This document shows, in pieces, positions 1 to 64,000 of a stretch of 64,000 bases of DNA. A program made the position numbers and the translations under genes. The notes under the pieces were generated by a model. That model did not search any database and was not told the DNA's origin. It worked only from the letters and a program-made list of their open reading frames with translations. Numbering within the stretch: position 1 is the stretch's first letter; each line of letters starts with the position of its first letter. The stretch covers positions 2,336,001 to 2,400,000 of the forward strand of contig OY970399.1 in the NCBI GenBank assembly GCA_963720545.1, written 5' to 3'. The DNA comes from an uncultured Acidobacteriota bacterium (GTDB lineage Bacteria > Acidobacteriota > Vicinamibacteria > Fen-336).

Positions 1-651
1 ACGATTCCCCTCGGCCTCGACCTCTCGGCCCTCAGCGGCGCCTTGCCGCGCGGTGCGCTGCGCGCGGAGCTCGGCAAGCCGTCGCAGCTGCTCGTCGGCA
101 TCGTCGGCCGGCTCGCGCCGATCAAGGACGTCGCGGCGTTCCTGCAGATGGCGCGGCTGCTGCGCTCGCGGCGCGCCGACCTGCACTTCGTCATTGCCGG
201 CGACGGCCCGGAGCGTGCAGCGCTCGAGGCCGAAGCGCTTCGTCTCGGCGTCGCGGAGTCGGTTTCCTTCCTTGGCTGGCGCCATGACCTGGCGCAGCTC
301 TACGCCGATCTCGACGTGGTCGTGAACTGCTCGCGGAACGAGGGCACTCCGGTCGCCCTCATCGAGGCACTCGCCGCGGGCAGGCCTGTGGTGGCAACCC
401 GGGTCGGCGGTAACGGCGATTTGCTTCAGGACGGACAGTTCGGGCAGCTGGTAGCGCCAGGCGACATCGCGGCCCTGGCCGCGGCCGTCGAAAAGGCGCT
501 GGCCGGAGGCGGCACTCACGCCGCCGCGGCCGCCACCGCCGCCGCGCGCGCACACATCATCGAACGCTATTCCAGCAACCGCCTCATCGACGACATGGAG
601 CGCTTCTATCGCAAGCTGCTTGCGGCTTCGCCGCGCGCGAGCAACGCCTGA
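1..651 (+). CDS. Glycosyltransferase family 4 (GT-B), 5'-truncated by window edge
   Basis: Frame 1 is open from base 1; VGRLAPIKD, GDGPER and EGTPVALIEALAAGRPVVATRVGG motifs typical of GT4. Confidence 0.9.
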   Translation, partial: TIPLGLDLSALSGALPRGALRAELGKPSQLLVGIVGRLAPIKDVAAFLQMARLLRSRRADLHFVIAGDGPERAALEAEALRLGVAESVSFLGWRHDLAQLYADLDVVVNCSRNEGTPVALIEALAAGRPVVATRVGGNGDLLQDGQFGQLVAPGDIAALAAAVEKALAGGGTHAAAAATAAARAHIIERYSSNRLIDDMERFYRKLLAASPRASNA

Positions 652-1773
652 ATGGAACCGGCGCTCCTGACTGGCCTCACGTTCCTGGCAACTGCAAGCC
701 TCAGCGCCGCGCTGGTGCCGCCGGTGCGCGCGCTGGCGCGCCGCGTCGACGTCATCGACCGTCCCGGAGGACGCCGCGGCCACGTGGCACCCACCCCGCG
801 CCTCGGCGGGCTCGCCATCTTCTGCGCGTTCTTCGCCATCGTCCTCGGCGGCTACTGGCTCGCCCTCACGATGGGCGAAGCCGGCATCGCGCGCACCACC
901 CTCGGCGCGGCGGCGGAGCGGCTGCGCGAGGCGTGGCGGGTCGAGGGCAAGCTGCTCGGCATCATGGCAGGCAGCATCCTCATCTTTGCGGTCGGCATGA
1001 TGGACGACATGTTGGGCGCCCGCTTTCCGGCGCTCGCCAAGCTGCTCGGCGAGCTGGCCGCGGCAGCGATCGTCGTCTATGCGGGCGTGCACACCACCTT
1101 CATGCCCGCCCACTGGATGAACGCGGTGGTGACGCTCCTGTGGATCGTCGGCATGACCAACGCGTTCAACCTGCTCGACAACATGGACGGGCTCGCCGCC
1201 GGCGTCGCGTTCATCGCCGCCTTTGCCCTGCTCGTCAATGCCTGGAGCCTGGGCACCTTCTTCGTCTGCCTCATCCTGGTCGCCTTCATGGGCAGCCTGC
1301 TGGGTTTCCTCCTCTACAACTTCCACCCGGCGTCCATCTTCATGGGTGACGCCGGCAGCCTGTTCATCGGCTTCGTCATGGCGACGATCACGCTGCTCGA
1401 GACTTATGTCTCGAAGGCGTCGAGCTCGCTGTTCCCGGTGCTGATGCCGGTGCTGGTGCTGGCGGTGCCGCTCGTCGATACCGCCACGGTGGTGATCATC
1501 CGGCTGCTCGAGCGGCGTCCGATCTACGTCGGTGACCAGCGCCATCTCTCGCATCGGCTGGTGGCGCTCGGCTTCTCGCGTCCCGCGGCGGTACTGCTCA
1601 TCTACTTGTTTTCGCTCTGCCTCGGGCTGGGTGCCGTCTCCCTGGTCGATGCGACCCCCCTGCAAAGCGCTCTGGTCCTGCTCCAGGCGGTCGTTTTTGT
1701 CACGCTGCTCCTCTTTCTGATGTTCGCGCCGCGCGGGACTGCCCGCGATGCGCTCCAAAGGTCCACCGACTGA
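652..1773 (+). CDS. WecA/TagO-like polyprenyl-phosphate HexNAc-1-phosphate transferase (MraY family)
   Basis: Multi-TM protein with PTPRLGG, GMMDD, NAFNLLDNMDGL, FMGDAGS and HLSHRL motifs. Confidence 0.9.
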   Translation: MEPALLTGLTFLATASLSAALVPPVRALARRVDVIDRPGGRRGHVAPTPRLGGLAIFCAFFAIVLGGYWLALTMGEAGIARTTLGAAAERLREAWRVEGKLLGIMAGSILIFAVGMMDDMLGARFPALAKLLGELAAAAIVVYAGVHTTFMPAHWMNAVVTLLWIVGMTNAFNLLDNMDGLAAGVAFIAAFALLVNAWSLGTFFVCLILVAFMGSLLGFLLYNFHPASIFMGDAGSLFIGFVMATITLLETYVSKASSSLFPVLMPVLVLAVPLVDTATVVIIRLLERRPIYVGDQRHLSHRLVALGFSRPAAVLLIYLFSLCLGLGAVSLVDATPLQSALVLLQAVVFVTLLLFLMFAPRGTARDALQRSTD

Positions 1774-3161
1774 TGTCCACCGCGCTCTTCCTCGCCGCGT
1801 TGCTGCTGGCCCAGGCCCCGGCACCGGCACCGACGCCCTCGCCGGACGTGAGGGCGCTGTTTCCAGAGCCCGAGGCGCCCCCCGAACCGCCGCCGCCCGC
1901 CCCGAGTGAAAACGGACCGCCAGGCATCGCCATCGGCGCGGGCGCGCTGCAGCCGTCGCTGGTCCTGTCGCTGATCCGCGGCGACATCTTTCCGAGCGCC
2001 ACCGCCGAACGCCCGTTCAAGGTGCGCGACACCTACTTCCAGATCGAGCCGCGCCTCAACTTCGTTTATCCGGTGGGCGCGGGCGGCGAGTTTCGCGCCG
2101 GTTACGAACCGGCGTTTCGCCGCGGCAGCGCCCTTCAAGAGGTGACAGCGTCGAGCCACCGGCTCGGCGCCGGGATCGAACTGCCGCTGGGAACGAGCTT
2201 CCTGCTGCGCGCCGCCGATCAGTGGTCGAAGGGCATCCTCGACGTCACCCAGGTGGATCCCGGCCAGGAATATTTCTTCCGCCTGCAGCCCTTCAGGCAC
2301 AACGTCTTCGACGTGAATGGCACGCTCGCGGGCGGCGACACCAGCATCGACGGCGGCGCCACCCTCAGCCGCGTCACGATCGAGCCCGGCTCGGGCTTCT
2401 TCTCGAACCGCTCGCAACAGTATTACGGCGGCATCAGCCGCAGCCTCGCCGCCACGCTGCGGCTGCGCCTCGGTTACACCCGCGAGCGCATCCCGCGCCC
2501 CATCGACCGGCCCGAGGTCGAGAGCCGCGCCAACATCTACACGCTCAGCCTCGACGGCACCCTGGCACCGCTGCTTGACGGGCAGATCTCGGCCGGCTAT
2601 CGCGACCAGAAGACGCCGAACGCCGGCGCCGGCGGCCGGAGCTTCAAGGGTCTGGTGGTCGCCGGGCGCCTCGAGAAGGAGTTCACGCGTTCGACCCGCC
2701 TCGCGCTCTGGGGCAGCCGCGACACCCGCGTGGACCTGCTGCGCCGCAACGGGCTCTACGCGACGACCGGCGGCCAGCCCGAAATCGCACTGCCCACCAC
2801 CTCCGCCTTCGAGGAGAACGCCTTCTACGTCGCCAAGGCATTCAACTCCGAGCTGCAGTTCGAGCTGCCTCTGCAACTCACGGCGCGCGCCGCGGCGCAG
2901 TGGCAGAACAACGAATACCGCACCGTCGCCTCGGCCATCGGCAAGCGGCGCAGCGACGATTTTTTCGGCTGGGCGCTGGGCTTCGGGCGTTCCCTCACAC
3001 GCCACGCCTGGGTGAGAATCGACTATCGTCGTGACCGCCGGGACTCCAACATCGACGTCTTCGACGTCAGGACCGAGGCGCTGCTGGTGCAGCTCGGCTT
3101 TGGCTTCCAGGGATCGCGCGGCCGGCCGAAATTCAGCGGCGGCAGCGAGAGCCAGGACTAG
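1773..3161 (+). CDS. Outer-membrane beta-barrel protein of exopolysaccharide export operon
   Basis: Signal peptide, Pro-rich linker, alternating amphipathic strands; sits between the WecA-like gene and wza with TGATG coupling. Confidence 0.7.
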   Translation: MSTALFLAALLLAQAPAPAPTPSPDVRALFPEPEAPPEPPPPAPSENGPPGIAIGAGALQPSLVLSLIRGDIFPSATAERPFKVRDTYFQIEPRLNFVYPVGAGGEFRAGYEPAFRRGSALQEVTASSHRLGAGIELPLGTSFLLRAADQWSKGILDVTQVDPGQEYFFRLQPFRHNVFDVNGTLAGGDTSIDGGATLSRVTIEPGSGFFSNRSQQYYGGISRSLAATLRLRLGYTRERIPRPIDRPEVESRANIYTLSLDGTLAPLLDGQISAGYRDQKTPNAGAGGRSFKGLVVAGRLEKEFTRSTRLALWGSRDTRVDLLRRNGLYATTGGQPEIALPTTSAFEENAFYVAKAFNSELQFELPLQLTARAAAQWQNNEYRTVASAIGKRRSDDFFGWALGFGRSLTRHAWVRIDYRRDRRDSNIDVFDVRTEALLVQLGFGFQGSRGRPKFSGGSESQD

Positions 3162-3165
3162 GCGG

Positions 3166-4029
3166 ATGAAACTACTGTTGCGCAGCGTCAGGTTCGCATC
3201 GCTCGCCGCCGGCCTGCTCCTCGGCCTGGTCGCGGAAAGCCGCGCCCAGGAAACCGCGGCCGCCGCGCCGGACGAGTATCGTCTCGGCGCCGGCGATGTC
3301 CTCGACGTCATCGTGATCGGCAACCAGGACGCCTCACGCGTCGCACCCATCGATCCCGGCGGCACCATCACGCTGCCGCTCGTCGGCGAGGTGCCGGTGG
3401 CCGGTCGCACCCTCGCGGAGGTGCGCCAGGAGGTGACGGCACTGCTCGCGAAGGACTACCTCGTGAACCCGCAGGTTGACGTGCGCATCAAGGAGTACGG
3501 CAGCCGTTTCGCGCTCGTCGTCGGCGAGATGCGCCAGCCGGGCCGGCGCCCACTGCGCGCCAACAGCCGGCTCATCGACGTGCTCATGGAGGCCGGCGGC
3601 TTCACGCCGCAGGCCTCGGGCGATGTGCTCATCACGCGCGTCGATGGCACGTTCCCGGACGGCAGCAAGAGCCTGCGCGTGCGCATCACCGCGCAGAACG
3701 CGACCGCAGCCGACCACGCCGGCGTCGAAACCACGCTGCACGCGGGCGACATCATCGTGGCGGCGCCCAAGGCCTACGTCATCGTCGAAGGCGAAGTCGC
3801 GCGTCCGGGGCGCTTCGTGATCGACGGCAACCTCACGATCACCGGCGGCATCTCCATCGCCGGCGGCCTCACCCGCTACGGCAGCAGCACCGTGAGGATC
3901 CGCCGCACCGATGCCGCGGGCAAGACCGCGATCACGGAGGTCGATCTGAAGGCGATTCGCAAGGGCAAGGCCGAAGACGTGCTGCTGCAGGCGGACGACG
4001 TCGTCAGCGTCAGCCGCCGCCGGTTCTAG
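3166..4029 (+). CDS. wza: Polysaccharide export protein (Wza/OPX; Poly_export + SLBB domains)
   Basis: YRLGAGDVLDV, GTITLPLVGEVPVAGRT, VEGEVARPG motifs; start moved to ATG 3166 (MKLLLRS signal peptide). Confidence 0.88.
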   Translation: MKLLLRSVRFASLAAGLLLGLVAESRAQETAAAAPDEYRLGAGDVLDVIVIGNQDASRVAPIDPGGTITLPLVGEVPVAGRTLAEVRQEVTALLAKDYLVNPQVDVRIKEYGSRFALVVGEMRQPGRRPLRANSRLIDVLMEAGGFTPQASGDVLITRVDGTFPDGSKSLRVRITAQNATAADHAGVETTLHAGDIIVAAPKAYVIVEGEVARPGRFVIDGNLTITGGISIAGGLTRYGSSTVRIRRTDAAGKTAITEVDLKAIRKGKAEDVLLQADDVVSVSRRRF

Positions 4030-4061
4030 GCGCCAGTGGCTTCGCCCATGGGGAGGACGTA

Positions 4062-6185
4062 GTGCCCGCACCGATCACGCTCGCATCGCCGCCAGGTCCG
4101 GCGCTGCCGGGTGCGCACGCCGAAGAGGCGCGCTTCGACCTGCGCTACTACGCGCACCTCCTGTGGCGCGCGCGGCTGCTGCTGGTGGCGGCCGCCCTCC
4201 TGGGCCTCGGGCTGATGACGCTCTACGGCTACCTGCAGACCCCGGTGTACCGCGCCAACGCCATGCTGCAGATCGAGCCGCCGACGCCGATGCTCATGAA
4301 CGTCACCGATTCGCTTCTCGGCAGCGGCTCGTTCTGGCAGAACGCCGACTTCTACAACACGCAGTTCAAGATCCTCAAGTCGCGGGGCCTGGGCGACAAG
4401 GTGGTGGCGGCGCTGAAGCTCGACGCGCAGCCCGAGTTCAAGGGCGCGCGCGATCCGGGCTCCATCTTCATGGGGCACGTCGAGATCGAGCCCATCCCGG
4501 AGAGCCGGCTCGTCAACGTCAGCATCCGCCACACCGACCCGCAAGCCGCGGCCGACTGGGCGAACGCGCTCGCCGACCTGTTCATCCGCGAATCGGTCGC
4601 CAACCGCATGCAGCAGGCGACGCAGGTGATGGACTGGCTCACCGAGCAGGTGAAGCAGACGCAGGCGTCGATGCAGACGGCGCAGACCGAGCTCATCCAG
4701 GGCCTGCAGCGCCGGGACCTCGCGACGACGCCGGGCGCGCAGTCGACGATGGACGCGTCGATCGAAAGGCTGCAGACCGAGTACCTGGAGGCCAAGACGC
4801 GGCGCATCACCATCGAGGCGGCGCTGACGCAGATCCGCGACCTGCGCAGCCGCGACCTCGGACTGCAGTCGGTGCCGCAGGTGGCGGCCGACCAGCAGAC
4901 CGCGGCGCTCGACGCCGAGCTCGCGGGTCTCGAGTCGCAGCTCTCCATCCTGCGCGGGCGCTTTCGCGAGGGCCACCCCGAAGTGCTGAAGGTGACGGCG
5001 CAGATCGCGCAGACCAGGCGCGCCGTCGCCGACCGGGCCAACGCGGTGGCGGCCGGGCTGCAGGCGGAATACACGCAGCTGCAGAAGCGCGAGTCCGAGC
5101 TGCAGGGCGCGATCGGCGGACAGCGTGCCGCCGCCGTCAACCAGTCGCGCGCCACCGCCGAGATGGAGACGCTGCGCAAGCGCACCGACTCCACCAAGAA
5201 CCTCTACGACGTGCTGCTGCAGAAGCTGAACGAGACCAACATCGCCGCCTCGATGCGCAACAGCAACGCCTCGGTGGTGGAGCGCGCCACCGTGCCGGTC
5301 GCGCCGGTGTGGCCCGACAAGCGCCGCATCGCGCTCTTCGGCCTCGGTGCGGGCCTGCTGGCTGGCGTCGGCCTGGTGCTGTTGCGCGATCACCTCGACA
5401 ACACCTTCAAGGATCCGGAGGAAGTCGAGCGCTACCTGCACACCGAACTGCTCGCGGCGATTCCCAGGGCCGGTGATCCGCGCCTGCTGACCGAGGCTTA
5501 CCAGAACCTGCGCACCGCGCTGCTGTTCGCGCGCCGCTCCGAAGAAGGCCAGATCGTGCTGATCACCGGCACGGCGCCGCAGGAAGGCAAGACCACGACG
5601 CTCGTGAACCTCGGCAAGCTGCTGGCGGCGGCGGGAGAGTCGACGATCCTCGTCGACTGCGACCTGCGGCGCGCGCAGGTGCACGATCGCCTGGGGCTGC
5701 CGCGCGAGCCAGGCGTCACCAACTACTTCACCCAGCACCTCGGCATCGACACCCTGGTGCAGTCGGGCGGCGCGCCCGCGCTCGCGGCGCTCACCGCCGG
5801 ACCGCTGCCGCCCAATCCGCCGGCGCTCCTCGCCCGCGGCCAGCTCGACAACCTGTTTGCCGAGCTGCGGCAGCGCTACCGGTGGATCCTCGTCGACTCA
5901 CCGCCGCTCGCCTCCGTGACCGACGCGCTGCTCCTGGCGCGCCGTTCGGACATGGTGGTCGTGATCGTCAAGCACAACGGCATCGACAAACGGCTGGTGC
6001 GCCGCGCCATTGGCGCGCTACGGCGGGTCGGCGCGCCGCTACTCGGCGTGGTACTGAACATGTTGGAACTGCACGTCGGCAACTACTACTACTACTATTA
6101 CAACCGGCAGGAGAGTCCGCCGGGCGCTGTACCGCAGGTCATCAAGCCCCACTTGCGGCGCGTCGCCGCAGGAGACGACCGCTAG
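4062..6185 (+). CDS. wzc: Polysaccharide co-polymerase / BY-kinase (Wzc/GumC)
   Basis: Two TM segments around coiled-coil region, EAYQNLRT, Walker A APQEGKTT, VDCDLRR, VDSPP, C-terminal Tyr cluster NYYYYYYN. Confidence 0.92.
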   Translation: MPAPITLASPPGPALPGAHAEEARFDLRYYAHLLWRARLLLVAAALLGLGLMTLYGYLQTPVYRANAMLQIEPPTPMLMNVTDSLLGSGSFWQNADFYNTQFKILKSRGLGDKVVAALKLDAQPEFKGARDPGSIFMGHVEIEPIPESRLVNVSIRHTDPQAAADWANALADLFIRESVANRMQQATQVMDWLTEQVKQTQASMQTAQTELIQGLQRRDLATTPGAQSTMDASIERLQTEYLEAKTRRITIEAALTQIRDLRSRDLGLQSVPQVAADQQTAALDAELAGLESQLSILRGRFREGHPEVLKVTAQIAQTRRAVADRANAVAAGLQAEYTQLQKRESELQGAIGGQRAAAVNQSRATAEMETLRKRTDSTKNLYDVLLQKLNETNIAASMRNSNASVVERATVPVAPVWPDKRRIALFGLGAGLLAGVGLVLLRDHLDNTFKDPEEVERYLHTELLAAIPRAGDPRLLTEAYQNLRTALLFARRSEEGQIVLITGTAPQEGKTTTLVNLGKLLAAAGESTILVDCDLRRAQVHDRLGLPREPGVTNYFTQHLGIDTLVQSGGAPALAALTAGPLPPNPPALLARGQLDNLFAELRQRYRWILVDSPPLASVTDALLLARRSDMVVVIVKHNGIDKRLVRRAIGALRRVGAPLLGVVLNMLELHVGNYYYYYYNRQESPPGAVPQVIKPHLRRVAAGDDR

Positions 6186-6206
6186 CAAAGCGCCGGATCG
6201 ACCCCG

Positions 6207-7565
6207 CTACTCCTGGCTCGACGGTGCGCTGGCCTGGACCGGGCTCGGGACTTCCGGGATCGGCACGAAGGGGGAGACGCCAGGAACCGTCGGCGGCTCG
6301 CCGGCAGTCGGAGCCGGCTGCCCGGGAACTGCGACGTGAGTGACCTGCTGTCCCGACGGCGGGTTGGGCTGGGGCGGTGCCACGTCCGCGCAGCTTGCGC
6401 CCATGCTGGCGCGGTTTTCCTTGCGCAGGAAATCAACGGCGTCGACCATCTTGCTGCGCGTGACCGGACCGTCCGGGCCGAGTTCGAGGCCGAGGCCCTT
6501 GAGGGCCGCGACGTACGCGTCCGCGCCGGCCTGCTTGCGCTGCACACGCACAGCTTCGACGGTGGAGTTGGGGCCGAGGCGCACCGCGACCGCGTGTGGG
6601 CCGGCAGTGAAGTCGGATGACAGCACCGGCGTCCATTCGCCCGCAGCGGTGCCGCGCCGCGAGCCGGTGCAGACCACTTGCTTCTTGCAGCCGTCTGCCG
6701 TCCACTGCTGCCCGCCGTTCAGGTTGCCCTTGACGGAGACGGTGTAGAGGCCGGCTTCGGGAACCTGGAACGTGAGCAGGCCTTCGGCGCCTTGCGGGCC
6801 GGAGTCGAAGTTGTCCGTAACGGCCGCCTGCCGCAGCGCCGGCAGGTAGCGTGCGATGGCGCTGCCCGGCAGGTCGAGCGGCACGCCGGCGGGGGCGAGT
6901 TCCGATTCCTTGTCGAGCGCGCGCAGCGTCGTCACCGCCACGTCGTCGGTGGTCGCGACCTTCGCGGTCTGCCAGCCGCCGAGCGGCTCGATGTTGGTGA
7001 CGCACGGCGGCACCACTTCGAAGCGATCGAGCGAAGTGCCGGGCGGCAGCAGCACCGAGGCGAGGTAAGCGCCGCCTGCGAGCTGCACGCGGCCGCCGTC
7101 GACCCAGGCCGCCTGCGCCGCGGGGCGCAGCGTGAACGTAGCGAGCGGCTTGTCGCCCTTGCGATCCGTCACTTCGACGGACGCCGGCTTGTCGGCCGGG
7201 CCGCTGAGGTGTGCGCGAATCTGGTATTCGCCGGGGCGTGCGACGGTGAGCGGATAGCTCGCCTGCCCGACGCCCGCTTCGGCGGCGACCGCGTTCGGCG
7301 GGTCGCCGAGCACGCGCACCGCATCGGCTTTCTCGAACTCGCTGCCCTTGAAAGCCAGGCTCGAGTGCCACGCGAGAGCGCCGAAGGCAACCGACGCCGT
7401 GTCCATTCCCGGGCTTTCGAGGTCGAGGCCACGCAGCATCATGCGCGCCCATTCCGGGTGGCTGACGGCGGACACCCGAGGGTCTCCGTAGAGCGGATAA
7501 AGCAGAGCGAAGCCGACGGTAACCGCAGCCGCGACCGCAATGCCGAGGGAGCTTTTCGACTGCAT
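6207..7565 (-). CDS. Hypothetical exported protein with two probable beta-sandwich (CBM-like) repeats and Pro-rich tail
   Basis: 452-aa ORF with N-terminal hydrophobic segment and GC3-rich codon usage; SD-like GAGG upstream. Confidence 0.7.
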   Translation of the reverse strand: MQSKSSLGIAVAAAVTVGFALLYPLYGDPRVSAVSHPEWARMMLRGLDLESPGMDTASVAFGALAWHSSLAFKGSEFEKADAVRVLGDPPNAVAAEAGVGQASYPLTVARPGEYQIRAHLSGPADKPASVEVTDRKGDKPLATFTLRPAAQAAWVDGGRVQLAGGAYLASVLLPPGTSLDRFEVVPPCVTNIEPLGGWQTAKVATTDDVAVTTLRALDKESELAPAGVPLDLPGSAIARYLPALRQAAVTDNFDSGPQGAEGLLTFQVPEAGLYTVSVKGNLNGGQQWTADGCKKQVVCTGSRRGTAAGEWTPVLSSDFTAGPHAVAVRLGPNSTVEAVRVQRKQAGADAYVAALKGLGLELGPDGPVTRSKMVDAVDFLRKENRASMGASCADVAPPQPNPPSGQQVTHVAVPGQPAPTAGEPPTVPGVSPFVPIPEVPSPVQASAPSSQE

Positions 7566-7590
7566 TACTTGCCTCGTCGGACCTTGGTTT

Positions 7591-7639
7591 TTGACAACTT
7601 GTCCACGGCTAACTTAGCCTCCGAGGCCAGGCATGTCAA
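7591..7639. promoter_or_regulatory. Overlapping divergent sigma70-like promoters
   Basis: Plus: TTGACA 7591-7596, 18 bp, TAGCCT 7615-7620. Minus: TTGACA 7639-7634, 17 bp, TAAGTT 7616-7611. Confidence 0.5.
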
Positions 7640-8691
7640 AGTGTATCCAACACACTCTCATAGACATAGCCCGGGTTCGTCACCTCAAGCGGGTGCCTTC
7701 CGGCATGCCCGGGAACGACCTTTGCCGCGCCGCCGAACGGCAGGGGGTCCTGGCCCTCTTCGGCCCCTCGAAACCACCCGTCTTCGCCGCCGCGATGGTG
7801 CGCGAGGCGGTGCGCACCACCCGGCTCCTCGACCTCGCGCTGCGCCTCCAGGCGCACCTCGAAACACTCGGTGTGCGCTCGCTCACTTTGAAGGGCGCAG
7901 CACTCCACGGCACGGCTTACCCGGATGTCGAGAGCCGTCCGATGGTCGACGCCGACCTGTTGGTGCTCGACGACATCGCGAGCGCCGAGGCGGCGGCGCG
8001 TTCGCTCGGCCTCGTGTTCGTCGAGCGCGCCGATCACGCCGTCGCGTATCGCGAACCCCGAAGTGGCGCGATGGTCGAGCTGCACTGGAGCGTCACCTCG
8101 GCGCCCGGGTTCTTTCCGGTCGACAAGGAATCGCTTTGGCGCGGCCGCCGCCGGCTCGCCACGGGCCTCTTGGCGCCGTCGGCCGCCGACACGCTGGTGC
8201 TGCTCGCGCTGCACGCGGCGTTTCAGCACGGCCTGGTGCTGCGGCTGGTGCAACACGGCGACTTCCACGCCTTGTTGGCGAGTGAGGGGCCCGATCCGCG
8301 GCGCATCGTCGCGCGCGCCGCCGAGTGGCGTGCGGGCCTCGCCGTGGTTGCTGCACTGCAGATCGCCGGCCACTTGCTCGGCACGCCGGACCGAGCGGCA
8401 GCGGTGCTCGCCGAGCTGCGCGATTTCCGGCTGCGCGGGCCGCTCGCGCGCCACGTCGCGAGCGCGGCGGAAACGCCCGAACGCTTTCTCGAGCCGGCCG
8501 AGCCGCGCCTCGCGATGGTGCGCCTCTCACTGGCGCGCGGGCACCGACTCGACCTCGTGCGCCGCACGCTCTGGCCGCTCTCGCCCGACGACGGGAGCGC
8601 GCGCGGCTTCACTCGCGCCGCTTTGGGCGTGCGCCGCGGCGCGCGCCTCGTCGGCCGCCATTTCGCCGGCTGGGCCGGCAGCGCGTCGTGA
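7633..8691 (+). CDS. Nucleotidyltransferase family protein (NTP_transf_5-like)
   Basis: LKGAAL..YP..SRPMVDADLLV and VELHW motifs, L..HAA.H further downstream; start codon uncertain. Confidence 0.8.
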   Translation: MSKCIQHTLIDIARVRHLKRVPSGMPGNDLCRAAERQGVLALFGPSKPPVFAAAMVREAVRTTRLLDLALRLQAHLETLGVRSLTLKGAALHGTAYPDVESRPMVDADLLVLDDIASAEAAARSLGLVFVERADHAVAYREPRSGAMVELHWSVTSAPGFFPVDKESLWRGRRRLATGLLAPSAADTLVLLALHAAFQHGLVLRLVQHGDFHALLASEGPDPRRIVARAAEWRAGLAVVAALQIAGHLLGTPDRAAAVLAELRDFRLRGPLARHVASAAETPERFLEPAEPRLAMVRLSLARGHRLDLVRRTLWPLSPDDGSARGFTRAALGVRRGARLVGRHFAGWAGSAS

Positions 8692-9119
8692 TCGATCACG
8701 ACGGCGCCGCGAGCGCAGCCGTCGCGCGCGAGGCCGTCGCGTTGAACCTCGCGGCCGCGGCCTCGGTGTGCATCCGCGTCAGCGGCCGCTGCATGGAACC
8801 GGCGCTGCTCGCGGGCGAACTGGTGGAGCTGCGGCGCACGCGGCCGCGGGTGGGCGACGTGGTGCTGGCGCAGCTGCCGCAGGGCCTGCGGCTGCATCGC
8901 CTGCTGCTGAAGCTGCCGCTCGGCGCTGGCTGGCGCACCAAGGGCGACCGCTGCGACCCGTGGGACGCGAAGATCTCCGGCCGCGAGGTGATCGCCACGG
9001 TGGTGCGCTCGTGCGCCACCGGCCGTACGCCCCATAGCCGCGGATTGGCTCTGCGTTCGCTCGCGTCTGCGCTACGCTGGCGCCTGCGCGTGCAGCGCAT
9101 CAAGCCGGAGGGACAATGA
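8688..9119 (+). CDS. S24/S26 peptidase-like protein (Cys at the canonical catalytic Ser position)
   Basis: VSGRCMEPAL..GDVV..LHRL..TKGD..D; GTG start overlaps upstream stop (GTGA). Confidence 0.72.
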   Translation: MIDHDGAASAAVAREAVALNLAAAASVCIRVSGRCMEPALLAGELVELRRTRPRVGDVVLAQLPQGLRLHRLLLKLPLGAGWRTKGDRCDPWDAKISGREVIATVVRSCATGRTPHSRGLALRSLASALRWRLRVQRIKPEGQ

Positions 9120-9433
9120 CGCACAACCCGCTGCGCACCATCTACGCGCGCTCCGACCGCATCGTCGGCCGGCGTATCGGCCCGGAGTTCGTGCTGGTGC
9201 CGCTCGTCGGCCACGGCGCCGAGCTCGAGGCGATCTACAACCTCGGCGGCGCGGGCGTCTTCATCTGGGAGCGGATCGACGGCCGCACCGACGGCGACAC
9301 CATCGTCGACGAGATGATCGCGGCGTTCGACGTGCAGCGCCCGGAAGCGGCGGAAGACTACGCGACCTTTACCCGCCACCTCGTCGAGATCGGCGCCCTG
9401 AAGGTGGTTTCGGCGCCGATCCGCCGGAAATGA
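9116..9433 (+). CDS. Stand-alone PqqD-family RiPP recognition element (RRE)
   Basis: RRIGPEFVLVP..IYNLGGAGVFIWERIDG..IVDEM..FDV..A..D...F...LVEIGAL pattern; ATGA-coupled. Confidence 0.88.
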   Translation: MTHNPLRTIYARSDRIVGRRIGPEFVLVPLVGHGAELEAIYNLGGAGVFIWERIDGRTDGDTIVDEMIAAFDVQRPEAAEDYATFTRHLVEIGALKVVSAPIRRK

Positions 9434-10301
9434 TCGCGCCCACGGCTGCCACCGCCGAGGCGTCCTTGCGAAAGGCGAGCGAGTAGCTCGGCACCGCGCG
9501 CGCGAAGCTCTCTGCGGTGCGCAGCACCGCGAAGAAGGCAGCCGGCTCCCACGGCGGCAGGAACGAAAAGGCCAGCAGCTGGCTGGCGAAGCCCTGCGGC
9601 TCGATGCGCGTGAGCGCGGTGGTGCGCGACTGCTTCAGCACGAACAGTGCCCGCAGCCGCAACGCGCGCGGCGCGGCATGGCGCGCGGTGCCGTGCCACG
9701 GCGTGCCGTACGCCCACCACTGACCGCGCCGCCGGCGGATCACGAGACGATCGTCGCTCAACACGCTGGCGAGCGGAGCATGCCGGCGAAACAGGCGGCT
9801 GATCGTGGACTTGCCCGCCCCCGAATGGCCGGTGAACGCCACCAGGCCGCGGCCGGTGTCGACGCCGCTCGCATGCAGCACCAAGCCGCCGTCGTAGGCG
9901 AAGTGGTGCTGCAGCAGCAGCTCGTCGAGCGGGAACGAAAGCGCGAAGCCGCGGTGAGCGAGGTACTCGCCCGGCGCCAGGTAGAGCGTGCCACGGCGGC
10001 GGCGACGGTCGATGAGGAGGCCGCGTGCCGGCGGGCCCTTGCCCATGGGGCGGCGAAAGACGTAAAGGATCTTCGCGCCGACTTCGTACGCGCGCCAGGT
10101 TCCGCCCGATTCGAAGACCGGTGCTGCGTCTGGCACCGGCACCGGCGCCAGCACCACCTCGAGGTCGATGTCGGCGCCGCTTTTTGCGCCGAACGCTTCG
10201 TAGCCGCGTGGCAGGCGCAGCGCCGGTGCCCTGGTGTCGTAGCGGAGCCTGATGGTCCTGCCGCCGATGCGCAGCCGCAGGCTGTGGGCGCGCCGCCGCA
10301 G
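9369..10301 (-). CDS. HPr-kinase-like P-loop protein (ScmC-like RiPP accessory)
   Basis: LHASGV, Walker A GHSGAGKST, LSDDR and YGTPWHG motifs in the 3' part of ORF 9369..11513; start uncertain (no ATG; CTG at 10301 just after the rSAM stop). Confidence 0.75.
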   Translation of the reverse strand: MRRRAHSLRLRIGGRTIRLRYDTRAPALRLPRGYEAFGAKSGADIDLEVVLAPVPVPDAAPVFESGGTWRAYEVGAKILYVFRRPMGKGPPARGLLIDRRRRRGTLYLAPGEYLAHRGFALSFPLDELLLQHHFAYDGGLVLHASGVDTGRGLVAFTGHSGAGKSTISRLFRRHAPLASVLSDDRLVIRRRRGQWWAYGTPWHGTARHAAPRALRLRALFVLKQSRTTALTRIEPQGFASQLLAFSFLPPWEPAAFFAVLRTAESFARAVPSYSLAFRKDASAVAAVGAIISGGSAPKPPSGRRSRRGGG

Positions 10302-10306
10302 GACGG

Positions 10307-11587
10307 CTAGCTGCGGGCCGCGGCCGCTGCGGCGCGGACCGGGCGCTCGATCTGGATCAGCGCTTGCGCCTGCGGCTGCGCGGGTTCCGAGTGGCTGCAC
10401 GAACCGCAGCCGCCGAGGTGAATCTCGGCATCGGGTCGCGCGGCGAGCACGCCCGCTCCGACGCAGCACGTCGCGTCGCGGCGATGGCCGCTGTCCTTGC
10501 CGAGCGCCGCGAACGCGCGCAGGTGCGTGACCTCGCAGAAGTTGCGCAGCAGCGCCGTCGGGTCGCCGGTGGCAAGCTCGGCCGAACCCGGGCAGTTGCC
10601 GCAGCCGCTGCGCAGCGTGCACGACTGGCATACCGAGTTGTCCTGCCACTGGCGCGAGCGAGCCTGCGGCAGGAACTCGTTCCAGCCGGTGTCGAAGCTG
10701 CCTTGCTTCAGGTCGTAGGAAGCCTTGCGCGCCAGCTGGCACAACTGCAGCTGGCCATAGGGATCGACGGTGAACGACATCTGCCCGGCGCCGCACTCGA
10801 ACACCTGCTCGGCCACGGCGATGCGCACCTCGCCGCCCGCGGCCGCCGCCGCCGGCGCAAAGGCGTTCCAGATCTTCGCGCGGGTCAACTCGTCCGCGAG
10901 GTCCACCGCGAGAATGTCCTCGGCGTTCACCTGCAGCTCGCCGTTGCGGTTGGCGCCGCAGTCGACGCGCGCGTTCAGCAGGCTGTCGTGGCGGAAGCTG
11001 GTGCCGAGGTTCGCGGCGAAAGCGCGCATCGCCTCGATCTCGTGGACGTTCCAGGAGAGCACCATGGTCTTGAGCTTGAGGTTCAGGCCGCGGCGATAGA
11101 GGCGCTCGATGCCGGCTATGCACTTCTCGAACGAGCCCGGCACGCGGGTGACGCGGTCGTAGGTCGCCTTCGTCATCCCGTAGAGCGTGACCTCGATGGC
11201 GGCGGGACGATGCGCGCTGAGGAAGTCGGCGATGTCCTCGGTGACCATGGTCGCGTTGGTGAAGATGCCGACGCGCAGGCCGCGGCCCAGCGCGTGCAGG
11301 TAGATCTGCCTGAAGTCCCTGCGGATCAGGACCTCGCCGCCGGTGAGCAGCAGCTCGAAGGCGCCGGCGTCCGCCACCTCGTCGATCAGCGTCTTCACCC
11401 GTTCCGTCGACAGCTCGCGGCGCATCTCTTCCGCGTCGCCCGCCGGCTTGTTGACGTAGCAGTGGACGCAGTTGAGGTTGCAGCGGAAGGAGGTCTCGAT
11501 GGTTCCGTCCCACGGCAGACGCCGGCCGCTGACGTCGAGGCTGTGGGCGAAATCGGCGATCGAGATTTCGTCGAGTACGGTCGTCAT
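10307..11587 (-). CDS. Radical SAM/SPASM domain peptide maturase
   Basis: CNLNCVHC, LTGGE, SPASM CGAG..VDPYG..C and CQSC...CGNCPG...C. Confidence 0.92.
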   Translation of the reverse strand: MTTVLDEISIADFAHSLDVSGRRLPWDGTIETSFRCNLNCVHCYVNKPAGDAEEMRRELSTERVKTLIDEVADAGAFELLLTGGEVLIRRDFRQIYLHALGRGLRVGIFTNATMVTEDIADFLSAHRPAAIEVTLYGMTKATYDRVTRVPGSFEKCIAGIERLYRRGLNLKLKTMVLSWNVHEIEAMRAFAANLGTSFRHDSLLNARVDCGANRNGELQVNAEDILAVDLADELTRAKIWNAFAPAAAAAGGEVRIAVAEQVFECGAGQMSFTVDPYGQLQLCQLARKASYDLKQGSFDTGWNEFLPQARSRQWQDNSVCQSCTLRSGCGNCPGSAELATGDPTALLRNFCEVTHLRAFAALGKDSGHRRDATCCVGAGVLAARPDAEIHLGGCGSCSHSEPAQPQAQALIQIERPVRAAAAAARS

Positions 11588-11612
11588 CCGGGCTTCCCGA
11601 GCCCCGCGCGGG

Positions 11613-11774
11613 CTAGCTGCCCTGAGCCGAGTTGATGAGGGTGCCGCCGCGGTTGCAGACGTTCGCGGACACCATGTTTCGCTTGCAGCCCGTCACGGCC
11701 AGCTCATCGGCAACAAGGTTCACTTTGCGAATCCGGGGTGTCTCGTAAGTGGCCTTCGCCTGCTTCGTCTTCAT
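11613..11774 (-). CDS. Putative RiPP precursor, 53 aa (MKTKQAKATYETPRIRKVNLVADELAVTGCKRNMVSANVCNRGGTLINSAQGS)
   Basis: Translated by hand; GGAAGAGGAG SD before ATG 11774; YxxPxI RRE-binding-type motif; co-oriented 25 bp upstream of the rSAM gene. Confidence 0.85.
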   Translation of the reverse strand: MKTKQAKATYETPRIRKVNLVADELAVTGCKRNMVSANVCNRGGTLINSAQGS

Positions 11775-11801
11775 TGACTCCTCTTCCGGCTCGACGGCTC
11801 G

Positions 11802-11872
11802 GGTAGCCTAAGCCCTACCTCGCGCGGGTGTAAAGCCGCGCGTTGACACTGTGCTCTGCCTCACGCTACCCT
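11802..11872. promoter_or_regulatory. Back-to-back sigma70-like promoters for the precursor operon and fur, with two inverted repeats
   Basis: Minus: TTTACA 11834-11829, 18 bp, TAGGCT 11810-11805. Plus: TTGACA 11843-11848, 18 bp, TACCCT 11867-11872. IRs GGTAG-N8-CTACC and CGCGCGG-N8-CCGCGCG. Confidence 0.5.
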
Positions 11873-11886
11873 CGCCATTCGAAAAA

Positions 11887-12375
11887 GTGAGCGCCCGGGG
11901 AAAGAACGAAACGGCCCGCGAAGAGCGCGAAGTCCTCACCGCGCACCTCGCGGCCAACGGCCTGAAACGCAGCGCCCAGAGAGACGCCGTGGTCGAGGTG
12001 TTCTTCCGCTCCGACAGCCACCTCTCGGTGGACGACCTGCTGAAGCTGGTGAAGCGCAAGAACCCGGCGGTGGGACGCACCACCGTCTATCGCACCTTGA
12101 AGCTGCTCACCGCCGCCGGCCTCGCGACCGAGCTGCAGCTGCGCGGCGAGACCCGCTTCGAGCGCGAATACAAGCGCCACCATCACGACCACTTCATCTG
12201 CAACGGCTGCGGCGCGATCTTCGAGTTCTCGAACGACGAGATCGAGCGCGCTCAGGACGATGCCGCGCAGGAGATCGGCTTCACCATCCAGGGCCACCGC
12301 CACCAGATCTTCGGCTTGTGCGCCGCGTGCACGGCCAAGGCGGCGGCGCCGCACGCCGCATCCCGGCCCGCCTAA
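11887..12375 (+). CDS. fur: Fur-family transcriptional regulator
   Basis: TTVYRTLKLL helix, HHHDHFICNGCG and GLCAAC; start at GTG 11887 chosen from the promoter position; Fur vs Zur vs PerR not resolved. Confidence 0.9.
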   Translation: MSARGKNETAREEREVLTAHLAANGLKRSAQRDAVVEVFFRSDSHLSVDDLLKLVKRKNPAVGRTTVYRTLKLLTAAGLATELQLRGETRFEREYKRHHHDHFICNGCGAIFEFSNDEIERAQDDAAQEIGFTIQGHRHQIFGLCAACTAKAAAPHAASRPA

Positions 12376-12396
12376 CGTGCTGGACAGCCCGCGCGG

Positions 12397-13506
12397 GTGA
12401 GGATCGACCGCGTCGAGGTACGAGAAATCCGGCTGCCGCTGCTGCACCCGTTCGAGACCTCGTTCGGCCGCACCACCGAGAAGGTGTTCCTGCTGGTGTC
12501 GGTGTCTGCCGACGGGGTCACCGGTTACGGCGAGTGCGTCACCGATCCCGATCCCTTCTACCTGCCCGAGACGAACGGCACGGTCGCGCACATCCTGCGC
12601 GACTTCCTGGTGCCATTGGTGCTCGGCCGCGAACTGGCCGGGCCCATGGACGCGTGGCCGGCGCTGGCGCGGGTGCGCGGTCACAACATGGCGAAGGCCT
12701 GCCTCGAGATGGCGATCTGGGAATTGTGCGCCCGTCGCGACTCGCTGCCGCTCTACAAGCTGCTCGGCGGCCGCGGCGGCCGCATCGCTTCGGGCGTCTC
12801 GATCGGCCTGCAGCCGAGCGCCGCGACCCTGGTGCAAAAGGTCGCTCTCGAGGTGGCAGCCGGCTACCGCCGCATCAAGGTCAAGATCAAGCGCGGCCAG
12901 GACCTCGAGCTCGCCGCGGCGGTGCGCGCCGAGTTTCCCAAGGTGCCGCTGATGGTGGACGCCAACAGCGATTACCACCTCGGCGATGCCGCGCACCTGC
13001 AGAAGCTCGACGCCTTCGACCTGATGATGATCGAGCAGCCGCTCGCGTGGAACGACATCGGCGACCACGCCATCCTGCAGCGGCAGCTGCAGACTCCGGT
13101 GTGCCTCGACGAGTCGATCGGCGGCCCCGAGGACACGCGCCTCGCCCTGCAGCTTCGGGCATGCCGCATCATCAACATCAAGGTGGGGCGGGTCGGCGGC
13201 TTCGCGATGGCACGCCAGGTGGAAGCGGCGTGCCGCGCCGCCGCGGTGCCGGTGTGGTGCGGCGGCATGCTCGAGTCGGGCATCGGGCGCCTCGCGAACG
13301 TCCACCTGCAGACGCTGCCCGGCTTCACGCTTCCCGGCGACACCTCGGCGAGCGCGCGCTACTTCGCCGAGGACCTCGTCGATCCGCCGGTCACCGTGAG
13401 CCCGCAGGGCGAGATCGACGTTCCCGAGCGTCCCGGGATCGGCCACGAGGTGGTCTCTTCGCGGGTCGAGAAGGCGACGCAGTGGCGCGAGGAATGGCGC
13501 GCCTGA
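12397..13506 (+). CDS. menC: o-Succinylbenzoate synthase / N-succinylamino acid racemase (enolase superfamily)
   Basis: PFETSFG, KVK, VDAN, IEQP, LDES, INIKVGRVGG, WCGGMLESGIGR, PGDTSAS. Confidence 0.85.
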   Translation: MRIDRVEVREIRLPLLHPFETSFGRTTEKVFLLVSVSADGVTGYGECVTDPDPFYLPETNGTVAHILRDFLVPLVLGRELAGPMDAWPALARVRGHNMAKACLEMAIWELCARRDSLPLYKLLGGRGGRIASGVSIGLQPSAATLVQKVALEVAAGYRRIKVKIKRGQDLELAAAVRAEFPKVPLMVDANSDYHLGDAAHLQKLDAFDLMMIEQPLAWNDIGDHAILQRQLQTPVCLDESIGGPEDTRLALQLRACRIINIKVGRVGGFAMARQVEAACRAAAVPVWCGGMLESGIGRLANVHLQTLPGFTLPGDTSASARYFAEDLVDPPVTVSPQGEIDVPERPGIGHEVVSSRVEKATQWREEWRA

Positions 13507-14713
13507 GCGCTTCACCCACCAGGTAGAGGCTGCCCGCAACCACCACGGTTTCGCCGCTGCGCGCGAGACGCCGTGCGAGCGCCAGCGCCGATTGAGTGCC
13601 GGGCGCCGCGCGCAGGCGCTTGCCGAAGCCGAGCGCCGCGACGCGCCTGCGAATTTGCGCTGGCGTCGCGGCGCGCTTGTTGCGCGGCCGCGTCAGGATG
13701 ACGACGCGCGCCAGCGGAAAGAGCGCACGCGCGCTGGCTTCGATGTCCTTGTCGGCCATCATGCCGAAGACGAGCACCACCGGGGCGAGCGGCCGCAGGT
13801 GCGCCGCGAGCGCGCGCGCGGCGGCCGGGTTGTGGGCGCCGTCGAGGAGCAGCGGCGGCACGCCGCCGAGCTGCTGCAGGCGGCCGGGCCACTGCACGCT
13901 GGAGACGGCGGCAGCGGCGCGCGCAAGCTGCACTCCCAGCCCAGCCTGCCGCGCGGCTTCCAACACCCGCAGCGCCACCTCGAGGTTCTGCCGCTGGTGC
14001 CGGCCGGGGAGCGACGCGGCGCCCGGAAATCGCCGCCGCGTGCCGCGCGCCGCGACCAGGCGCGCACCCGCGCGCCGTGCCTCGCGCTCGACCGTGCGCA
14101 GTGCCGCGGCCGGCAGGGGACCGCGCACGGTCACCACACCGCGCCGCATCACTCCGGCCTTCTCGCGCGCGATCGCCGCGAGCGTCGTGCCGAGATACGC
14201 CTCATGGTCGCGGTCGATGCTGACGATCGCCGACACCAGCGGCGCCACCACGTTGGTCGCATCGAGCCGGCCGCCGAGGCCCACTTCGAGGACCATGGCA
14301 TCGACCCCGCGCGCGGCGAACTCGAGGAACGCGGCCGCGGTCAACACTTCGAAATGAGTCGGCTGGGCGGTGAGCCCGCCGCGCGCGACGAGCGCGTTCG
14401 CGGCCGCGCGCACCCTCTGCAGGTGCCGGCCGAGCGCCGCGCTCGAGATGTCACGGCCGTCGACGGCGATCCGTTCGTTCACCGCGACGAGGTGCGGCGA
14501 GATGTAGCGTCCGGTGCGCAGGCCCGAGGCGCGCAGCACCGCGTCGAGGTACGCCACCACCGAGCCCTTGCCGTTGGTGCCGGCGATGAGCAGCGCCGGT
14601 GCGCAGCGGTGCGGGTCGCGCAACTCGTGGAGCAGCGCGCGCATCGCGTCGAGGCCGAACTTCATGCCGAAGCGGGCGCGGCTGTCGAGGTAGCGCGAGA
14701 CCGAAAACGCCAT
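13391..14713 (-). CDS. folC: Folylpolyglutamate/dihydrofolate synthase
   Basis: IAGTNGKGS, SPHL, EVGLGGRLDATN, EKAGV, WPGR, DGAHNP, GSLYLVG. Confidence 0.93.
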   Translation of the reverse strand: MAFSVSRYLDSRARFGMKFGLDAMRALLHELRDPHRCAPALLIAGTNGKGSVVAYLDAVLRASGLRTGRYISPHLVAVNERIAVDGRDISSAALGRHLQRVRAAANALVARGGLTAQPTHFEVLTAAAFLEFAARGVDAMVLEVGLGGRLDATNVVAPLVSAIVSIDRDHEAYLGTTLAAIAREKAGVMRRGVVTVRGPLPAAALRTVEREARRAGARLVAARGTRRRFPGAASLPGRHQRQNLEVALRVLEAARQAGLGVQLARAAAAVSSVQWPGRLQQLGGVPPLLLDGAHNPAAARALAAHLRPLAPVVLVFGMMADKDIEASARALFPLARVVILTRPRNKRAATPAQIRRRVAALGFGKRLRAAPGTQSALALARRLARSGETVVVAGSLYLVGEALRRAIPRATASPSRPAKRPPRGRSRDARERRSRPAGSR

Positions 14714-14798
14714 GCGGGGAACCGCGATTCTCCCAGCAATTCTGAGGACTTGCTGAGGATCGCGGCGCGCGCACAGTCGTAATATCGGCCCAACAACC

Positions 14799-16640
14799 AT
14801 GCCGATGCCGATGAGGCCGACCGCCTGGCTGGCGCTTTTGTCGCTGGTGCTCGCGCCGCCTGCGCTCGCCGACGAAAAACCGGGCGCGCAGAAGAAGGAG
14901 CAGACGCCGGTCGGCACCTGGACCGTGGAACAGCAGCAGGCGCCGCCCAAGGAGGGCAGCCTCTACGAGGAAGCGCTGCGCGCGGCGCCGATCCTCTGGT
15001 TCTCCGACGACGAGCCGCTCCTCAAGGTGCGCAACGGCACCCGCCTCTTCATCCCCGGACCGCTGCCGTGCGACCCCGCGGCCGACCGCGACCGGCCGGT
15101 CGTCTACTACAAGCTCGACAACGTGCGCGTCAACCGGGCGCTCAAGCCCTACGAGCGCACCGCGGTGTACGAGGGGCGGCTGCCGCTCGACTCGATCCGC
15201 CACATGCGCATCAACTACTACTTCTATTACCCCGAGGACAAGGGCCTCGAGCCGCACATCCACGACATCGAGAGCATCAGCATCGAGCTCGACGTCGAGC
15301 GCGACAAGCAGGGACGCGCGCGCGTCGAGCGCAACCGCGTCACCGGCTGGGCGCACGGCTCGGAGCTGATGGCGAACATCCTGCAGATCAAGCCGAGCCT
15401 GCGCAGCGGCAGCGGCGCGCCCGACACCCGCTCGCCGATCACCATCCTGGTGGAGGAGGGCAAGCACGCGAGCTCGCCCGACCGCAACGGCGACGGCGTC
15501 TACACCCCGGGCGTCGACGTCAACGTGCGCGTCGCCGATGCCTGGGGCATTCGCGACGTGTTCGGCAGTGGCGTCATCGGCTCGCGCTACCAGGCGCAGA
15601 TGAGCAAGAACCGCCTGACGCCGGTGATGGCGGGCACCCTGGAGCTGACGCGCGGCCTCGACGACCTCGCGCGCCAGATGGCTGAACTACGGAAGCGCGT
15701 GGACAACGCACCTGCTCCCGCACCCTCGCCCGCGGCAGCCATCGCGGCCGCCCAGGAGGCCGCGGCGCAGGCCACGTTCGATCCCGGCCGCTACCGCATC
15801 GGCCCGAAGCTGCCAGCCGACCACAAGGTGCTGCAGACCTACGAAGAGGAGCGCCTCGTGAATGGCGGCCTCGAGTACCCGAGCGTGCAATACCAGCTGC
15901 GCGACATCACCAGGATCGGCGACGCGCCCTGCGCGACCGAGCCCGCACCGTTTCCGCGCGGCTTCAAGAAGCCGGCCGACGGCGTCGCCGACGACCACGG
16001 CCGGCTCGACTGGAAGCGCCAGGGTCACATCTTCGCGGCTGCCTGCCCCGAACCCGAGACGCCGCACGACACCACAGGCCGCGTCGACGCCGGCGAGGAC
16101 GCAATCCTCATTCCGGAGCCCGACAGCTGCGGCTACCTCAACCTGCCGGCTTCGGTTGCCGAGCTGCAGGGCCGGCCGCCGATCAACCGCAGCAAGTTCA
16201 CGTACAAGTACGGCAAGTGGTGGCCAATCCAGCCGTTTCGCAACGCCTTTCTCGGCGCGCGCTACGACCGCGGCGGCAAGGGCATCACGGCCGGCTTCTA
16301 CTCCGGCTATGGTCTGCCCAAGGTCGGCGGCTGGTTCAACGCCGGCGTCACCATGGTGCGCCGCCAGGAGCACTGGGTGATCGCGACCAACGTCTGGTTC
16401 ACGCCGTCGATCGCGACTCTCGCCACCTGGTATGCGGGCGTCGGCTACGACAACGAAAACAAGTCGCTCGCGGACACCACCGGACATTTCGCGCTCGAGG
16501 GCGGCGTCCAGGTGCGCCACAACGTCCTTGGGTTACGGATCGGCGTGCGCTCGCGCCTGTCGAGCGGCGGCCTGCGCAACTCGGGCATCGTCAGCGAGTT
16601 CGTGTTTGGCCCGACGCCGCGAGGGACGCGGGTCCATTAG
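14799..16640 (+). CDS. Hypothetical exported protein (613 aa) with beta-strand-rich C-terminus
   Basis: Signal peptide ending ALA, strong GC3 bias, YYFYYP..H.HDIE and DRNGDG motifs. Confidence 0.75.
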   Translation: MPMPMRPTAWLALLSLVLAPPALADEKPGAQKKEQTPVGTWTVEQQQAPPKEGSLYEEALRAAPILWFSDDEPLLKVRNGTRLFIPGPLPCDPAADRDRPVVYYKLDNVRVNRALKPYERTAVYEGRLPLDSIRHMRINYYFYYPEDKGLEPHIHDIESISIELDVERDKQGRARVERNRVTGWAHGSELMANILQIKPSLRSGSGAPDTRSPITILVEEGKHASSPDRNGDGVYTPGVDVNVRVADAWGIRDVFGSGVIGSRYQAQMSKNRLTPVMAGTLELTRGLDDLARQMAELRKRVDNAPAPAPSPAAAIAAAQEAAAQATFDPGRYRIGPKLPADHKVLQTYEEERLVNGGLEYPSVQYQLRDITRIGDAPCATEPAPFPRGFKKPADGVADDHGRLDWKRQGHIFAAACPEPETPHDTTGRVDAGEDAILIPEPDSCGYLNLPASVAELQGRPPINRSKFTYKYGKWWPIQPFRNAFLGARYDRGGKGITAGFYSGYGLPKVGGWFNAGVTMVRRQEHWVIATNVWFTPSIATLATWYAGVGYDNENKSLADTTGHFALEGGVQVRHNVLGLRIGVRSRLSSGGLRNSGIVSEFVFGPTPRGTRVH

Positions 16641-16734
16641 TCCGAGGGCGCGAAGCGCCCGAGTTCCGTTCCCGAGGTGCTGGAGGCATTTGTCGCTTGC
16701 GTCGCCCGAGGCATCGCCATCGACCGCTACCGTT

Positions 16735-16763
16735 TGTGGAAAAGTGGGAGAAAGTGTGGAAAA
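16735..16763. promoter_or_regulatory. GTGG/AAAGTG repeats (MraZ-box-like) overlapping two DnaA-box consensus matches
   Basis: TGTGGAAAAGTGGGAGAAAGTGTGGAAAA; TGTGGAAAA at 16735 and 16755 is the reverse complement of TTTTCCACA. Confidence 0.55.
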
Positions 16764-16776
16764 CTTGTAGCTCGCT

Positions 16777-17202
16777 GTGTTCAAAGGCACTTACCGCTAC
16801 AAGATCGACCCGAAAGGACGCCTTCCGGTGCCGCCGGCGTTTCGCCGCGCGCTCGCCCGGCAGGGCCAGTCGCTGGTGGTGACGCCGCTCGATTCCTGCC
16901 TCGCCGTCTACACCGAAACCGAGTGGGAAAGGCTGCGCCAGCAGCTCGAGAGCCTGCCGGCCTTTTCTCGCCAGGCGCTCACGCTCACCCGGCTGGTGGC
17001 GAGCCGTGCGGTCGATGCGGCACTCGACGTCCAGGGCCGCCTGCTGTTGCCGGCGCCGCTGCGCTCCGCCGCGCATCTCACCCGCGACGCGGTCGTCGTC
17101 GGGGTCTTGAGCCGGTTCGAGATCTGGGGCGCCGCCTCCTGGGACAGCTTCGTGAAGGACGCCGAGAAGCTCCTCGACGAAGCCGGGTTTCCGGGAGTGT
17201 GA
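16777..17202 (+). CDS. mraZ: MraZ transcriptional regulator, paralogue 1
   Basis: MFKG..IDPKGRLPVP and LDVQGRLLLP..LR..VVVG..FEIW. Confidence 0.9.
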   Translation: MFKGTYRYKIDPKGRLPVPPAFRRALARQGQSLVVTPLDSCLAVYTETEWERLRQQLESLPAFSRQALTLTRLVASRAVDAALDVQGRLLLPAPLRSAAHLTRDAVVVGVLSRFEIWGAASWDSFVKDAEKLLDEAGFPGV

Positions 17203-17251
17203 TCCAGCTTTCTTCCACAGGCTAGGTCCCGTCTTTCGTTCGCTTTTCGCC

Positions 17252-17310
17252 TTGACTAAGGTTCCGACGGGCCCATAGACTCGCCGTGGCTTTTTGTGGG
17301 CGAAAGTGGG
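17252..17310 (+). promoter_or_regulatory. sigma70-like promoter with three 10-bp-phased GTGG MraZ boxes
   Basis: TTGACT 17252, 18 bp, TAGACT 17276; GTGG at 17286, 17296 and 17306. Confidence 0.65.
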
Positions 17311-17311
17311 C

Positions 17312-17755
17312 ATGCTTCGCGGTAATCATCCAGCTCGGGTCGACGACAAGGGACGCCTCAAGATCCCCAACGGATTTCGCTCGTTCATCACGTCCCAGCA
17401 CGGCACCGAGCTGTTCGTCACGAGCCTCAGCGGCGAGCACGTCCGCATCTATCCCATGCCGATCTGGCTCGAGATCGAGCGCAAGCTTCTGACCGTCCCG
17501 TCCACCAACCCGTCGCGGGCCCGCTTCCTCGACCGGGTGAACTTCTTCGGCCAGGCCGTTTCGCTCGACCCGCAGGGCCGGGTACTGCTGCCGCAGCTGC
17601 TGCGCGAACGCGCCGCGATGCAGGGCGACGTCTGCGTCCTCGGCCTGCAGAACCAGCTCGCCGTGTGGAACAAGGAGCGCCTCAGCGAGCGGCTCTTCAA
17701 GCAGGACCCGTTCACCGACGAGGACGCCCGCGCGCTCTCGGAGTTCGGGATCTGA
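17312..17755 (+). CDS. mraZ: MraZ transcriptional regulator, paralogue 2
   Basis: MLRG..VDDKGRLKIP and LDPQGRVLLP..LRE..VLG..VW. Confidence 0.92.
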   Translation: MLRGNHPARVDDKGRLKIPNGFRSFITSQHGTELFVTSLSGEHVRIYPMPIWLEIERKLLTVPSTNPSRARFLDRVNFFGQAVSLDPQGRVLLPQLLRERAAMQGDVCVLGLQNQLAVWNKERLSERLFKQDPFTDEDARALSEFGI

Positions 17756-17756
17756 T

Positions 17757-18638
17757 GTGGCGATCGCCCACGAGAGCGTCCTGCTCGACGAAACGATGCG
17801 GTGGCTCGCGGTGAAGCCGGACGGCCGGTACTTCGACGGCACGGTTGGCCTTGGCGGCCATGCCGAAGCGATCCTGCAGCGCAGCGCGCCCGCCGGCACG
17901 CTGATCGGCATGGACCGCGACGCCGAGGCGCTGGCGCTGGCGCGGGAACGGCTCAAGCCGTTCGGCGCGCGCTGCGCGCTGCACCACGGCGACTTCCGCG
18001 CGGCCGCGCCGCTGATCGCGGCCGCGCCGCTCGACGGCGCCATCGTCGACCTCGGCACGAGCGCGCTGCAGCTGCGCGACCCGGAGCGTGGCTTCAGCTT
18101 TCGCGCCGACGCGCCGCTCGACATGCGCATGGACCGAAGCTCGGGCGAGACCGCAGCCGATGCGCTGCGCCGCCTCAGCGAGAAGGAACTCGCCGACGTC
18201 CTGCACTTCTACGGCGAGGAGCGGTACGCGCGGCGCATCGCGCGCGCGATCGTCGCGGCGCGCCGCAGCCACCCGCTGCGCACCACCACAGAACTCGCGA
18301 CGCTGGTGCGCCGCAACGCGCCGCGCTCGGCGCGTCCCGGCCACGACGCTGCCACCCGCACCTTCCAGGCGCTGCGCATCTACGTCAACGACGAGCTGCG
18401 GGCGCTCGGCGAAGCGCTGGCACAGCTGGCGCAGAGCCTCGCGTCTGGCGGCCGGCTGGTGGTGATCGCGTTCCACAGTCTCGAGGACCGCGCCGCCAAG
18501 CTCGCTTTGCGCGGCCTGCCGCGCGCCGAGTTCACGGTGCTGACGCGCAAGCCGCAGCGGCCGGGCGAGGCAGAAGTGGCGAGGAACCCGTCGGCGCGCA
18601 GCGCCTGCCTGCGCGCGGTCGAGCGAGTGGCCGCGTGA
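17757..18638 (+). CDS. rsmH: 16S rRNA m4C1402 methyltransferase
   Basis: HESVLL, DGTVGLGGHA, RGFSF..PLDMRMD, FQALRI.VN.EL, FHSLEDR, NPSARSA. Confidence 0.95.
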   Translation: MAIAHESVLLDETMRWLAVKPDGRYFDGTVGLGGHAEAILQRSAPAGTLIGMDRDAEALALARERLKPFGARCALHHGDFRAAAPLIAAAPLDGAIVDLGTSALQLRDPERGFSFRADAPLDMRMDRSSGETAADALRRLSEKELADVLHFYGEERYARRIARAIVAARRSHPLRTTTELATLVRRNAPRSARPGHDAATRTFQALRIYVNDELRALGEALAQLAQSLASGGRLVVIAFHSLEDRAAKLALRGLPRAEFTVLTRKPQRPGEAEVARNPSARSACLRAVERVAA

Positions 18639-19078
18639 ACGCGCGCAACCGCAGCGCCCTGTTCGCCAAGGCGATCGACAACTCGCAGGTGATCCGCGAG
18701 CGCGATCCGCACGCCCACCGCCGGCTCGGCACGGTACTGCTGGTGGTCGCGCTCCTGGTCGGCGGGCTGGTGCTCTACGCCTGGCCGCACTTCGAGTCGC
18801 TGCAGACCGGGATGGCGGCGGAGCAGCTGCAACGCGAGAAGGAGCGCCTGCGCGAGGAGAACCGCAAGCTGCAGCTCGAGCGCGCGACGCTCGAGGACCT
18901 GGCGCGCGTCGAAACGATCGCCGCGCGCCGCCTTGGGCTCGAGAAGCCAAAGCCGGGACAGGTCGTGGTGGTGGAGCGACTGCCCGCCGCCGCTGCCGAC
19001 GAGCGCAGCGCGCGCCGCTCGGCGCGCGAGGACAAGAGCCGGGACCGCGATGACGACCAGCGGGAGCGCCGCCAGTGA
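18635..19078 (+). CDS. ftsL: Cell division protein FtsL
   Basis: Single TM helix, leucine coiled coil, RVETIAARRLGL; canonical position between rsmH and ftsI. Confidence 0.85.
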   Translation: MNARNRSALFAKAIDNSQVIRERDPHAHRRLGTVLLVVALLVGGLVLYAWPHFESLQTGMAAEQLQREKERLREENRKLQLERATLEDLARVETIAARRLGLEKPKPGQVVVVERLPAAAADERSARRSAREDKSRDRDDDQRERRQ

Positions 19079-21141
19079 GCGAGGCGCGTCCGATGCTGGT
19101 GCCGCCGCTCACGCCGGAGGCCGCCGCGCGCGCCAACCAGTTGACGCGGCTGCGGCTGATGCTCGTCGGGCTGGCGGCGAGCGCCTGGTGCCTGGTGATC
19201 GTCTTTCGCCTGGTGCAGCTGCAGGTCCTCGACCGCGGCTTTTTCCTGAAGCGCGCCGCCCGCCAGAGCGAGCGCACCATCAACCTCGACCCGCGCCGCG
19301 GACCGATCCTCGACCGCAACGGCCGCTCGCTGGCGGTGTCGGTCGACGCCGAGAGCGTCTACGCCGTGCCGCAGGACGTCGAGCGCCCGGTGCAGACGGC
19401 GGCGGCGCTGGCGCAGGCGCTGGGACTCACCGGGCAGGAGCGCGGCGAGGTGCTGGAGCAGCTGCGCAAGACCCGCGGCTTCGTCTGGATCAAGCGCAAG
19501 GTCGATCCGGCGCGGGCGCGCGCGGTGCGCGAGGCGCAGCTCGAAGGCGTCGGCCTGCTCACCGAGAACCGCCGCTACTATCCGAAGCGCGAGCTGGCGG
19601 CGCAGGTGCTGGGCTACGTCGGCATCGACAACGCCGGCATGAGCGGCGTCGAGTACGCGCTCGACCGGGACATCCGCGGCCACGCCGCGAAGGTGGTGGT
19701 CGAAACCGATGCGCGCCGCCGGCCGCTGAGCCACGTCGAGAAGCCCTCGACGGACGGCGCCACCATCACGCTCACCATCGACGAGGCGCTGCAGCACATC
19801 GCCGAAACCGAGCTCGACCGCGCGATGGACGAGACGCACGCGCTCACCGGGATGGTGGTGGTCATGGATCCGGTGACCGGCGAGGTGCTGGCGCTCGCCA
19901 ACCGGCCGACCTTCAACCCCAACCGCTTCGCCGACTTCACCAGCGCGGGCTGGCGCAACCGCGCGGTCGCCGATGCCTACGAGCCCGGCAGCATCTTCAA
20001 GATCGTGGCGGCAGCCGGCGCGCTGCAGGAGCAGGTGGCCGAGCCCGGGGAGATCATCGACTGCGGCGACGGCCACATCGAGATCGGCGGCGTGCGCATC
20101 AACGACCACAAGGTGTTCCACCGGCTGTCGTTCCAGGACGTGGTCGCCGAGTCGAGCGACATCGGCACCATCCGGCTGGCGCAGCGCCTCGGGCGCGAGA
20201 ACTTCAACCGCTACATGCGCGACTTCGGCTTCGGCGTGCCCACCGGCATCGAGCTGCCGGGCGAGTCGCCGGGCCTGCTGAAGCCGCTGGCGCGCTGGGG
20301 CAGCCTGTCGCTCGCCGTGATGTCGTTCGGCCAGGAGATGGCGGTGACCGGGGTGCAGATGGCCGCCGCCACCGCCGCGGTCGCGAACGGCGGCCGCCTG
20401 ATGAAGCCGCAGATCCTGCAGCGGGTCGCCGACAAGGACGGCCGCGTGCTGCGCGAGTTCCAGCCCGCGGTAGTGCGCGAGTTCCTGCAGCCGCGCACCG
20501 TCTCGCTGCTCACCGACATGCTGGTGCGGGTCGTGACCGACGGGACCGGCAAGCGCGCCGCGGTCGCGGGCTACACGGTCGCCGGCAAGACCGGCACCGC
20601 GCAGAAAATCGATCCGCGCACCCGCGCCTACTCGGCCACCGACCATGTTGCCTCGTTCGTCGGCTTCGTGCCGGTGGCGCAGCCGGCGCTCGTCATCGTC
20701 ACGACGCTCGACTCGCCGCGCGGCCAGTACCACGGCGGCGAGGTGGCGGCGCCGCTGTTCGCGCGCGTCGCCGAAGCGTCGCTGCGGCGGCTCGCGATAC
20801 CGCCGGACGACCCGCTGCGCCGGCTGCGGGTGCGCGAGCCGAGCCCGCTGCGTGAAGCCGCCTACCATCCTCCCGCGCCGCTCGTGGCGCCCGCGCCCGT
20901 TGCGATCGGCGACGGCGCCGCGCTGATGCCCGACCTGCGCGGCCTCTCGGCGCGCGACGCGGCGCTCGCCGCCGCCCGCCTCGGCCTCATCGTCAGGCTG
21001 CGCGGCACGGGCAGGGTCGCGGCGCAGGTGCCGCAGCCGGGCGAGGAGGTCGCGGCTGGTGCCGCCTGCTCGTTGCTCCTCGGCGACGCCGCAGCGCCCG
21101 GTGCCGTGGCAGGAACCGCGGCCGACGGGACGCTTCGTTGA
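19075..21141 (+). CDS. ftsI: Class B penicillin-binding protein with PASTA-like C-terminus
   Basis: RGPILDRNG, EPGSIFK, SSD, KTGTAQK, MPDLRGLS. Confidence 0.95.
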   Translation: MSEARPMLVPPLTPEAAARANQLTRLRLMLVGLAASAWCLVIVFRLVQLQVLDRGFFLKRAARQSERTINLDPRRGPILDRNGRSLAVSVDAESVYAVPQDVERPVQTAAALAQALGLTGQERGEVLEQLRKTRGFVWIKRKVDPARARAVREAQLEGVGLLTENRRYYPKRELAAQVLGYVGIDNAGMSGVEYALDRDIRGHAAKVVVETDARRRPLSHVEKPSTDGATITLTIDEALQHIAETELDRAMDETHALTGMVVVMDPVTGEVLALANRPTFNPNRFADFTSAGWRNRAVADAYEPGSIFKIVAAAGALQEQVAEPGEIIDCGDGHIEIGGVRINDHKVFHRLSFQDVVAESSDIGTIRLAQRLGRENFNRYMRDFGFGVPTGIELPGESPGLLKPLARWGSLSLAVMSFGQEMAVTGVQMAAATAAVANGGRLMKPQILQRVADKDGRVLREFQPAVVREFLQPRTVSLLTDMLVRVVTDGTGKRAAVAGYTVAGKTGTAQKIDPRTRAYSATDHVASFVGFVPVAQPALVIVTTLDSPRGQYHGGEVAAPLFARVAEASLRRLAIPPDDPLRRLRVREPSPLREAAYHPPAPLVAPAPVAIGDGAALMPDLRGLSARDAALAAARLGLIVRLRGTGRVAAQVPQPGEEVAAGAACSLLLGDAAAPGAVAGTAADGTLR

Positions 21142-22628
21142 GGCTCGACGCCCTGGCGGCGCGGCTTCGGGGCGCCGAACTCTCCGGTGACGGTGCCGCC
21201 GAAGTCGACATCCGCCAGGTGGCCCACGACTCGCGCGGCGTCAAGCCTGGCGCCTTGTTCGTCGCCATTCGCGGCCTGCTGGCGGACGGCAACGACTTCA
21301 TAGACCAGGCGCTGAAGCAAGGCGCCGTGGCGATCTGCTCGGAGGCGCCGGCCCGCCCCGGCGTCGCGTGGCTGCGCGCCCCCGACGCGCGCGAGGCGCT
21401 GGCGCTGCTCGCGGCCGAGTTCTTCGTGCGTCCCGCCGAGGCGCTGCGCCTCGTCGGGGTGACGGGAACCAACGGCAAGACCACGACCACTTACCTGATA
21501 GAGGCGGCGCTGCGCGAATGCGGCCAGAAGGCGGGGCTGATCGGCACCATCCAGTACCGGATCGGCGGCAGCTTGTGGGAGTCCGAGCGCACCACTCCGG
21601 AATCGTCCGACCTGCAGGCGCTGTTCGCGCGCATGCGCGACGCTGCCTGCAGCCACGTGGTGATGGAGGTGTCCTCGCACGCGCTGGTCATGAAGCGCCT
21701 GGTCGGCACCACCTTCGCGGTCGCGGTGTTTACCAACCTGACCCGCGACCACCTCGATTTCCACGGCGACATGGATTCGTACTTCGCCGCCAAGCAGCTG
21801 CTGTTCGACACCTACCTGCGCAGCGACGGCGTCGCCGTGATCAACGCCGACGACGACCGCGCCGCTCTGCTGCAAAAGCGCAGCCGCGGCCGGGTGCTCA
21901 CCTACGGCATCGAGAAGGCTGCCGAGGTGCGCGCGCACGACCTGGTTCTGAGCCTCGACGGCGCGCGCTTCACCGCGCGCACGCCGCAGGGCGACGTCGA
22001 GATCGCGAGCCCGCTGCTCGGCCGTTTCAACGTCCACAACGTGCTGGCGGCGCTCGCCGCTTCGCTGGCGCTGGGCCTGCCGCTCGCGGCCGCGGCGCGC
22101 GGCATCACTTCGGTCAGCGGCGTCGCGGGGCGCATGGAGCGGGTGGCGGCGCCCGATCTCGGCTTCGCGGTGATCGTCGACTACGCCCATACCGACGACG
22201 CGCTGCGCAAGCTGCTCGAGACGGTGCGCGACCTGAAGCCACGCCGCGTCATCACCGTGTTCGGCTGCGGCGGCGACCGCGACCGCAGCAAACGGCCGCT
22301 GATGGGCGCGGTTGCCGGGCGCCTTTCCGATATTGTCGTCATCACCTCCGACAACCCACGCAGCGAACCGCCCGAGGCGATCATCGACGAAATCCAGAAG
22401 GGCATCAACGGCGGCTCGCGCGCGGTCGAGCGCTTCGCCATCGTCGACCGCCGCGAGGCGATTGCGAAGGCGCTGGAGCTGGCGCGCGCCGGCGACGCCG
22501 TGGTGCTGGCCGGCAAGGGCCACGAGACCTACCAGGTGCTGCGCGACCGCCAGGTGCCGTTCGACGACCGGCAGGTGGCGAAGGACGTGCTGAACCGCCT
22601 CGCCGACGGGCGCAGGGCAAAGGCGTGA
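21138..22628 (+). CDS. murE: UDP-MurNAc-tripeptide synthetase (meso-DAP type)
   Basis: GTNGKTTT, MEVSSH, TNLTRDHLDFH, DYAHT, GGDRD, DNPR, GKGHE. Confidence 0.96.
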   Translation: MRLDALAARLRGAELSGDGAAEVDIRQVAHDSRGVKPGALFVAIRGLLADGNDFIDQALKQGAVAICSEAPARPGVAWLRAPDAREALALLAAEFFVRPAEALRLVGVTGTNGKTTTTYLIEAALRECGQKAGLIGTIQYRIGGSLWESERTTPESSDLQALFARMRDAACSHVVMEVSSHALVMKRLVGTTFAVAVFTNLTRDHLDFHGDMDSYFAAKQLLFDTYLRSDGVAVINADDDRAALLQKRSRGRVLTYGIEKAAEVRAHDLVLSLDGARFTARTPQGDVEIASPLLGRFNVHNVLAALAASLALGLPLAAAARGITSVSGVAGRMERVAAPDLGFAVIVDYAHTDDALRKLLETVRDLKPRRVITVFGCGGDRDRSKRPLMGAVAGRLSDIVVITSDNPRSEPPEAIIDEIQKGINGGSRAVERFAIVDRREAIAKALELARAGDAVVLAGKGHETYQVLRDRQVPFDDRQVAKDVLNRLADGRRAKA

Positions 22629-24037
22629 TGGGTGGCATCGCGACCTTGAGAGCGACCCTCGGCATCGACGACATCCTCCAGGGCACCGGCGGCCGCCTCG
22701 CAGGCGCGGGTGCCGCGGCGCCGCCGGCGAGCGGGGTCTCGATCGATTCGCGCACGGTGGCGCGCGGCGAGGTGTTCTTCGCGATTCGCGGCCCGAACTT
22801 CGACGGCCACCGGTTCACCGCCGAAGCCGCGGCGCGTGGTGCCCGCATGCTGGTCATCGCGGACGAGTCGGCAGCGGTCGCCGCGCTGCCGTCGGTGGTG
22901 GTGAAGGACACGACACTCGCGCTTGGCGACCTGGCGCGGCACTTCCGCCTCGCCGCCGGCATTCCGGTGGTGGGCATCACCGGATCGATGGGCAAGACGA
23001 CCACCAAGGAAATGACCGCGGCGATGCTGGAAACGCGCGCTCCGGTGCTGCGCACCCAGGGCAACCTCAACAACCGCTTCGGGCTGCCGCTCTCGATCCT
23101 GCGGCTCGGCGCGAACGACTCTGCGGCGGTCCTCGAGATGGGCATGTCGGCGGCCGGTGAGATGCGCGAGCTGTCCGGCATCGCCCGGCCCGACGTCGCG
23201 GTCATCACCAACGTGGCACCGGTGCACCTCGAGTTTTTCGCTTCGCTCGACGCGATCGCAGCCGCCAAGGCCGAGATCCTCGAGGGCCTGCAGCCGGGCG
23301 GCGTGGCGGTGCTGAACGGGGACGACCCGCGGCTGCGCGCGGTGGGCGAGCGTCACCGGGGCCCGGTCATCTGGTTCGGCAAGCAGCGCGCCTTCGCGGT
23401 GTGCGGAGAGAACTGGCGCGGCACCACCCGCGGCATGCGCTTCGACCTGCGCATCGGCGGCGAGACCGTGGACATCGCGCTGCCGTTCGCCGGCATCCAC
23501 TTCATGCACAACTTCCTTGCGGCAGCGGCCGCGGCCCACCATCTCGGCATCGCCCCGGCGCAGATCGCGGCGGCGGCGCCCGAGCTCTCGCCCGGAGCGC
23601 ACCGCGGCCGGGTGCTGCGGCTGCGCGGCGCGGTGACGCTCGTCGACGACTGCTACAACTCCAATCCGCAGGCGCTGGTCGCCGCGGTCGCGACCCTGGG
23701 ACTGCAGACGAGCGCGCGGCGCGTGGCGTTCGTCGGCGACATGCTCGAACTCGGCGCGCGCGCCGCCGAGCTGCACCGCGCGGCCGGCGAGAGCGTTGCC
23801 GACAAACTCGAGGTGGTGGTGGCGGTGGGGCCGCTCGCGGCGGAGTTTCTTGCCGGCGCTGTCGCGGGCAACCCGGCCCTCAAGGGACACGCGTTCGCAA
23901 CCGCTGCCGCGGCCGCGCAGGCCGCGAACGACATCGTCGTCGACGGCGACGCGGTGCTCGTCAAGGGTTCACGCAGCGTGCGCATGGAAGCGATCGTCAA
24001 CGCCCTGGTCGCGCACCGGGGAAGGACCGAGGTGTGA
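22628..24037 (+). CDS. murF: UDP-MurNAc-pentapeptide synthetase
   Basis: TGSMGKTTTKE, GNLNNRFG, EMGM, DDCYNSNP, GDMLELG, KGSR. Confidence 0.95.
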   Translation: MGGIATLRATLGIDDILQGTGGRLAGAGAAAPPASGVSIDSRTVARGEVFFAIRGPNFDGHRFTAEAAARGARMLVIADESAAVAALPSVVVKDTTLALGDLARHFRLAAGIPVVGITGSMGKTTTKEMTAAMLETRAPVLRTQGNLNNRFGLPLSILRLGANDSAAVLEMGMSAAGEMRELSGIARPDVAVITNVAPVHLEFFASLDAIAAAKAEILEGLQPGGVAVLNGDDPRLRAVGERHRGPVIWFGKQRAFAVCGENWRGTTRGMRFDLRIGGETVDIALPFAGIHFMHNFLAAAAAAHHLGIAPAQIAAAAPELSPGAHRGRVLRLRGAVTLVDDCYNSNPQALVAAVATLGLQTSARRVAFVGDMLELGARAAELHRAAGESVADKLEVVVAVGPLAAEFLAGAVAGNPALKGHAFATAAAAAQAANDIVVDGDAVLVKGSRSVRMEAIVNALVAHRGRTEV

Positions 24038-24040
24038 GCC

Positions 24041-25132
24041 TTGCTCTACCACCTCATCTACGCGCTGCGCAACGACGTGGCCGGTGCCGGAGTCGTCCGC
24101 TACATCACCGTGCGCACCGCGGTCGCCAGCCTGACGGCTCTGTTTCTGGTGCTGTTCCTCGGGCCGTTCATGATCGAGCGGCTGCGCCGGCTGCAGATCG
24201 GCCAGTACATCCGCGCCGAGGGGCCGCAGGCGCACCAGGTGAAGGCCGGCACGCCGACCATGGGCGGGCTGCTGATCATCGCCGGCATCGTCATCCCGAC
24301 GCTCCTCTGGGGCGACCTCACCAGCCGCCACGTCTGGCTGCTGATCTTCGCGACGCTGGGGTTTGGCGCGATCGGCTTCACCGACGATTACCTGAAGACG
24401 GTGCGCAAGCAGAACCTCGGCCTGCCGGGCCGCACCAAGCTGCTGCTCACCATCGGCATCGGCGTGGTGCTGGGCGGCGTCCTCTATCTCGAGTCGCGCG
24501 TCGACCCGACCCAGTACTCGACGCGGCTGGTGGTGCCGTTCTTCAAGAACATGATGCCGGAGCTGGGCGCCTTCTACATCCTGTTCGCGACCGCGGTGCT
24601 GATCGGCTCGAGCCATGCGGTGAACGTCACCGACGGCCTCGACGGGCTGGCCATCGGCTCGACGCTCATTGCCGCCGCCGCCTTCACCGGCCTCACCTAC
24701 GTCACCGGCCACCGCAAGCTCTCGGAGTACCTCGACCTGTTGTTCCTGCCTGGCGCCGCGGAAGTGACGATCTTCTGCGGCGCGATGGTGGGCGCCGCCA
24801 TCGGCTTCCTGTGGTGGAACTGCTATCCCGCGCAGGTTTTCATGGGCGACACCGGCAGCCTGGCGCTCGGCGGCGCGCTCGGCACGGTGGCGGTCCTCAT
24901 CAAGCAGGAGCTGCTGCTGTTCTCGGTGGGCGGCCTGTTCGTGCTCGAGGCGCTGTCGGTGATCGTCCAGGTGGGCTCCTACAAGCTGCGCGGCAAACGC
25001 GTCTTCCGCATGGCGCCGCTGCATCACCACTTCGAGCTGGTCGGCTGGAAGGAGCCGCAGATCATCATCCGCTTCTGGATCGTGGCGTTCATCTTCGCGC
25101 TGTTCAGCCTGACCACAATCAAGCTGAGATAG
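24041..25132 (+). CDS. mraY: Phospho-N-acetylmuramoyl-pentapeptide transferase
   Basis: KAGTPTMGG, DDY, VNVTDGLDGL, FMGDTGS, MAPLHHHFE. Confidence 0.97.
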   Translation: MLYHLIYALRNDVAGAGVVRYITVRTAVASLTALFLVLFLGPFMIERLRRLQIGQYIRAEGPQAHQVKAGTPTMGGLLIIAGIVIPTLLWGDLTSRHVWLLIFATLGFGAIGFTDDYLKTVRKQNLGLPGRTKLLLTIGIGVVLGGVLYLESRVDPTQYSTRLVVPFFKNMMPELGAFYILFATAVLIGSSHAVNVTDGLDGLAIGSTLIAAAAFTGLTYVTGHRKLSEYLDLLFLPGAAEVTIFCGAMVGAAIGFLWWNCYPAQVFMGDTGSLALGGALGTVAVLIKQELLLFSVGGLFVLEALSVIVQVGSYKLRGKRVFRMAPLHHHFELVGWKEPQIIIRFWIVAFIFALFSLTTIKLR

Positions 25133-25147
25133 GCGAGTGAGGAGTCC

Positions 25148-26551
25148 TTGGAGCTTCGCGGCAAGCGCGTGGTCGTCGTCGGGTTGGCGCGGTCGGGCAT
25201 CGCGGCGGCGCGCGAACTCGTGGCCCGCGGCGCGCACGTCACGGCGCTCGACCGCAAGCGCGCCGCGGAGCTGGCGGCGGAAGCCATGAGCCTGCAAGCG
25301 GCGGGAGTGACGCTGCGGCTCGGCGGCGAAGGCGGCGACGTGCTGCGCCAGGCCGACCTCGTCGTGGTGTCGCCCGGCGTGCCGTGGATGCTCGGCGAAC
25401 TCGTGGACGCGCGCGCCTTGGTGCCGATGATCGGCGAGCTGGAGCTCGGCGCGCGCCTGCTGCGCGGCAGCATCGCGGCGATCACCGGCACCAAGGGCAA
25501 GTCGACGACCACGGCGGCGCTGGGCGCGATGCTGCGCGCCGGCCGCGCCCGGGCCGACGTGCGCGTCGGCGGCAACATCGGCAAGGCGCTCACCGAACTC
25601 ATCGCCGGCTCCAATGACGACACGCTGTTCGTGGTCGAGGCCTCGAGCTTCCAGCTGCAGGCAACCAGCGGCTTTCATCCGCGGCTCGCGGTGTTCCTGA
25701 ACCTCACGCCGGACCATCTCGACCAGCACCGCGACTTCGACGAGTACCAGGGCGCCAAGGCGCGCATCTTCGCCAATCAGCAGTCGTCGGACTTCGCGGT
25801 GGTGAATGCCGACGACCCCGCGGTGCTGCGCGCCGCACAGGCCGGGCGGGCGCGCATCGTGACCTTCACGGACTCCGGCACGCCGCCGCCGCCCGGCGGC
25901 GACGGCGCGTGGTTCCAGGGCGACCGCGCCATGCTGCGGCTGAGAGGCAGCGATGCCGACGACCAACAGCTGTTCCTGCGCTCGTCGCTCAGGCTGCGCG
26001 GCAGCCACCTGGCGCAGGACCTCCTGGCCGCGGCCACAGCCGCCCGCATCCTGGGCGCGGCGCCGCAAAACATCGCCGCTGCGGTGGCCGACTTCCGCGG
26101 CGCCGAGCATGTCCTGGAAGACGCGGGATCGCTCGGTGCCGTGGCGTTCGTCAACGACTCGAAGGCGACCAACGTCGCCGCTGCCAAGCGCAGCCTGGAG
26201 GCCTTCGATGGCCCGCTGGCGGTGATCCTCGGCGGCCGCCACAAGGGCGGCGACTTCGCCGAGCTGCTGCCGTATCTCGAGCGCGCCGACCGCACGGTCA
26301 TCGCCATCGGCGAGGCGCGCGTGCGCATCGTCGCCGACCTCGGCAAGCGCGCCATGGTCGTCGCCGCCGATTCGATGGACGAGGCGGTGCGTCTTGGCTA
26401 CGACGCGCTGCGCGGCGCAGCCAGGGGCGGCACGGTGCTGCTGGCGCCGGCCTGCTCATCCTTCGACATGTTCGCGGACTATGCGGCGCGCGGCCGTGCC
26501 TTCAAGGACGCGGTCGCGGCGCTGCGCGAGGCGCACCTTCACCATGGCTAG
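25148..26551 (+). CDS. murD: UDP-MurNAc-L-Ala:D-Glu ligase
   Basis: GLARSG, SPGVP, TGTKGKSTT, SSFQL, PDHLD, NDSKATN, APACSSFD. Confidence 0.95.
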   Translation: MELRGKRVVVVGLARSGIAAARELVARGAHVTALDRKRAAELAAEAMSLQAAGVTLRLGGEGGDVLRQADLVVVSPGVPWMLGELVDARALVPMIGELELGARLLRGSIAAITGTKGKSTTTAALGAMLRAGRARADVRVGGNIGKALTELIAGSNDDTLFVVEASSFQLQATSGFHPRLAVFLNLTPDHLDQHRDFDEYQGAKARIFANQQSSDFAVVNADDPAVLRAAQAGRARIVTFTDSGTPPPPGGDGAWFQGDRAMLRLRGSDADDQQLFLRSSLRLRGSHLAQDLLAAATAARILGAAPQNIAAAVADFRGAEHVLEDAGSLGAVAFVNDSKATNVAAAKRSLEAFDGPLAVILGGRHKGGDFAELLPYLERADRTVIAIGEARVRIVADLGKRAMVVAADSMDEAVRLGYDALRGAARGGTVLLAPACSSFDMFADYAARGRAFKDAVAALREAHLHHG

Positions 26552-27635
26552 GCGCCTCGCCGCCGACCTGCAGCTGCAGATCACGACCGCCGTGCTGGTC
26601 GGCACCGGCCTGGTGATGGTGTGGAGCGCGTCCTCGCCGCTCGCCCACGAGACGCAAGGCAGTGCCTACTATTTCTTCCTGCGCCAGGCGCTGTGGGCGG
26701 CCATCGGCCTCGCGGCGATGGTTGCCATCACGCGCCTCGACTACCGCCTGCTCAAGCAGCCGAAGGTGGTCTACGGCGCTGCCGGCATCACCATGGCGTG
26801 CCTGGTGCTGGTGCTGTTCCTGCCGGCGGTGAACGGCCACCACCGGTGGATCAGGCTCGGGCCGCTGTCGTTCCAGCCGGCCGAGCTCGCGAAGATCACG
26901 ACAGCGCTGTACATGGCGTACTTCATCGACCGCAAGCGCCAGCAGATCAACGAATTCCTGCCGGCGCTGCTGCCGGCGCTGATGTTCCTCGGCTGGTTCG
27001 GCTTCCTGATCTTCATCCAGTCCGACCTCGGCAGCGCCGCGGTCGTGATCTTCATCGGCGTTTCCATGCTGTTCCTCGCCGGCGTCAAGCTGCGCTATTT
27101 CGCGGCGCTCATCGGGCTCGGCATCCCGGTGCTCTACGAAGCCATCATGATGGCGGCGTACCGGCGCGACCGCATCGGCGCCTTCCTCGACCCGTGGTCG
27201 GATGCACGCGGCTCCGGCTACCAGATCATCCAGAGCCTGATCGCCGTCGGCACCGGCGGCATCACCGGCGTCGGCCTCATGGAAGGCCGGCAGAAGCTCT
27301 TCTACCTGCCCTATCCCTTCAGCGACTTCGTGTTCGCCGTGATCGGCGAGGAGCTGGGCCTCATCGGCGCGGTGCTGCTGGTCTTCGGCTTCCTGTTCTT
27401 CCTGTGGCGCGGCATCCGTGCGGCGTTCCGCGCGCCGGATCCCTTCGCCATGTTCCTCGCGGCCGGCCTCAGCGTCGCCATCGTTTCGCAGGCGCTCATC
27501 AACATCAGCGTGGTGCTCGGCCTGCTGCCCACCAAGGGCATCCCGCTGCCGTTCATCAGCGCCGGCGGCTCGTCGCTGCTCTTCACCCTGGTCGGCGTGG
27601 GGCTGATCCTGAATGTTTCCCAGCATGCGGACTGA
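26544..27635 (+). CDS. ftsW: SEDS peptidoglycan polymerase FtsW
   Basis: RWIRLG..FQPAELAK, GYQIIQS, DFVFAVIGEELG, PTKGIPLPFISAGGSS. Confidence 0.95.
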   Translation: MARRLAADLQLQITTAVLVGTGLVMVWSASSPLAHETQGSAYYFFLRQALWAAIGLAAMVAITRLDYRLLKQPKVVYGAAGITMACLVLVLFLPAVNGHHRWIRLGPLSFQPAELAKITTALYMAYFIDRKRQQINEFLPALLPALMFLGWFGFLIFIQSDLGSAAVVIFIGVSMLFLAGVKLRYFAALIGLGIPVLYEAIMMAAYRRDRIGAFLDPWSDARGSGYQIIQSLIAVGTGGITGVGLMEGRQKLFYLPYPFSDFVFAVIGEELGLIGAVLLVFGFLFFLWRGIRAAFRAPDPFAMFLAAGLSVAIVSQALINISVVLGLLPTKGIPLPFISAGGSSLLFTLVGVGLILNVSQHAD

Positions 27636-27644
27636 GGAGGAAAA

Positions 27645-28724
27645 GTGCCACGCACGTTCCTCATCGCCGCCGGCGGGACGGGCGGCCACCTGTTTCCCGG
27701 CATCGCCGTCGCCGACGAGCTGCGCCGCCGCCATCCCGATTGCGAAATCGCCTTCGCCGGCACCAGCCGCGGCCTCGAGACGCGGCTGGTGCCGCGCGCG
27801 GGCTATGCGCTGCGGGTGCTGCCGATCCTGCCGCTCAACGGCGTCGGCCTCGGCCGCTTCCTCCTCGGTGTGGCGGCGCTGCCGTTCGGCCTCGCCAGCG
27901 CGGCGCTGCTCGTGCTGCGCTCGCGGCCGGACGCGGTGCTGGGCGTCGGCGGCTATGCCGGCGGGCCGGTGGTGCTCGTCGCATCGCTCTTCGGGGCGCG
28001 CACGGTGATCCTCGAACCGAACGCGATTCCCGGCTTCACCAACCGCGTGCTGCGGCGCTTCGTCGACGCGGCCGCGTGCGCCTACCAGGAAACGACCGGC
28101 TTCTACGGGCGCAAGGCGCGTGTCACCGGCAACCCGGTGCGCAGCGCGTTCTTCGCGCCGGCTTCATCGACCGCGCCGGCCGCCGCGGGCACTGCGGCGC
28201 TGCTGGTGTTCGGCGGCTCGCAGGGTTCGCAGGTGCTGAACGACGCTGTGGTGGCTGCGCTCGGCGCGCTGCCGGGGGCCGAACGGCTGCAAATCGTCCA
28301 CCAGACCGGCGCGCGCATGCGCGATTCGGTCGCCGCCGCGTATGCGGCCGCGGACCGGCCGGCCGAGGTCGTGGCATTCCTCGACGACATGCCGCAGCGG
28401 CTGCGCCAGGCGGACCTCGTGGTGTCGCGCAGCGGCGCCACCACCTGCGCCGAGCTGTGTGCGGCGGGGCGGGCCGCGGTGCTGGTGCCGTTCGCGGCCG
28501 CCGCCGACGATCACCAGAAGACCAACGCGCTCGCGATGGTGCGCAAGGACGCGGCGCTGATGGTGGAAGAGAGCGATCTCGGCACCGGCGCCCTCGCGGC
28601 GCGCATCGCGGAACTGGTCGCCGCTCCCGAAGAGCGCGCGCGCCTCGCGCACAACGCTCGCGGCCTGGCGCGTCCCGATGCCGCTGCGCGTGTCGCCGAC
28701 CTGCTGGAGGACGCCGGTGTTTAG
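27645..28724 (+). CDS. murG: Lipid II GlcNAc transferase
   Basis: GGTGGH, GGY, TGNPVR, FGGSQGS, RSGATT, HQKTNA. Confidence 0.96.
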
Positions 28725-30093
28725 GTCCTTCCAGCACGTGCACTTCGTCGGCATCGGCGGCGCCGGCATGAGCGGCATCGCCGAGGTGCTGCTGAACCTC
28801 GGCTACGTGGTCTCGGGCTCGGACCTGAAGCGCTCGGCGGTCACCGAGCGGCTCGCGGCACTCGGCGCGCGCGTCTACCAAGGCCATCGCGCAGAACAGG
28901 TGCAGGGCGCGCACGTGGTCGTCACCTCCACCGCGGCGCGCGCGGACAACGCCGAGATCGCCGCTGCCCGACAGCTCAATGTGCCGGTGATCCCGCGCGC
29001 CGAGATGCTCGCCGAGCTGATGCGCCTCAAGTACGGCATCGCGGTGGCCGGCAGCCACGGCAAGACCACCACCACCTCGATGGTGGCGCTGGTGCTCGAC
29101 AAGGGCGGGCTCGACCCGACGGTGGTGGTCGGCGGCGTCCTCAACGTGCTGGGCTCGGGCGCGCGGCTCGGCAAGGGCGACTACATGGTGGCGGAGGCCG
29201 ACGAATCGGACCGCTCCTTCCTCAAGCTCACGCCAACCCTCGCGGTGGTCACCAACATCGACCGCGAGCACCTCGACACCTACCGCGACCTGTCCGACAT
29301 CCAGGACGCATTCGTCGGCTTCGTGAACAAGGTGCCGTTCTACGGCACCGCCATCGTCTGCGCCGACGACCCGCCGGTGCGCGCGGTGCTGCCGCGCATC
29401 GAGCGCCGGGTCGTCACCTACGGGCTCTCGGCCGGCTGCCAAACCACGGCGCGCGACCTGCGCGCGGACGGCTTCGGCACGCGCTACACCTGCTCGTGGC
29501 AGGGCGAGACGCTGGGCGAGATCGAGATCCGCGTGCCCGGCGCGCACAACGTGCTCAACTCGCTGGCGGCCGTGGCCGTGGGCCTCGACCTCGATATTCC
29601 GTTCGCCGCGGTGCGCGACGGCCTGCAGGCCTTCACCGGCGTCGATCGCCGCTTCCAGGTGCGCGGCACGCAGAACGGCATCACGGTCATCGACGACTAC
29701 GGCCACCATCCCACGGAGATCCGCGCCACCTTGCAGGCACTGCGCATGCGCGCCGGCAAGGCGCGCACCGTGGTGCTGTTCCAGCCGCATCGCTTCACCC
29801 GCACGCAAGCGCTGTGGCAGGAGTTCTGCACCGCCTTCGCCGCCGCCGACGTGCTGCTGGTGACCGACATCTACCCGGCGAGCGAAGAGCCGATCGCGGG
29901 CATCGACGCGCGCGCGCTCGCGGCGGCGATCGCTGCCGGCGGCCACCGCGATGCGCGCTACGCCGGCGACCTCAAGGCGGCCACCGCGGCGCTGCGCGAG
30001 GAAGTGCGGGAAGGCGATTTCGTGTTGACGCTCGGCGCCGGCAGCGTCTCACGCGCCGGTGAAGAGGTGCTCAGGTCATGGACCCTGCGGTGA
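28717..30093 (+). CDS. murC: UDP-MurNAc:L-Ala ligase
   Basis: [42 protein letters not shown]. Confidence 0.96.
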
Positions 30094-30977
30094 GCGCCGC
30101 GTTGCGGGAGGCCGGCGTGCCGTTTCGCGAGCAGGAGCCGTTCGCCCGCCACACGACGATGGGCGTCGGCGGCCCGGCGGCTCTCATGGCCTTCCCGCGC
30201 TCGCGCGACGAACTGCGCAAGACGCTGCGCGTGCGCCGCGACTTCCAGGCGCCGCACCGCATCCTCGGCGGCGGTTCGAACCTGGTGGTGGTCGACGCCG
30301 GGCTCGACGAGCTGGTGGTGAACACGGAACACCTGAGCCGCGTCGAGCTGCACGACGACGGCTCGGTCAGCGCCGAGGGCGGCGCCAACGTGATCCGCAC
30401 CGTGGTGCGCTGCTGCCGCGCCGGCCTCAAGGGCGTGCAGAGTGCCGTCGGCATCCCCGGCTCGGTCGGCGGCGCCGCGGTGATGAACGCCGGCGCCTAC
30501 GGCTTCTCGATCAGCGACGTGATGACGCGCATCGAGGTGCTCGACGCGGACGGCGAGCAGGTGGCGCCGCCGCAGGGCTGGCAGTTCCACTACCGCGGCT
30601 CGACGATCCCCGAAGGCAACACCGTGGCGTCGATCACGCTCGCCCTGGAGAGAGCCGACCCGGCGCCGCTCGCAGCGGAGATTCGCGAGCTGCAGATGCA
30701 GCGCGTGCGCAGCCAGCCGCGCGGCCGCAACGCCGGCTGCGTCTTCAAGAACCCCGCGGGGGCCTCGGCCGGGCGCATCCTCGATCAGGTGGGCCTCAAG
30801 GGCACGCGCCGCGGCCATGCGGTGATCAGCGACCAGCACGCGAACTTCGTGGTCAACGAGGGTGGCGCCACCGCCGCCGAGGTCCTCGAGCTCGTGGACC
30901 TCGCGCGCGACAAGGCGCGCGCCGACGCGGGCATCGCGCTCGAGATGGAAGTCAGGGTCTGGAGGCCGCGCGCATGA
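30078..30977 (+). CDS. murB: UDP-N-acetylenolpyruvoylglucosamine reductase
   Basis: [32 protein letters not shown]. Confidence 0.95.
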
Positions 30978-31933
30978 GCGAGCCGGTCCAGAAGAAGCTC
31001 GCCTTCAGCGCCGCGGCCAGGCCGCGGGTGCGCCCGCTGAAGACTCCGGACACGGAAGCCAGCGGCGGCAACGACGACGCGCCGTTCCTGCGGCCGAAGA
31101 CCCGCATGCGCGTGCGCCGCGGCCGCCGCTCGCTGGCGGCGCGGGTGTTGCTGGGCGCGCAGCTGCTGGCGGCCGTGCTGATCACCGTCGCCGGCACCTG
31201 GTATGCGGTGCAGTCGGTGCTGCACAGCGAGCGGCTCAAGGTGCGGCGCCTGCTGGTGCGCGGCAATCACTACCTTTCCGATGGGGAAGTGCGCGAGCTG
31301 CTGGGCCCGGCGCTCGGCGAGAACATCCTGGCGCTCGACATCGCCGAAGCGCGCGGGCGCCTCGACGCCTCGCCGTGGGTCGCCGCGGCCACCATCCGCC
31401 GCAGCCTGCCGAACGGCCTGCAGGTCGAGATCGTCGAGCGCCATCCAGTGGCCCTCGCCGAGATCGACCAGCTGTACCTGATGGACGGCGACGGCACGCT
31501 CATCGACATCTACGGCCCGCGCACTTCCGAGTTCGACCTGCCGGTGGTGCGCGGCCTCAGCGGCATCTCGGTCGAGGCGCGCGGCTGGCGCGCGGAACGC
31601 GCCGGCGCCCTGCTCGCCGACCTCGGCGAGAAGGCCGACGAGATCTCCGAAGTGACCGTCGAGCCGAGCGGCGACCTGCGCGCGGTGCTGCGCGGCAGCC
31701 AGGTGGTGCTGCGCCTCGGGGCGCCGCCCTACCTGCGGCGCTTCGAGCGCTTCCTCGCGCTGCGCGACGAACTCTTGGAGCGCACGCCGAACGCCGAGTA
31801 CTTCGACCTTCGTTTTCGTGACCGGATCCTCGCCAAGCTGCCCTCCGCCGGGGCGGTCGCCGCGGTCTTCGGAGCGCACGGCTCCCTGACCCCGGCGTCG
31901 CTCGGGCAAGCGCTGGCGCCGATACCGGATTGA
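30974..31933 (+). CDS. ftsQ: Cell division protein FtsQ/DivIB
   Basis: Basic N-tail, single TM, POTRA (PWV..ATIRR.LP..L.V.I.ER.P), YFDLRF. Confidence 0.92.
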   Translation: MSEPVQKKLAFSAAARPRVRPLKTPDTEASGGNDDAPFLRPKTRMRVRRGRRSLAARVLLGAQLLAAVLITVAGTWYAVQSVLHSERLKVRRLLVRGNHYLSDGEVRELLGPALGENILALDIAEARGRLDASPWVAAATIRRSLPNGLQVEIVERHPVALAEIDQLYLMDGDGTLIDIYGPRTSEFDLPVVRGLSGISVEARGWRAERAGALLADLGEKADEISEVTVEPSGDLRAVLRGSQVVLRLGAPPYLRRFERFLALRDELLERTPNAEYFDLRFRDRILAKLPSAGAVAAVFGAHGSLTPASLGQALAPIPD

Positions 31934-31965
31934 AGCGCACTCGCAATGCGGGGAGGCAAAGAGCA

Positions 31966-33213
31966 GTGACCAGGAAAAAAGACCGCTACATAGTCGGACT
32001 CGACATCGGCACCCACAAGGTGTCGGCGATCGTCGCCGAGATCAGCGACGACTCGCGCCTCGACGTCATCGGCACCGGCCAGGCCGAGTCGAAGGGCCTG
32101 CGCAAGGGCGTCGTCATCAACCTCGAGGCCACCGTCGACTCGATCAAGCGCGTGGTCGAGGAAGCGGAGCTGATGGCCGGTGTCGAGATCGGTTCGGCCT
32201 ACGTCGGCATCGCCGGCACCCACATCCGCGGCTTCAACTCGCGCGGCGTGGTGGCGGTGAACAGCAAGAACCGCATCATCACCATGGACGACGTGCGCCG
32301 TTCGATCGAGGCCGCCAAGGCGGTGTCGATCCCGGTGGACCGCGAGATCCTGCACGTGCTGCCGCAGGAGTTCGTGGTCGACGACCAGGACGGCATCGGC
32401 GACCCCACCGGCATGACCGGCACGCGCCTCGAGGTGAACGTGCACATCGTCACCTGCTCGCAGACCGCGGCGCAGAACACCATCACCTGCGTCAACCGCG
32501 CCGGCCTCGAGGTGATCGACACCGTGCTCACCCAGATCGCCGCGGCCGAGGCGTGCATCACCGCGGACGAGAAGGAGCTGGGTGTGGCGCTCGTCGACAT
32601 CGGCGGCGGCACCACCGACATCGCCATCTTCGAGAAGGGCTCGCTGTGGCACACCGCGGTGCTGCAGGTGGGCGGCGAGCACTTCACCAACGACGTGGCG
32701 GTGGCGCTGCGCACGCCGGTGAGCGAGGCCGAGAAGATCAAGAAGAAGCACGGCTGCGCGCTCACCTCGATGGTCAGCGAGGAGGACTCGATCGAGGTGC
32801 CGACGGTCGGCGGCCGCAAGCCGCGCATCATGGCGCGCCAGGTGCTGGGCGACGTCATCCAGGCGCGCGCCGAGGAGCTGTGCCAGATGATCCTCACCGA
32901 GATCCGCCGTGCCGGCTTCGACCGCTCGCTGAACAGCGGTGTGGTGCTGACCGGCGGCGGCGCCATCCTCGACGGCCTGCCGGAACTGGCCGAGCAGATC
33001 TTCGACATGCCGGTGCGGCGCGGCACGCCGTCCGGGGTCGGCGGCCTGCTCGACATCGTCTCGAACCCCACCTGTTCGACGGCCGTCGGGCTGGTGCTGA
33101 GCGGCTATCGCAACCGCCTCGGCCGCAGCCTGCAGTCGAGCCGCCCGGCCGCCACCGGCACTTTCGGCAAGATGACCGGGCGCATCAAAGAACTGCTCGC
33201 GGACTTTTTCTGA
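31966..33213 (+). CDS. ftsA: Cell division protein FtsA
   Basis: GLDIGT, DIGGGTT, VLTGGG, amphipathic C-terminal helix ending ADFF. Confidence 0.96.
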
Positions 33214-33419
33214 TGAGGAGAGCAATCGACAGCCGCCGCAGCGAAGGCGTGGCGTTCCCGCCGCTGCCTGCCGTTCTCGCTTCAACCAGCCGCAAGACGC
33301 CGCTCGGGCGCGCCGTTGCCCGCCTGTGCGCGTGCTGCGGCCAGTCGCTTCTGACGTCCCATCGCGGCGGTTTCTGCCCGCGATGCGGTTTCATGACGGA
33401 TTCAGTGGAGGGCGCCTAG
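33213..33419 (+). CDS. Small putative Zn-ribbon protein (68 aa) between ftsA and ftsZ
   Basis: TGATG coupling to ftsA; CACCG-x11-CPRCG; stop 2 nt before the ftsZ ATG. Confidence 0.55.
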
Positions 33420-33421
33420 AG

Positions 33422-34630
33422 ATGAAGATGCATGAAGACAATCCCAACCGGATCACTTTCGCCGACGATCCCGAAACCCGCGGCGCCAAGATCAAGGTGG
33501 TGGGCGTGGGCGGTGGCGGCGGCAACGCCGTGAGCCGCATGATCGCCTCCGGCCTGCAGGGGGTCGAGTTCCTGGTGGTCAACTCCGACCTGCAGGCGCT
33601 GCACGGCAACAAGGCGCCGCAGAAGATCCAGATCGGCAGCAAGCTGACCAAGGGCCTCGGCGCCGGCGCCAACCCCGAGGTCGGCCGGCAGTCGGCGATC
33701 GAGGACACCGAGAAGATCTGCGACGCGCTCGAGGGCTCCGACATGGTGTTCATCACCGCGGGCCTCGGCGGCGGCACCGGCACCGGCGCCGCGCCGGTGA
33801 TCGCTTCCATCGCCTCGCAGCTCGGCGGCGACAACGGCGGCGCGCTGACGGTGGCGGTGGTGACGCTGCCCTTCGCCCTCGAAGGCAAGCGCCGCATGAC
33901 CCAGGCGCTCGACGGCCTGGCGGCGCTCAAGGAGTGCGTCGACTCGGTGATCGCGATCCCGAACGACCGCCTGCTGCAGACGGTCGCGCGCAACACGCCG
34001 GTGACCGAGGCGTTCCGCGTCGCCGACGACGTGCTGCGCCAGGCGGTGCAGGGCATCAGCGACATCATCACCGTGCCCGGCCAGATCAACCTCGACTTCG
34101 CCGACGTGCGCGCGGTGATGAAGGGCATGGGCCAGGCGGTGATGGGCACCGGCATCGGCGAGGGCGAGAACCGGGCGCTCGAGGCGGCGCAGCGCGCCAT
34201 CTCGAACCCGCTCCTCGAAGACAGCTCGATCGAGGGCGCGCGCGGCATCATCGTCAACATCACCGGCGGTCCGGACCTGTCGCTGTCCGAAGCCGCCGAT
34301 GCCACCGCGCTCATCACCAAGGTGGCCGACCCCGAGGCCAACATCATTTACGGCATCGTCACCGACGAAGCCATGGGCGATGCGGTCAAGGTGACGGTGA
34401 TCGCCACCGGCTTCAGCAAGAGCGTGCGCCGCGTGCCGTCTACGCCCGTGGACCTCACCAACTTCGTCGGCGCCGCGGCGGCCGCCGCCGCTGCGGACTT
34501 GCCGGCGGCCGATCCCGCCGGGTTCTACCGCAAGACCCCGCAGCCGCAGGCGGCCGCGGGCGGCGGCGGCCGCTTCGACCTCAACGTGCCCGCATTCCTG
34601 CGCAAGCAGGGCGGCGGCAGCGGCGAGTAG
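33422..34630 (+). CDS. ftsZ: Cell division protein FtsZ
   Basis: [33 protein letters not shown]-terminal peptide [17 protein letters not shown] upstream. Confidence 0.97.
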
Positions 34631-36028
34631 CTACTTCCCGGTCTTCGCGGGTGCCTGCGGCAGGCGCTCCGGCAGCTCGGCGATCACGTAGGCCATGACG
34701 GCCATGGTGGCTGCGGAAGCGGCCACCTCCGCCGGGTCGAGCTGGTTGAGCGTGTCGGCCTGCGTGTGGTGCAGGAGAAAGTAGCGCGCGCCGTCCACGT
34801 CGAGCGACAGCGACGGCAGGTTCTGCTCCTTCACGATCGGGCCGATGTCGGCGCCGCCGCCCTGCACCGCGACCTCGGTGGCGGCGATCGGTGCCAAAAG
34901 CGCCGCGATCTCGCGCACCGTTGCGCGCGCGGCATCGCTGCCGGTGAAGCCGACGCCCACCGGCTTGAAGACGCCGGAGTCCGACTCGAGTGCCGCGACG
35001 TGGGTTTCGCCCTGGTGCGCATCCTTGTAGGCGGTGCCGCCGCGCAGGCCGTTCTCCTCGTTCGTGAACAGCACCACGCGGATCGTGCGGCGCGGGCGCA
35101 GGTTGAGCGACTTCAGGACGCGCACCGCTTCCCAGGCGGCCATGCTGCCGCCGCCATCGTCCATGGCGCCGACGCCGACGTCCCACGAATCGATGTGGCC
35201 GCCGATCACCACCACCTCGTCCGGCTTCTCGCGGCCGCGCCATTCCGCCACCACGTTCGCCGACTCCGAATCGGGCAGGAACTTCGCTTCCATCTTCAGG
35301 GTCACCACGACCTTCTGCTTGCGGTCGAGGATGCGCTGGATGCGGTCGGCATCCTCCACGGGAATCGCCGCCGCCGGAATCTGCGGCTGGTCCTTGTCGT
35401 AGTTCATGCCGCCGGTGTGCGCGGTGCGCAGGCCGGGCAGCCCCACCGAGCGCAGCAGCATGGCAACGGCGCCCTTTTGCGCCGCTTGCGAAGCGCCGCC
35501 GCCGCGATACTTCACGGTTTCGCCGTAGTTCGTGAACGGCACGTTGAAGAGCACGATGCGGCCCTTGACCTCGGCCGCGCGCGCCTCGAGCTCCTCGTAG
35601 CTGCGCACCGCGACGACCTCTCCGGTGATGCCCGCTGCCGGCGTGCCGATGCTGTTGCCAAGACCCAGGAGCACGAGCGGCCCGCCCGCCGGCTCCACCA
35701 GTTCCAGGCTTTCCGCGCCGCGCACCCACGCCGGCACCATCACCGGCTCGAGGCGCACGTTCTCGAGCCCGTCCTTCTTCATCTGGTCCGCGCACCAGCG
35801 AATCGCCGCCTCGAGCCGCGCCGAACCGGACAGCCGGTTGCCGAAGGTGTCGGTCAGCTCGGCGAGCCGTTGCCACGCCTTGCCGTCCTTTGCCGCGGCG
35901 ATGATGCGCCCGGCCGCGTCACGATAGGACGCGACGTCCTGTGCCTGCGCACCGGATGCGAAGAGGCCCAGTGCGCAAGCCGTGGCAACCGCGCCGCGTC
36001 CGTGTCGTTCCCAAGACGTGTGGCTCAT
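34631..36028 (-). CDS. M28 family peptidase with PA domain (carboxypeptidase Q-like), secreted
   Basis: GGHIDSWD, GAMDDG, TNEENG, ESDSG, HHTQAD; signal peptide. Confidence 0.88.
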   Translation of the reverse strand: MSHTSWERHGRGAVATACALGLFASGAQAQDVASYRDAAGRIIAAAKDGKAWQRLAELTDTFGNRLSGSARLEAAIRWCADQMKKDGLENVRLEPVMVPAWVRGAESLELVEPAGGPLVLLGLGNSIGTPAAGITGEVVAVRSYEELEARAAEVKGRIVLFNVPFTNYGETVKYRGGGASQAAQKGAVAMLLRSVGLPGLRTAHTGGMNYDKDQPQIPAAAIPVEDADRIQRILDRKQKVVVTLKMEAKFLPDSESANVVAEWRGREKPDEVVVIGGHIDSWDVGVGAMDDGGGSMAAWEAVRVLKSLNLRPRRTIRVVLFTNEENGLRGGTAYKDAHQGETHVAALESDSGVFKPVGVGFTGSDAARATVREIAALLAPIAATEVAVQGGGADIGPIVKEQNLPSLSLDVDGARYFLLHHTQADTLNQLDPAEVAASAATMAVMAYVIAELPERLPQAPAKTGK

Positions 36029-37089
36029 CCTTGCCCTCTGATTCCTTTCCAGGCCCGTTCGACGATGGTCGTAATGGTGAAGACCCAATCTTCATCCATT
36101 TGTGGGTTTCGTTCCGCCCAGGGTCCGGTGCGCAGGTCGTCGAACGTAAGGTTCTTCTGGATCCAGTCGAGCGGCCGGCCCTCACGGACGCTCGCTTCCA
36201 CGCTCGTCACCACCGCCTCCAGCAACGCGCGCACCTGCCGCACGTAGGAGTGGTCGCGCATCACCGGACCATGGCCGGGGACGAGGGCGCTCACCGGGAT
36301 CGCCTCCAGCGACCGCAGCACGGAGATCCAGGGCAGCGGCCACGAGGCGCCGGTGTAGGGGAATGGCGATTGCACCACGATGTCGCCGGTGAACAGGATC
36401 TTCTCGGCCGGCAGGTAGACGGTGGCATCGTGCGGGCTGTTGGCCGGCCCCCAATCCTTGACGAGCACCGTCCGCCCGCCGAGGTCGAGCGTCAGTTCCT
36501 GGTCAAGGACGCGCTCGGGCCGCACCACCGTCAGATGCGCCAACTCGTCGAGCTCGCCCCGCCGCTGCACGGCGAACGCAGCCTTTTTCGCATCCTTGCC
36601 CGCTGCCGCCTCGGCTTCGAGCGCCGCCAGGGAAGCGCGCCGCGATGAGCCGTCTGCCGTGCTGAAGCGGCTCCAGTAGCGGCTGTTGATGTCGATGAAG
36701 CGCGCGGTGTCGCGCTGCGCCACCACTTCGATGCCGGGGAAGGCCTCGCGATACGCGATCGTGCCGTTGTTGTGATCCATGTGCCAGTGGGTGATGACCA
36801 GGTAGTCCACGGGCTTCTGCGTGACCTGGCGGATGAGCGCGATGTCTTTCACCGCCCGCGAAGGCAGGTAGCACGAGTCGATTACCAGCACTGCGTGCGT
36901 GCCGATGACGACACCGGTGTTGCCGTGCGGCCACTCGTCGGTGGCATCGTCGTGCAGCACCGCGTAAACGCCGTCGGCGAGGCGCTGCATGCGCGCGCCG
37001 CTGTCCTTCACCTCCGGCTCCGCCCAGGCGGCGGTGGCGACGAACGCCGTGGCAAGAAACGCGAGCGGCAGGCTTCTCTTGATTTTCAT
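36025..37089 (-). CDS. Metallo-beta-lactamase fold hydrolase, secreted
   Basis: THWHMDH, FTGD, VPGHG; signal peptide. Confidence 0.85.
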   Translation of the reverse strand: MKIKRSLPLAFLATAFVATAAWAEPEVKDSGARMQRLADGVYAVLHDDATDEWPHGNTGVVIGTHAVLVIDSCYLPSRAVKDIALIRQVTQKPVDYLVITHWHMDHNNGTIAYREAFPGIEVVAQRDTARFIDINSRYWSRFSTADGSSRRASLAALEAEAAAGKDAKKAAFAVQRRGELDELAHLTVVRPERVLDQELTLDLGGRTVLVKDWGPANSPHDATVYLPAEKILFTGDIVVQSPFPYTGASWPLPWISVLRSLEAIPVSALVPGHGPVMRDHSYVRQVRALLEAVVTSVEASVREGRPLDWIQKNLTFDDLRTGPWAERNPQMDEDWVFTITTIVERAWKGIRGQG

Positions 37090-37179
37090 TGCGGCGATGC
37101 TAGCTGCGCCGGCCCTGCGCGCCGCATGGTTCAATGCGCTGAAGCGCGCGCGCTGCCGCCGAACGCCGCGAGCAGTTCG

Positions 37180-37449
37180 TCACGGGTCGGACCGGTGGGG
37201 CCGATATGAGCGGCGAAGCGCTCGAACCCGGCGCGGTCGCCTTGCTGCAGGGCCCGCACCGCGGCCACAAGATGGGCCGTCTCGCCCAACCGGCACGGCA
37301 GTTGCGGCGGCTTCGCCCAGCGCCGATGTCAGCTGCGCCACGTAGAAGGCATCGTCCCAACCCGTCAGCGTCGGCTGCCGGCAGATCGTGAACATCGCCA
37401 GGACTGCGATGAGAAAGACCGAATGCCGCCGCATGGCTCCTGAGCCCAT
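37180..37449 (-). pseudogene. Possible remnant of a membrane (GT-C-like) protein
   Basis: Hydrophobic N-terminus then GWDDAFYVAQLTS, after which the frame decays to low-complexity sequence. Confidence 0.25.
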
Positions 37450-37470
37450 GGGCCCTCCTATGACATCATT

Positions 37471-37932
37471 ATGCCGCCCATGTCAGAGCCGCTGGTAGAC
37501 GTCGTCAAGGTCATGGACGAGATCCGCGCGGCGATCCGCCGCAAGCGCGAGGCGGGCTATTACAGCGACGAGGAAGTCGAGGACCTCGCCAACCTGCGCG
37601 CCCGCTCGTGGGGCGAGGCGGCCGGCATCGATGCGGCACTCCTCGGCCAGATCCTGCACCCGAGCCACGACTGGAACGTGTCGCCCGCCTACAAGGTCGA
37701 GTCGCATCGCGGCGGCGCCTTTGGCGCGCTCAGCGTGGCGCTGAAGAAGCTGGTCAGCCCGTTCGTGCGGCTCTACACCGACCATGTCACGAGCCGCCAG
37801 GCGCAGATCAACCTCTACCTCTTTTACGTCCTCAAGAACACCCTGCTGGAGCAGACCCGCCTGCAGTTCGAGGTGCGCGCGCTGCGCGCTCAGCTGGAAG
37901 CGCGCGACAGCCGGCAGCCGCCGCGGCCTTAA
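37471..37932 (+). CDS. Hypothetical protein associated with surface-glycan glycosyltransferase
   Basis: VMDEIR N-terminus, KKLV.PFVR..RQAQIN, C-terminal coiled coil; operonic with GT4. Confidence 0.7.
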   Translation: MPPMSEPLVDVVKVMDEIRAAIRRKREAGYYSDEEVEDLANLRARSWGEAAGIDAALLGQILHPSHDWNVSPAYKVESHRGGAFGALSVALKKLVSPFVRLYTDHVTSRQAQINLYLFYVLKNTLLEQTRLQFEVRALRAQLEARDSRQPPRP

Positions 37933-37939
37933 GAAGAAG

Positions 37940-39109
37940 ATGAAGATCGCGATCGTCGTACAGAGGTACGGCGAAGAGGTGGTGGGCGGCGCGGAGCTGC
38001 ACGCGCGCTGGATCGCCGAACACCTCGCCGAGCGCCACGACGTCGAGGTGCTGACCACTTGTGCCCTCGACTACCTCACCTGGGCGAACGAGTACGACGC
38101 GGGGCTCAGCAGCGTGCGCGAGGTGGCGGTGCGGCGCTTCGCGGTGGCGGAGCAGCGGGTTGCCGCACGCTTCGACCCGCTCACCGCGCGCGTGCATCTC
38201 GGCGCCCACAGCGATGCCGACGAGCGCGCCTGGATGGACGAGCACGGCCCGCGCACGCCGGCGCTGCTCGAGCACATTCGCAGGCACGGTACCGACTACG
38301 CCGCGTTCTTGTTCTTTTCCTACCGGTACTGGACTACTTTCCACGGCCTGCCGATCGTCGCCAGGAACGCCATCCTGGCACCCACCGCGGAAGCGGACCA
38401 GACCGTCCATCTGCGCCTCTTCAAGCCGTTCTTTCGCCTGCCCGCGGCCTACGCCTTCAACACCCCCGAAGAACGCGAGCTGCTGCTGAGCGCCGCCGCC
38501 GAGAAGTCGCTGCCCGGCGAGGTGGTGGGCGTCGGCATCGACGAGGCGCGTGCCACCCCGGAAGCCGACCTGCGCCGCCGCCTCGACCTGCCGAAGCAGT
38601 TCATCGCCTACGTCGGCCGCATCGAGAAGGCGAAGGGCTGCGACCGCCTGTTCGCCGACTACATCCGCTTCGCGCACGAGGAGACGAACGCGCCCGCGCT
38701 GGTGCTCGTCGGCAAGCCGGTCCTGCCCATACCGAACCACCGCGGCATCGTCCACCTCGGCGTGCTGAGCGACGCCGACAAGCTCGGGATCATCCGCGCG
38801 AGCCGGCTGCTGGTGCAGCCGAGCCCCTTCGAGAGCCTGTCGATGGTGTTGCTCGAGGCGTGGAAGATGGGCCGGCCCGCCCTCGTGAACGGCCGCTGCG
38901 ACGTCATGCGCGGCCAGGCCCAGCGCGCCAACGGCGGGCTTTACTACTCCTCTTATATGGAGTTCGCCGAGTGCCTGCGCTACCTCTTGGCAAACCCCCA
39001 AGCCGCTGAATCGATGGGGTTTGCTGGCGAGGCGTACATGAACGCCAACTACGACTGGGGCGTCGTCATGGCGAAGTACGAGAGGCTGCTCGAGATCGCC
39101 GCCCGCTAG
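37940..39109 (+). CDS. Glycosyltransferase family 4
   Basis: QRYG..VGGAE, YVGRIEKAKG, PSPFESLSMVLLEAW. Confidence 0.9.
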   Translation: MKIAIVVQRYGEEVVGGAELHARWIAEHLAERHDVEVLTTCALDYLTWANEYDAGLSSVREVAVRRFAVAEQRVAARFDPLTARVHLGAHSDADERAWMDEHGPRTPALLEHIRRHGTDYAAFLFFSYRYWTTFHGLPIVARNAILAPTAEADQTVHLRLFKPFFRLPAAYAFNTPEERELLLSAAAEKSLPGEVVGVGIDEARATPEADLRRRLDLPKQFIAYVGRIEKAKGCDRLFADYIRFAHEETNAPALVLVGKPVLPIPNHRGIVHLGVLSDADKLGIIRASRLLVQPSPFESLSMVLLEAWKMGRPALVNGRCDVMRGQAQRANGGLYYSSYMEFAECLRYLLANPQAAESMGFAGEAYMNANYDWGVVMAKYERLLEIAAR

Positions 39110-39161
39110 AGACACCGCGGGCAATCGCGTCCTTGCCGCTAAACTGTTGAGTGGCAAGCCA

Positions 39162-40964
39162 ATGTCCGCAACCCCCGATGACGCGCGCGACCTGCGCAGC
39201 GCCGAGATTCCGCTTCGAGGCGAAAAGCACGCCGGATCTTTCCGCGTTTGCGTCATCTACCCGAATCTCTATTTCGTCGGCATGTCGAACCTCGGCTTCC
39301 AGGGTGTGCAGGCTCTCTTCAACGAAGCGCCCGACGTCGTCTGCGAGCGGGCCTTCCTGCCGAGCGACGCCGCGCGCGCGGCGCTCGAGAAGAGCGGCAA
39401 GCCGCTCGCAAGCCTCGAGACCGGCACCGACCTGCGCCGCTTCGACATGCTCGCCTTCTCGATCTCGTTCGAGAACGACTACCTGCACGTGCTGCAGATC
39501 CTGCGCATGGCCGGCATCGCGCTGCGCCCGGAACAGCGCACCGACCGCGACCCCGTCATCGTCTTCGGCGGCGCCGCTGTCTTCCTGAATCCCGAGCCGC
39601 TCGCACCGTTTGCCGACGTCGTTGCCGTAGGCGAGGGCGAGAACCTGGTGCCGAAGCTGATGAACGCCTTCGCCGGCACCTCCAACCGCCAGGCCGCGAT
39701 CGATTCACTGCAGCCGAAGGAAGGCTTCTACATCCCGTCGCGGTACACCGTCTCTTACCACCAAGACGGCACCGTCGCGCGCTATGACGGGCCAGGCACC
39801 GTCATCAGGCAGCGCGCCTGGGCGGGCAAGATGGGCCTGCCGCAGACCACCATCCTCACGCCGCACACCGAGATGTCGATGAAGTTCCTGGTCGAGATCT
39901 CGCGCGGCTGTCCGTGCATGTGCCGCTTCTGCTGGGCGGGCTACAACTACCTGCCGGTGCGCGGCTTCTCGCGCGCCGAGATCGTCGGGCGGGCGAAGGA
40001 AGTGCGCGGCTTCACCAACAAGATCGGCCTGGTCTCGACCGCAGTCTGCGACCATCCCGAGATCAACGACATCGTCGACGACCTCGCGGCCATGGACTAC
40101 GAGGTGTCGGTCGCGTCGCTGCGCCTCGACGACCTCACGCCCGAGTTCGTGTTCAAGCTCGCCGACACAGGGGTGCAGGGACTGACGCTGGCACCCGAGT
40201 GCGGTTCGGACCGCATGCGCAAGATCATCAACAAGCAGTTCACCAACGAGGAGATCCTCGACAAGGCCACCTGGATCTTCGAGAACGGCATCAGGAACCT
40301 GAAGCTCTACTTCATGGTCGGGCTGCCGTTCGAGGAGCATTCGGACGTCGAGGCGATCGTCGACCTGACCGCGCAGATCCGCGAGCGCATGCTCGCCGTC
40401 GGCCGCAAGCGCGGCAGCGTCGGCCGCCTGCACCCCTCGGTCAACCCGTTCGTCCCCAAGCCGGGGACGCCCTATCAGTGGCTGCCCATGGAAGCGCCGA
40501 AGGAGAGCGACCGCAAGCTGCAGTACCTGCGCAAGGCGTTCGGCAAGATGCCGAACGTGAACGCGATCTGCAAGAGCGTCCGTTCCGGTGTGCACCAGTC
40601 GATCCTGGCGCTCGCCGACCGCCGCGTCGCCGACGCCCTCGAGATGGCGGTTGTCGAGGGCATCGACCTGAAGCGCGCGATGAAGGAACTGGGCCTCGAC
40701 CCGGCTTTCTACCTGTTCCGCGAACGCTCAAAGGACGAGATCCTGCCCTGGGACATCATCGACAACGGCGTCGCCAAGTCTTACTACTGGAGGGAACTCG
40801 AGCGCAGCCGCGCCGAGCGCCTCTCGCCGCACTGCCCCGAAATCCAGGGCTGCATCCGCTGCGGCGTCTGCGTCGAAACGCCGAACCCGTCCTACAAATT
40901 GCCGGACAAGTGGAAGGAACTGGGCACGTCGCCTCGCTACCTGCGAATGGCGCCGACAGCCTGA
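39162..40964 (+). CDS. Radical SAM protein with B12-binding-like N-terminus
   Basis: YPNLY.VGMSNLG, EISRGCPCMCRFC, KLYFMVGLP, PFVPKPGTP, LPWD, C-terminal CIRCGVC. Confidence 0.88.
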   Translation: MSATPDDARDLRSAEIPLRGEKHAGSFRVCVIYPNLYFVGMSNLGFQGVQALFNEAPDVVCERAFLPSDAARAALEKSGKPLASLETGTDLRRFDMLAFSISFENDYLHVLQILRMAGIALRPEQRTDRDPVIVFGGAAVFLNPEPLAPFADVVAVGEGENLVPKLMNAFAGTSNRQAAIDSLQPKEGFYIPSRYTVSYHQDGTVARYDGPGTVIRQRAWAGKMGLPQTTILTPHTEMSMKFLVEISRGCPCMCRFCWAGYNYLPVRGFSRAEIVGRAKEVRGFTNKIGLVSTAVCDHPEINDIVDDLAAMDYEVSVASLRLDDLTPEFVFKLADTGVQGLTLAPECGSDRMRKIINKQFTNEEILDKATWIFENGIRNLKLYFMVGLPFEEHSDVEAIVDLTAQIRERMLAVGRKRGSVGRLHPSVNPFVPKPGTPYQWLPMEAPKESDRKLQYLRKAFGKMPNVNAICKSVRSGVHQSILALADRRVADALEMAVVEGIDLKRAMKELGLDPAFYLFRERSKDEILPWDIIDNGVAKSYYWRELERSRAERLSPHCPEIQGCIRCGVCVETPNPSYKLPDKWKELGTSPRYLRMAPTA

Positions 40965-41030
40965 AGGGGTCGCGGGCGGCCGTTTTCGAAAACTGGAACC
41001 GCCTGGCCCGCCAACCGTAATAAATTCGGG

Positions 41031-41441
41031 ATGAGGAGATCGTTCATGCGGGCATGGCTGGGCTTTGCCTTCCTGGCGCTCACGGCTTGCGGCAGCGAGC
41101 CGTCTGCGGTGGCGGTGGGGCAGACGTTCGAACTCGGGGTTGCCAAGAGCCAGACGGTGGACAACAGGCTGCGGGTCACCCTGAACAGCGTCACTTCCGA
41201 CTCGCGGTGTCCCACCGACGTCACTTGCATCTGGGCGGGAGACGCGACGCTGCAGCTCACCGTTTCGGCACCCGGGGCTCCTGCGCGGAACGGCGAGCTG
41301 CATGCCGCGAAGCTCGACGAGAGCCTGAGCATCGGCGGATTCCTGATCCACCTGCGCGAGTTGCGTCCTGCGCCGCTCTCGACCCGGCCCATCGCCCCTG
41401 CCGACTACGTCGCGGTGCTGGTCGCCACCGAGGCAAAGTAG
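41031..41441 (+). CDS. Small lipoprotein (DSRCP..V.CIWAG family)
   Basis: Lipobox LTAC; DSRCPTDVTCIWAG. Confidence 0.75.
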   Translation: MRRSFMRAWLGFAFLALTACGSEPSAVAVGQTFELGVAKSQTVDNRLRVTLNSVTSDSRCPTDVTCIWAGDATLQLTVSAPGAPARNGELHAAKLDESLSIGGFLIHLRELRPAPLSTRPIAPADYVAVLVATEAK

Positions 41442-43169
41442 TTGCTCGGCGCGCTGCTGCTCGCGGGCGTCGTGCTGGCACCAGCGGCCGATTCGGCGCT
41501 GAGCATCAAGCCTTGCGAATGGCCGGGCGTCAACGGCAAGGCGCGCTGCGGCACCTTCCGTGTTTTCGAGGATCGGGAGGCGAAGCAGGGTCGCACGCTC
41601 GAACTTGGCTTCGTCATTCTCGATGCCACCGCGCCGACGCACGCTCCCGACGCGTTCGTCTTCATCAACGGCGGTCCGGGCGGGGCCAGCACCAATGCGG
41701 CGGCGGGCCTTGCGATGATGATGGGCGAGGTGCGTGAGAAGCGGGACATGCTGTTTCTCGACCTGCGCGGCACCGGGCTCTCGGGTGCCCTCAAATGCCC
41801 GCTGTACGGCGATCCCCTCGACCTTGACAAGGTTCTCGGCGACTACTTTCCGGTTGCGGCGGTGCAGGAGTGCCGCAAGGCGCTCGAAGTGCGCGCCGAC
41901 CTGACGAAGTACACCACCGAAGCGTCGGTCGACGATCTCGACGACCTGCGCGCAGCGCTTGGCTACTCGCAACTCGATCTCTACGGCGGTTCCTACGGCA
42001 GCCGCGTGGCGCTCGTGTACATGCGCCGTCATCCCCAGCACGTGCGTGCCGCTGTCCTGCACGGCGTCGTGCCCACGCAGGTGCCGTTGCCGCTGCGCTT
42101 TGCCCGTGACGCCCAGGCCGCACTCGACGGCGTCCTCGGCGAGTGCGCGGCTGAAGGCTCCTGCAACGCCGCATTCCCGGCGCTGCGCGCCGAGCTTGCT
42201 CAGGTTCTCGCGACCGTGCAAAAGGCGCCGGTCACCGCCACCGTGATGCATCCCGTGACCGGCACGGTGGCCACGGTCTCGCTTGGATACGATCTCACGG
42301 CCGAAGCCTTGCGCCAGATGCTCTACGAGCCGTCCAGCTCATCGACCATTCCCCTGGTCGTGCACGAGGCGGCGGCGGGTCGATGGACCCGCCTTGCCGA
42401 AGCTGCGATCGCCGCGCGGCGCAGCCTCATCGGCGGCGATGTCGCCCAGGGGCTCTACCTCTCCGTCACCTGCGCGGAGGACCTGCCCTTCATCGAAACG
42501 GGCGCGGGGGAGGCTGCCGCGCGCGGCACGTTCCTCGGCGACTACCGCCTGCAGCAGCAGCGGCGCGCGTGCTCCTTCTGGCCCCGCGGGCAGGCGAGCG
42601 CCTCGTTCCGCGAGCCGGTGCAATCCAACCTGCCGGTGCTGACATTCTCGGGCCAATGGGATCCGGTGACGCCGCCTTCACAAGCCGCTGAAGCCTTGCG
42701 CACGCTGCCGCACGGCGTCGCGGCGGTGGTTCCGAGCGGCGGCCATGTCTTCATGGGCCTGACGAACGCCGACTGCGGCGAGCACCTGATCGCTTCCTTC
42801 GTCGCGGCCGGTAGCGCCGACCGGCTCGACATGGGTTGCCTCGCCACCATGCATCGCCCGCCGTTTCCGACGTCGCTGCCCGACCTGACGCCGGTTGTCC
42901 TGTCGGAGGCCGCGCTGCAGCGGCTGGCGGGCCACTACGCGGATCCAAAGTCGGGGTTTGCCGCCGAGGTGGCGCTCGCGAACGGCGCGCTGCAGGTGAG
43001 CATCCCGCAGCAGCCGCCGGTGCGCCTCGTGCCCGTTGGCGGCAACCGTCTGCGCTGCGTCGACGACCCCGCGATGACCGTGCGCTTCGACGAAGAAGCC
43101 GGCGCAGTTACCGGGCTTTCGATCGAACTGGGCGGCGCCGTCGTCATGGCGTTGCCGCGCGCCAATTGA
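41442..43169 (+). CDS. Secreted alpha/beta hydrolase (TAP-like / S33)
   Basis: GGPG, DLRGTG.S, GGSYG nucleophile, DPVTP, GH. Confidence 0.85.
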   Translation: MLGALLLAGVVLAPAADSALSIKPCEWPGVNGKARCGTFRVFEDREAKQGRTLELGFVILDATAPTHAPDAFVFINGGPGGASTNAAAGLAMMMGEVREKRDMLFLDLRGTGLSGALKCPLYGDPLDLDKVLGDYFPVAAVQECRKALEVRADLTKYTTEASVDDLDDLRAALGYSQLDLYGGSYGSRVALVYMRRHPQHVRAAVLHGVVPTQVPLPLRFARDAQAALDGVLGECAAEGSCNAAFPALRAELAQVLATVQKAPVTATVMHPVTGTVATVSLGYDLTAEALRQMLYEPSSSSTIPLVVHEAAAGRWTRLAEAAIAARRSLIGGDVAQGLYLSVTCAEDLPFIETGAGEAAARGTFLGDYRLQQQRRACSFWPRGQASASFREPVQSNLPVLTFSGQWDPVTPPSQAAEALRTLPHGVAAVVPSGGHVFMGLTNADCGEHLIASFVAAGSADRLDMGCLATMHRPPFPTSLPDLTPVVLSEAALQRLAGHYADPKSGFAAEVALANGALQVSIPQQPPVRLVPVGGNRLRCVDDPAMTVRFDEEAGAVTGLSIELGGAVVMALPRAN

Positions 43170-43173
43170 TCCG

Positions 43174-44178
43174 TTACTCGCGCTGACCTCGCCACAGCCG
43201 GTCGTAGGCCGACCACTCGGCGTCGGTCGTGGTCCACTCGGCATAGAGCGCGACGCCCTCGAAGGTGCCGCCGCCGCCGACGCCGCGTAATCCAGCGACA
43301 ATCCCGAGCAGCGCGTTGTCGAGCGTTTCGACGTCCTTGCGGTGCATGATGCCGCGCGCCTCGTAGGTGGGCACGCCCATCAGCACCCTGGCCCCCGTGC
43401 GGTCGGCCGGCAGCGCCGTGGTCGTGGATTTCGCCGCGTACGCGAGATACCGGCGGTAGAGCATTGCGGTGGGCAGGGCGGTGTCGTACGCCATAACCAC
43501 CAGCTGGTCGGCTGCGGCCGCCACCCTGGCGTAGTACCCGGTCGTCCACAGGAAATTGGGTGCGAACGGCAGAGCGAATGGTCCCGGCCGCGTCGCCGAC
43601 ACCGACAGGATCGCCTGCTCGCCGATCGCCGCCTTCAGCGCGCGCAACAGCGCGATGTAGTCGTCGTTGCCGTTGTCGATCGGCTCGATGTTGAGGTGCA
43701 CGCCGTCGAAGCCTTCGTCGATGAGCCCGCGGCACTCGGTGACGAGCATCTGGCGCTGCAGCATGTTGCCAAGATCGATGGTGCCGGGGCGCTGGCGCTT
43801 GTAGCCGACGCGCAGGCCGCCGACCCACGGCACGATGCGCATCTGCGGCGCCACCTCGCGCGCCGTCTGCAGGAAGGCGCGCAGCTGCTGGCGGTCGTGC
43901 GGCGGCAGCCGCCCGTTCGCATCGAAGGGAATGATGTGCGGGAAGACGTATTGCACGCCGCGCTCGTGCAGGCCGCGGAACAGCGCTGCCATGTCGTCGG
44001 CCGTCTGCGTCTTCTCGAGCCACTTGTGCTCGAGCCAGGTGGCGTTGCGGTCGTGGTTGAAGGGATGGGGCGCCGCATCCCCGGAAGGCGATACCGACAG
44101 GTAGATGAAGAGGACGAGCGCCACGACCGCGGCGGTGATCAGGGAGATCCGCAGCAGCCGGGCCAGCAGGCGCCTCAT
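43174..44178 (-). CDS. Membrane-anchored GH18-like TIM-barrel glycoside hydrolase
   Basis: N-terminal TM, GFDGVHLNIEP, VMAYD, GVPTY, GVALY. Confidence 0.72.
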   Translation of the reverse strand: MRRLLARLLRISLITAAVVALVLFIYLSVSPSGDAAPHPFNHDRNATWLEHKWLEKTQTADDMAALFRGLHERGVQYVFPHIIPFDANGRLPPHDRQQLRAFLQTAREVAPQMRIVPWVGGLRVGYKRQRPGTIDLGNMLQRQMLVTECRGLIDEGFDGVHLNIEPIDNGNDDYIALLRALKAAIGEQAILSVSATRPGPFALPFAPNFLWTTGYYARVAAAADQLVVMAYDTALPTAMLYRRYLAYAAKSTTTALPADRTGARVLMGVPTYEARGIMHRKDVETLDNALLGIVAGLRGVGGGGTFEGVALYAEWTTTDAEWSAYDRLWRGQRE

Positions 44179-44549
44179 GTCTGGTCGCCGCCAAGGAGCA
44201 GGACCAGCGCCGCCGCGTGGCGGCGCGAGTGCGTGAGGCTCACGATCGGCCGGCCGCCGAGGCGCTCGAGCGCCGCGCGCGCCGCACCGTGCATCTGCAG
44301 CTGCGGGGCGCGGCCTGGCTGGCGCACCACCTCGATCTCGAGCAGCGACTGTCCCGCGCCGAGCAGGCTGGTGGCGGCGAGCTTGGCGGCATACCGCGCG
44401 GCCAGCCGGCGAGCCGGGTCGCTCTTGGCGTGGGCGAAATCCCACTCGCCCGCGGTGAACACTTCGCGGCCACGCCCGGCGGCGAGGATCGCCTCGACCG
44501 CCGCGATGGCGACGATCTCGAGCGCGCGGCGCATCCCCGGTGCGGACAT
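44175..44549 (-). CDS. AcpS-like 4'-phosphopantetheinyl transferase, degenerate
   Basis: VFT..E, LAARYAAK, IEV...G.P, VSLTH; GID and KEA motifs altered. Confidence 0.65.
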   Translation of the reverse strand: MSAPGMRRALEIVAIAAVEAILAAGRGREVFTAGEWDFAHAKSDPARRLAARYAAKLAATSLLGAGQSLLEIEVVRQPGRAPQLQMHGAARAALERLGGRPIVSLTHSRRHAAALVLLLGGDQT

Positions 44550-44582
44550 GGCGAGAGTGTACTAGGCGGATCGCGTACGATC

Positions 44583-45287
44583 GTGCTGGTGAGAAACTCG
44601 CGGCGGCGCATCGCGGCATTCGATGCCGTGCCCGGCCTGGTCCACGGATTCGACCCCGGCGGCCATCCCATTCCAGCGAGCCGTGACGAGGAGCGCACGC
44701 GGCTCGCAGCGCGGCTGCTGCCGCACGGCCGGCTCAACCTGCTGGCGCAGGTGCACGGCGCGGTGGTGCAGGATGCACCGTGGGAGGGCCGGCCGCAGGG
44801 CGATGCGTCGTTTGCGGCTCGGCCTGGCGAACTGCTCGGCATCGAATCGGCCGACTGCCAGCCCGTCTTCATCGTCGACGTGCGGGCGGGCCGTGTTGCT
44901 GCGGCGCACGCCGGATGGCGCGGCACGGTGGCGCGGGTGGCGGCGGCGGCTCTGTCACGGCTGGTCGCTGCCGGCTCGGATCCGCGCGACCTCATCGCCG
45001 GCCTCGGCCCGGCGATCGGCGCGTGCTGCTACGAAGTCGGCGACGAGGTGGTGGCTGCGTTCGGCGCCGGCAGCGAGCGCTTCTTTTCGCCGGGGAAGGG
45101 AGAACGCCCCCATCTCGACGTGCGCGCGGCGAACGTGGCGCAGCTCGTCGCCGGCGGCATCGCCGCGGAGCGCATCCATCACATCCTCGACTGCACGCGC
45201 TGCGGCGCCGGCTTTCCTTCCTATCGCCGCGACGGCGGCAGCGCCGGGCGCATCCTCAGCTACGCGGGCTTCGCGCGCCAGGCCTAG
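44583..45287 (+). CDS. pgeF: PgeF/YfiH purine nucleoside phosphorylase (laccase-domain) family
   Basis: QVHG, ADCQP, AHAGWRG, GPAIG..CYEVG, SYRR; start approximate. Confidence 0.88.
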   Translation: MLVRNSRRRIAAFDAVPGLVHGFDPGGHPIPASRDEERTRLAARLLPHGRLNLLAQVHGAVVQDAPWEGRPQGDASFAARPGELLGIESADCQPVFIVDVRAGRVAAAHAGWRGTVARVAAAALSRLVAAGSDPRDLIAGLGPAIGACCYEVGDEVVAAFGAGSERFFSPGKGERPHLDVRAANVAQLVAGGIAAERIHHILDCTRCGAGFPSYRRDGGSAGRILSYAGFARQA

Positions 45288-45703
45288 GGCTCGGCGCCGT
45301 CCAGCGCCTGGTTCGCGAGCGCGTCCGCTTCCTTGTTCTGTTCGCGCCGCACGTGGCGCAGCGAGGCGCTCTCGAACTGGCGCATCAGGCCCCGGGCCTC
45401 GCGAAACAGCGGCACCATGTTGGGGTGCTTCACCTTGAAGCGCCCCGCCATCTGCTCGACGACCAGCAGCGAGTCGGAGAAGACCGCCACGCGCCGTGCG
45501 CCGTGGTCGAGCGCGTAGCGCAGCGCGTTGATGAGCGCGTGGTACTCGGCAACGTTGTTGGTGGTGTGGCCGAGGCAGCCGCACAGGCCGGCGACGGTGG
45601 TGCCGTCGGGCCGCGCCACGTGCACGCCCCAGGACGCCTTGCCGGGGTTGCCGCGCGAGGCGCCGTCGATGTGGATGCGCAGCTCGGGAGGGGCGGCGGT
45701 CAT
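45284..45703 (-). CDS. rnhA: Ribonuclease HI family protein
   Basis: DGASRGNPG, TNNVAEY, DSLLVV, HVRREQN..AD.LAN. Confidence 0.92.
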   Translation of the reverse strand: MTAAPPELRIHIDGASRGNPGKASWGVHVARPDGTTVAGLCGCLGHTTNNVAEYHALINALRYALDHGARRVAVFSDSLLVVEQMAGRFKVKHPNMVPLFREARGLMRQFESASLRHVRREQNKEADALANQALDGAEP

Positions 45704-46449
45704 TTCCCGCTGGTTGCGGGAGCGGCGACCGGCGCGGGCGCTTCGGCTTCTATGTAATAAAGGATGCGGTTGCACGACGGGCACTGCATGACGACGTCGT
45801 CGTGCATCTTGAGGTCGACGAACATCTGCGGCCGCAGCTTCACGCGGCAGGCGCTGCACGCACCGTCCTTGGCCTCGCTGATGCCGCTGCCGCGGTGGCG
45901 GGAGATGCGGGTGAAGAGCTCGAGCAGCGACTCGGGCACCGTGGCTGCGGCCGCCGTGCGCTCGCCGCGAAGCGCCGCGGCGCGCTCGCCAAGCGCCCTG
46001 GCCTGGGCGTCGAGCTTCGCGGCCTCGGCCTTGCCCTCGTCCTCATGGCCCTTGAAGGTCGCTTCCTCGGCGCGGACCGCCGCGGCCCGGCTTTCGGCCG
46101 ATTCCATGTCGACGAGGATCTTGTCCTCGACCCCGCGGATCTCGCGCTCGACCCCTTCAATTTCGTGGAGGACGGCCGTGTATTCCTTGTTGGTCTTCAC
46201 GTCCATCAACTGGCCCTTGTACTTGGCCCTCTTGGTCTCGAAATCCTGAAGGCTCGCCTCGAGGGCCCGCCGGCTCTTCTGGCTCTCGGCCAGGGACTCG
46301 CGGGCGGCATCCAGGGCCCGGCGCTCGTCGGCGACGCGCTTTTCAAGCGCCTGCTTTGCCCTGGGAATCTCGGCCAACTGGGCCTCATTGGCCCGCTGGT
46401 CGCTCTCGACACGCTGGAGGAGGACGAGCTTTGCGAGGTCGGCGTTCAT
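45700..46449 (-). CDS. Coiled-coil protein with C4 zinc ribbon (DUF164/zf-RING_7)
   Basis: Long coiled coil, KTNKEY, CSAC...CPSCNRILY. Confidence 0.9.
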   Translation of the reverse strand: MNADLAKLVLLQRVESDQRANEAQLAEIPRAKQALEKRVADERRALDAARESLAESQKSRRALEASLQDFETKRAKYKGQLMDVKTNKEYTAVLHEIEGVEREIRGVEDKILVDMESAESRAAAVRAEEATFKGHEDEGKAEAAKLDAQARALGERAAALRGERTAAAATVPESLLELFTRISRHRGSGISEAKDGACSACRVKLRPQMFVDLKMHDDVVMQCPSCNRILYYIEAEAPAPVAAPATSGK

Positions 46450-46502
46450 GAAGCGAAGATCCGAATCTTAGCACTCGGGGCCGATTTTGCTGTTTTTTGG
46501 AA

Positions 46503-46530
46503 TGGACAGCCGCCTGCGCGGCGTTACAAT
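46503..46530 (+). promoter_or_regulatory. Candidate sigma70 promoter for the MNIO operon
   Basis: TGGACA, 16 bp, TACAAT; AAGGAG SD at 46621. Confidence 0.4.
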
Positions 46531-46636
46531 TTCCGGGCGTTCCGAAAAGCCGTTAGCCGCTCGCCGCGCGTACTCATATGGGAAAGCGGCTGTTGGACGC
46601 TCGTCTTGGGACAGAACCTTAAGGAGTCGATAATCC

Positions 46637-46987
46637 ATGGAACGTCGCGAATTCAGCAAGATCATGGGCGCAGTTGTCGGCGGCATGGTTGCGGGCTCGA
46701 AGTTGGCCCCTTCCGTCTTTGCCGGCGACGAGCATGCGAAGCACACCTGTAAAGGCAAGAACGAATGTAAGGGCCAGGGCGGATGCAAGACTGGCGACGG
46801 CGGATGCGCCGGGAAGAATTCCTGCAAGGGCAAGGGTGGCTGCGCCACGACTGCCAAGCACGATTGCAAGGGCAAGAACGACTGCAAGGGCCAGGGCGGA
46901 TGCTCCACCGGCGACGGCGGCTGCGCCGGCAAGAACTCTTGCAAGGGCAAGGGCGGCTGCGCGGTTCCGGCGAAGAAGAAGGAGTAG
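46637..46987 (+). CDS. Cys-rich MNIO RiPP precursor (BufA2-like) with twin-arginine-like signal
   Basis: MERREF..hydrophobic..VFA; four CxGKNxCKGxGGC units, 12 Cys; directly upstream of DUF692. Confidence 0.88.
   Translation: MERREFSKIMGAVVGGMVAGSKLAPSVFAGDEHAKHTCKGKNECKGQGGCKTGDGGCAGKNSCKGKGGCATTAKHDCKGKNDCKGQGGCSTGDGGCAGKNSCKGKGGCAVPAKKKE
46736..46963 (+). repeat. 117-bp (39-aa) tandem duplication inside the precursor
   Basis: AKHTCKGKNECKGQGGCKTGDGGCAGKNSCKGKGGCA vs AKHDCKGKNDCKGQGGCSTGDGGCAGKNSCKGKGGCA. Confidence 0.9.
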
Positions 46988-47000
46988 TTTCTACACCTTC

Positions 47001-47062
47001 GGCGGAAGGTCGGCGCCGGCGCTCCTCACGGGTGCCGGCCGGGCCTTCCGCCTTTTCTTTTT
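47001..47062 (+). terminator. Intra-operonic hairpin with U-tract
   Basis: GGCGGAAGG (47001) pairs with CCTTCCGCC (47044-47052), inner GCCGGC pair, followed by TTTTCTTTTT. Confidence 0.75.
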
Positions 47063-47063
47063 C

Positions 47064-47921
47064 ATGACGAATCGCTTCGCCTTTCGCGATCTTGGCGTCG
47101 GCATCGGCCTGCGCACCGCCCATTTCGCGCACATCCTCGCGAAGTGGCCGAAGGTCGACTGGTTCGAGGTTCTCTCGGAGAACTTCATGGACACAGGCGG
47201 CCGCCCCTTGCAGGTGCTCGACGAGGTGGCCGAGCGCTATCCGGTGGTGCTGCACGGCGTCAGCCTCGGCATCGGCAACACCGATCCGCTGAACCGCGAC
47301 TACCTGCGCAAGCTCAAGAACCTGGCCACGCGCACCAGGGCGCATTGGGTCTCCGACCACCTCTGCTGGACCGGCATCCTCGGCCGCAACACCCACGACC
47401 TGCTGCCGATGCCGTATACCGAAGACGCGCTGGCGCACACCACCGAGCGCGCGCGCGCCGTCAGCGACATCCTCGAGCGGCCGCTGGTGCTCGAGAACCC
47501 CTCGTCCTATGTGGAGTTCGCCGGCTCCTCGATGCCGGAGTGGGAATTCCTGGCGCGCCTCGCCGAAGACGCGAACTGCGGGCTGCTCCTCGACGTGAAC
47601 AACGTCTACGTCAGCTCGTTCAACCACCGTTTCGACCCGCGCACCTACATCGACGCGATCCCCGCCGACCGGGTGGTGCAGTACCACCTCGCGGGCCACA
47701 CCAACAAGGGCACGCACATCCTCGACACGCACTCCGATCACGCCGTGCCCGAGGTGTGGGAGCTGTATCGCCGCGCGTGGGCGCGCACCGGCCGCACTTC
47801 GACCCTCTACGAGTGGGACGAGAACATCCCGCAGTTCGACGTGGTCCACCGGGAAGCCCTGAAGGCGCGCGAGTTCCAGACAGCACCCGTGCCGCAAGCC
47901 GCGGACGCCATCACCGCGTGA
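47064..47921 (+). CDS. Multinuclear non-heme iron oxidase (DUF692/MNIO)
   Basis: GIGLR, EVLSENF, HGVSLGIG, SDHLCW, HDLLP, LENP, LLDVNN, YHLAGH, DTH, EWD. Confidence 0.95.
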   Translation: MTNRFAFRDLGVGIGLRTAHFAHILAKWPKVDWFEVLSENFMDTGGRPLQVLDEVAERYPVVLHGVSLGIGNTDPLNRDYLRKLKNLATRTRAHWVSDHLCWTGILGRNTHDLLPMPYTEDALAHTTERARAVSDILERPLVLENPSSYVEFAGSSMPEWEFLARLAEDANCGLLLDVNNVYVSSFNHRFDPRTYIDAIPADRVVQYHLAGHTNKGTHILDTHSDHAVPEVWELYRRAWARTGRTSTLYEWDENIPQFDVVHREALKAREFQTAPVPQAADAITA

Positions 47922-48739
47922 GCGGGGGCGAGGCCCGGGACGGGCAGCCGCGCGCCGCGCTCGCCGATCTCCAGCGCTGGTTCCAGTCGGCCGTGGTTGC
48001 CGCCGAACCGCCGCAGGATGCCGAGGCAGCGCGGGTGATCCTGCCGTCGCCGACGCTGCGCGCCGCGGAACGGCTGGCGATCTATCACGGCATGTACCCG
48101 CTGCGCATGCACGACGCGCTCGCGAGCGACTACCCGGCACTGCAGCATTTCCTCGGCGACCACGGCTTCGAACACTTCGTCGCCGACTACGTGGAGCAGT
48201 TCCCGTCGCGCGCCTACACCCTGAACCGGCTCGGCGACCATGTGCCCGAATTCATCGCCGCATCGAGCACCTTGCAAAAGCGCGACTTCCTCCACGACCT
48301 CGCGCGCCTCGAACTCGCCATCACGGAAGTGTTCGATGCCGAGGAAGTCGCGACCCTCGGCACCGCCGAGATCGAGGCGCTGCCGCCCGAAGCCTGGGAG
48401 TCGGCGCGCCTGCAGGCGGTGCCGGCCTTTCGCCTGCTGGCGCTGCGCTATCCCGTGAACGACTACCTGCAGTCGGTGAAAGACGACAACCACGACCATC
48501 CGAAGACGAAGCGCAAGGACACCTGGGTCGCGATCCATCGCCGCGCCTACTCGATGTACCGTCTCGACCTGGTGCGGCCGGCATACGACCTGCTCAGGGA
48601 CATCACCGGCGGCGCCACGCTCGGCGAGGCGCTCGACCACGCCCTGGCCCGCCGCGGCCGCAACAAGCCGTCGGCCGAAGAACTGTCCGGCTGGTTCCGG
48701 GACTGGGTCGGTGGCGGCATCTTCCGCGCGGCATCGTAG
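47918..48739 (+). CDS. DUF2063-type MNIO partner protein (BufC/HvfC-like)
   Basis: LQRWFQ, RLAIY..MY..R..DAL..DYP, DLARLE; GTGA-coupled to DUF692. Confidence 0.85.
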   Translation: MSGGEARDGQPRAALADLQRWFQSAVVAAEPPQDAEAARVILPSPTLRAAERLAIYHGMYPLRMHDALASDYPALQHFLGDHGFEHFVADYVEQFPSRAYTLNRLGDHVPEFIAASSTLQKRDFLHDLARLELAITEVFDAEEVATLGTAEIEALPPEAWESARLQAVPAFRLLALRYPVNDYLQSVKDDNHDHPKTKRKDTWVAIHRRAYSMYRLDLVRPAYDLLRDITGGATLGEALDHALARRGRNKPSAEELSGWFRDWVGGGIFRAAS

Positions 48740-48785
48740 GCCTGCGGTGCGGGCAAATGCCCGCCCCTTCGCTTACGCTTTCGAG

Positions 48786-49757
48786 ATGAGGCTCCTTGCC
48801 GCGCTGCTCGTGTCTTCCGGCGTCCTTGCGGCGCCGTTGTTCGCGCAAACCGGCCGCATCCTGGTGTCGCTGCGCGGCGACGGCCGCGTCAGGGTTGTTT
48901 CTCCCGAGGACGGTACCGCGGGTGCGGCTTTCACCGTGGGCGCGGAACCTGGTGAGATCGCGGTGAGCGCCAGCGGGCAGACCGCCTATGTCGCTGTCTC
49001 CGGCACGCCGGACGGGGACGCCGGCGGCACGGTTGCGGTGCTCGACCTGGCGGGGAAGTCGGTGCGTCGCACCTTCGAGCTGGCGGGCTTCACGTCACCG
49101 GGCGGCGTGCGCCTCGACGGTTCCGGCACCACGTTGTTCGTCGCATGCGCGCCGCAAAACGCGCTCCTCGAACTGGACGCGGAGACCGGGACGCTCGAGA
49201 AGTCGTGGAAGACCGACACCGAAGGCGCGGCCTTCGTGGCGGTCACGCCCGACGGCGGCAAGCTGTACGTGCCGCACCTTGCGGGCCGGAAGCTGGTCGG
49301 CATCGACCGCAAGGCGAACAACGTCCGCACGATCCTGTCCGGCGATCCGCTCAGCGATGTGGACCTCTCGCCCGACGGACGCGAGGCCTGGGTGCTCGAT
49401 CACGAGCGGCGCAGCATCCAGGTGATCGCGGCGAAGAGCGACGTGGTGGTGGCCAGCGTCGCTCTCGACGATTCGGCACCGGGCCGCCTGCGGTTTACAC
49501 CGGACGGCAGGCGCGTGGTGGTGGTCCAGGGCCGGCGCGCGGTGCTCATAGACACCGCGGAGCGCAAGATCCTCTCGGCGCTGCAGATGCCGCTGCGCGG
49601 CGCCGCCCTCGCCATCGCCCCCGACGGCAACCACGCGGTGATCGCCAACCAGGACGACGACAGGCTGACGATCGTCGCGCTGGCGGATCCGCTGCGCATC
49701 GTGCGCACGTTCGCGGCACCCGGCAAGACTCCCGCCGGCGTGGCGTGGCTGCGCTAG
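48786..49757 (+). CDS. Secreted YVTN/YncE-type beta-propeller
   Basis: Signal peptide; repeated (S/T/A)PDG..(L/A)YV blades. Confidence 0.8.
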   Translation: MRLLAALLVSSGVLAAPLFAQTGRILVSLRGDGRVRVVSPEDGTAGAAFTVGAEPGEIAVSASGQTAYVAVSGTPDGDAGGTVAVLDLAGKSVRRTFELAGFTSPGGVRLDGSGTTLFVACAPQNALLELDAETGTLEKSWKTDTEGAAFVAVTPDGGKLYVPHLAGRKLVGIDRKANNVRTILSGDPLSDVDLSPDGREAWVLDHERRSIQVIAAKSDVVVASVALDDSAPGRLRFTPDGRRVVVVQGRRAVLIDTAERKILSALQMPLRGAALAIAPDGNHAVIANQDDDRLTIVALADPLRIVRTFAAPGKTPAGVAWLR

Positions 49758-49773
49758 GGCTTCACCTGGCGGC

Positions 49774-50238
49774 CTAGAGCCGCGAGACGAGGAACAGGCC
49801 GGCGCCGATCGTGACGAGGTCCTCGAGGACGGCGATCAGCAGGTCGGAATAGCCGGCCTGAGCCACGAGAGCGTGGCGCGCCCGATAGCCGGTGAACGAC
49901 CCGACCACTGCGCCTGCCGCACCCGCGATCGCGCCCGTGAGGAGCGGCGCCCCGGCCGAAGCCTGCACCACGACGCCGCAGAGGGCGCCCGACAACAGGC
50001 GCGCGGCGAGCGGACCGGTTGTGAGCCGGCTGGGAGTGAACGGCAGCTTGTCGGTGCACAGCTCGACCACCGCGAACACGGCCAGCACCCACTTCGCCGG
50101 CACCGACGCCATGAACGCGACAGCCGACTGCGCCACGGCCGGCAGCCGGTCGTGCGCGGTCCAGGCCAAAAGCGCCAGCGGCGTCATCGAGCGCAGGCCG
50201 GCGGTTACGCCAAGGGCAAAGGCGATGAACAAGAGCAT
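49774..50238 (-). CDS. DUF4126-like membrane protein
   Basis: GLRSMTP, EL..DKLP.TPSR, A..ED motifs. Confidence 0.75.
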   Translation of the reverse strand: MLLFIAFALGVTAGLRSMTPLALLAWTAHDRLPAVAQSAVAFMASVPAKWVLAVFAVVELCTDKLPFTPSRLTTGPLAARLLSGALCGVVVQASAGAPLLTGAIAGAAGAVVGSFTGYRARHALVAQAGYSDLLIAVLEDLVTIGAGLFLVSRL

Positions 50239-50243
50239 GGCCG

Positions 50244-51104
50244 CTACCTTAAACCCTGCGCTGCCAGCCACGATGCGACGTCGCTCCAGAACAGGGAGCT
50301 GCCGCCCAGTTCGTGGCCGATATCCGGGTAGGTGCGCGACTGCTGCAGCGAGCCGCCCAGGGTAGCGAGGCGCGGCGCGGCGACCCGCGTCGGCACCAGG
50401 CGGTCGTCCTCGGCGAGCAGCCACAGCCCGCGCGCCGTGGTCTCTCGCAGCGCCGGCAGCGGATCCCAGCCCGGCGGGCCGTCGTAGGTGGCGAGCCGCG
50501 CATACGCTTCGTCGATGGGCAGGGCGCGCTGGTCCTCGTAGTAGACATTGGTGCCGACCGGCATCGCCGAGCCGACCACCGCGACGAGGAAGCGCACGCG
50601 GTCGGAGCGCTGCGCTGCATCGGCCATGATCCATCCGGCCTGGCTCACGCCCATGAGGCCGATGCGGGCGCCGTCGACGTCGCTGCGCGCGCGCAGGAAC
50701 TCGACACCGGCGAGCATGTCGGATGCGAGTTCCGCGACTTTCGATTCGCTGTTGCGACCCGACAGTTCCTGGAAAGTTCCGGTCGACTGCCCAACGCCGC
50801 GCTTGTCGTAGCGCAGCGTCGCAAAGCCGAGGCCGAGCCAGTGCGGAACGTGCGCCGCGCCTTCCTGTTTCGTGACCCTGCCGGAACCATGGCCGATGAC
50901 AACCGCCGGAAACGGACCGCGTCCCGACGGCAGGTCGAGCGCGAAGTGGAGACGAGCGCCGCTACTTTCGAGGAAGCCTTCCTCGTGCCCTGCGGCCATC
51001 CCGGTCGGCGAGGTCGGCGCCACGCCGCCATCGCCCGAACAGGCGCCGGCGACGAGGCCGCACGACAGGACCGCTGTGCCGAACAACCGCTGCCGGCTGG
51101 TCAT
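50244..51104 (-). CDS. Alpha/beta hydrolase, probable lipoprotein
   Basis: AGAC lipobox-like, HGSG, YDKRGVG.S, GVSQAG, D..VP, GH. Confidence 0.82.
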   Translation of the reverse strand: MTSRQRLFGTAVLSCGLVAGACSGDGGVAPTSPTGMAAGHEEGFLESSGARLHFALDLPSGRGPFPAVVIGHGSGRVTKQEGAAHVPHWLGLGFATLRYDKRGVGQSTGTFQELSGRNSESKVAELASDMLAGVEFLRARSDVDGARIGLMGVSQAGWIMADAAQRSDRVRFLVAVVGSAMPVGTNVYYEDQRALPIDEAYARLATYDGPPGWDPLPALRETTARGLWLLAEDDRLVPTRVAAPRLATLGGSLQQSRTYPDIGHELGGSSLFWSDVASWLAAQGLR

Positions 51105-51161
51105 GAGCTGCGCCGAAGATACGCTTCTTCGTGCCCGCGCACGACGAGTCATTTTCTTGAA

Positions 51162-52250
51162 CTAGGCGGAGCCCTTGTTGTCGATCCAGTAGCGGCGGTT
51201 GGGCTTCTTGAGGTCGGGCCCGGTGGCCACGTCCTCCAGAACGCCGCCGTTCTTCTCGATCGTGCGGATCGATCCAGCATTGTCGTCGTCGCACGTCACC
51301 AGCACCCGTTCGAGGCCAAGCTCGGCGCGCGCGAGCTGCAGCGCGAGCCGCAGGATTTCGGTGGCGTAGCCTCGGCGACGAAACTCGGGGACGACGACGT
51401 AGCCGATGTGCCCGCCGAAGCGCAGCAGTGGCGCGCTGAGGATGTGCCTGATCGAGGCGCGCCCGACGATGCGCTGGCCGGCGAACGCGAACAGGAAAGT
51501 GGCGGGCACGTGCTCGGGCGACAGGTTCACGCCTTGTTCCTGCTCGGCAAGCACCTCGAGGTACCGCCGGAACGGCATGCCCTCGTGGTAGTAGTGGAGG
51601 AACGACGGGTATACGGGCGACGTCGCGCGATGCGCCGCGAGGAACTCCGCCTCGTCTGCCTCGCGAAGACGTCGCAACAGCAGCCCGGTCCCCGTCTTTT
51701 CGCGCTTGAAAAAGACCAGGCTCCAGAGTGGCCCGAAGAGGAACCAGAAAAAAGCCATGCCCCAGGGGAGCACGTACCAGGCTTCGAGCGCCCGGGTCGC
51801 GTCCGGCCTCGCGACGAACGCGATGACGGCGAGCAGCAAAAGGTCCGTGATCGCCACGGCCACCAGGCAGCGCGCCCAGAGCTTCAGTTCGTAGCGCACA
51901 GCCGCCCAGCCGCGAGAAGGAGGGGGGGACGGCGGCGGGCCGCCCGCGAACCGGTGCGCGAATCGCTGGTCTGCCCAGCGGATCAAGATCGGGCCGAACG
52001 CGACGGTGAACCCCACATACGCCGTCGCCAGGCCGTGCGCGAGCGTCGCGCGCGTGCCGCCGCGCAGGTCGAGCACGGTGAATGCGAGCAGCGCCACGTC
52101 GATGAGCGGCACGCAGAGCAGGCACAACGAACTGAAGCGCCGCTGATGCCAGATGTAGCGCAGCGCCAAGCCGGTGAAGAGCACCACCCAGAAGGCGGCC
52201 TCGCACCCCACGATCAACAAATACAGCGTGCCTGCCCCGGGAGTTATCAT
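51162..52250 (-). CDS. YmcC-like membrane domain fused to GNAT acetyltransferase
   Basis: IVGCE..FW and HGLA..Y.GFTVAFG N-terminal half; GGHIGY.V.P..RRRGYAT and TCDDDN.GS..IEKNGG C-terminal half. Confidence 0.75.
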   Translation of the reverse strand: MITPGAGTLYLLIVGCEAAFWVVLFTGLALRYIWHQRRFSSLCLLCVPLIDVALLAFTVLDLRGGTRATLAHGLATAYVGFTVAFGPILIRWADQRFAHRFAGGPPPSPPPSRGWAAVRYELKLWARCLVAVAITDLLLLAVIAFVARPDATRALEAWYVLPWGMAFFWFLFGPLWSLVFFKREKTGTGLLLRRLREADEAEFLAAHRATSPVYPSFLHYYHEGMPFRRYLEVLAEQEQGVNLSPEHVPATFLFAFAGQRIVGRASIRHILSAPLLRFGGHIGYVVVPEFRRRGYATEILRLALQLARAELGLERVLVTCDDDNAGSIRTIEKNGGVLEDVATGPDLKKPNRRYWIDNKGSA

Positions 52251-52297
52251 CCTTGCTCCCGATATACTGCGGCCCACTCGAACTGACTGAGGTGCAC

Positions 52298-52729
52298 ATG
52301 TCCGGCAGGAACAAGGCTCGGGTCGGTGAATTCCTTGACCGTGTCCTCACCGGTGGCGACATCGAGGCGACCGGCGACTACTTCGAGCGCGACATGGTTG
52401 AGGAGGTGCCCTTCCCAGGGCAGGGTCCCGGACTCGATGGTCTCAAGGAATTGTTGATCCGCATTCGCTCCGCGTTTCCGGATTCGAACTGGACTCTCGA
52501 AGAACAGATCGCGGAGGGCGACAAAGTATTGAGCCGGTTCGTCTGGTCCGGCACGCATCAAGGCGAGTTCCTGGGCATTCCGGCGACCGAGCGCCCGATT
52601 CGCGTGTGGGGCATGGTGATCGACCGATTCGCTGGAGAGAAGATCGTCTCGACGCGAATCCTGTTGGACATGTTCGGCATGATGATGCAGTTGGGGGTCA
52701 TTCCGAATCCCGCACAGCAGGCGAGATAA
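52298..52729 (+). CDS. SnoaL-like ester cyclase
   Basis: AFPD, IAEGDKV, GTHQGEFLGIPAT; GAGG SD before ATG 52298. Confidence 0.85.
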   Translation: MSGRNKARVGEFLDRVLTGGDIEATGDYFERDMVEEVPFPGQGPGLDGLKELLIRIRSAFPDSNWTLEEQIAEGDKVLSRFVWSGTHQGEFLGIPATERPIRVWGMVIDRFAGEKIVSTRILLDMFGMMMQLGVIPNPAQQAR

Positions 52730-52744
52730 CGATTCAAGACGGTT

Positions 52745-52819
52745 TGGTGGGCCCGCCAGGATTCGAACCTGGGACTGGCCGGTTATGAGCCGGATGTTCT
52801 ACCGCTGAACTACGGGCCC
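52745..52819 (-). tRNA. tRNA with CAT anticodon, most likely tRNA-Ile2 (lysidine-modified)
   Basis: GGGCCCG acceptor stem, D-arm GTTC/GAAC, anticodon loop CTCATAA, GTTCGAATC T-loop, encoded CCA; no C1:A72 mismatch of fMet. Confidence 0.92.
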
Positions 52820-52852
52820 GACGGCGAGGCTACCAGACGCGGCCGCGGCGCC

Positions 52853-54094
52853 TCAGTGGCGTAGGCGAGCGGCAGCCTGCTCCACCTGTTCCATGACGCG
52901 CAGCATGTTGCCGCCGAGGATCTTTTCCACATCGGCTTCGGAATAGCCCTTCGCGAGCAGCGCCGCCGTCAGCTTCGGCAGCTGCGAGGCGTCTTCCATG
53001 CCGAACGGCATGGTGGCGCCGTCGAAGTCCGAGCCGAGGCCGACGTGGTCGACGCCCGCCACCTTCACCGCGTGGTCGATGTGCTCGACGATCGCTTCCC
53101 AGGTGACCTTCGGCAGGCTGCCCTTCTCCATCGCCTCACGCGTGAGGCGCGCCATGGTGAGGGTCGCGCACGCTTCGTCGCCGCCGCACTGCTTCGACAT
53201 CCGGTCCAGTGAGGCCACCACGCCGCCTTGCTTCTCGCCTGCCAGGCGCAGCTCCTCGGAGAGGAAGCTCACCTCGTAGTTGATGTTGATGACGCCGCCG
53301 TTCTTCGCGAGCGCTTTCAACATGTCGTCGCTCATGTTGCGCGGATGGTGCGAGATGGCGCGGCACGACGAGTGCGAGGCGATCACCGGCGCGGTCGTCA
53401 GGGCCAGCACGTCGGCGAAGGTCTTGTCGGCCACATGCGAGATGTCCACCATGACGCCGAGCGTGTTCAGCTCGCGCACCACGTCCTTGCCGAAGGCGGT
53501 GAGGCCGTTGTGCTTCGGCTTGTCGGTCGAGGAGTCGGCCCAGTTGTTGCTCTTGAAGTGCGTGAGCGTCAGGTAGCGCACGCCCTGGCCGGCGAAGTTG
53601 CGCAGGTTGGCGAGGTCGTCGTCGATCATGTGGCCGCCCTCGACGCCGATGAGCGCCGCGATCTTGTGCTCGGCAGCTGCCTTGCGGACGTCGGCCGCGG
53701 TGGTCGCGAGCATCAGGTCCTGCGGGTGGCGGCGGATCGCCTCGTGCACGGCATCGATCTGCTGCAGTGCGCGCTCGACCGCCGGCTTGCCGGTCATGTC
53801 GCTCGGCACCCAGATCGAGAAGAACAGCGCGTCGAGCCCGCCCTCGCGCATGCGCGGGATGTCGATGTTGCCGTCCGTGTGCCTCGCGCCAATGTCGAAG
53901 GTCTTGTCGAAGTACATCCGCTGGGTGGTGTCGTCGTGGGTGTCGATGACGATCGCCCGCTCGTGCAAGGTCGCGGCCGGTGCTGTAGCCGTCGCGGTCG
54001 CGGCCGGCGGGGGTGCTGCCGCCGGTTTCGAGCAGGCGGCGCAGGACAAGGCGAGCGGGGCAGCGGCAACGAAAACGGCGAGGAGATCGCGCAT
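52853..54094 (-). CDS. Membrane dipeptidase (M19), probable lipoprotein
   Basis: DTHDD, EGGH, LTLTH, DISH, ASHSS, RN..D, GLGSDFDG, GGN.LRV. Confidence 0.92.
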   Translation of the reverse strand: MRDLLAVFVAAAPLALSCAACSKPAAAPPPAATATATAPAATLHERAIVIDTHDDTTQRMYFDKTFDIGARHTDGNIDIPRMREGGLDALFFSIWVPSDMTGKPAVERALQQIDAVHEAIRRHPQDLMLATTAADVRKAAAEHKIAALIGVEGGHMIDDDLANLRNFAGQGVRYLTLTHFKSNNWADSSTDKPKHNGLTAFGKDVVRELNTLGVMVDISHVADKTFADVLALTTAPVIASHSSCRAISHHPRNMSDDMLKALAKNGGVININYEVSFLSEELRLAGEKQGGVVASLDRMSKQCGGDEACATLTMARLTREAMEKGSLPKVTWEAIVEHIDHAVKVAGVDHVGLGSDFDGATMPFGMEDASQLPKLTAALLAKGYSEADVEKILGGNMLRVMEQVEQAAARLRH

Positions 54095-54117
54095 GGGCGC
54101 GATTGTACCGGCGCGTG

Positions 54118-56733
54118 CTAGTCCCTGAGGCAGAGCGCTGGATCGACACGCACGGCCGTGCGGCACGGTGCCGCGCTCGCCGCCAATACCACCAGCGCGA
54201 CGACCGCGATTCCAAAAGCCACCACCGCTGGCTCGAGGGAATGATTGCCGGCAATCGAAGAGCGCGTCACCGCGACCAGGGCGCCGCCAAGAGCCAGGCC
54301 CGCGACCATGCCGGGGGCCGCGGTTGCAATGGCCTGCCCGACGACCAGGCGCACAACGCTCGAGCGCGGCGCGCCGAGCGCGAGCCGCACGCCTATCTCG
54401 GTACGCCGGACTTCGACGAACCAAGCCACCATGCCATAGAGCCCTGAGGCGCTCAGCAACAGGGCAAACCCGCCCAGCAGGCTCGCCGCGGCGGCAGCAG
54501 CCCGTCCGGGCAGGAGCTCGAGGGCCAGGTGGTCGTCGATCGTCCGCGGGAAAAACCCGACGACGCCGGGCCCGACGCGGTAAAGCGTGCGCTGGATGAC
54601 CTCGAGCGCGCGGCGTGAGTCCGACCTGGTCCGCGCCAGGAGGCAAAGGCCGAACTCCGGCTGCGTGGTGATGTACACGTGCGCGCCTGCGGGTTCTGTC
54701 AAGCTCAGGTACTTGGCATCGCGCGCGACGCCAATGATCTCGAAGCTCCTTTCGAGGCCGTCGAGAACGATGGTGCGCCCGAGCGGATCCTGACCCGGGA
54801 ACAATCGGCCCGCCAGGGTGGCGTTCACGATGGCGAGGTGTCGGTCGGCGTCGTCGCGGCTGAACTCACGGCCACGAAGCAGGTGCAGCCCGGTCGTCTC
54901 GAAGTAGCCATCGGTGACCGCGAGATAGGTGGCCTGCCCGAAGGGCTGCTGATCGCCTGGCCGCCGCACCTGGGACAGGGGCGTCGAGGCATCGACCGGG
55001 GCGCGGCTCGCCATGGCGGCAGCGCTGATCTGCGACAGGCCACGCACCTGATCCAACGCCTGGCGCGCCAGGACCGAGGCTCCGGCGCCGGTCCCATGAG
55101 CGGGCTCGATGTCGAAGTCGAGGGCGACCAGGCCGGACCGGTCGAAGCCAGCGTCGGCCACGCTGAGCGCGGCCGTGCTGCGCACGAAAAGCGCGGCGGC
55201 CATGACGAGGGCAAGGGAGAAGGCGACCTGAGCCGACACGAGAAAGCGGCGCATGGTCGGCACGACTGCCGACCCGGCGCGCAGGGTGCCGCGACGCAGT
55301 GCTGTCGCCATTTCGATCCGCCACGACCAGGCAGCCGGGGCGAGCGCCAGGATCACACCGCACACGCTGCCGGCCCCCAGGATGGCTGCGACGAGCCGCA
55401 GACTCCACGGCAGGTCGACTCGCAGGATCAGCGTCGGTTGCAAGGCCACCTCGGCCATCCGCGCCCGGGCGATGGCGTAGAGCGCGAGCGACGTCAGCCC
55501 GGCGAGCAACCCAATCAGTCCGCCCTCGAGGACCCGTCGCCGCACCAGCGTCGCGCGCCCCGCGCCGAGGGCGAGATGAACGGCCGTCTGCCGCGCCTCG
55601 GCTGCGGCTCGCGCCAGCACCAGGCCGCTCGCGTTGGCGATCGCCGCGCCGAGGATGAGGGCCGCCAGCGCGGACAACACGATGATGAAGCCGCGTGCCG
55701 GAGCGCGCTGCGCGCCGCGCAGCAGCAACCCCGGCTCGTGCAGCAGGCGGCGCTCGCGCCAGGTGTTGGACATGGTGTGCTGCAGGGTCGCGGTGGCGGC
55801 GAGCAGGCCACGTTCGAGGGCTTCGGTACCGTTCGTCGCGATAGCCATGGCCAGCCAGGACCGATCGTCCCCGCTGCTGCGCCATCCCGGATTGAGCATG
55901 GCGTCTCCCGCCGCAACCGGGATCCAGACGTCGACGCTGGCACCGAAGTATGCAGCCGAGCCGCGGGCTCTCGACACTCCGACGATGGTCACCGGTGTGG
56001 TGTTGAGAATCAGCGTGCGGCCGACGATGCCGGGGTCGCCACCCAGGCGACGGCGCCACAAGCGTTCGCCCAGCACGGCGACCGGCGGCGCTCCCGGGTC
56101 GTCGTCGCCAGCGCTCAGCGCCCGTCCCAGCAGCATTCCGCGGCTGTCGAGATCGGTGTAGGAAGGAGTCACCACTTCACCCAGCGTCTGGAAATCTGGC
56201 GCGCCGTGCGCGCGGATCGCGACCGGTTGAAGGTTGACCGCCACAACAGTGGCCGCGGGCGTCAGGGCCGCGCGCAGCGTCTCCATCTCGCGGTGGGAGA
56301 AGGCCGCGCTCACTCGGCCGGTACGATCGACATGGGCGATCCGCCGCAGGCCGGCCCCGTGGCGGGGGCTGACCGGCTGCAGTAGCAGTGCATCGATGAG
56401 CCCGACAGTGAGGGCCACCGAAGCCAGTCCGCAGGCGAGCATCGCCACCGCCGTCACGGTCCCGACGGGTCGCCGTCGTATCGAGCGCAGCGCCTGCTGG
56501 AGATCGCGAACCAGCACTGGACGACCCCGGGCGAAGCGCCTGAGGCTGGCGCCAACGTAGGCGCGCACCAGGGATCCGGTCTCGCGCACCAGCCAGATGC
56601 GGCTCGCCGCGGTGCCGCGGCCGGCAAGCACCGCGGCGTAGTCGTCGTTCAGGTCATCGAGCACGGCGTGCGCTCGCGACAGCGGCAGGAGGCGTCCGAC
56701 AAGCCAGGTGACGAGGCGGGGCAGACTCGTCAC
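54118..56733 (-). CDS. Duplicated MacB/FtsX-type ABC permease (acidobacterial ADOP-like)
   Basis: Two periplasmic + FtsX modules, LVSAQVAFS, EIGVRLALGA, RVDP..LR. Confidence 0.88.
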   Translation of the reverse strand: MTSLPRLVTWLVGRLLPLSRAHAVLDDLNDDYAAVLAGRGTAASRIWLVRETGSLVRAYVGASLRRFARGRPVLVRDLQQALRSIRRRPVGTVTAVAMLACGLASVALTVGLIDALLLQPVSPRHGAGLRRIAHVDRTGRVSAAFSHREMETLRAALTPAATVVAVNLQPVAIRAHGAPDFQTLGEVVTPSYTDLDSRGMLLGRALSAGDDDPGAPPVAVLGERLWRRRLGGDPGIVGRTLILNTTPVTIVGVSRARGSAAYFGASVDVWIPVAAGDAMLNPGWRSSGDDRSWLAMAIATNGTEALERGLLAATATLQHTMSNTWRERRLLHEPGLLLRGAQRAPARGFIIVLSALAALILGAAIANASGLVLARAAAEARQTAVHLALGAGRATLVRRRVLEGGLIGLLAGLTSLALYAIARARMAEVALQPTLILRVDLPWSLRLVAAILGAGSVCGVILALAPAAWSWRIEMATALRRGTLRAGSAVVPTMRRFLVSAQVAFSLALVMAAALFVRSTAALSVADAGFDRSGLVALDFDIEPAHGTGAGASVLARQALDQVRGLSQISAAAMASRAPVDASTPLSQVRRPGDQQPFGQATYLAVTDGYFETTGLHLLRGREFSRDDADRHLAIVNATLAGRLFPGQDPLGRTIVLDGLERSFEIIGVARDAKYLSLTEPAGAHVYITTQPEFGLCLLARTRSDSRRALEVIQRTLYRVGPGVVGFFPRTIDDHLALELLPGRAAAAAASLLGGFALLLSASGLYGMVAWFVEVRRTEIGVRLALGAPRSSVVRLVVGQAIATAAPGMVAGLALGGALVAVTRSSIAGNHSLEPAVVAFGIAVVALVVLAASAAPCRTAVRVDPALCLRD

Positions 56734-57053
56734 CTGTCGCCCAGTGCCAGTTCGAGCCCCTTGCGCATCCGTTCGACGGAGCGCAGGGCCGCGCGCAACG
56801 CCAACAGGCCGCGGGCGGCAACCTGGTAGTAGCGACGGGGCCGCCCGGGACTGGCGGCGTCGCCGTCGACACGCGAGCTCAAGTAGCGCTTCCCCTCGAG
56901 CCGGTCGAGCGTGACGTAGATGCTGCCGCGCGACACCGAGCGGCCAGTGCGCTCGGCAATCGCCGCGCGAATCACCGGTGCATAGGCCTGCTCGCCACCG
57001 TGCAGGACGGCAAGCAGCACCAGGACCTCGAACTCACCGAGCGCAGCGGCCAT
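56730..57053 (-). CDS. PadR-family transcriptional regulator
   Basis: LGEFE..VLLA, GSIYVTLDRLE.K, RRYY; GTGA-coupled to the permease. Confidence 0.92.
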   Translation of the reverse strand: MAAALGEFEVLVLLAVLHGGEQAYAPVIRAAIAERTGRSVSRGSIYVTLDRLEGKRYLSSRVDGDAASPGRPRRYYQVAARGLLALRAALRSVERMRKGLELALGDR

Positions 57054-57055
57054 GC

Positions 57056-57090
57056 GCCTACAATGTTGGCACAGAGCCTACATTGTAGGC
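57056..57090. promoter_or_regulatory. Tandem palindromic operator upstream of padR
   Basis: GCCTACAATGTTGGC (57056-57070) and perfect GCCTACA-T-TGTAGGC (57076-57090), 20-bp period. Confidence 0.7.
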
Positions 57091-57095
57091 AACAG

Positions 57096-58241
57096 CTATT
57101 GCCAACTCTCCCAGATCGCGACGGCCACCAGCACCGCGGTGACCGCGGCGCCGAGGCCGAGCGGGCTCAGGTACGGGCCGGCGGGCGCCAGCAGCACGAG
57201 TGCCACGGTGGCGCAGACGACGCCCGGTGAGTATTCGCGCGCCACGGTCCAGCAGAAGAGGATGTTGCCGAGCATGAACAGCACCGGGCCGCCGACCATC
57301 ACGGCGATGGTTCCTGGGCTCGTGTGGCCGAGTGGATGCGCGAGCAGCTTCTCGTCCGCGACCGCGGTGACGATGATGCCGACGACCAGCAGCGCGTGGC
57401 TATAGGTGTAGGCGGAGCGAGCCAGCCTTCCGGGATCGCCGGAGCGGCCGATGATGGTCGCCGCCGCTTCGGCGGCCTGGTCGAAGTAGATCCACCACAT
57501 CGCGGCACTCGAGAGAAACGCGCAGCAGAATGCGGCCACGTTTATGGCGGTGGGCTCGAGCGCTGCGAAGGTGGCGCCGATGACCACGATCGACTCGCCC
57601 AGCGCGATGATGATGAAAAGGCCACAGCGTTCCGCCATGTGGTGGCCGTCGATGTCCCACTCGGCGGTCGCCGAGCGTCCCAGCCCCGGGACCCAGAAAG
57701 CGGCGAGCGGCGCGGCATACTCGATGGCGAGCGCCGCGAGCCAGAAGCCGAGGCGGGCCTGTCCGGAGGCGGAGCCGCCGGCGAGCCAGAGGACGCCCGC
57801 CACAGCGAGCCAGATGAGGATGCGGCGGAAGTTGCGCACGTGCGCCGCGTGGCCGCGCATGCACCACAGCACGAAGGCGGTGCGGCCCACCTGGATTGCC
57901 GCGTAGGCGGCGCCGAACGCCATGCCTCTCTCTTCGAACGCGTGCGGGATGGCGGCGGACATCACCAGGCTCGCGAGCATCGCGGCGAGCAGCATCAGGC
58001 GCACCGGCAGGCGCTCGGGATCGAGCCAGTTGGTGCTCCACGACGTGTACACCCAGACCCACCAGACGGCGAGGGTCAGGAGCCCCGTGCGCAGGGCGCC
58101 GCCCAGGCTGAAATGCTCGAGCAGCAGGTGCGAGAGCTGCGTGATCGCGAAGACGAACACCAGGTCGAAGAACAGCTCGAGGTTCGTGACCTTGTTGCCG
58201 CCGTGCGGGCTGCGCGCGCGCAGCAGGCTCTTTGCGGGCAC
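57096..58241 (-). CDS. ltrA: Low temperature requirement protein A family membrane protein
   Basis: LELFFDLVFVFAITQ, WWVW, H..ER.GLF.IIALGE, WWIYF. Confidence 0.9.
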   Translation of the reverse strand: MPAKSLLRARSPHGGNKVTNLELFFDLVFVFAITQLSHLLLEHFSLGGALRTGLLTLAVWWVWVYTSWSTNWLDPERLPVRLMLLAAMLASLVMSAAIPHAFEERGMAFGAAYAAIQVGRTAFVLWCMRGHAAHVRNFRRILIWLAVAGVLWLAGGSASGQARLGFWLAALAIEYAAPLAAFWVPGLGRSATAEWDIDGHHMAERCGLFIIIALGESIVVIGATFAALEPTAINVAAFCCAFLSSAAMWWIYFDQAAEAAATIIGRSGDPGRLARSAYTYSHALLVVGIIVTAVADEKLLAHPLGHTSPGTIAVMVGGPVLFMLGNILFCWTVAREYSPGVVCATVALVLLAPAGPYLSPLGLGAAVTAVLVAVAIWESWQ

Positions 58242-58242
58242 G

Positions 58243-59226
58243 TCAGTCGACGGGGTAGATGCCGTCTGCGTAGGCGACAGCGTGGTAGCCCTTCGCGCCG
58301 ATCTGATCGGCCAGCGGGCCCAGCACGTTCTCGCCGCGGCGCAGGCGCGCCACCGCTTCGGTGAAATCGGCGCGGGGCTGCCAGCCGAGGTCGCGCCGCG
58401 CCCGCGCGTTGTCGTAAACGCGATCGATCGACGCGAACATCCGGAAGCCGCGCCTTTGGTACTCGTTCTCCCATCCGGGAGCACGTCGCGACACCACCGC
58501 CGCGGCACCGATGCGCAGCTGGGCCGCGTCCTCGCGCAGAAACGGCGTCGTGGCGCTCACGATGTAGCGGCCGAAGCCGATCTGCGGCGCCTTTGCGATC
58601 GCGAGCAGGTGCGCGTCCACGATGTCGGCGACGTCGACGCGCCGGTGCAGGAGCTCGTTGGCCTTGAGGTTCTGGTCCGCGTAGTCCGAGCGCCGCGCGG
58701 CGCTGTCGTCCGGTTCGGGAAAGAATCGCGACGTCCGCAGCACCAGGCAGGGCAGCCGCTCGCGGCGCTGGAACAGCTGGCACAGGTCTTCCGCCGCGGT
58801 CTTGGTGACGCCGTAGATGTTCTTCGGCACCGGCACCACGTCTTCGTCAATCCACGCCGCGGGCGCCCCGGCCGGTGGCGTGAGCGCATCGCCGAAGGCG
58901 CTGGTGGTGCTCGTGAAGATGAATGACGAGACGCCCTCCGCAACCGCCGCCTCCAGCAGGTTGAGGGTGCCGGTGATGTTGGTGTCGACGAATTCCTGGC
59001 GGGTGTGGGTGGCGACGTGCGGCTTGTGGAGCGTCGCCGCGTGCAGCACGGCAAAGGCGCCGCGCACCGCTTCCTTCGCGAACGCCGGGTCGGCGATGGA
59101 GCCGATGCGGTCGGTGAACGGCGAGGCGAGCCGGTCGATGCCCTGCGCCTCGCGGCCCTGGGCGCGCAGCGTGCGCATCAGGGCCTCGCCCAGGTGCCCG
59201 GCGCTGCCGGTGACGAGAATCCTCAT
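58243..59226 (-). CDS. NAD-dependent epimerase/dehydratase (extended SDR)
   Basis: ILVTGSAGHLG, TSTTS, YGVTK. Confidence 0.9.
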   Translation of the reverse strand: MRILVTGSAGHLGEALMRTLRAQGREAQGIDRLASPFTDRIGSIADPAFAKEAVRGAFAVLHAATLHKPHVATHTRQEFVDTNITGTLNLLEAAVAEGVSSFIFTSTTSAFGDALTPPAGAPAAWIDEDVVPVPKNIYGVTKTAAEDLCQLFQRRERLPCLVLRTSRFFPEPDDSAARRSDYADQNLKANELLHRRVDVADIVDAHLLAIAKAPQIGFGRYIVSATTPFLREDAAQLRIGAAAVVSRRAPGWENEYQRRGFRMFASIDRVYDNARARRDLGWQPRADFTEAVARLRRGENVLGPLADQIGAKGYHAVAYADGIYPVD

Positions 59227-59325
59227 GGTCTGGGCCTGATTCTAGACGGCGCACCGGAACAGGCACCCGGCGGCTGGTGTAGCCTGCGCCGCAATCGCGC
59301 GCATCCTTTTCTGCAGAGGTCTGCC

Positions 59326-61113
<1,788 letters not shown>

Positions 61114-61151
61114 TAGCGGCGCCGGCCGCGGCGGCCCCTAGCGGACCGGCT

Positions 61152-62819
<1,668 letters not shown>

Positions 62820-62864
62820 TTAGAAGGTCACCCCGTGGCCAAACATGCTATTTTCCCCCATAAG

Positions 62865-63998
62865 TCACAGATTCGCCAAACGTTGCCCCAATTCGACCTT
62901 CTCCCGGAGGAGGCGATCGAGCGCTTCCCCCGAGGCCGATGCGAGGCTTTTCTGGATTTCCGCCATGCGCGCCTTGAGCGGGCCGAGGCGCAATTCGCGC
63001 ACGCAGCCGGCAGGCGTCGCGTCGCCGAGCGGCGGCGGATCGACCGCGAGTTCGCGCACGAAACGCTGCATGCCTTCCGAAGGTAAGACCGCCAGCACGG
63101 CTTCGAAGTTGACGGCGCCGCCGTCCGCCAGCGAGTCGCGGACGGCGCGCAGGATTTCACCGGTCGCGAGCCGGCCCAGTTCTTCGCTCGTCAGCCCGCG
63201 CAGCGCCTCGAGCGCGCCCTCGGTGTCTGGCTGCAGCACCAGCGCCACGAGCCACCGCTCCGCGCGCGACACTCGCGTGGCAGGGGGGCGCGTGGCGGCC
63301 GGAGTCGGATCGGTCGCCGGCGCTGCCGGTCCGGCACTGGTGGCGGCGGCCGAAGCCACGCGCCGCAGTTCGGCTTCGGTGGCCGCGGCATCCACGGCGC
63401 CGCGGCTCGCCACCTGCGCCACCCACGCCGCGCGCTCCACGCGGTCGGGCACCTTCTGGAGCGCCGGCAGGATGCCGCGCACGAACGCTGCCTTGCCCGG
63501 CGGCGTCTGCGTGTCGTTCTCCTCCAGCCCGCGGCGGATGAGCCACTCGATCGCCTCGGGCGCTGCGTCGAGGCGCTTGCGATAGGCCTCGGCGCCCTCG
63601 GCCTTCAGGTAGCTGTCGGGATCGTGGCCTTCGGGAAGCTCCACGACCGCCACGCGCACCTGCTCCTCGAGCAGGATCTCGATGCTCTTGCGCGCCGCCT
63701 TCTGGCCGGCCGCATCCTGGTCGAAGTTCAGCACCACGCGCCCGGCGAAGCGCTTGAGGAAGCGCGCGTGCTGCGTGGTGAGCGCGGTGCCGCAGGTGGC
63801 GAGCGCCTCGCCGATGCCGCATTCGATGGCGCGCGCCACGTCGAGGTAGCCCTCCATCAGCACCACCTGGTCGCGGCGCCGGATCTCGTCGCGCGCCCAC
63901 GACAGGCCGTAGAGCGTGCGGCTCTTCTGGTAGACGAGCGTCTCGGGCGAGTTCAGGTACTTCGGTTCGCTCGAGTCGAGCGCACGCGCGCCGAACGC
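62865..63998 (-). CDS. dnaG: DNA primase, 5'-truncated by window edge
   Basis: PKYLNSPET, EGYLDV, GTALT, FDQDAAG, DPD TOPRIM motifs; upstream of rpoD. Confidence 0.96.
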   Translation of the reverse strand, partial: AFGARALDSSEPKYLNSPETLVYQKSRTLYGLSWARDEIRRRDQVVLMEGYLDVARAIECGIGEALATCGTALTTQHARFLKRFAGRVVLNFDQDAAGQKAARKSIEILLEEQVRVAVVELPEGHDPDSYLKAEGAEAYRKRLDAAPEAIEWLIRRGLEENDTQTPPGKAAFVRGILPALQKVPDRVERAAWVAQVASRGAVDAAATEAELRRVASAAATSAGPAAPATDPTPAATRPPATRVSRAERWLVALVLQPDTEGALEALRGLTSEELGRLATGEILRAVRDSLADGGAVNFEAVLAVLPSEGMQRFVRELAVDPPPLGDATPAGCVRELRLGPLKARMAEIQKSLASASGEALDRLLREKVELGQRLANL

Positions 63999-64000
63999 CA

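Follow-up and report, generated by a model that had tools for sequence, protein, structure and literature searches.

A probable radical SAM branch of phosphopeptide biosynthesis beside an exopolysaccharide locus of an uncultured Acidobacteriota bacterium

In this work, we found that six genes in the genome of an uncultured Acidobacteriota bacterium are real and act as one RiPP system. These genes lie within the window, i.e., the whole stretch of 64,000 nucleotides analyzed, and encode a short precursor, a radical SAM/SPASM enzyme (rSAM), an HPrK-like kinase, a nucleotidyltransferase (NTase), a stand-alone RRE, and a signal peptidase I (SpI)-like protease. The nearest known system is the LPP toolkit (PMC13381572, 2026). 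The cluster probably represents an rSAM branch of the LPP/paeninodin-type phosphopeptide pathways, working in the cytoplasm, and its product may be tied to surface polysaccharide. The genes, motifs, conservation, and linkage described below are observed, and every chemical step is predicted. The features of the region are as follows.

652..6185, plus strand: end of the exopolysaccharide (EPS) locus, with a WecA/MraY-family transferase, an outer-membrane barrel, Wza, and Wzc
6207..7565, minus strand: membrane-anchored 452-aa protein belonging to no family and transcribed divergently from the NTase gene
7633..8691, plus strand: NTase (PF14907; 117.8 bits, cut-off 31.2)
8688..9119, plus strand: S26-like peptidase, SEC11/SipW-type, soluble
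9116..9433, plus strand: PqqD, a stand-alone RRE of PqqD/B1 type (PF05402, 49 bits)
9369..10301, minus strand: HPrK-like kinase of ~310 aa, with a putative CTG start at 10301
10307..11587, minus strand: rSAM/SPASM maturase of 426 aa (PF04055; SPASM cysteines)
11613..11774, minus strand: precursor of 53 aa, single copy in the genome
11778..11783, minus strand: GAGGAG, Shine-Dalgarno-like, ahead of the precursor gene
11805..11834, minus strand: candidate promoter for the precursor operon (TTTACA, 18 nt, TAGGCT), picked by eye
11851..12375, plus strand: Fur-family regulator, divergent from the precursor gene

Gene layout and conservation

All six ORFs were confirmed at the positions given in the original prediction, including the overlaps between plus-strand genes (GTGA at 8688-8691 and ATGA at 9116-9119). 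The NTase may start up to 24 codons later than 7633, and the kinase, with no ATG, GTG, or TTG at the expected start, likely begins at CTG 10301 as judged from the sequence. The 3' ends of the kinase and PqqD genes overlap by 65 bp. The convergent layout, originally described as two convergent operons, is a local rearrangement peculiar to this genome; it is not conserved in relatives and was rejected as a family trait, and no repeats were found at the ends of the presumed inversion behind it. A strict scan detected no sigma-70 site, and the searches for terminators and promoters turned up no more than expected by chance; a TAGACT-like hexamer precedes 18 of the 26 precursors examined. In relatives, the Fur gene is likewise found after the NTase-S26-PqqD genes, and the 452-aa protein is kept at the same place.

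In line with the original claim, a Pfam scan of 12 + 20 + 37 ORFs, with those of the window being a subset picked by codon bias, revealed none for a lasso cyclase, YcaO, LanM, or peptide exporter within the window. One MacB/FtsX permease is located 42 kb from the cluster, and an ABC exporter was observed between the NTase and S26 genes of relative G053.

Related rSAM loci do not lack a short ORF and accessory genes: among 60 of them, the precursor adjoins the rSAM gene in 57 and the kinase is found in 54, while PqqD and the NTase are each present in 27 of the 28 closest genomes. Within the window's family, PqqD occurs in 26/31 genomes with the rSAM versus 3/22 without it, and the NTase in 25/31 versus 4/22, in counts that include non-independent kin. 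This gene content agrees with the idea of one RiPP system in which the rSAM acts on a short peptide. No rSAM match was found on plasmids at E 1e-40.

Comparison with known systems

The kinase, NTase, RRE, and SpI-like protease form the toolkit of LPP peptides and phosphorylated lasso peptides, whereas the rSAM and precursor lie outside both families. In common with LppA/K/B/S/D/N of Bacillota (PMC13381572), the cluster has a discrete Tyr-type RRE, an HprK-like kinase, a PF14907-type NTase, an SpI-like leader peptidase, a Tyr-x-x-Pro leader, no cyclase, and a polysaccharide-locus location; LPP and paeninodin clusters likewise occur in capsule loci (PMC13381572). It differs from LPP in the added rSAM, a peptidase nucleophile that is Cys35 instead of Ser, a Cys-containing core, a conserved Ser at the terminus instead of core position 3 (Arg in the window core), a different leader consensus with a spacing of 20 instead of 16, the acidobacterial host, and the absence of an MsbA-like exporter from the window. 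Only YxxP of the LPP leader consensus (YxxPxVLxHQxIxFETxxS) is shared with the window family. The main text of PMC13381572 does not mention radical SAM, and its 10 acidobacterial SpI rows all have Ser and are given without a precursor.

Paeninodin and pseudomycoidin (PsmK and PsmN), as described in PMC6993621, share the terminal Ser, HprK-like kinase, DxD NTase, and B1-type RRE, but the present cluster has an rSAM instead of the macrolactam cyclase, B2 protease, and ring Asp/Glu. SynChlorMet (TIGR04248-04251), which the original prediction named as a system with a similar inventory, has in common a PqqD-like protein, an HPrK-fold ScmC-like protein, and an rSAM/SPASM enzyme. It is not the nearest system, with only one rSAM found here and all four models far below cut-off (bits/cut-off: ScmD 29.7/100, ScmC 22.4/125, ScmE 88/400, and ScmF 74.9/400).

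Because the LPP toolkit was published in 2026, the kinase/NTase/RRE/SpI combination is no longer novel. As far as the literature covered reaches, the cluster does not match one already characterized. This literature, which is incomplete and stops short of most subscription journals, yielded no description of the rSAM branch, no report of a cluster combining rSAM, HPrK, NTase, and SpI, and none of a natural Cys-nucleophile S26.

Precursor peptide and removal of the leader

A direct homolog search with the window precursor returned only itself and one near copy, and none of the NCBIfam models fits the precursors. The family was assembled from genome neighborhoods, and 60 distinct precursors were gathered by a profile that replaced a regex set of 38 requiring Gly/Ala-Cys-Lys; one sequence (L055) failed the register test and was excluded. 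The window precursor has a 29-aa leader with Tyr10-x-x-Pro13 and Glu24, followed by a predicted 24-aa core that starts from Cys30-Lys31, contains a second Cys (Cys40) and Asn48, and ends in Gly52-Ser53. Tyr-x-x-Pro with Cys-Lys 20 residues on is kept in the 60 precursors, although the profile itself accounts for part of the Cys-Lys conservation. The leader Tyr is invariant (60/60), Glu occupies leader position -6 in 56/60, and the C-terminal residue is Ser in 59 and Thr in one, with Gly at -2 in 58/60. Compared with 25 relatives, the leader (22 codons) has 158, 102, and 271 differences at codon positions 1, 2, and 3, respectively, and synonymous codons at 131 of 347 conserved residues. This codon-position bias, together with the synonymous codons, indicates that the precursor is not a chance ORF.

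In the predicted pathway, the RRE would very likely bind the Tyr-x-x-Pro leader as the first step. This protein is the only PqqD in the genome, and its Asp81/Phe85 align with Asp70/Phe74 of LppB, which hold the leader Tyr and Pro (PMC13381572).

The leader is likely removed by the Cys-His-Asp peptidase in its RRE-docked state. This S26-like protein has no Pfam match and shows weak similarity to TIGR02228 (E 0.006) and the SEC11A profile (E 2e-4); its model had no Foldseek match at E 0.001, the best rows being SipA, SPC-C, and LexA/UmuD. It shares with SEC11/SipW signal peptidases (S26B) the fold and the His/Asp/Asp positions, but has a Cys nucleophile, no membrane anchor, and an RRE-docking helix. 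Consistent with the Cys-type gene originally claimed, in an alignment with SEC11A Cys35 falls on the catalytic Ser, such that Cys35-His70-Asp93 (+ Asp87) takes the place of Ser-His-Asp. The triad positions match those of LppS (Ser29/His68/Asp93), an SpI-like protein that cleaves in an RRE-dependent manner (PMC13381572). The replacement of Ser by Cys, with His/Asp intact, extends throughout the peptidases of one rSAM clade, and 120 of the best 150 matches are of the Cys type; NTase-S26 fusions account for 11 among 150 matches. This natural Ser-to-Cys switch in the SpI fold, fixed in a whole clade, lends itself to a one-mutation test.

A model of the RRE, precursor, and peptidase complex scored 0.62, compared with 0.01 for the best of three controls. 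The score mark is passed by 116/157 solved complexes and 2/215 mismatched pairs, a calibration that holds only roughly for this model with its own alignments. The runs share at least 55% of contacts with partner pLDDT of at least 82, and helix 1 of the modeled peptidase is placed on the RRE sheet, like in the published LPP model. The score may be raised by likeness to RRE-leader structures, and the confident contacts end at precursor residue 24, short of placing the scissile bond. Cleavage would quite probably occur at Gly29/Cys30. The residues before the core Cys (-1 Gly/Ala in 55/60 and -3 Val/Ala in 54/60) fit the signal-peptidase -3/-1 rule.

Core modification and surface polysaccharide

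The HPrK-like kinase very probably adds one or more phosphates to the terminal Ser53. Its His, Walker A, SDDR, and GTPWxG motifs are intact, and the first three are conserved in 26 sequences; its matches to TIGR04355 and ScmC are weak and below cut-off, and a profile match to HPr kinase (2qmh/1jb1) is weak (E 4e-4). According to PMC6993621, PsmK phosphorylates the terminal Ser, and a hexose on the phosphate depends on PsmN and its DxD pair. The NTase of the cluster is of the PsmN/LppN type with an invariant Asp106-x-Asp108, and it would probably activate the phosphoserine for coupling to a sugar; LppN had no detectable effect in a heterologous test (PMC13381572). From the crosslinked, possibly phosphorylated, nucleotidylated, or glycosylated peptide originally proposed, phosphorylation and NTase-dependent tailoring remain likely. 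What PF14907 NTases and phosphorylated RiPPs do in polysaccharide loci is described as unknown in PMC13381572, and the present compact system, with one copy and one precursor in a one-contig genome, is suited to testing it.

The rSAM has no fused RRE and contains CxxxCxxC at 36/40/43, SPASM Cys at 265, 283, 320, 323, 329, 332, and 351, and a Cys-rich, clade-specific C-terminal tail with low pLDDT. These seven SPASM Cys align one-to-one with those of the thioether enzyme CteB, which has an open site. With one predicted open site on its first auxiliary cluster, the rSAM may well join a core Cys sulfur to the carbon of another residue as a thioether; its reaction has seemingly not been characterized so far. 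Cys30-Gly52 and Cys40-Asn48 are the candidate links, although these pairs are guesses; a Cys-Asn link is made by NxxcB. The best structural match is SkfB, and the sactipeptide/ranthipeptide maturases CteB and SkfB share the seven-Cys SPASM pattern, a Cys-containing precursor, and RRE dependence. The present system differs from these in its separate RRE and the addition of a kinase, NTase, and SpI-type peptidase. The rSAM shares no more than 20% identity with solved enzymes, is below every curated cut-off, and passes none of the sactipeptide/ranthipeptide maturase family models (bits/cut-off: StsB 89/625, AlbA 60/850, and PapB 58/340).

It is fairly unlikely that, within the same pathway, the rSAM forms no thioethers and instead oxidizes the invariant first Cys (formylglycine-like), epimerizes, or acts on the invariant Lys, leaving the other Cys to a disulfide. 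The CteB-like SPASM pattern argues against this, even though the top NCBIfam matches (NirJ2, MftC, and AhbD) are not thioether enzymes. The features common to two-Cys and three-Cys precursors are limited to Cys+1, Lys+2, and the terminal Gly-Ser, and the Cys-x4/5-Cys pair of three-Cys types (47/50) could be a disulfide; yet in 9/10 two-Cys precursors, Asn replaces the last Cys of the three-Cys types. Aromatic crosslinks are unlikely because Trp/Tyr occurs in 1/60 cores. The window precursor is of the two-Cys type, which maps to one rSAM subclade; all nine such loci in a quick tree of 55 rows, excluding rSAM pieces <300 aa, belong to one clade (SH-aLRT 93).

The cluster adjoins a Wzx/Wzy-type EPS locus, a context that, like the conserved terminal Ser, was absent from the original prediction. 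In the phosphopeptide pathway preferred here, the product could tentatively be joined to, or exported with, the surface polysaccharide of this locus; if EPS-bound, it would represent a conjugate of RiPP and polysaccharide from a lineage abundant in soil. In 22/45 genomes, no more than 10 kb separate the NTase gene from wzc (far on the same contig in 2/45 and on another contig in 20/45). In contrast, the rSAM gene is that close in only 2/26 close genomes (three far on one contig and 21 on other contigs). Within the window's family, wzc is as common without the rSAM (21/22) as with it (27/31).

It is unlikely that the peptide is secreted in free form as a signal, antimicrobial, or metal-binding agent, with EPS proximity reflecting only a surface-gene island. 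The precursor-rSAM-kinase genes are located apart from the other three in at least nine close genomes, cassettes far from wzc exist in relatives G053, G014, and G134, the cores are variable, and a Fur gene is adjacent, all of which would suit a free product. However, the NTase gene has kept its place near wzc even in genomes with a relocated rSAM gene, no exporter or immunity gene is present, the precursor is single, and related phospho-lasso peptides showed no antibacterial activity (PMC6993621).

Quite improbable, too, is a role as the ribosomal adaptor of a new Gram-negative surface-anchoring system. Such a peptide would be macrocyclized by the rSAM, freed by the Cys signal peptidase I, and linked to EPS by a terminal-Ser phosphodiester, and its N-terminal Cys/Lys amine would accept giant secreted proteins from C25 (PorU-like) transpeptidase domains. 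PorU has been described as a sortase that joins proteins to a seryl-sugar amine (PMC7468200). Giant secreted proteins with a C25 domain are encoded in the fetched stretch of 19/60 rSAM loci versus ~1 by chance, the His-Cys dyad is intact in 20/20 complete C25 domains, and C25 genes are found in 31/31 family genomes with the rSAM. They also occur without it (12/22), the only one in this genome is 2 Mb away, and kinship together with a common position on an island could account for the linkage.

Lasso, SynChlorMet, PQQ, and lipoprotein readings were rejected on sequence. PQQ precursors have Glu and Tyr in the core, both missing from the window core, and the PqqE model scores 61.9/381 bits. A lasso peptide, SynChlorMet cassette, or lipidated (DAG) RiPP (as defined in PMC13056109) is highly improbable: the leader is lasso-like, the RRE is closest to TbiB1, an AsnB-like gene (PF00733) lies 8 kb upstream, and Val-Thr-Gly-Cys resembles a lipobox, but Asp/Glu is absent from the window core (at positions 7-9 in only 3/60), PF13471 B2 protease is over cut-off nowhere in the genome, the glutamine-dependent AsnB carries a glutaminase domain and belongs to the EPS locus, the Scm models are below cut-off, and only 5-6 uncharged residues precede the Cys (60/60), which leaves no signal h-region.

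The 452-aa membrane-anchored protein encoded between the EPS locus and the NTase has a weak feature likeness to carbohydrate-binding modules (score <0.9), which serves as a lead only.

Gene content and order

The cluster is a real and uncharacterised six-gene system, and reading of the ORFs recovered all six genes as the original prediction described them:

7633–8691 (+): PF14907 nucleotidyltransferase (NTase); ORF and Pfam match
8688–9119 (+): S26-like protein, 143 aa; ORF
9116–9433 (+): PqqD-type RRE; ORF and Pfam match
3′ end 9369, likely start CTG 10301 (−): HPr-kinase-like protein; ORF
10307–11587 (−): rSAM/SPASM protein; ORF
11613–11774 (−): precursor peptide, 53 aa; ORF

The GTGA and ATGA overlaps claimed to couple the plus-strand NTase, S26-like, and PqqD genes are present, and the 3′ end of the kinase gene shares 65 bp with the RRE gene. 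The kinase gene lacks a common start codon at the position used by its relatives (TTG, GTG, or ATG, assigned in 14 of 15 examined); judging from the sequence, CTG at 10301 is its likely start. The peptide ORF is coding: third-position and synonymous changes prevail between it and 25 relatives. Each cluster gene is single-copy in the window's genome (one contig, 94.8% complete), and the PqqD gene is the sole one.

The nearest named relatives belong to Vicinamibacteria/Acidobacteriota, and 56 of the 201 genomes of the class have an rSAM match at E 1e-60 or better. The outcome that would have refuted the original prediction, close rSAM homologs lacking a conserved short ORF and these accessory genes, was not observed. 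Among the 60 fetched rSAM loci, the precursor adjoins the rSAM in 57 and the kinase does so in 54; some of the missing neighbors are accounted for by contig ends. The predicted convergent operons hold for the window and are not conserved in its relatives: all accessory genes share the rSAM strand in 33 of the 38 loci that have one. The co-directional order NTase, S26, PqqD, precursor, rSAM, and kinase was found in five genomes (G011, G149, G053, G071, and G202), and in G011 the full cluster lies between wzc and fur, like that of the window. Because relatives carry this order, the window layout would most simply be a local inversion of three genes; no repeats were found at its presumed ends. 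In another subclade, precursor-rSAM-kinase was relocated and NTase-S26-PqqD remain between wzc and fur. PqqD and NTase are each present in 27 of the 28 closest genomes. In the window's family, PqqD occurs in 26 and NTase in 25 of 31 genomes with the rSAM vs. 3 and 4 of 22 without, counts in which kin are not independent and gene misses in draft genomes do not equal absence.

Precursor family and putative maturation

All 60 distinct precursors have Tyr-x-x-Pro exactly 20 residues ahead of Cys-Lys, a register that was imposed during collection and had earlier appeared unforced in 38 of 38. The leader has Glu at −6 (56/60), Val/Ala at −3 (54/60), and Gly/Ala at −1 (55/60); signal peptidases follow a −3/−1 rule for residues before the cleavage site. 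The C-termini are Gly-Ser ends, with Ser last in 59 and Thr in one. Three Cys occur in 50 cores, and in 45 of these the final Cys sits at −6 counted from the C-terminus. The other 10, including that of the window, have two; their second Cys is always 14 residues from the C-terminus, and nine of them carry Asn at −6. In a quick rSAM tree, the nine two-Cys loci present all fall in one clade (support 93), a grouping that ties enzyme to substrate, though it also follows descent. Two tandem two-Cys precursors precede the rSAM at one locus (L086, genome G041), and a Chloroflexi locus (L008) also has two precursors.

The seven SPASM Cys of the rSAM align with those of CteB, which has an open site, and none of the curated family models compared fits this enzyme. 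The NxxcB linkage is Cys-Asn, and the PQQ core motif is Glu and Tyr. The close clade carries an extra Cys-rich tail. In the window this clade-specific C-terminus (10307–10480, −) contains Cys-Cys and Cys-x-x-Cys and is unfolded in the model; the clade has an additional conserved Cys near residue 211, and together these Cys could possibly form a further metal site. The kinase alignment shows conserved His, Walker A, and an Asp-Asp pair. The nearest structures to the RRE are lasso B1 proteins, and its invariant Asp81 aligns with LppB Asp70 of the linear polyphosphorylated peptide (LPP) system, a residue that hydrogen-bonds the leader Tyr (PMC13381572). NTase Asp106/Asp108, invariant in eight sequences, correspond to the Asp pair of PsmN, the pseudomycoidin-type NTase, required for hexose addition (PMC6993621).

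In a profile alignment to SEC11A, peptidase Cys35 falls on the catalytic Ser, with His70 and two Asp in place. Among the best 150 of 19,816 matches (50% representatives), the nucleophile is Cys in 120 and Ser in 16, the other 14 sequences are truncated at this position, and all 16 Ser-type peptidases fall within the last 19 ranks. Of those read, peptidases beside the 28-row close clade of the rSAM tree (support 96) are all Cys-type and those outside all Ser-type. A complex model of RRE, precursor, and peptidase scored 0.62 vs. 0.01 for the best control and 0.00 with the RRE swapped out (contact agreement between runs at least 55%; partner pLDDT at least 82). The mark for this score is reached by 116 of 157 solved vs. 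2 of 215 mismatched complexes, and resemblance to RRE complexes already known may underlie the score; the model did not place the cut site. We propose that Ser53 would be phosphorylated, the precursor Cys crosslinked, the leader cut ahead of Cys30, the phosphate coupled to a sugar, and the product tied to a polysaccharide.

Polysaccharide loci and known systems

The cluster is flanked on the left by the end of an exopolysaccharide (EPS) locus (WecA-like transferase, outer-membrane barrel, Wza, Wzc, and a 452-aa anchored protein). A Pfam scan beyond the window's left edge found GT2/GT4 glycosyltransferases, methyltransferases, and an AsnB-type amidotransferase; flippase-like and polymerase-like ORFs, judged by eye, also lie upstream. 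The conserved 452-aa membrane-anchored protein (6207–7565, −), between wzc and the NTase, has no family and weak likeness to CBM35/DUF5077 clusters. On the right are Fur, MenC-like, and FolC-like genes, then the dcw cluster, headed by two tandem MraZ genes (16777–17755, +); a secreted 613-aa protein without Pfam match is at 14799–16640 (+). The EPS link rests on NTase-wzc proximity rather than on the rSAM: of 45 genomes, 22 have the NTase no more than 10 kb from wzc, one more has it within 15 kb, two have it far away on the same contig, and 20 have it on a separate contig. The rSAM lies within 10 kb of wzc in only 2 of 26 genomes, and wzc presence does not track rSAM presence. In the LPP supplement, three acidobacterial rows of signal-peptidase-like leader peptidases have, by eye, an apparent Wza-like domain fusion (PMC13381572).

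That the peptide links surface polysaccharide to secreted C25-domain proteins seems improbable to us: 19 of the 60 loci have a giant C25-domain protein close to the rSAM (about one expected), a proximity bearing on this reading only, but in the window's genome the C25 gene is 2 Mb from the cluster. That genome's only C25 protein (G000:C1 ~350570–354480; L073:7570–11478, +) is secreted, ~1300 aa, with a C-terminal His-Cys domain and, by eye, a T9SS-cargo-like linker motif; its homologs flank the cassette in relatives.

The tailoring steps resemble those of LPP (PMC13381572) and pseudomycoidin (PMC6993621), but the window system falls outside both. It also falls outside SynChlorMet, which had been cited as similar. 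The proposal of an undescribed class stands in part: the accessory toolkit is already published, whereas no account of its union with this rSAM, the precursor family, or the Cys-type peptidase was found in the literature searched, coverage of which was incomplete.

Elsewhere in the window, a B12-binding-like radical SAM gene (PF19864) lies beside a GT4 gene (39147–40964, +), with no connection to the cluster seen. A second RiPP locus (46637–47918, +) resembles a bufferin/oxazolin-type system: a 116-aa precursor, rich in Gly, Cys, and Lys and with an N-terminus of the export type, precedes a DUF692/MNIO enzyme (PF05114, 352 bits).

Follow-up and report, generated by a model that had tools for sequence, protein, structure and literature searches.

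Does a reading frame of 53 codons, directly upstream of a radical SAM (rSAM) gene, encode a real peptide, and what would the genes around it do to that peptide? The question arises in a 64,000-nt stretch of acidobacterial DNA (hereafter the window), for which a preliminary description had pointed to a hidden precursor absent from the list of ORFs. Indeed, the frame is omitted with a threshold of 80 aa and appears when this threshold is lowered. It lies on the minus strand, with an ATG at 11774 and a TAG ending at 11613, and the plus strand of the same interval holds an unrelated frame. The encoded peptide presents the RRE motif Y10-x-x-P13-x-I15 (11747-11730), followed by E24, C30-K31, C40, N48 and the C-terminal pair G52-S53. 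The motif had been assigned to the YxxPxL type: Tyr10 and Pro13 are present as described, but the actual motif, YETPxI, is of the form YxxPxI. The preliminary description was right about Cys30, Cys40 and a core devoid of F, W, Y and H, as well as about the 25 bp that separate the stop codon from the ATG of the rSAM gene at 11587. The G+C of the ORF by codon position (0.54/0.48/0.83) follows the pattern of its neighbours and includes a coding-type GC3 (0.86-0.93 in the six neighbouring genes). This ORF is the only place in the 4.09-Mb genome where the family signature matches, and a search of the genome found no paralogous precursor elsewhere, such that the gene is single-copy.

We analyzed the conservation of the ORF beside homologues of the rSAM, a check that had been proposed together with the initial claim. 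Searching with the rSAM alone yielded nine loci, and a peptide homologue was found directly upstream of the enzyme in all seven loci of Acidobacteriota and directly downstream in both loci of Chloroflexota. Profiles of the peptide identified it in 29 of 301 Acidobacteriota genomes and in 13 of 251 Chloroflexota genomes. At E 0.01, 75 of the 301 class genomes present a match, a count that takes in weak matches inside long ORFs, and our conclusions on the peptide family rest on inspected loci only. An rSAM gene lies within 1.5 kb of the peptide in 30/30 of the best class-level loci (a set that includes the window and repeats of L001-L007) and in 28/28 of the phylum-level loci fetched, 27 of which also possess the kinase. 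A peptide match adjoins every one of the best 25 rSAM matches in the 301 genomes; among ten genomes with weaker rSAM matches, five present a divergent peptide and five present none. The peptide profile detected no peptide in the rSAM-positive genomes G307, G325, G340, G455 and G563, and no rSAM relative was found on plasmids at E 1e-30. These results demonstrate that the 53-codon ORF is a real, conserved gene, and the sequences suggest that it likely encodes the substrate peptide of the accompanying enzyme set.

The residues of the peptide are conserved very unequally. In alignments built with HMMs, Tyr10, Pro13, Cys30, Lys31 and Cys40 are invariant, and Glu24 and Ser53 are nearly so. A larger set of 232 distinct peptides was gathered with the pattern [YW]xxP-x16-CK, which itself fixes the counts of CK and YxxP. 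These peptides contain Tyr in 231 cases, Glu at Tyr+14 in 229, Gly as the second-last residue in 223 and Ser as the last residue in 230 (Thr in the other two). Three Cys are present in 189 peptides and two in 43. At position -6, 182 of the 232 peptides have Cys, and 36 of the 43 two-Cys peptides have Asn, as does the window (Asn48). In every row of alignments A2 and A3, the first Cys is followed by Lys; CR, CN and CH variants exist, and 9 of the 13 Chloroflexota genomes present Arg, Asn or His instead of this Lys. Seven Chloroflexota genomes present CR for CK and peptides ending in CFS or CFT, where the terminal Gly is lost and Ser or Thr is still last; in two of the 13 (L148 and L149), the kinase gene adjoins a peptide that does not end in Ser or Thr.

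The Pfam and NCBIfam copies that we searched contain no precursor model for this family: no family was assigned to the 34 peptides of A2 (four unrelated single matches), nor by NCBIfam to eight more divergent peptides. Searching PDB sequences with the peptide profile returned chance matches only. In the ESM Atlas, the peptide falls near unnamed clusters (0.92-0.93), and the nearest named clusters are lasso leaders (0.77-0.81), which we treat as a lead only. AlphaFold2 applied to the lone peptide was uninformative (pLDDT 66, pTM 0.24, no secondary structure). Several loci depart from the usual arrangement. The Chloroflexota genome G591 (L139, L151-L156) contains seven near-identical precursor copies ending in Gly-Thr, one of which was seen beside the enzymes, and two tandem copies occur in single cassettes at L008:9084-9437 and L102:9855-10240. 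A DDE transposase separates peptide and rSAM at L097:10138-11049, and five loci (L127, L128, L130, L132 and L133) are three-rSAM variants with an rSAM-kinase fusion ORF (~670 aa) and longer peptides of 4-5 Cys.

Downstream of the peptide on the minus strand are the genes of a radical SAM/SPASM enzyme (426 aa; 11587-10307) and of an HprK-like kinase (~310 aa; 10301-9369). Three plus-strand genes converge on them: an NTP_transf_5 nucleotidyltransferase (PF14907; 7633-8691), an S24/S26 signal-peptidase-like protein (8688-9119) and a stand-alone PqqD/RRE protein (9116-9433). Next to these are a minus-strand gene for a 452-aa protein without Pfam or NCBIfam match (6207-7565), which also adjoins the nucleotidyltransferase-S24-PqqD genes in family-level relatives, at L068, L092, L096 and L108-L112, and a plus-strand polysaccharide locus (GT4, WecA/MraY-like, outer-membrane barrel, Wza and Wzc; 43-6185), which is linked in close relatives but not in the majority of distant ones. 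No exporter or ABC transporter was found among the 15 genes scanned from 43 to 16640. On the other side, a plus-strand gene (14799-16640) encodes a protein of 613 aa that begins like a signal peptide and matches no Pfam or NCBIfam model, and two tandem MraZ-like genes (16777-17755, plus strand) precede an rsmH-ftsL-ftsI cell-wall cluster, these being named from their translations.

Two close relatives, L068 and L096, present the gene order wzc, the gene of the 452-aa protein, nucleotidyltransferase, S24, PqqD, peptide, rSAM, kinase, C25, fur and menC, all co-directional except the gene of the 452-aa protein. The window presents the same flanks, but its peptide-rSAM-kinase block is inverted and the C25 gene is absent. 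These shared flanks and the inverted block indicate that the convergent RRE, proposed earlier as the peptide's partner, belongs to the same cassette; PqqD is usually co-directional with the peptide in relatives. The 3' ends of the PqqD and kinase genes overlap by 65 bp (9369-9433), and this overlap is probably the inversion junction. We further examined two sets of 20 stretches of 20 kb, the first drawn from the 32 matches of the phylum search and the second from the class-level search at E 0.01, both favouring long contigs. The rSAM was found in 20 and 19 of them, the kinase in 19 and 18, PqqD in 18 and 14, S24 in 16 and 10, and C25 in 14 and 8, respectively. The nucleotidyltransferase (within 10 kb) was found in 5/20 and 7/20, and polysaccharide genes in 5/20 and 3/20. 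The nucleotidyltransferase, S24 and PqqD genes were found together elsewhere, as one module, in all five genomes with a lone peptide-rSAM-kinase group, a comparison made without a negative control.

A quick IQ-TREE search with 45 rSAM enzymes placed the nine enzymes that accompany two-Cys peptides, including that of the window, on one branch (SH-aLRT 97) inside the three-Cys relatives. On this branch, His and Ser/Ala/Thr are found where sister enzymes have Phe200 and Phe242. Because the two-Cys branch is single and nested, we take the window to carry a derived two-Cys subtype, defined by one enzyme clade, by Asn48 at the position of the third Cys and by a peptidase with a Cys nucleophile.

The first step of the pathway would be recognition of the leader. 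The RRE protein matches PF05402 (49 bits), and the best solved relatives of its profile are the lasso/LPP RREs TbiB1, PbaB1, TfuB1 and LppB. Its D81 and F85 correspond to D70 and F74 of LppB, and 33 of 34 relatives retain this Tyr-binding Asp. The column of LppB N33 is Asn in 28 of the 34 and is Gly44 in the window; the substitution N33A almost abolished binding in LppB (PMC13381572). Judging from these residues, the RRE of the window is likely to bind the leader, perhaps more weakly given Gly44, and we regard recognition of YETPxI by this stand-alone protein as highly probable.

The rSAM enzyme possesses the C36/C40/C43 SAM motif and no N-terminal RRE. Its seven SPASM Cys (265, 283, 320, 323, 329, 332 and 351) are invariant or near-invariant and leave one auxiliary-cluster site open, a feature associated with thioether-forming enzymes, CteB and SkfB among them. 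The sactisynthase SkfB is the best solved match both by profile (E 1.8e-28) and by the fold of the predicted structure (pLDDT 87.8). However, this match is weak (20% identity, TM 0.53), and similar scores were obtained for SuiB, PqqE, MoaA and BlsE. Among the NCBIfam models, NirJ2 (135 bits), AhbD (119) and MftC (119) score best, ahead of the sacti/ranthi models StsB (89) and PapB (58), and the curated maturase models are all under their cut-offs. With so weak a match to SkfB, and with NirJ2, MftC and AhbD scoring far under their cut-offs, these comparisons do not settle the type of reaction. Thioether formation on the peptide's Cys nevertheless appears likely, since Cys is the conserved chemistry of the core, most relatives have an odd number of Cys and no column is aromatic. 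Cyclophane chemistry was rejected as unlikely for lack of a conserved aromatic residue: none is found in the core of the window, as had been argued, and an aromatic residue occurs at any one core column in at most 16% of the 232 cores. We thus slightly favour a second step in which the enzyme would convert Cys30 and/or Cys40 into thioethers, with Asn48, at the relatives' third-Cys position, as the most likely partner of Cys40, through either its alpha or its beta carbon. The Cys-rich tail of the enzyme (10307-10470, minus strand; CC at 374-375 and GGCGSC at 392-397) is kept in about half of the 45 relatives and is poorly modelled; it possibly forms an extra metal site.

MftC and AhbD decarboxylate their substrates. 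Alternatively, then, the enzyme might make no thioether: the Cys would form a disulfide or bind a metal, and the enzyme would act on Lys31 (through a C-C or C-S link) or oxidatively decarboxylate the C-terminal (phospho)Ser. This alternative, the chief competitor of thioether formation although we find it rather unlikely, is consistent with the rank of NirJ2, AhbD and MftC above StsB and PapB, although all these scores are far under cut-off. The constant Lys in A2 and A3 would suit a Lys-based link, but its replacement in most of the Chloroflexota genomes argues against one. The peptide of the window, with its even number of Cys and the turn-like NRGG that separates Cys40 from a hydrophobic strand, could accommodate a disulfide; the three Cys of most relatives could not be consumed by disulfides alone.

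Thioether formation, our preferred reading, would be followed by modification of the C-terminus. The kinase retains H143, K164, D183 and D184, and this His-Lys-Asp-Asp motif is the one reported for kinases acting on the C-terminal Ser of lasso precursors (PMC9266682). The kinase frame offers no ATG, GTG or TTG close to the end of the rSAM gene, and relatives use TTG or GTG as start codons at the equivalent site, which makes the CTG at 10301, 5 nt past the rSAM stop, the likely start of the kinase. By analogy with paeninodin, the near-invariant Ser53 and the HprK-like kinase likely constitute a phosphorylation pair, and we consider (poly)phosphorylation of Ser53 a probable third step. In lasso systems, PsmN-type transferases then lead to a hexose on the C-terminal Ser phosphate (PMC9266682, PMC6993621). 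The nucleotidyltransferase of the window contains D106-x-D108, and a fourth step, in which it would cap or activate the Ser53 phosphate for sugar attachment, is a tentative proposal that falls a little short of an even chance.

Removal of the leader would fall to the S26-like peptidase, in which Cys35 occupies the position of the catalytic Ser and His70 and Asp87 are kept (16.4 bits against TIGR02228, cut-off 51.85). Across 23 aligned rows, the nucleophile column contains Cys in 11, Ser in 11 and a gap in one. The preliminary description had placed the end of the leader near ELAVT/G. This boundary was not retained: the column of Thr28 is variable (T/A/G/S/I/V/Q), and the position of the nearly invariant Glu24 points elsewhere. 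Signal peptidases favour small residues at -1, unlike the Leu, Met or Val found at the -1 position predicted from Glu24. In LPP, the SpI-like peptidase cleaves behind Thr-1, and Tyr-16 and Glu-2 are spaced 14 residues apart (PMC13381572). Glu24 falls in the register of Glu-2, which would place the cut between L25 and A26 rather than after Thr28. We give this fifth step, which would release a 28-residue core (A26-S53), about even odds because of the unusual -1 residue, also unlike the Thr-1 of LPP. Without modification, the calculated monoisotopic masses are 5691.96 for the whole peptide, 2807.36 for A26-S53, 2536.21 for G29-S53 and 2479.18 for C30-S53.

Building on the observed gene, its conservation, its cassette, the retained catalytic residues and the two subtypes, we consider it moderately probable that the locus encodes an uncharacterised RiPP pathway whose product would be a cell-envelope peptide with cross-linked cysteines and a phosphorylated C-terminus. 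The preliminary description did not include the near-invariant C-terminal Ser or the HprK-like kinase beside it, nor did it mention the Cys nucleophile of the peptidase, the association with C25 or the predominance of three-Cys forms. We counted against this pathway that Asn at -6 is kept in only 36/43 two-Cys peptides, the ends of the L148 and L149 peptides, Gly44, the odd -1 residue, the sparse linkage of nucleotidyltransferase and polysaccharide genes, and the absence of an exporter at 43-16640.

Several parts of this cassette recall the linear polyphosphorylated peptides (LPP; LppA/B/K/S/N/D) of Bacillota (Popov et al. 2026, PMC13381572). In LPP as in the window, a stand-alone RRE with its Tyr-binding Asp, an HprK-like kinase and an NTP transferase accompany a YxxP leader with Glu 14 residues after Tyr, in a polysaccharide-locus setting. 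LPP also use an SpI-like serine peptidase, to which the S26-like protein of the window would correspond. The differences are substantial. The cassette of the window includes, in addition, a radical SAM/SPASM enzyme and a core that contains Cys, its conserved Ser is C-terminal whereas the LPP phospho-Ser is at core position 3 (S3T is not phosphorylated by LppK), and it lacks a nearby counterpart of the MsbA-like transporter of LPP, whose product is linear. It further differs by the Cys-for-Ser peptidase of the window lineage, the C25 association and its phyla. Relative to the LPP leader consensus YxxPxVLxHQxIxFETxxS, only Tyr, Pro, the hydrophobic residue at +5 and Glu at +14 match, and position +18 is the variable Thr28. 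The family was thus not assigned to LPP, given the mismatch in leader consensus, phosphosite, exporter and linear product without a cyclising enzyme. The words 'Radical', 'rSAM' and 'SPASM' are absent from the main text of PMC13381572; in its neighbour matrix, where column heads alone were compared, Radical_SAM and Peptidase_C25 are two of 834 heads.

The lasso peptides of the paeninodin/pseudomycoidin type (PadeK, PsmK, PsmN) share the conserved C-terminal Ser, the His-Lys-Asp-Asp kinase, a DxD nucleotidyltransferase of the same description, a lasso-type RRE and a YxxP leader (PMC9266682, PMC6993621). In contrast, a search of the locus found neither macrolactam synthetase C nor protease B2, and residues 26-53 contain no Asp or Glu, hence no acceptor at core positions 7-9; lasso membership was rejected on these grounds, and ring formation, if any, would be radical-based in the system of the window. 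Sacti- and ranthipeptides (SkfB, CteB, PapB) have in common a Cys-containing core and a SPASM enzyme with seven auxiliary Cys, but the identity to SkfB is low, the rSAM of the window has no fused RRE, and its partners are a kinase, a nucleotidyltransferase and an S26-like peptidase. PMC13692751 deals with another system.

The SynChlorMet cassette (NCBIfam TIGR04248-TIGR04252) also combines PqqD, rSAM/SPASM, a kinase-like protein and a Cys-rich small peptide, but the window has one rSAM instead of two. Every SynChlorMet model scores far under its cut-off on the proteins of the window (ScmE 88/400 bits, ScmF 75/400, ScmC 22/125 and ScmD 30/100), and ScmA has no match at the peptide ORF even at E 1, which led us to reject this membership. 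The locus L121 contains a true ScmE (521 bits, cut-off 400) together with a divergent peptide of the family and an rSAM homologous to that of the window, which shows that the two types of cassettes are related. A literature search that reached few of the subscription journals found no description of the cassette beyond the LPP and lasso papers. By analogy, the cassette seems to work like the phosphopeptide logic of LPP and paeninodin with a radical SAM step added, outside LPP, lasso and SynChlorMet, and a widespread family would thus join the two chemistries. What is new in the window is that the enzymes of the two-Cys/Asn48 subtype form a single clade, that Glu gives a register for the predicted cleavage, and that the block is locally inverted, with C25 relocated. 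Since the complete six-gene set is found in one genome, its chemistry is directly accessible by co-expression.

A further partner may be a protease. A giant Peptidase_C25 protein is encoded within the 20-kb locus in 14/20 phylum-level loci (10 families) and in 8/9 of the other two-Cys loci. All 13 scanned large neighbour proteins of one cluster end in Peptidase_C25, often after DUF11 or SdrD repeats, and the catalytic His and Cys are kept in 12/12 aligned domains. At the genome scale, C25 was found in 27 of the 29 peptide-bearing genomes against 104 of the 272 without the peptide, a comparison in which related genomes are not independent. The sole C25 gene of the window genome (~1270 aa; G000:C1:350521-354474) has a signal-peptide-like start and lies beside metK, 2 Mb from the cassette, its C25 domain spanning 353449-354468. 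Its best matches among the fetched loci are the cassette-adjacent proteins of two-Cys loci (37-41% over ~770 aa), which is suggestive of orthology with them.

These associations raise the possibility, which we judge unlikely as a whole, that the mature peptide serves the giant C25 protease as a partner (an inhibitor, an activator or an acyl acceptor) and is not a free secreted product. The recurrent linkage and the retained catalytic pair agree with such a role; against it, the C25 gene of the window genome is distant from the cassette and C25 is common in the phylum (131/301 genomes), with kin again not independent. PorU belongs to C25. It is a transpeptidase that attaches A-LPS to its cargo (PMC8545088), and it provides the model for a broader scheme in which the cassette would build the peptide linker of a bacterial system comparable to GPI or PorU anchoring. 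The kinase and the nucleotidyltransferase would activate the C-terminal phosphoserine for a phosphodiester to a surface glycan, the rSAM would rigidify the linker, and the giant C25 protein, acting as a transpeptidase on a free amine (the new N-terminus or Lys31), would attach itself or further large proteins to the polysaccharide; the two-Cys/Asn48 subtype of the window with its Cys-nucleophile signal peptidase would be a derived form. Taken jointly, these parts make an improbable whole. The links of our favoured pathway, that of a cross-linked phosphopeptide, with polysaccharide loci and giant C25 proteins bear on the role of phosphorylated RiPPs in capsule loci.

Finally, we examined the signals that could drive expression of the peptide. 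A Shine-Dalgarno-like GGAAGAGGAG is located at 11787-11778 on the minus strand, 3 nt before the ATG, as the preliminary description had claimed. That description had also proposed a promoter for the gene itself. By eye, TTTACA (11834-11829) and TAGGCT (11810-11805), separated by 18 nt on the minus strand, match 8 of 12 positions, and a similar -10 hexamer, TA[AG][AG][AC]T, is found upstream in 18 of 33 distinct peptide loci (a pattern picked post hoc and without shuffle control); a sigma-70 scan, however, called no promoter, and we consider this promoter plausible. The sole RNA run found (share 0.06) yielded one 261-nt contig on the rSAM and none on the peptide, which says nothing either way. 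That the ORF arose as a chance frame, acts as a regulatory leader or is the decaying remnant of a gene, rather than being a translated substrate, could be argued from this lack of RNA coverage, the short Shine-Dalgarno spacing, the uncalled promoter and the local inversion and Gly44 change as marks of decay, but residue-level conservation in two phyla, the fixed Tyr-to-Cys spacing, the coding-type GC3 and the intact catalytic residues of all partners largely refute this idea and make it extremely improbable. A GC-rich inverted repeat overlaps the -35 box of the peptide's candidate promoter. Back to back with the latter, a perfect TTGACA followed after 18 nt by TACCCT (11843-11872, plus strand) forms a candidate fur promoter.
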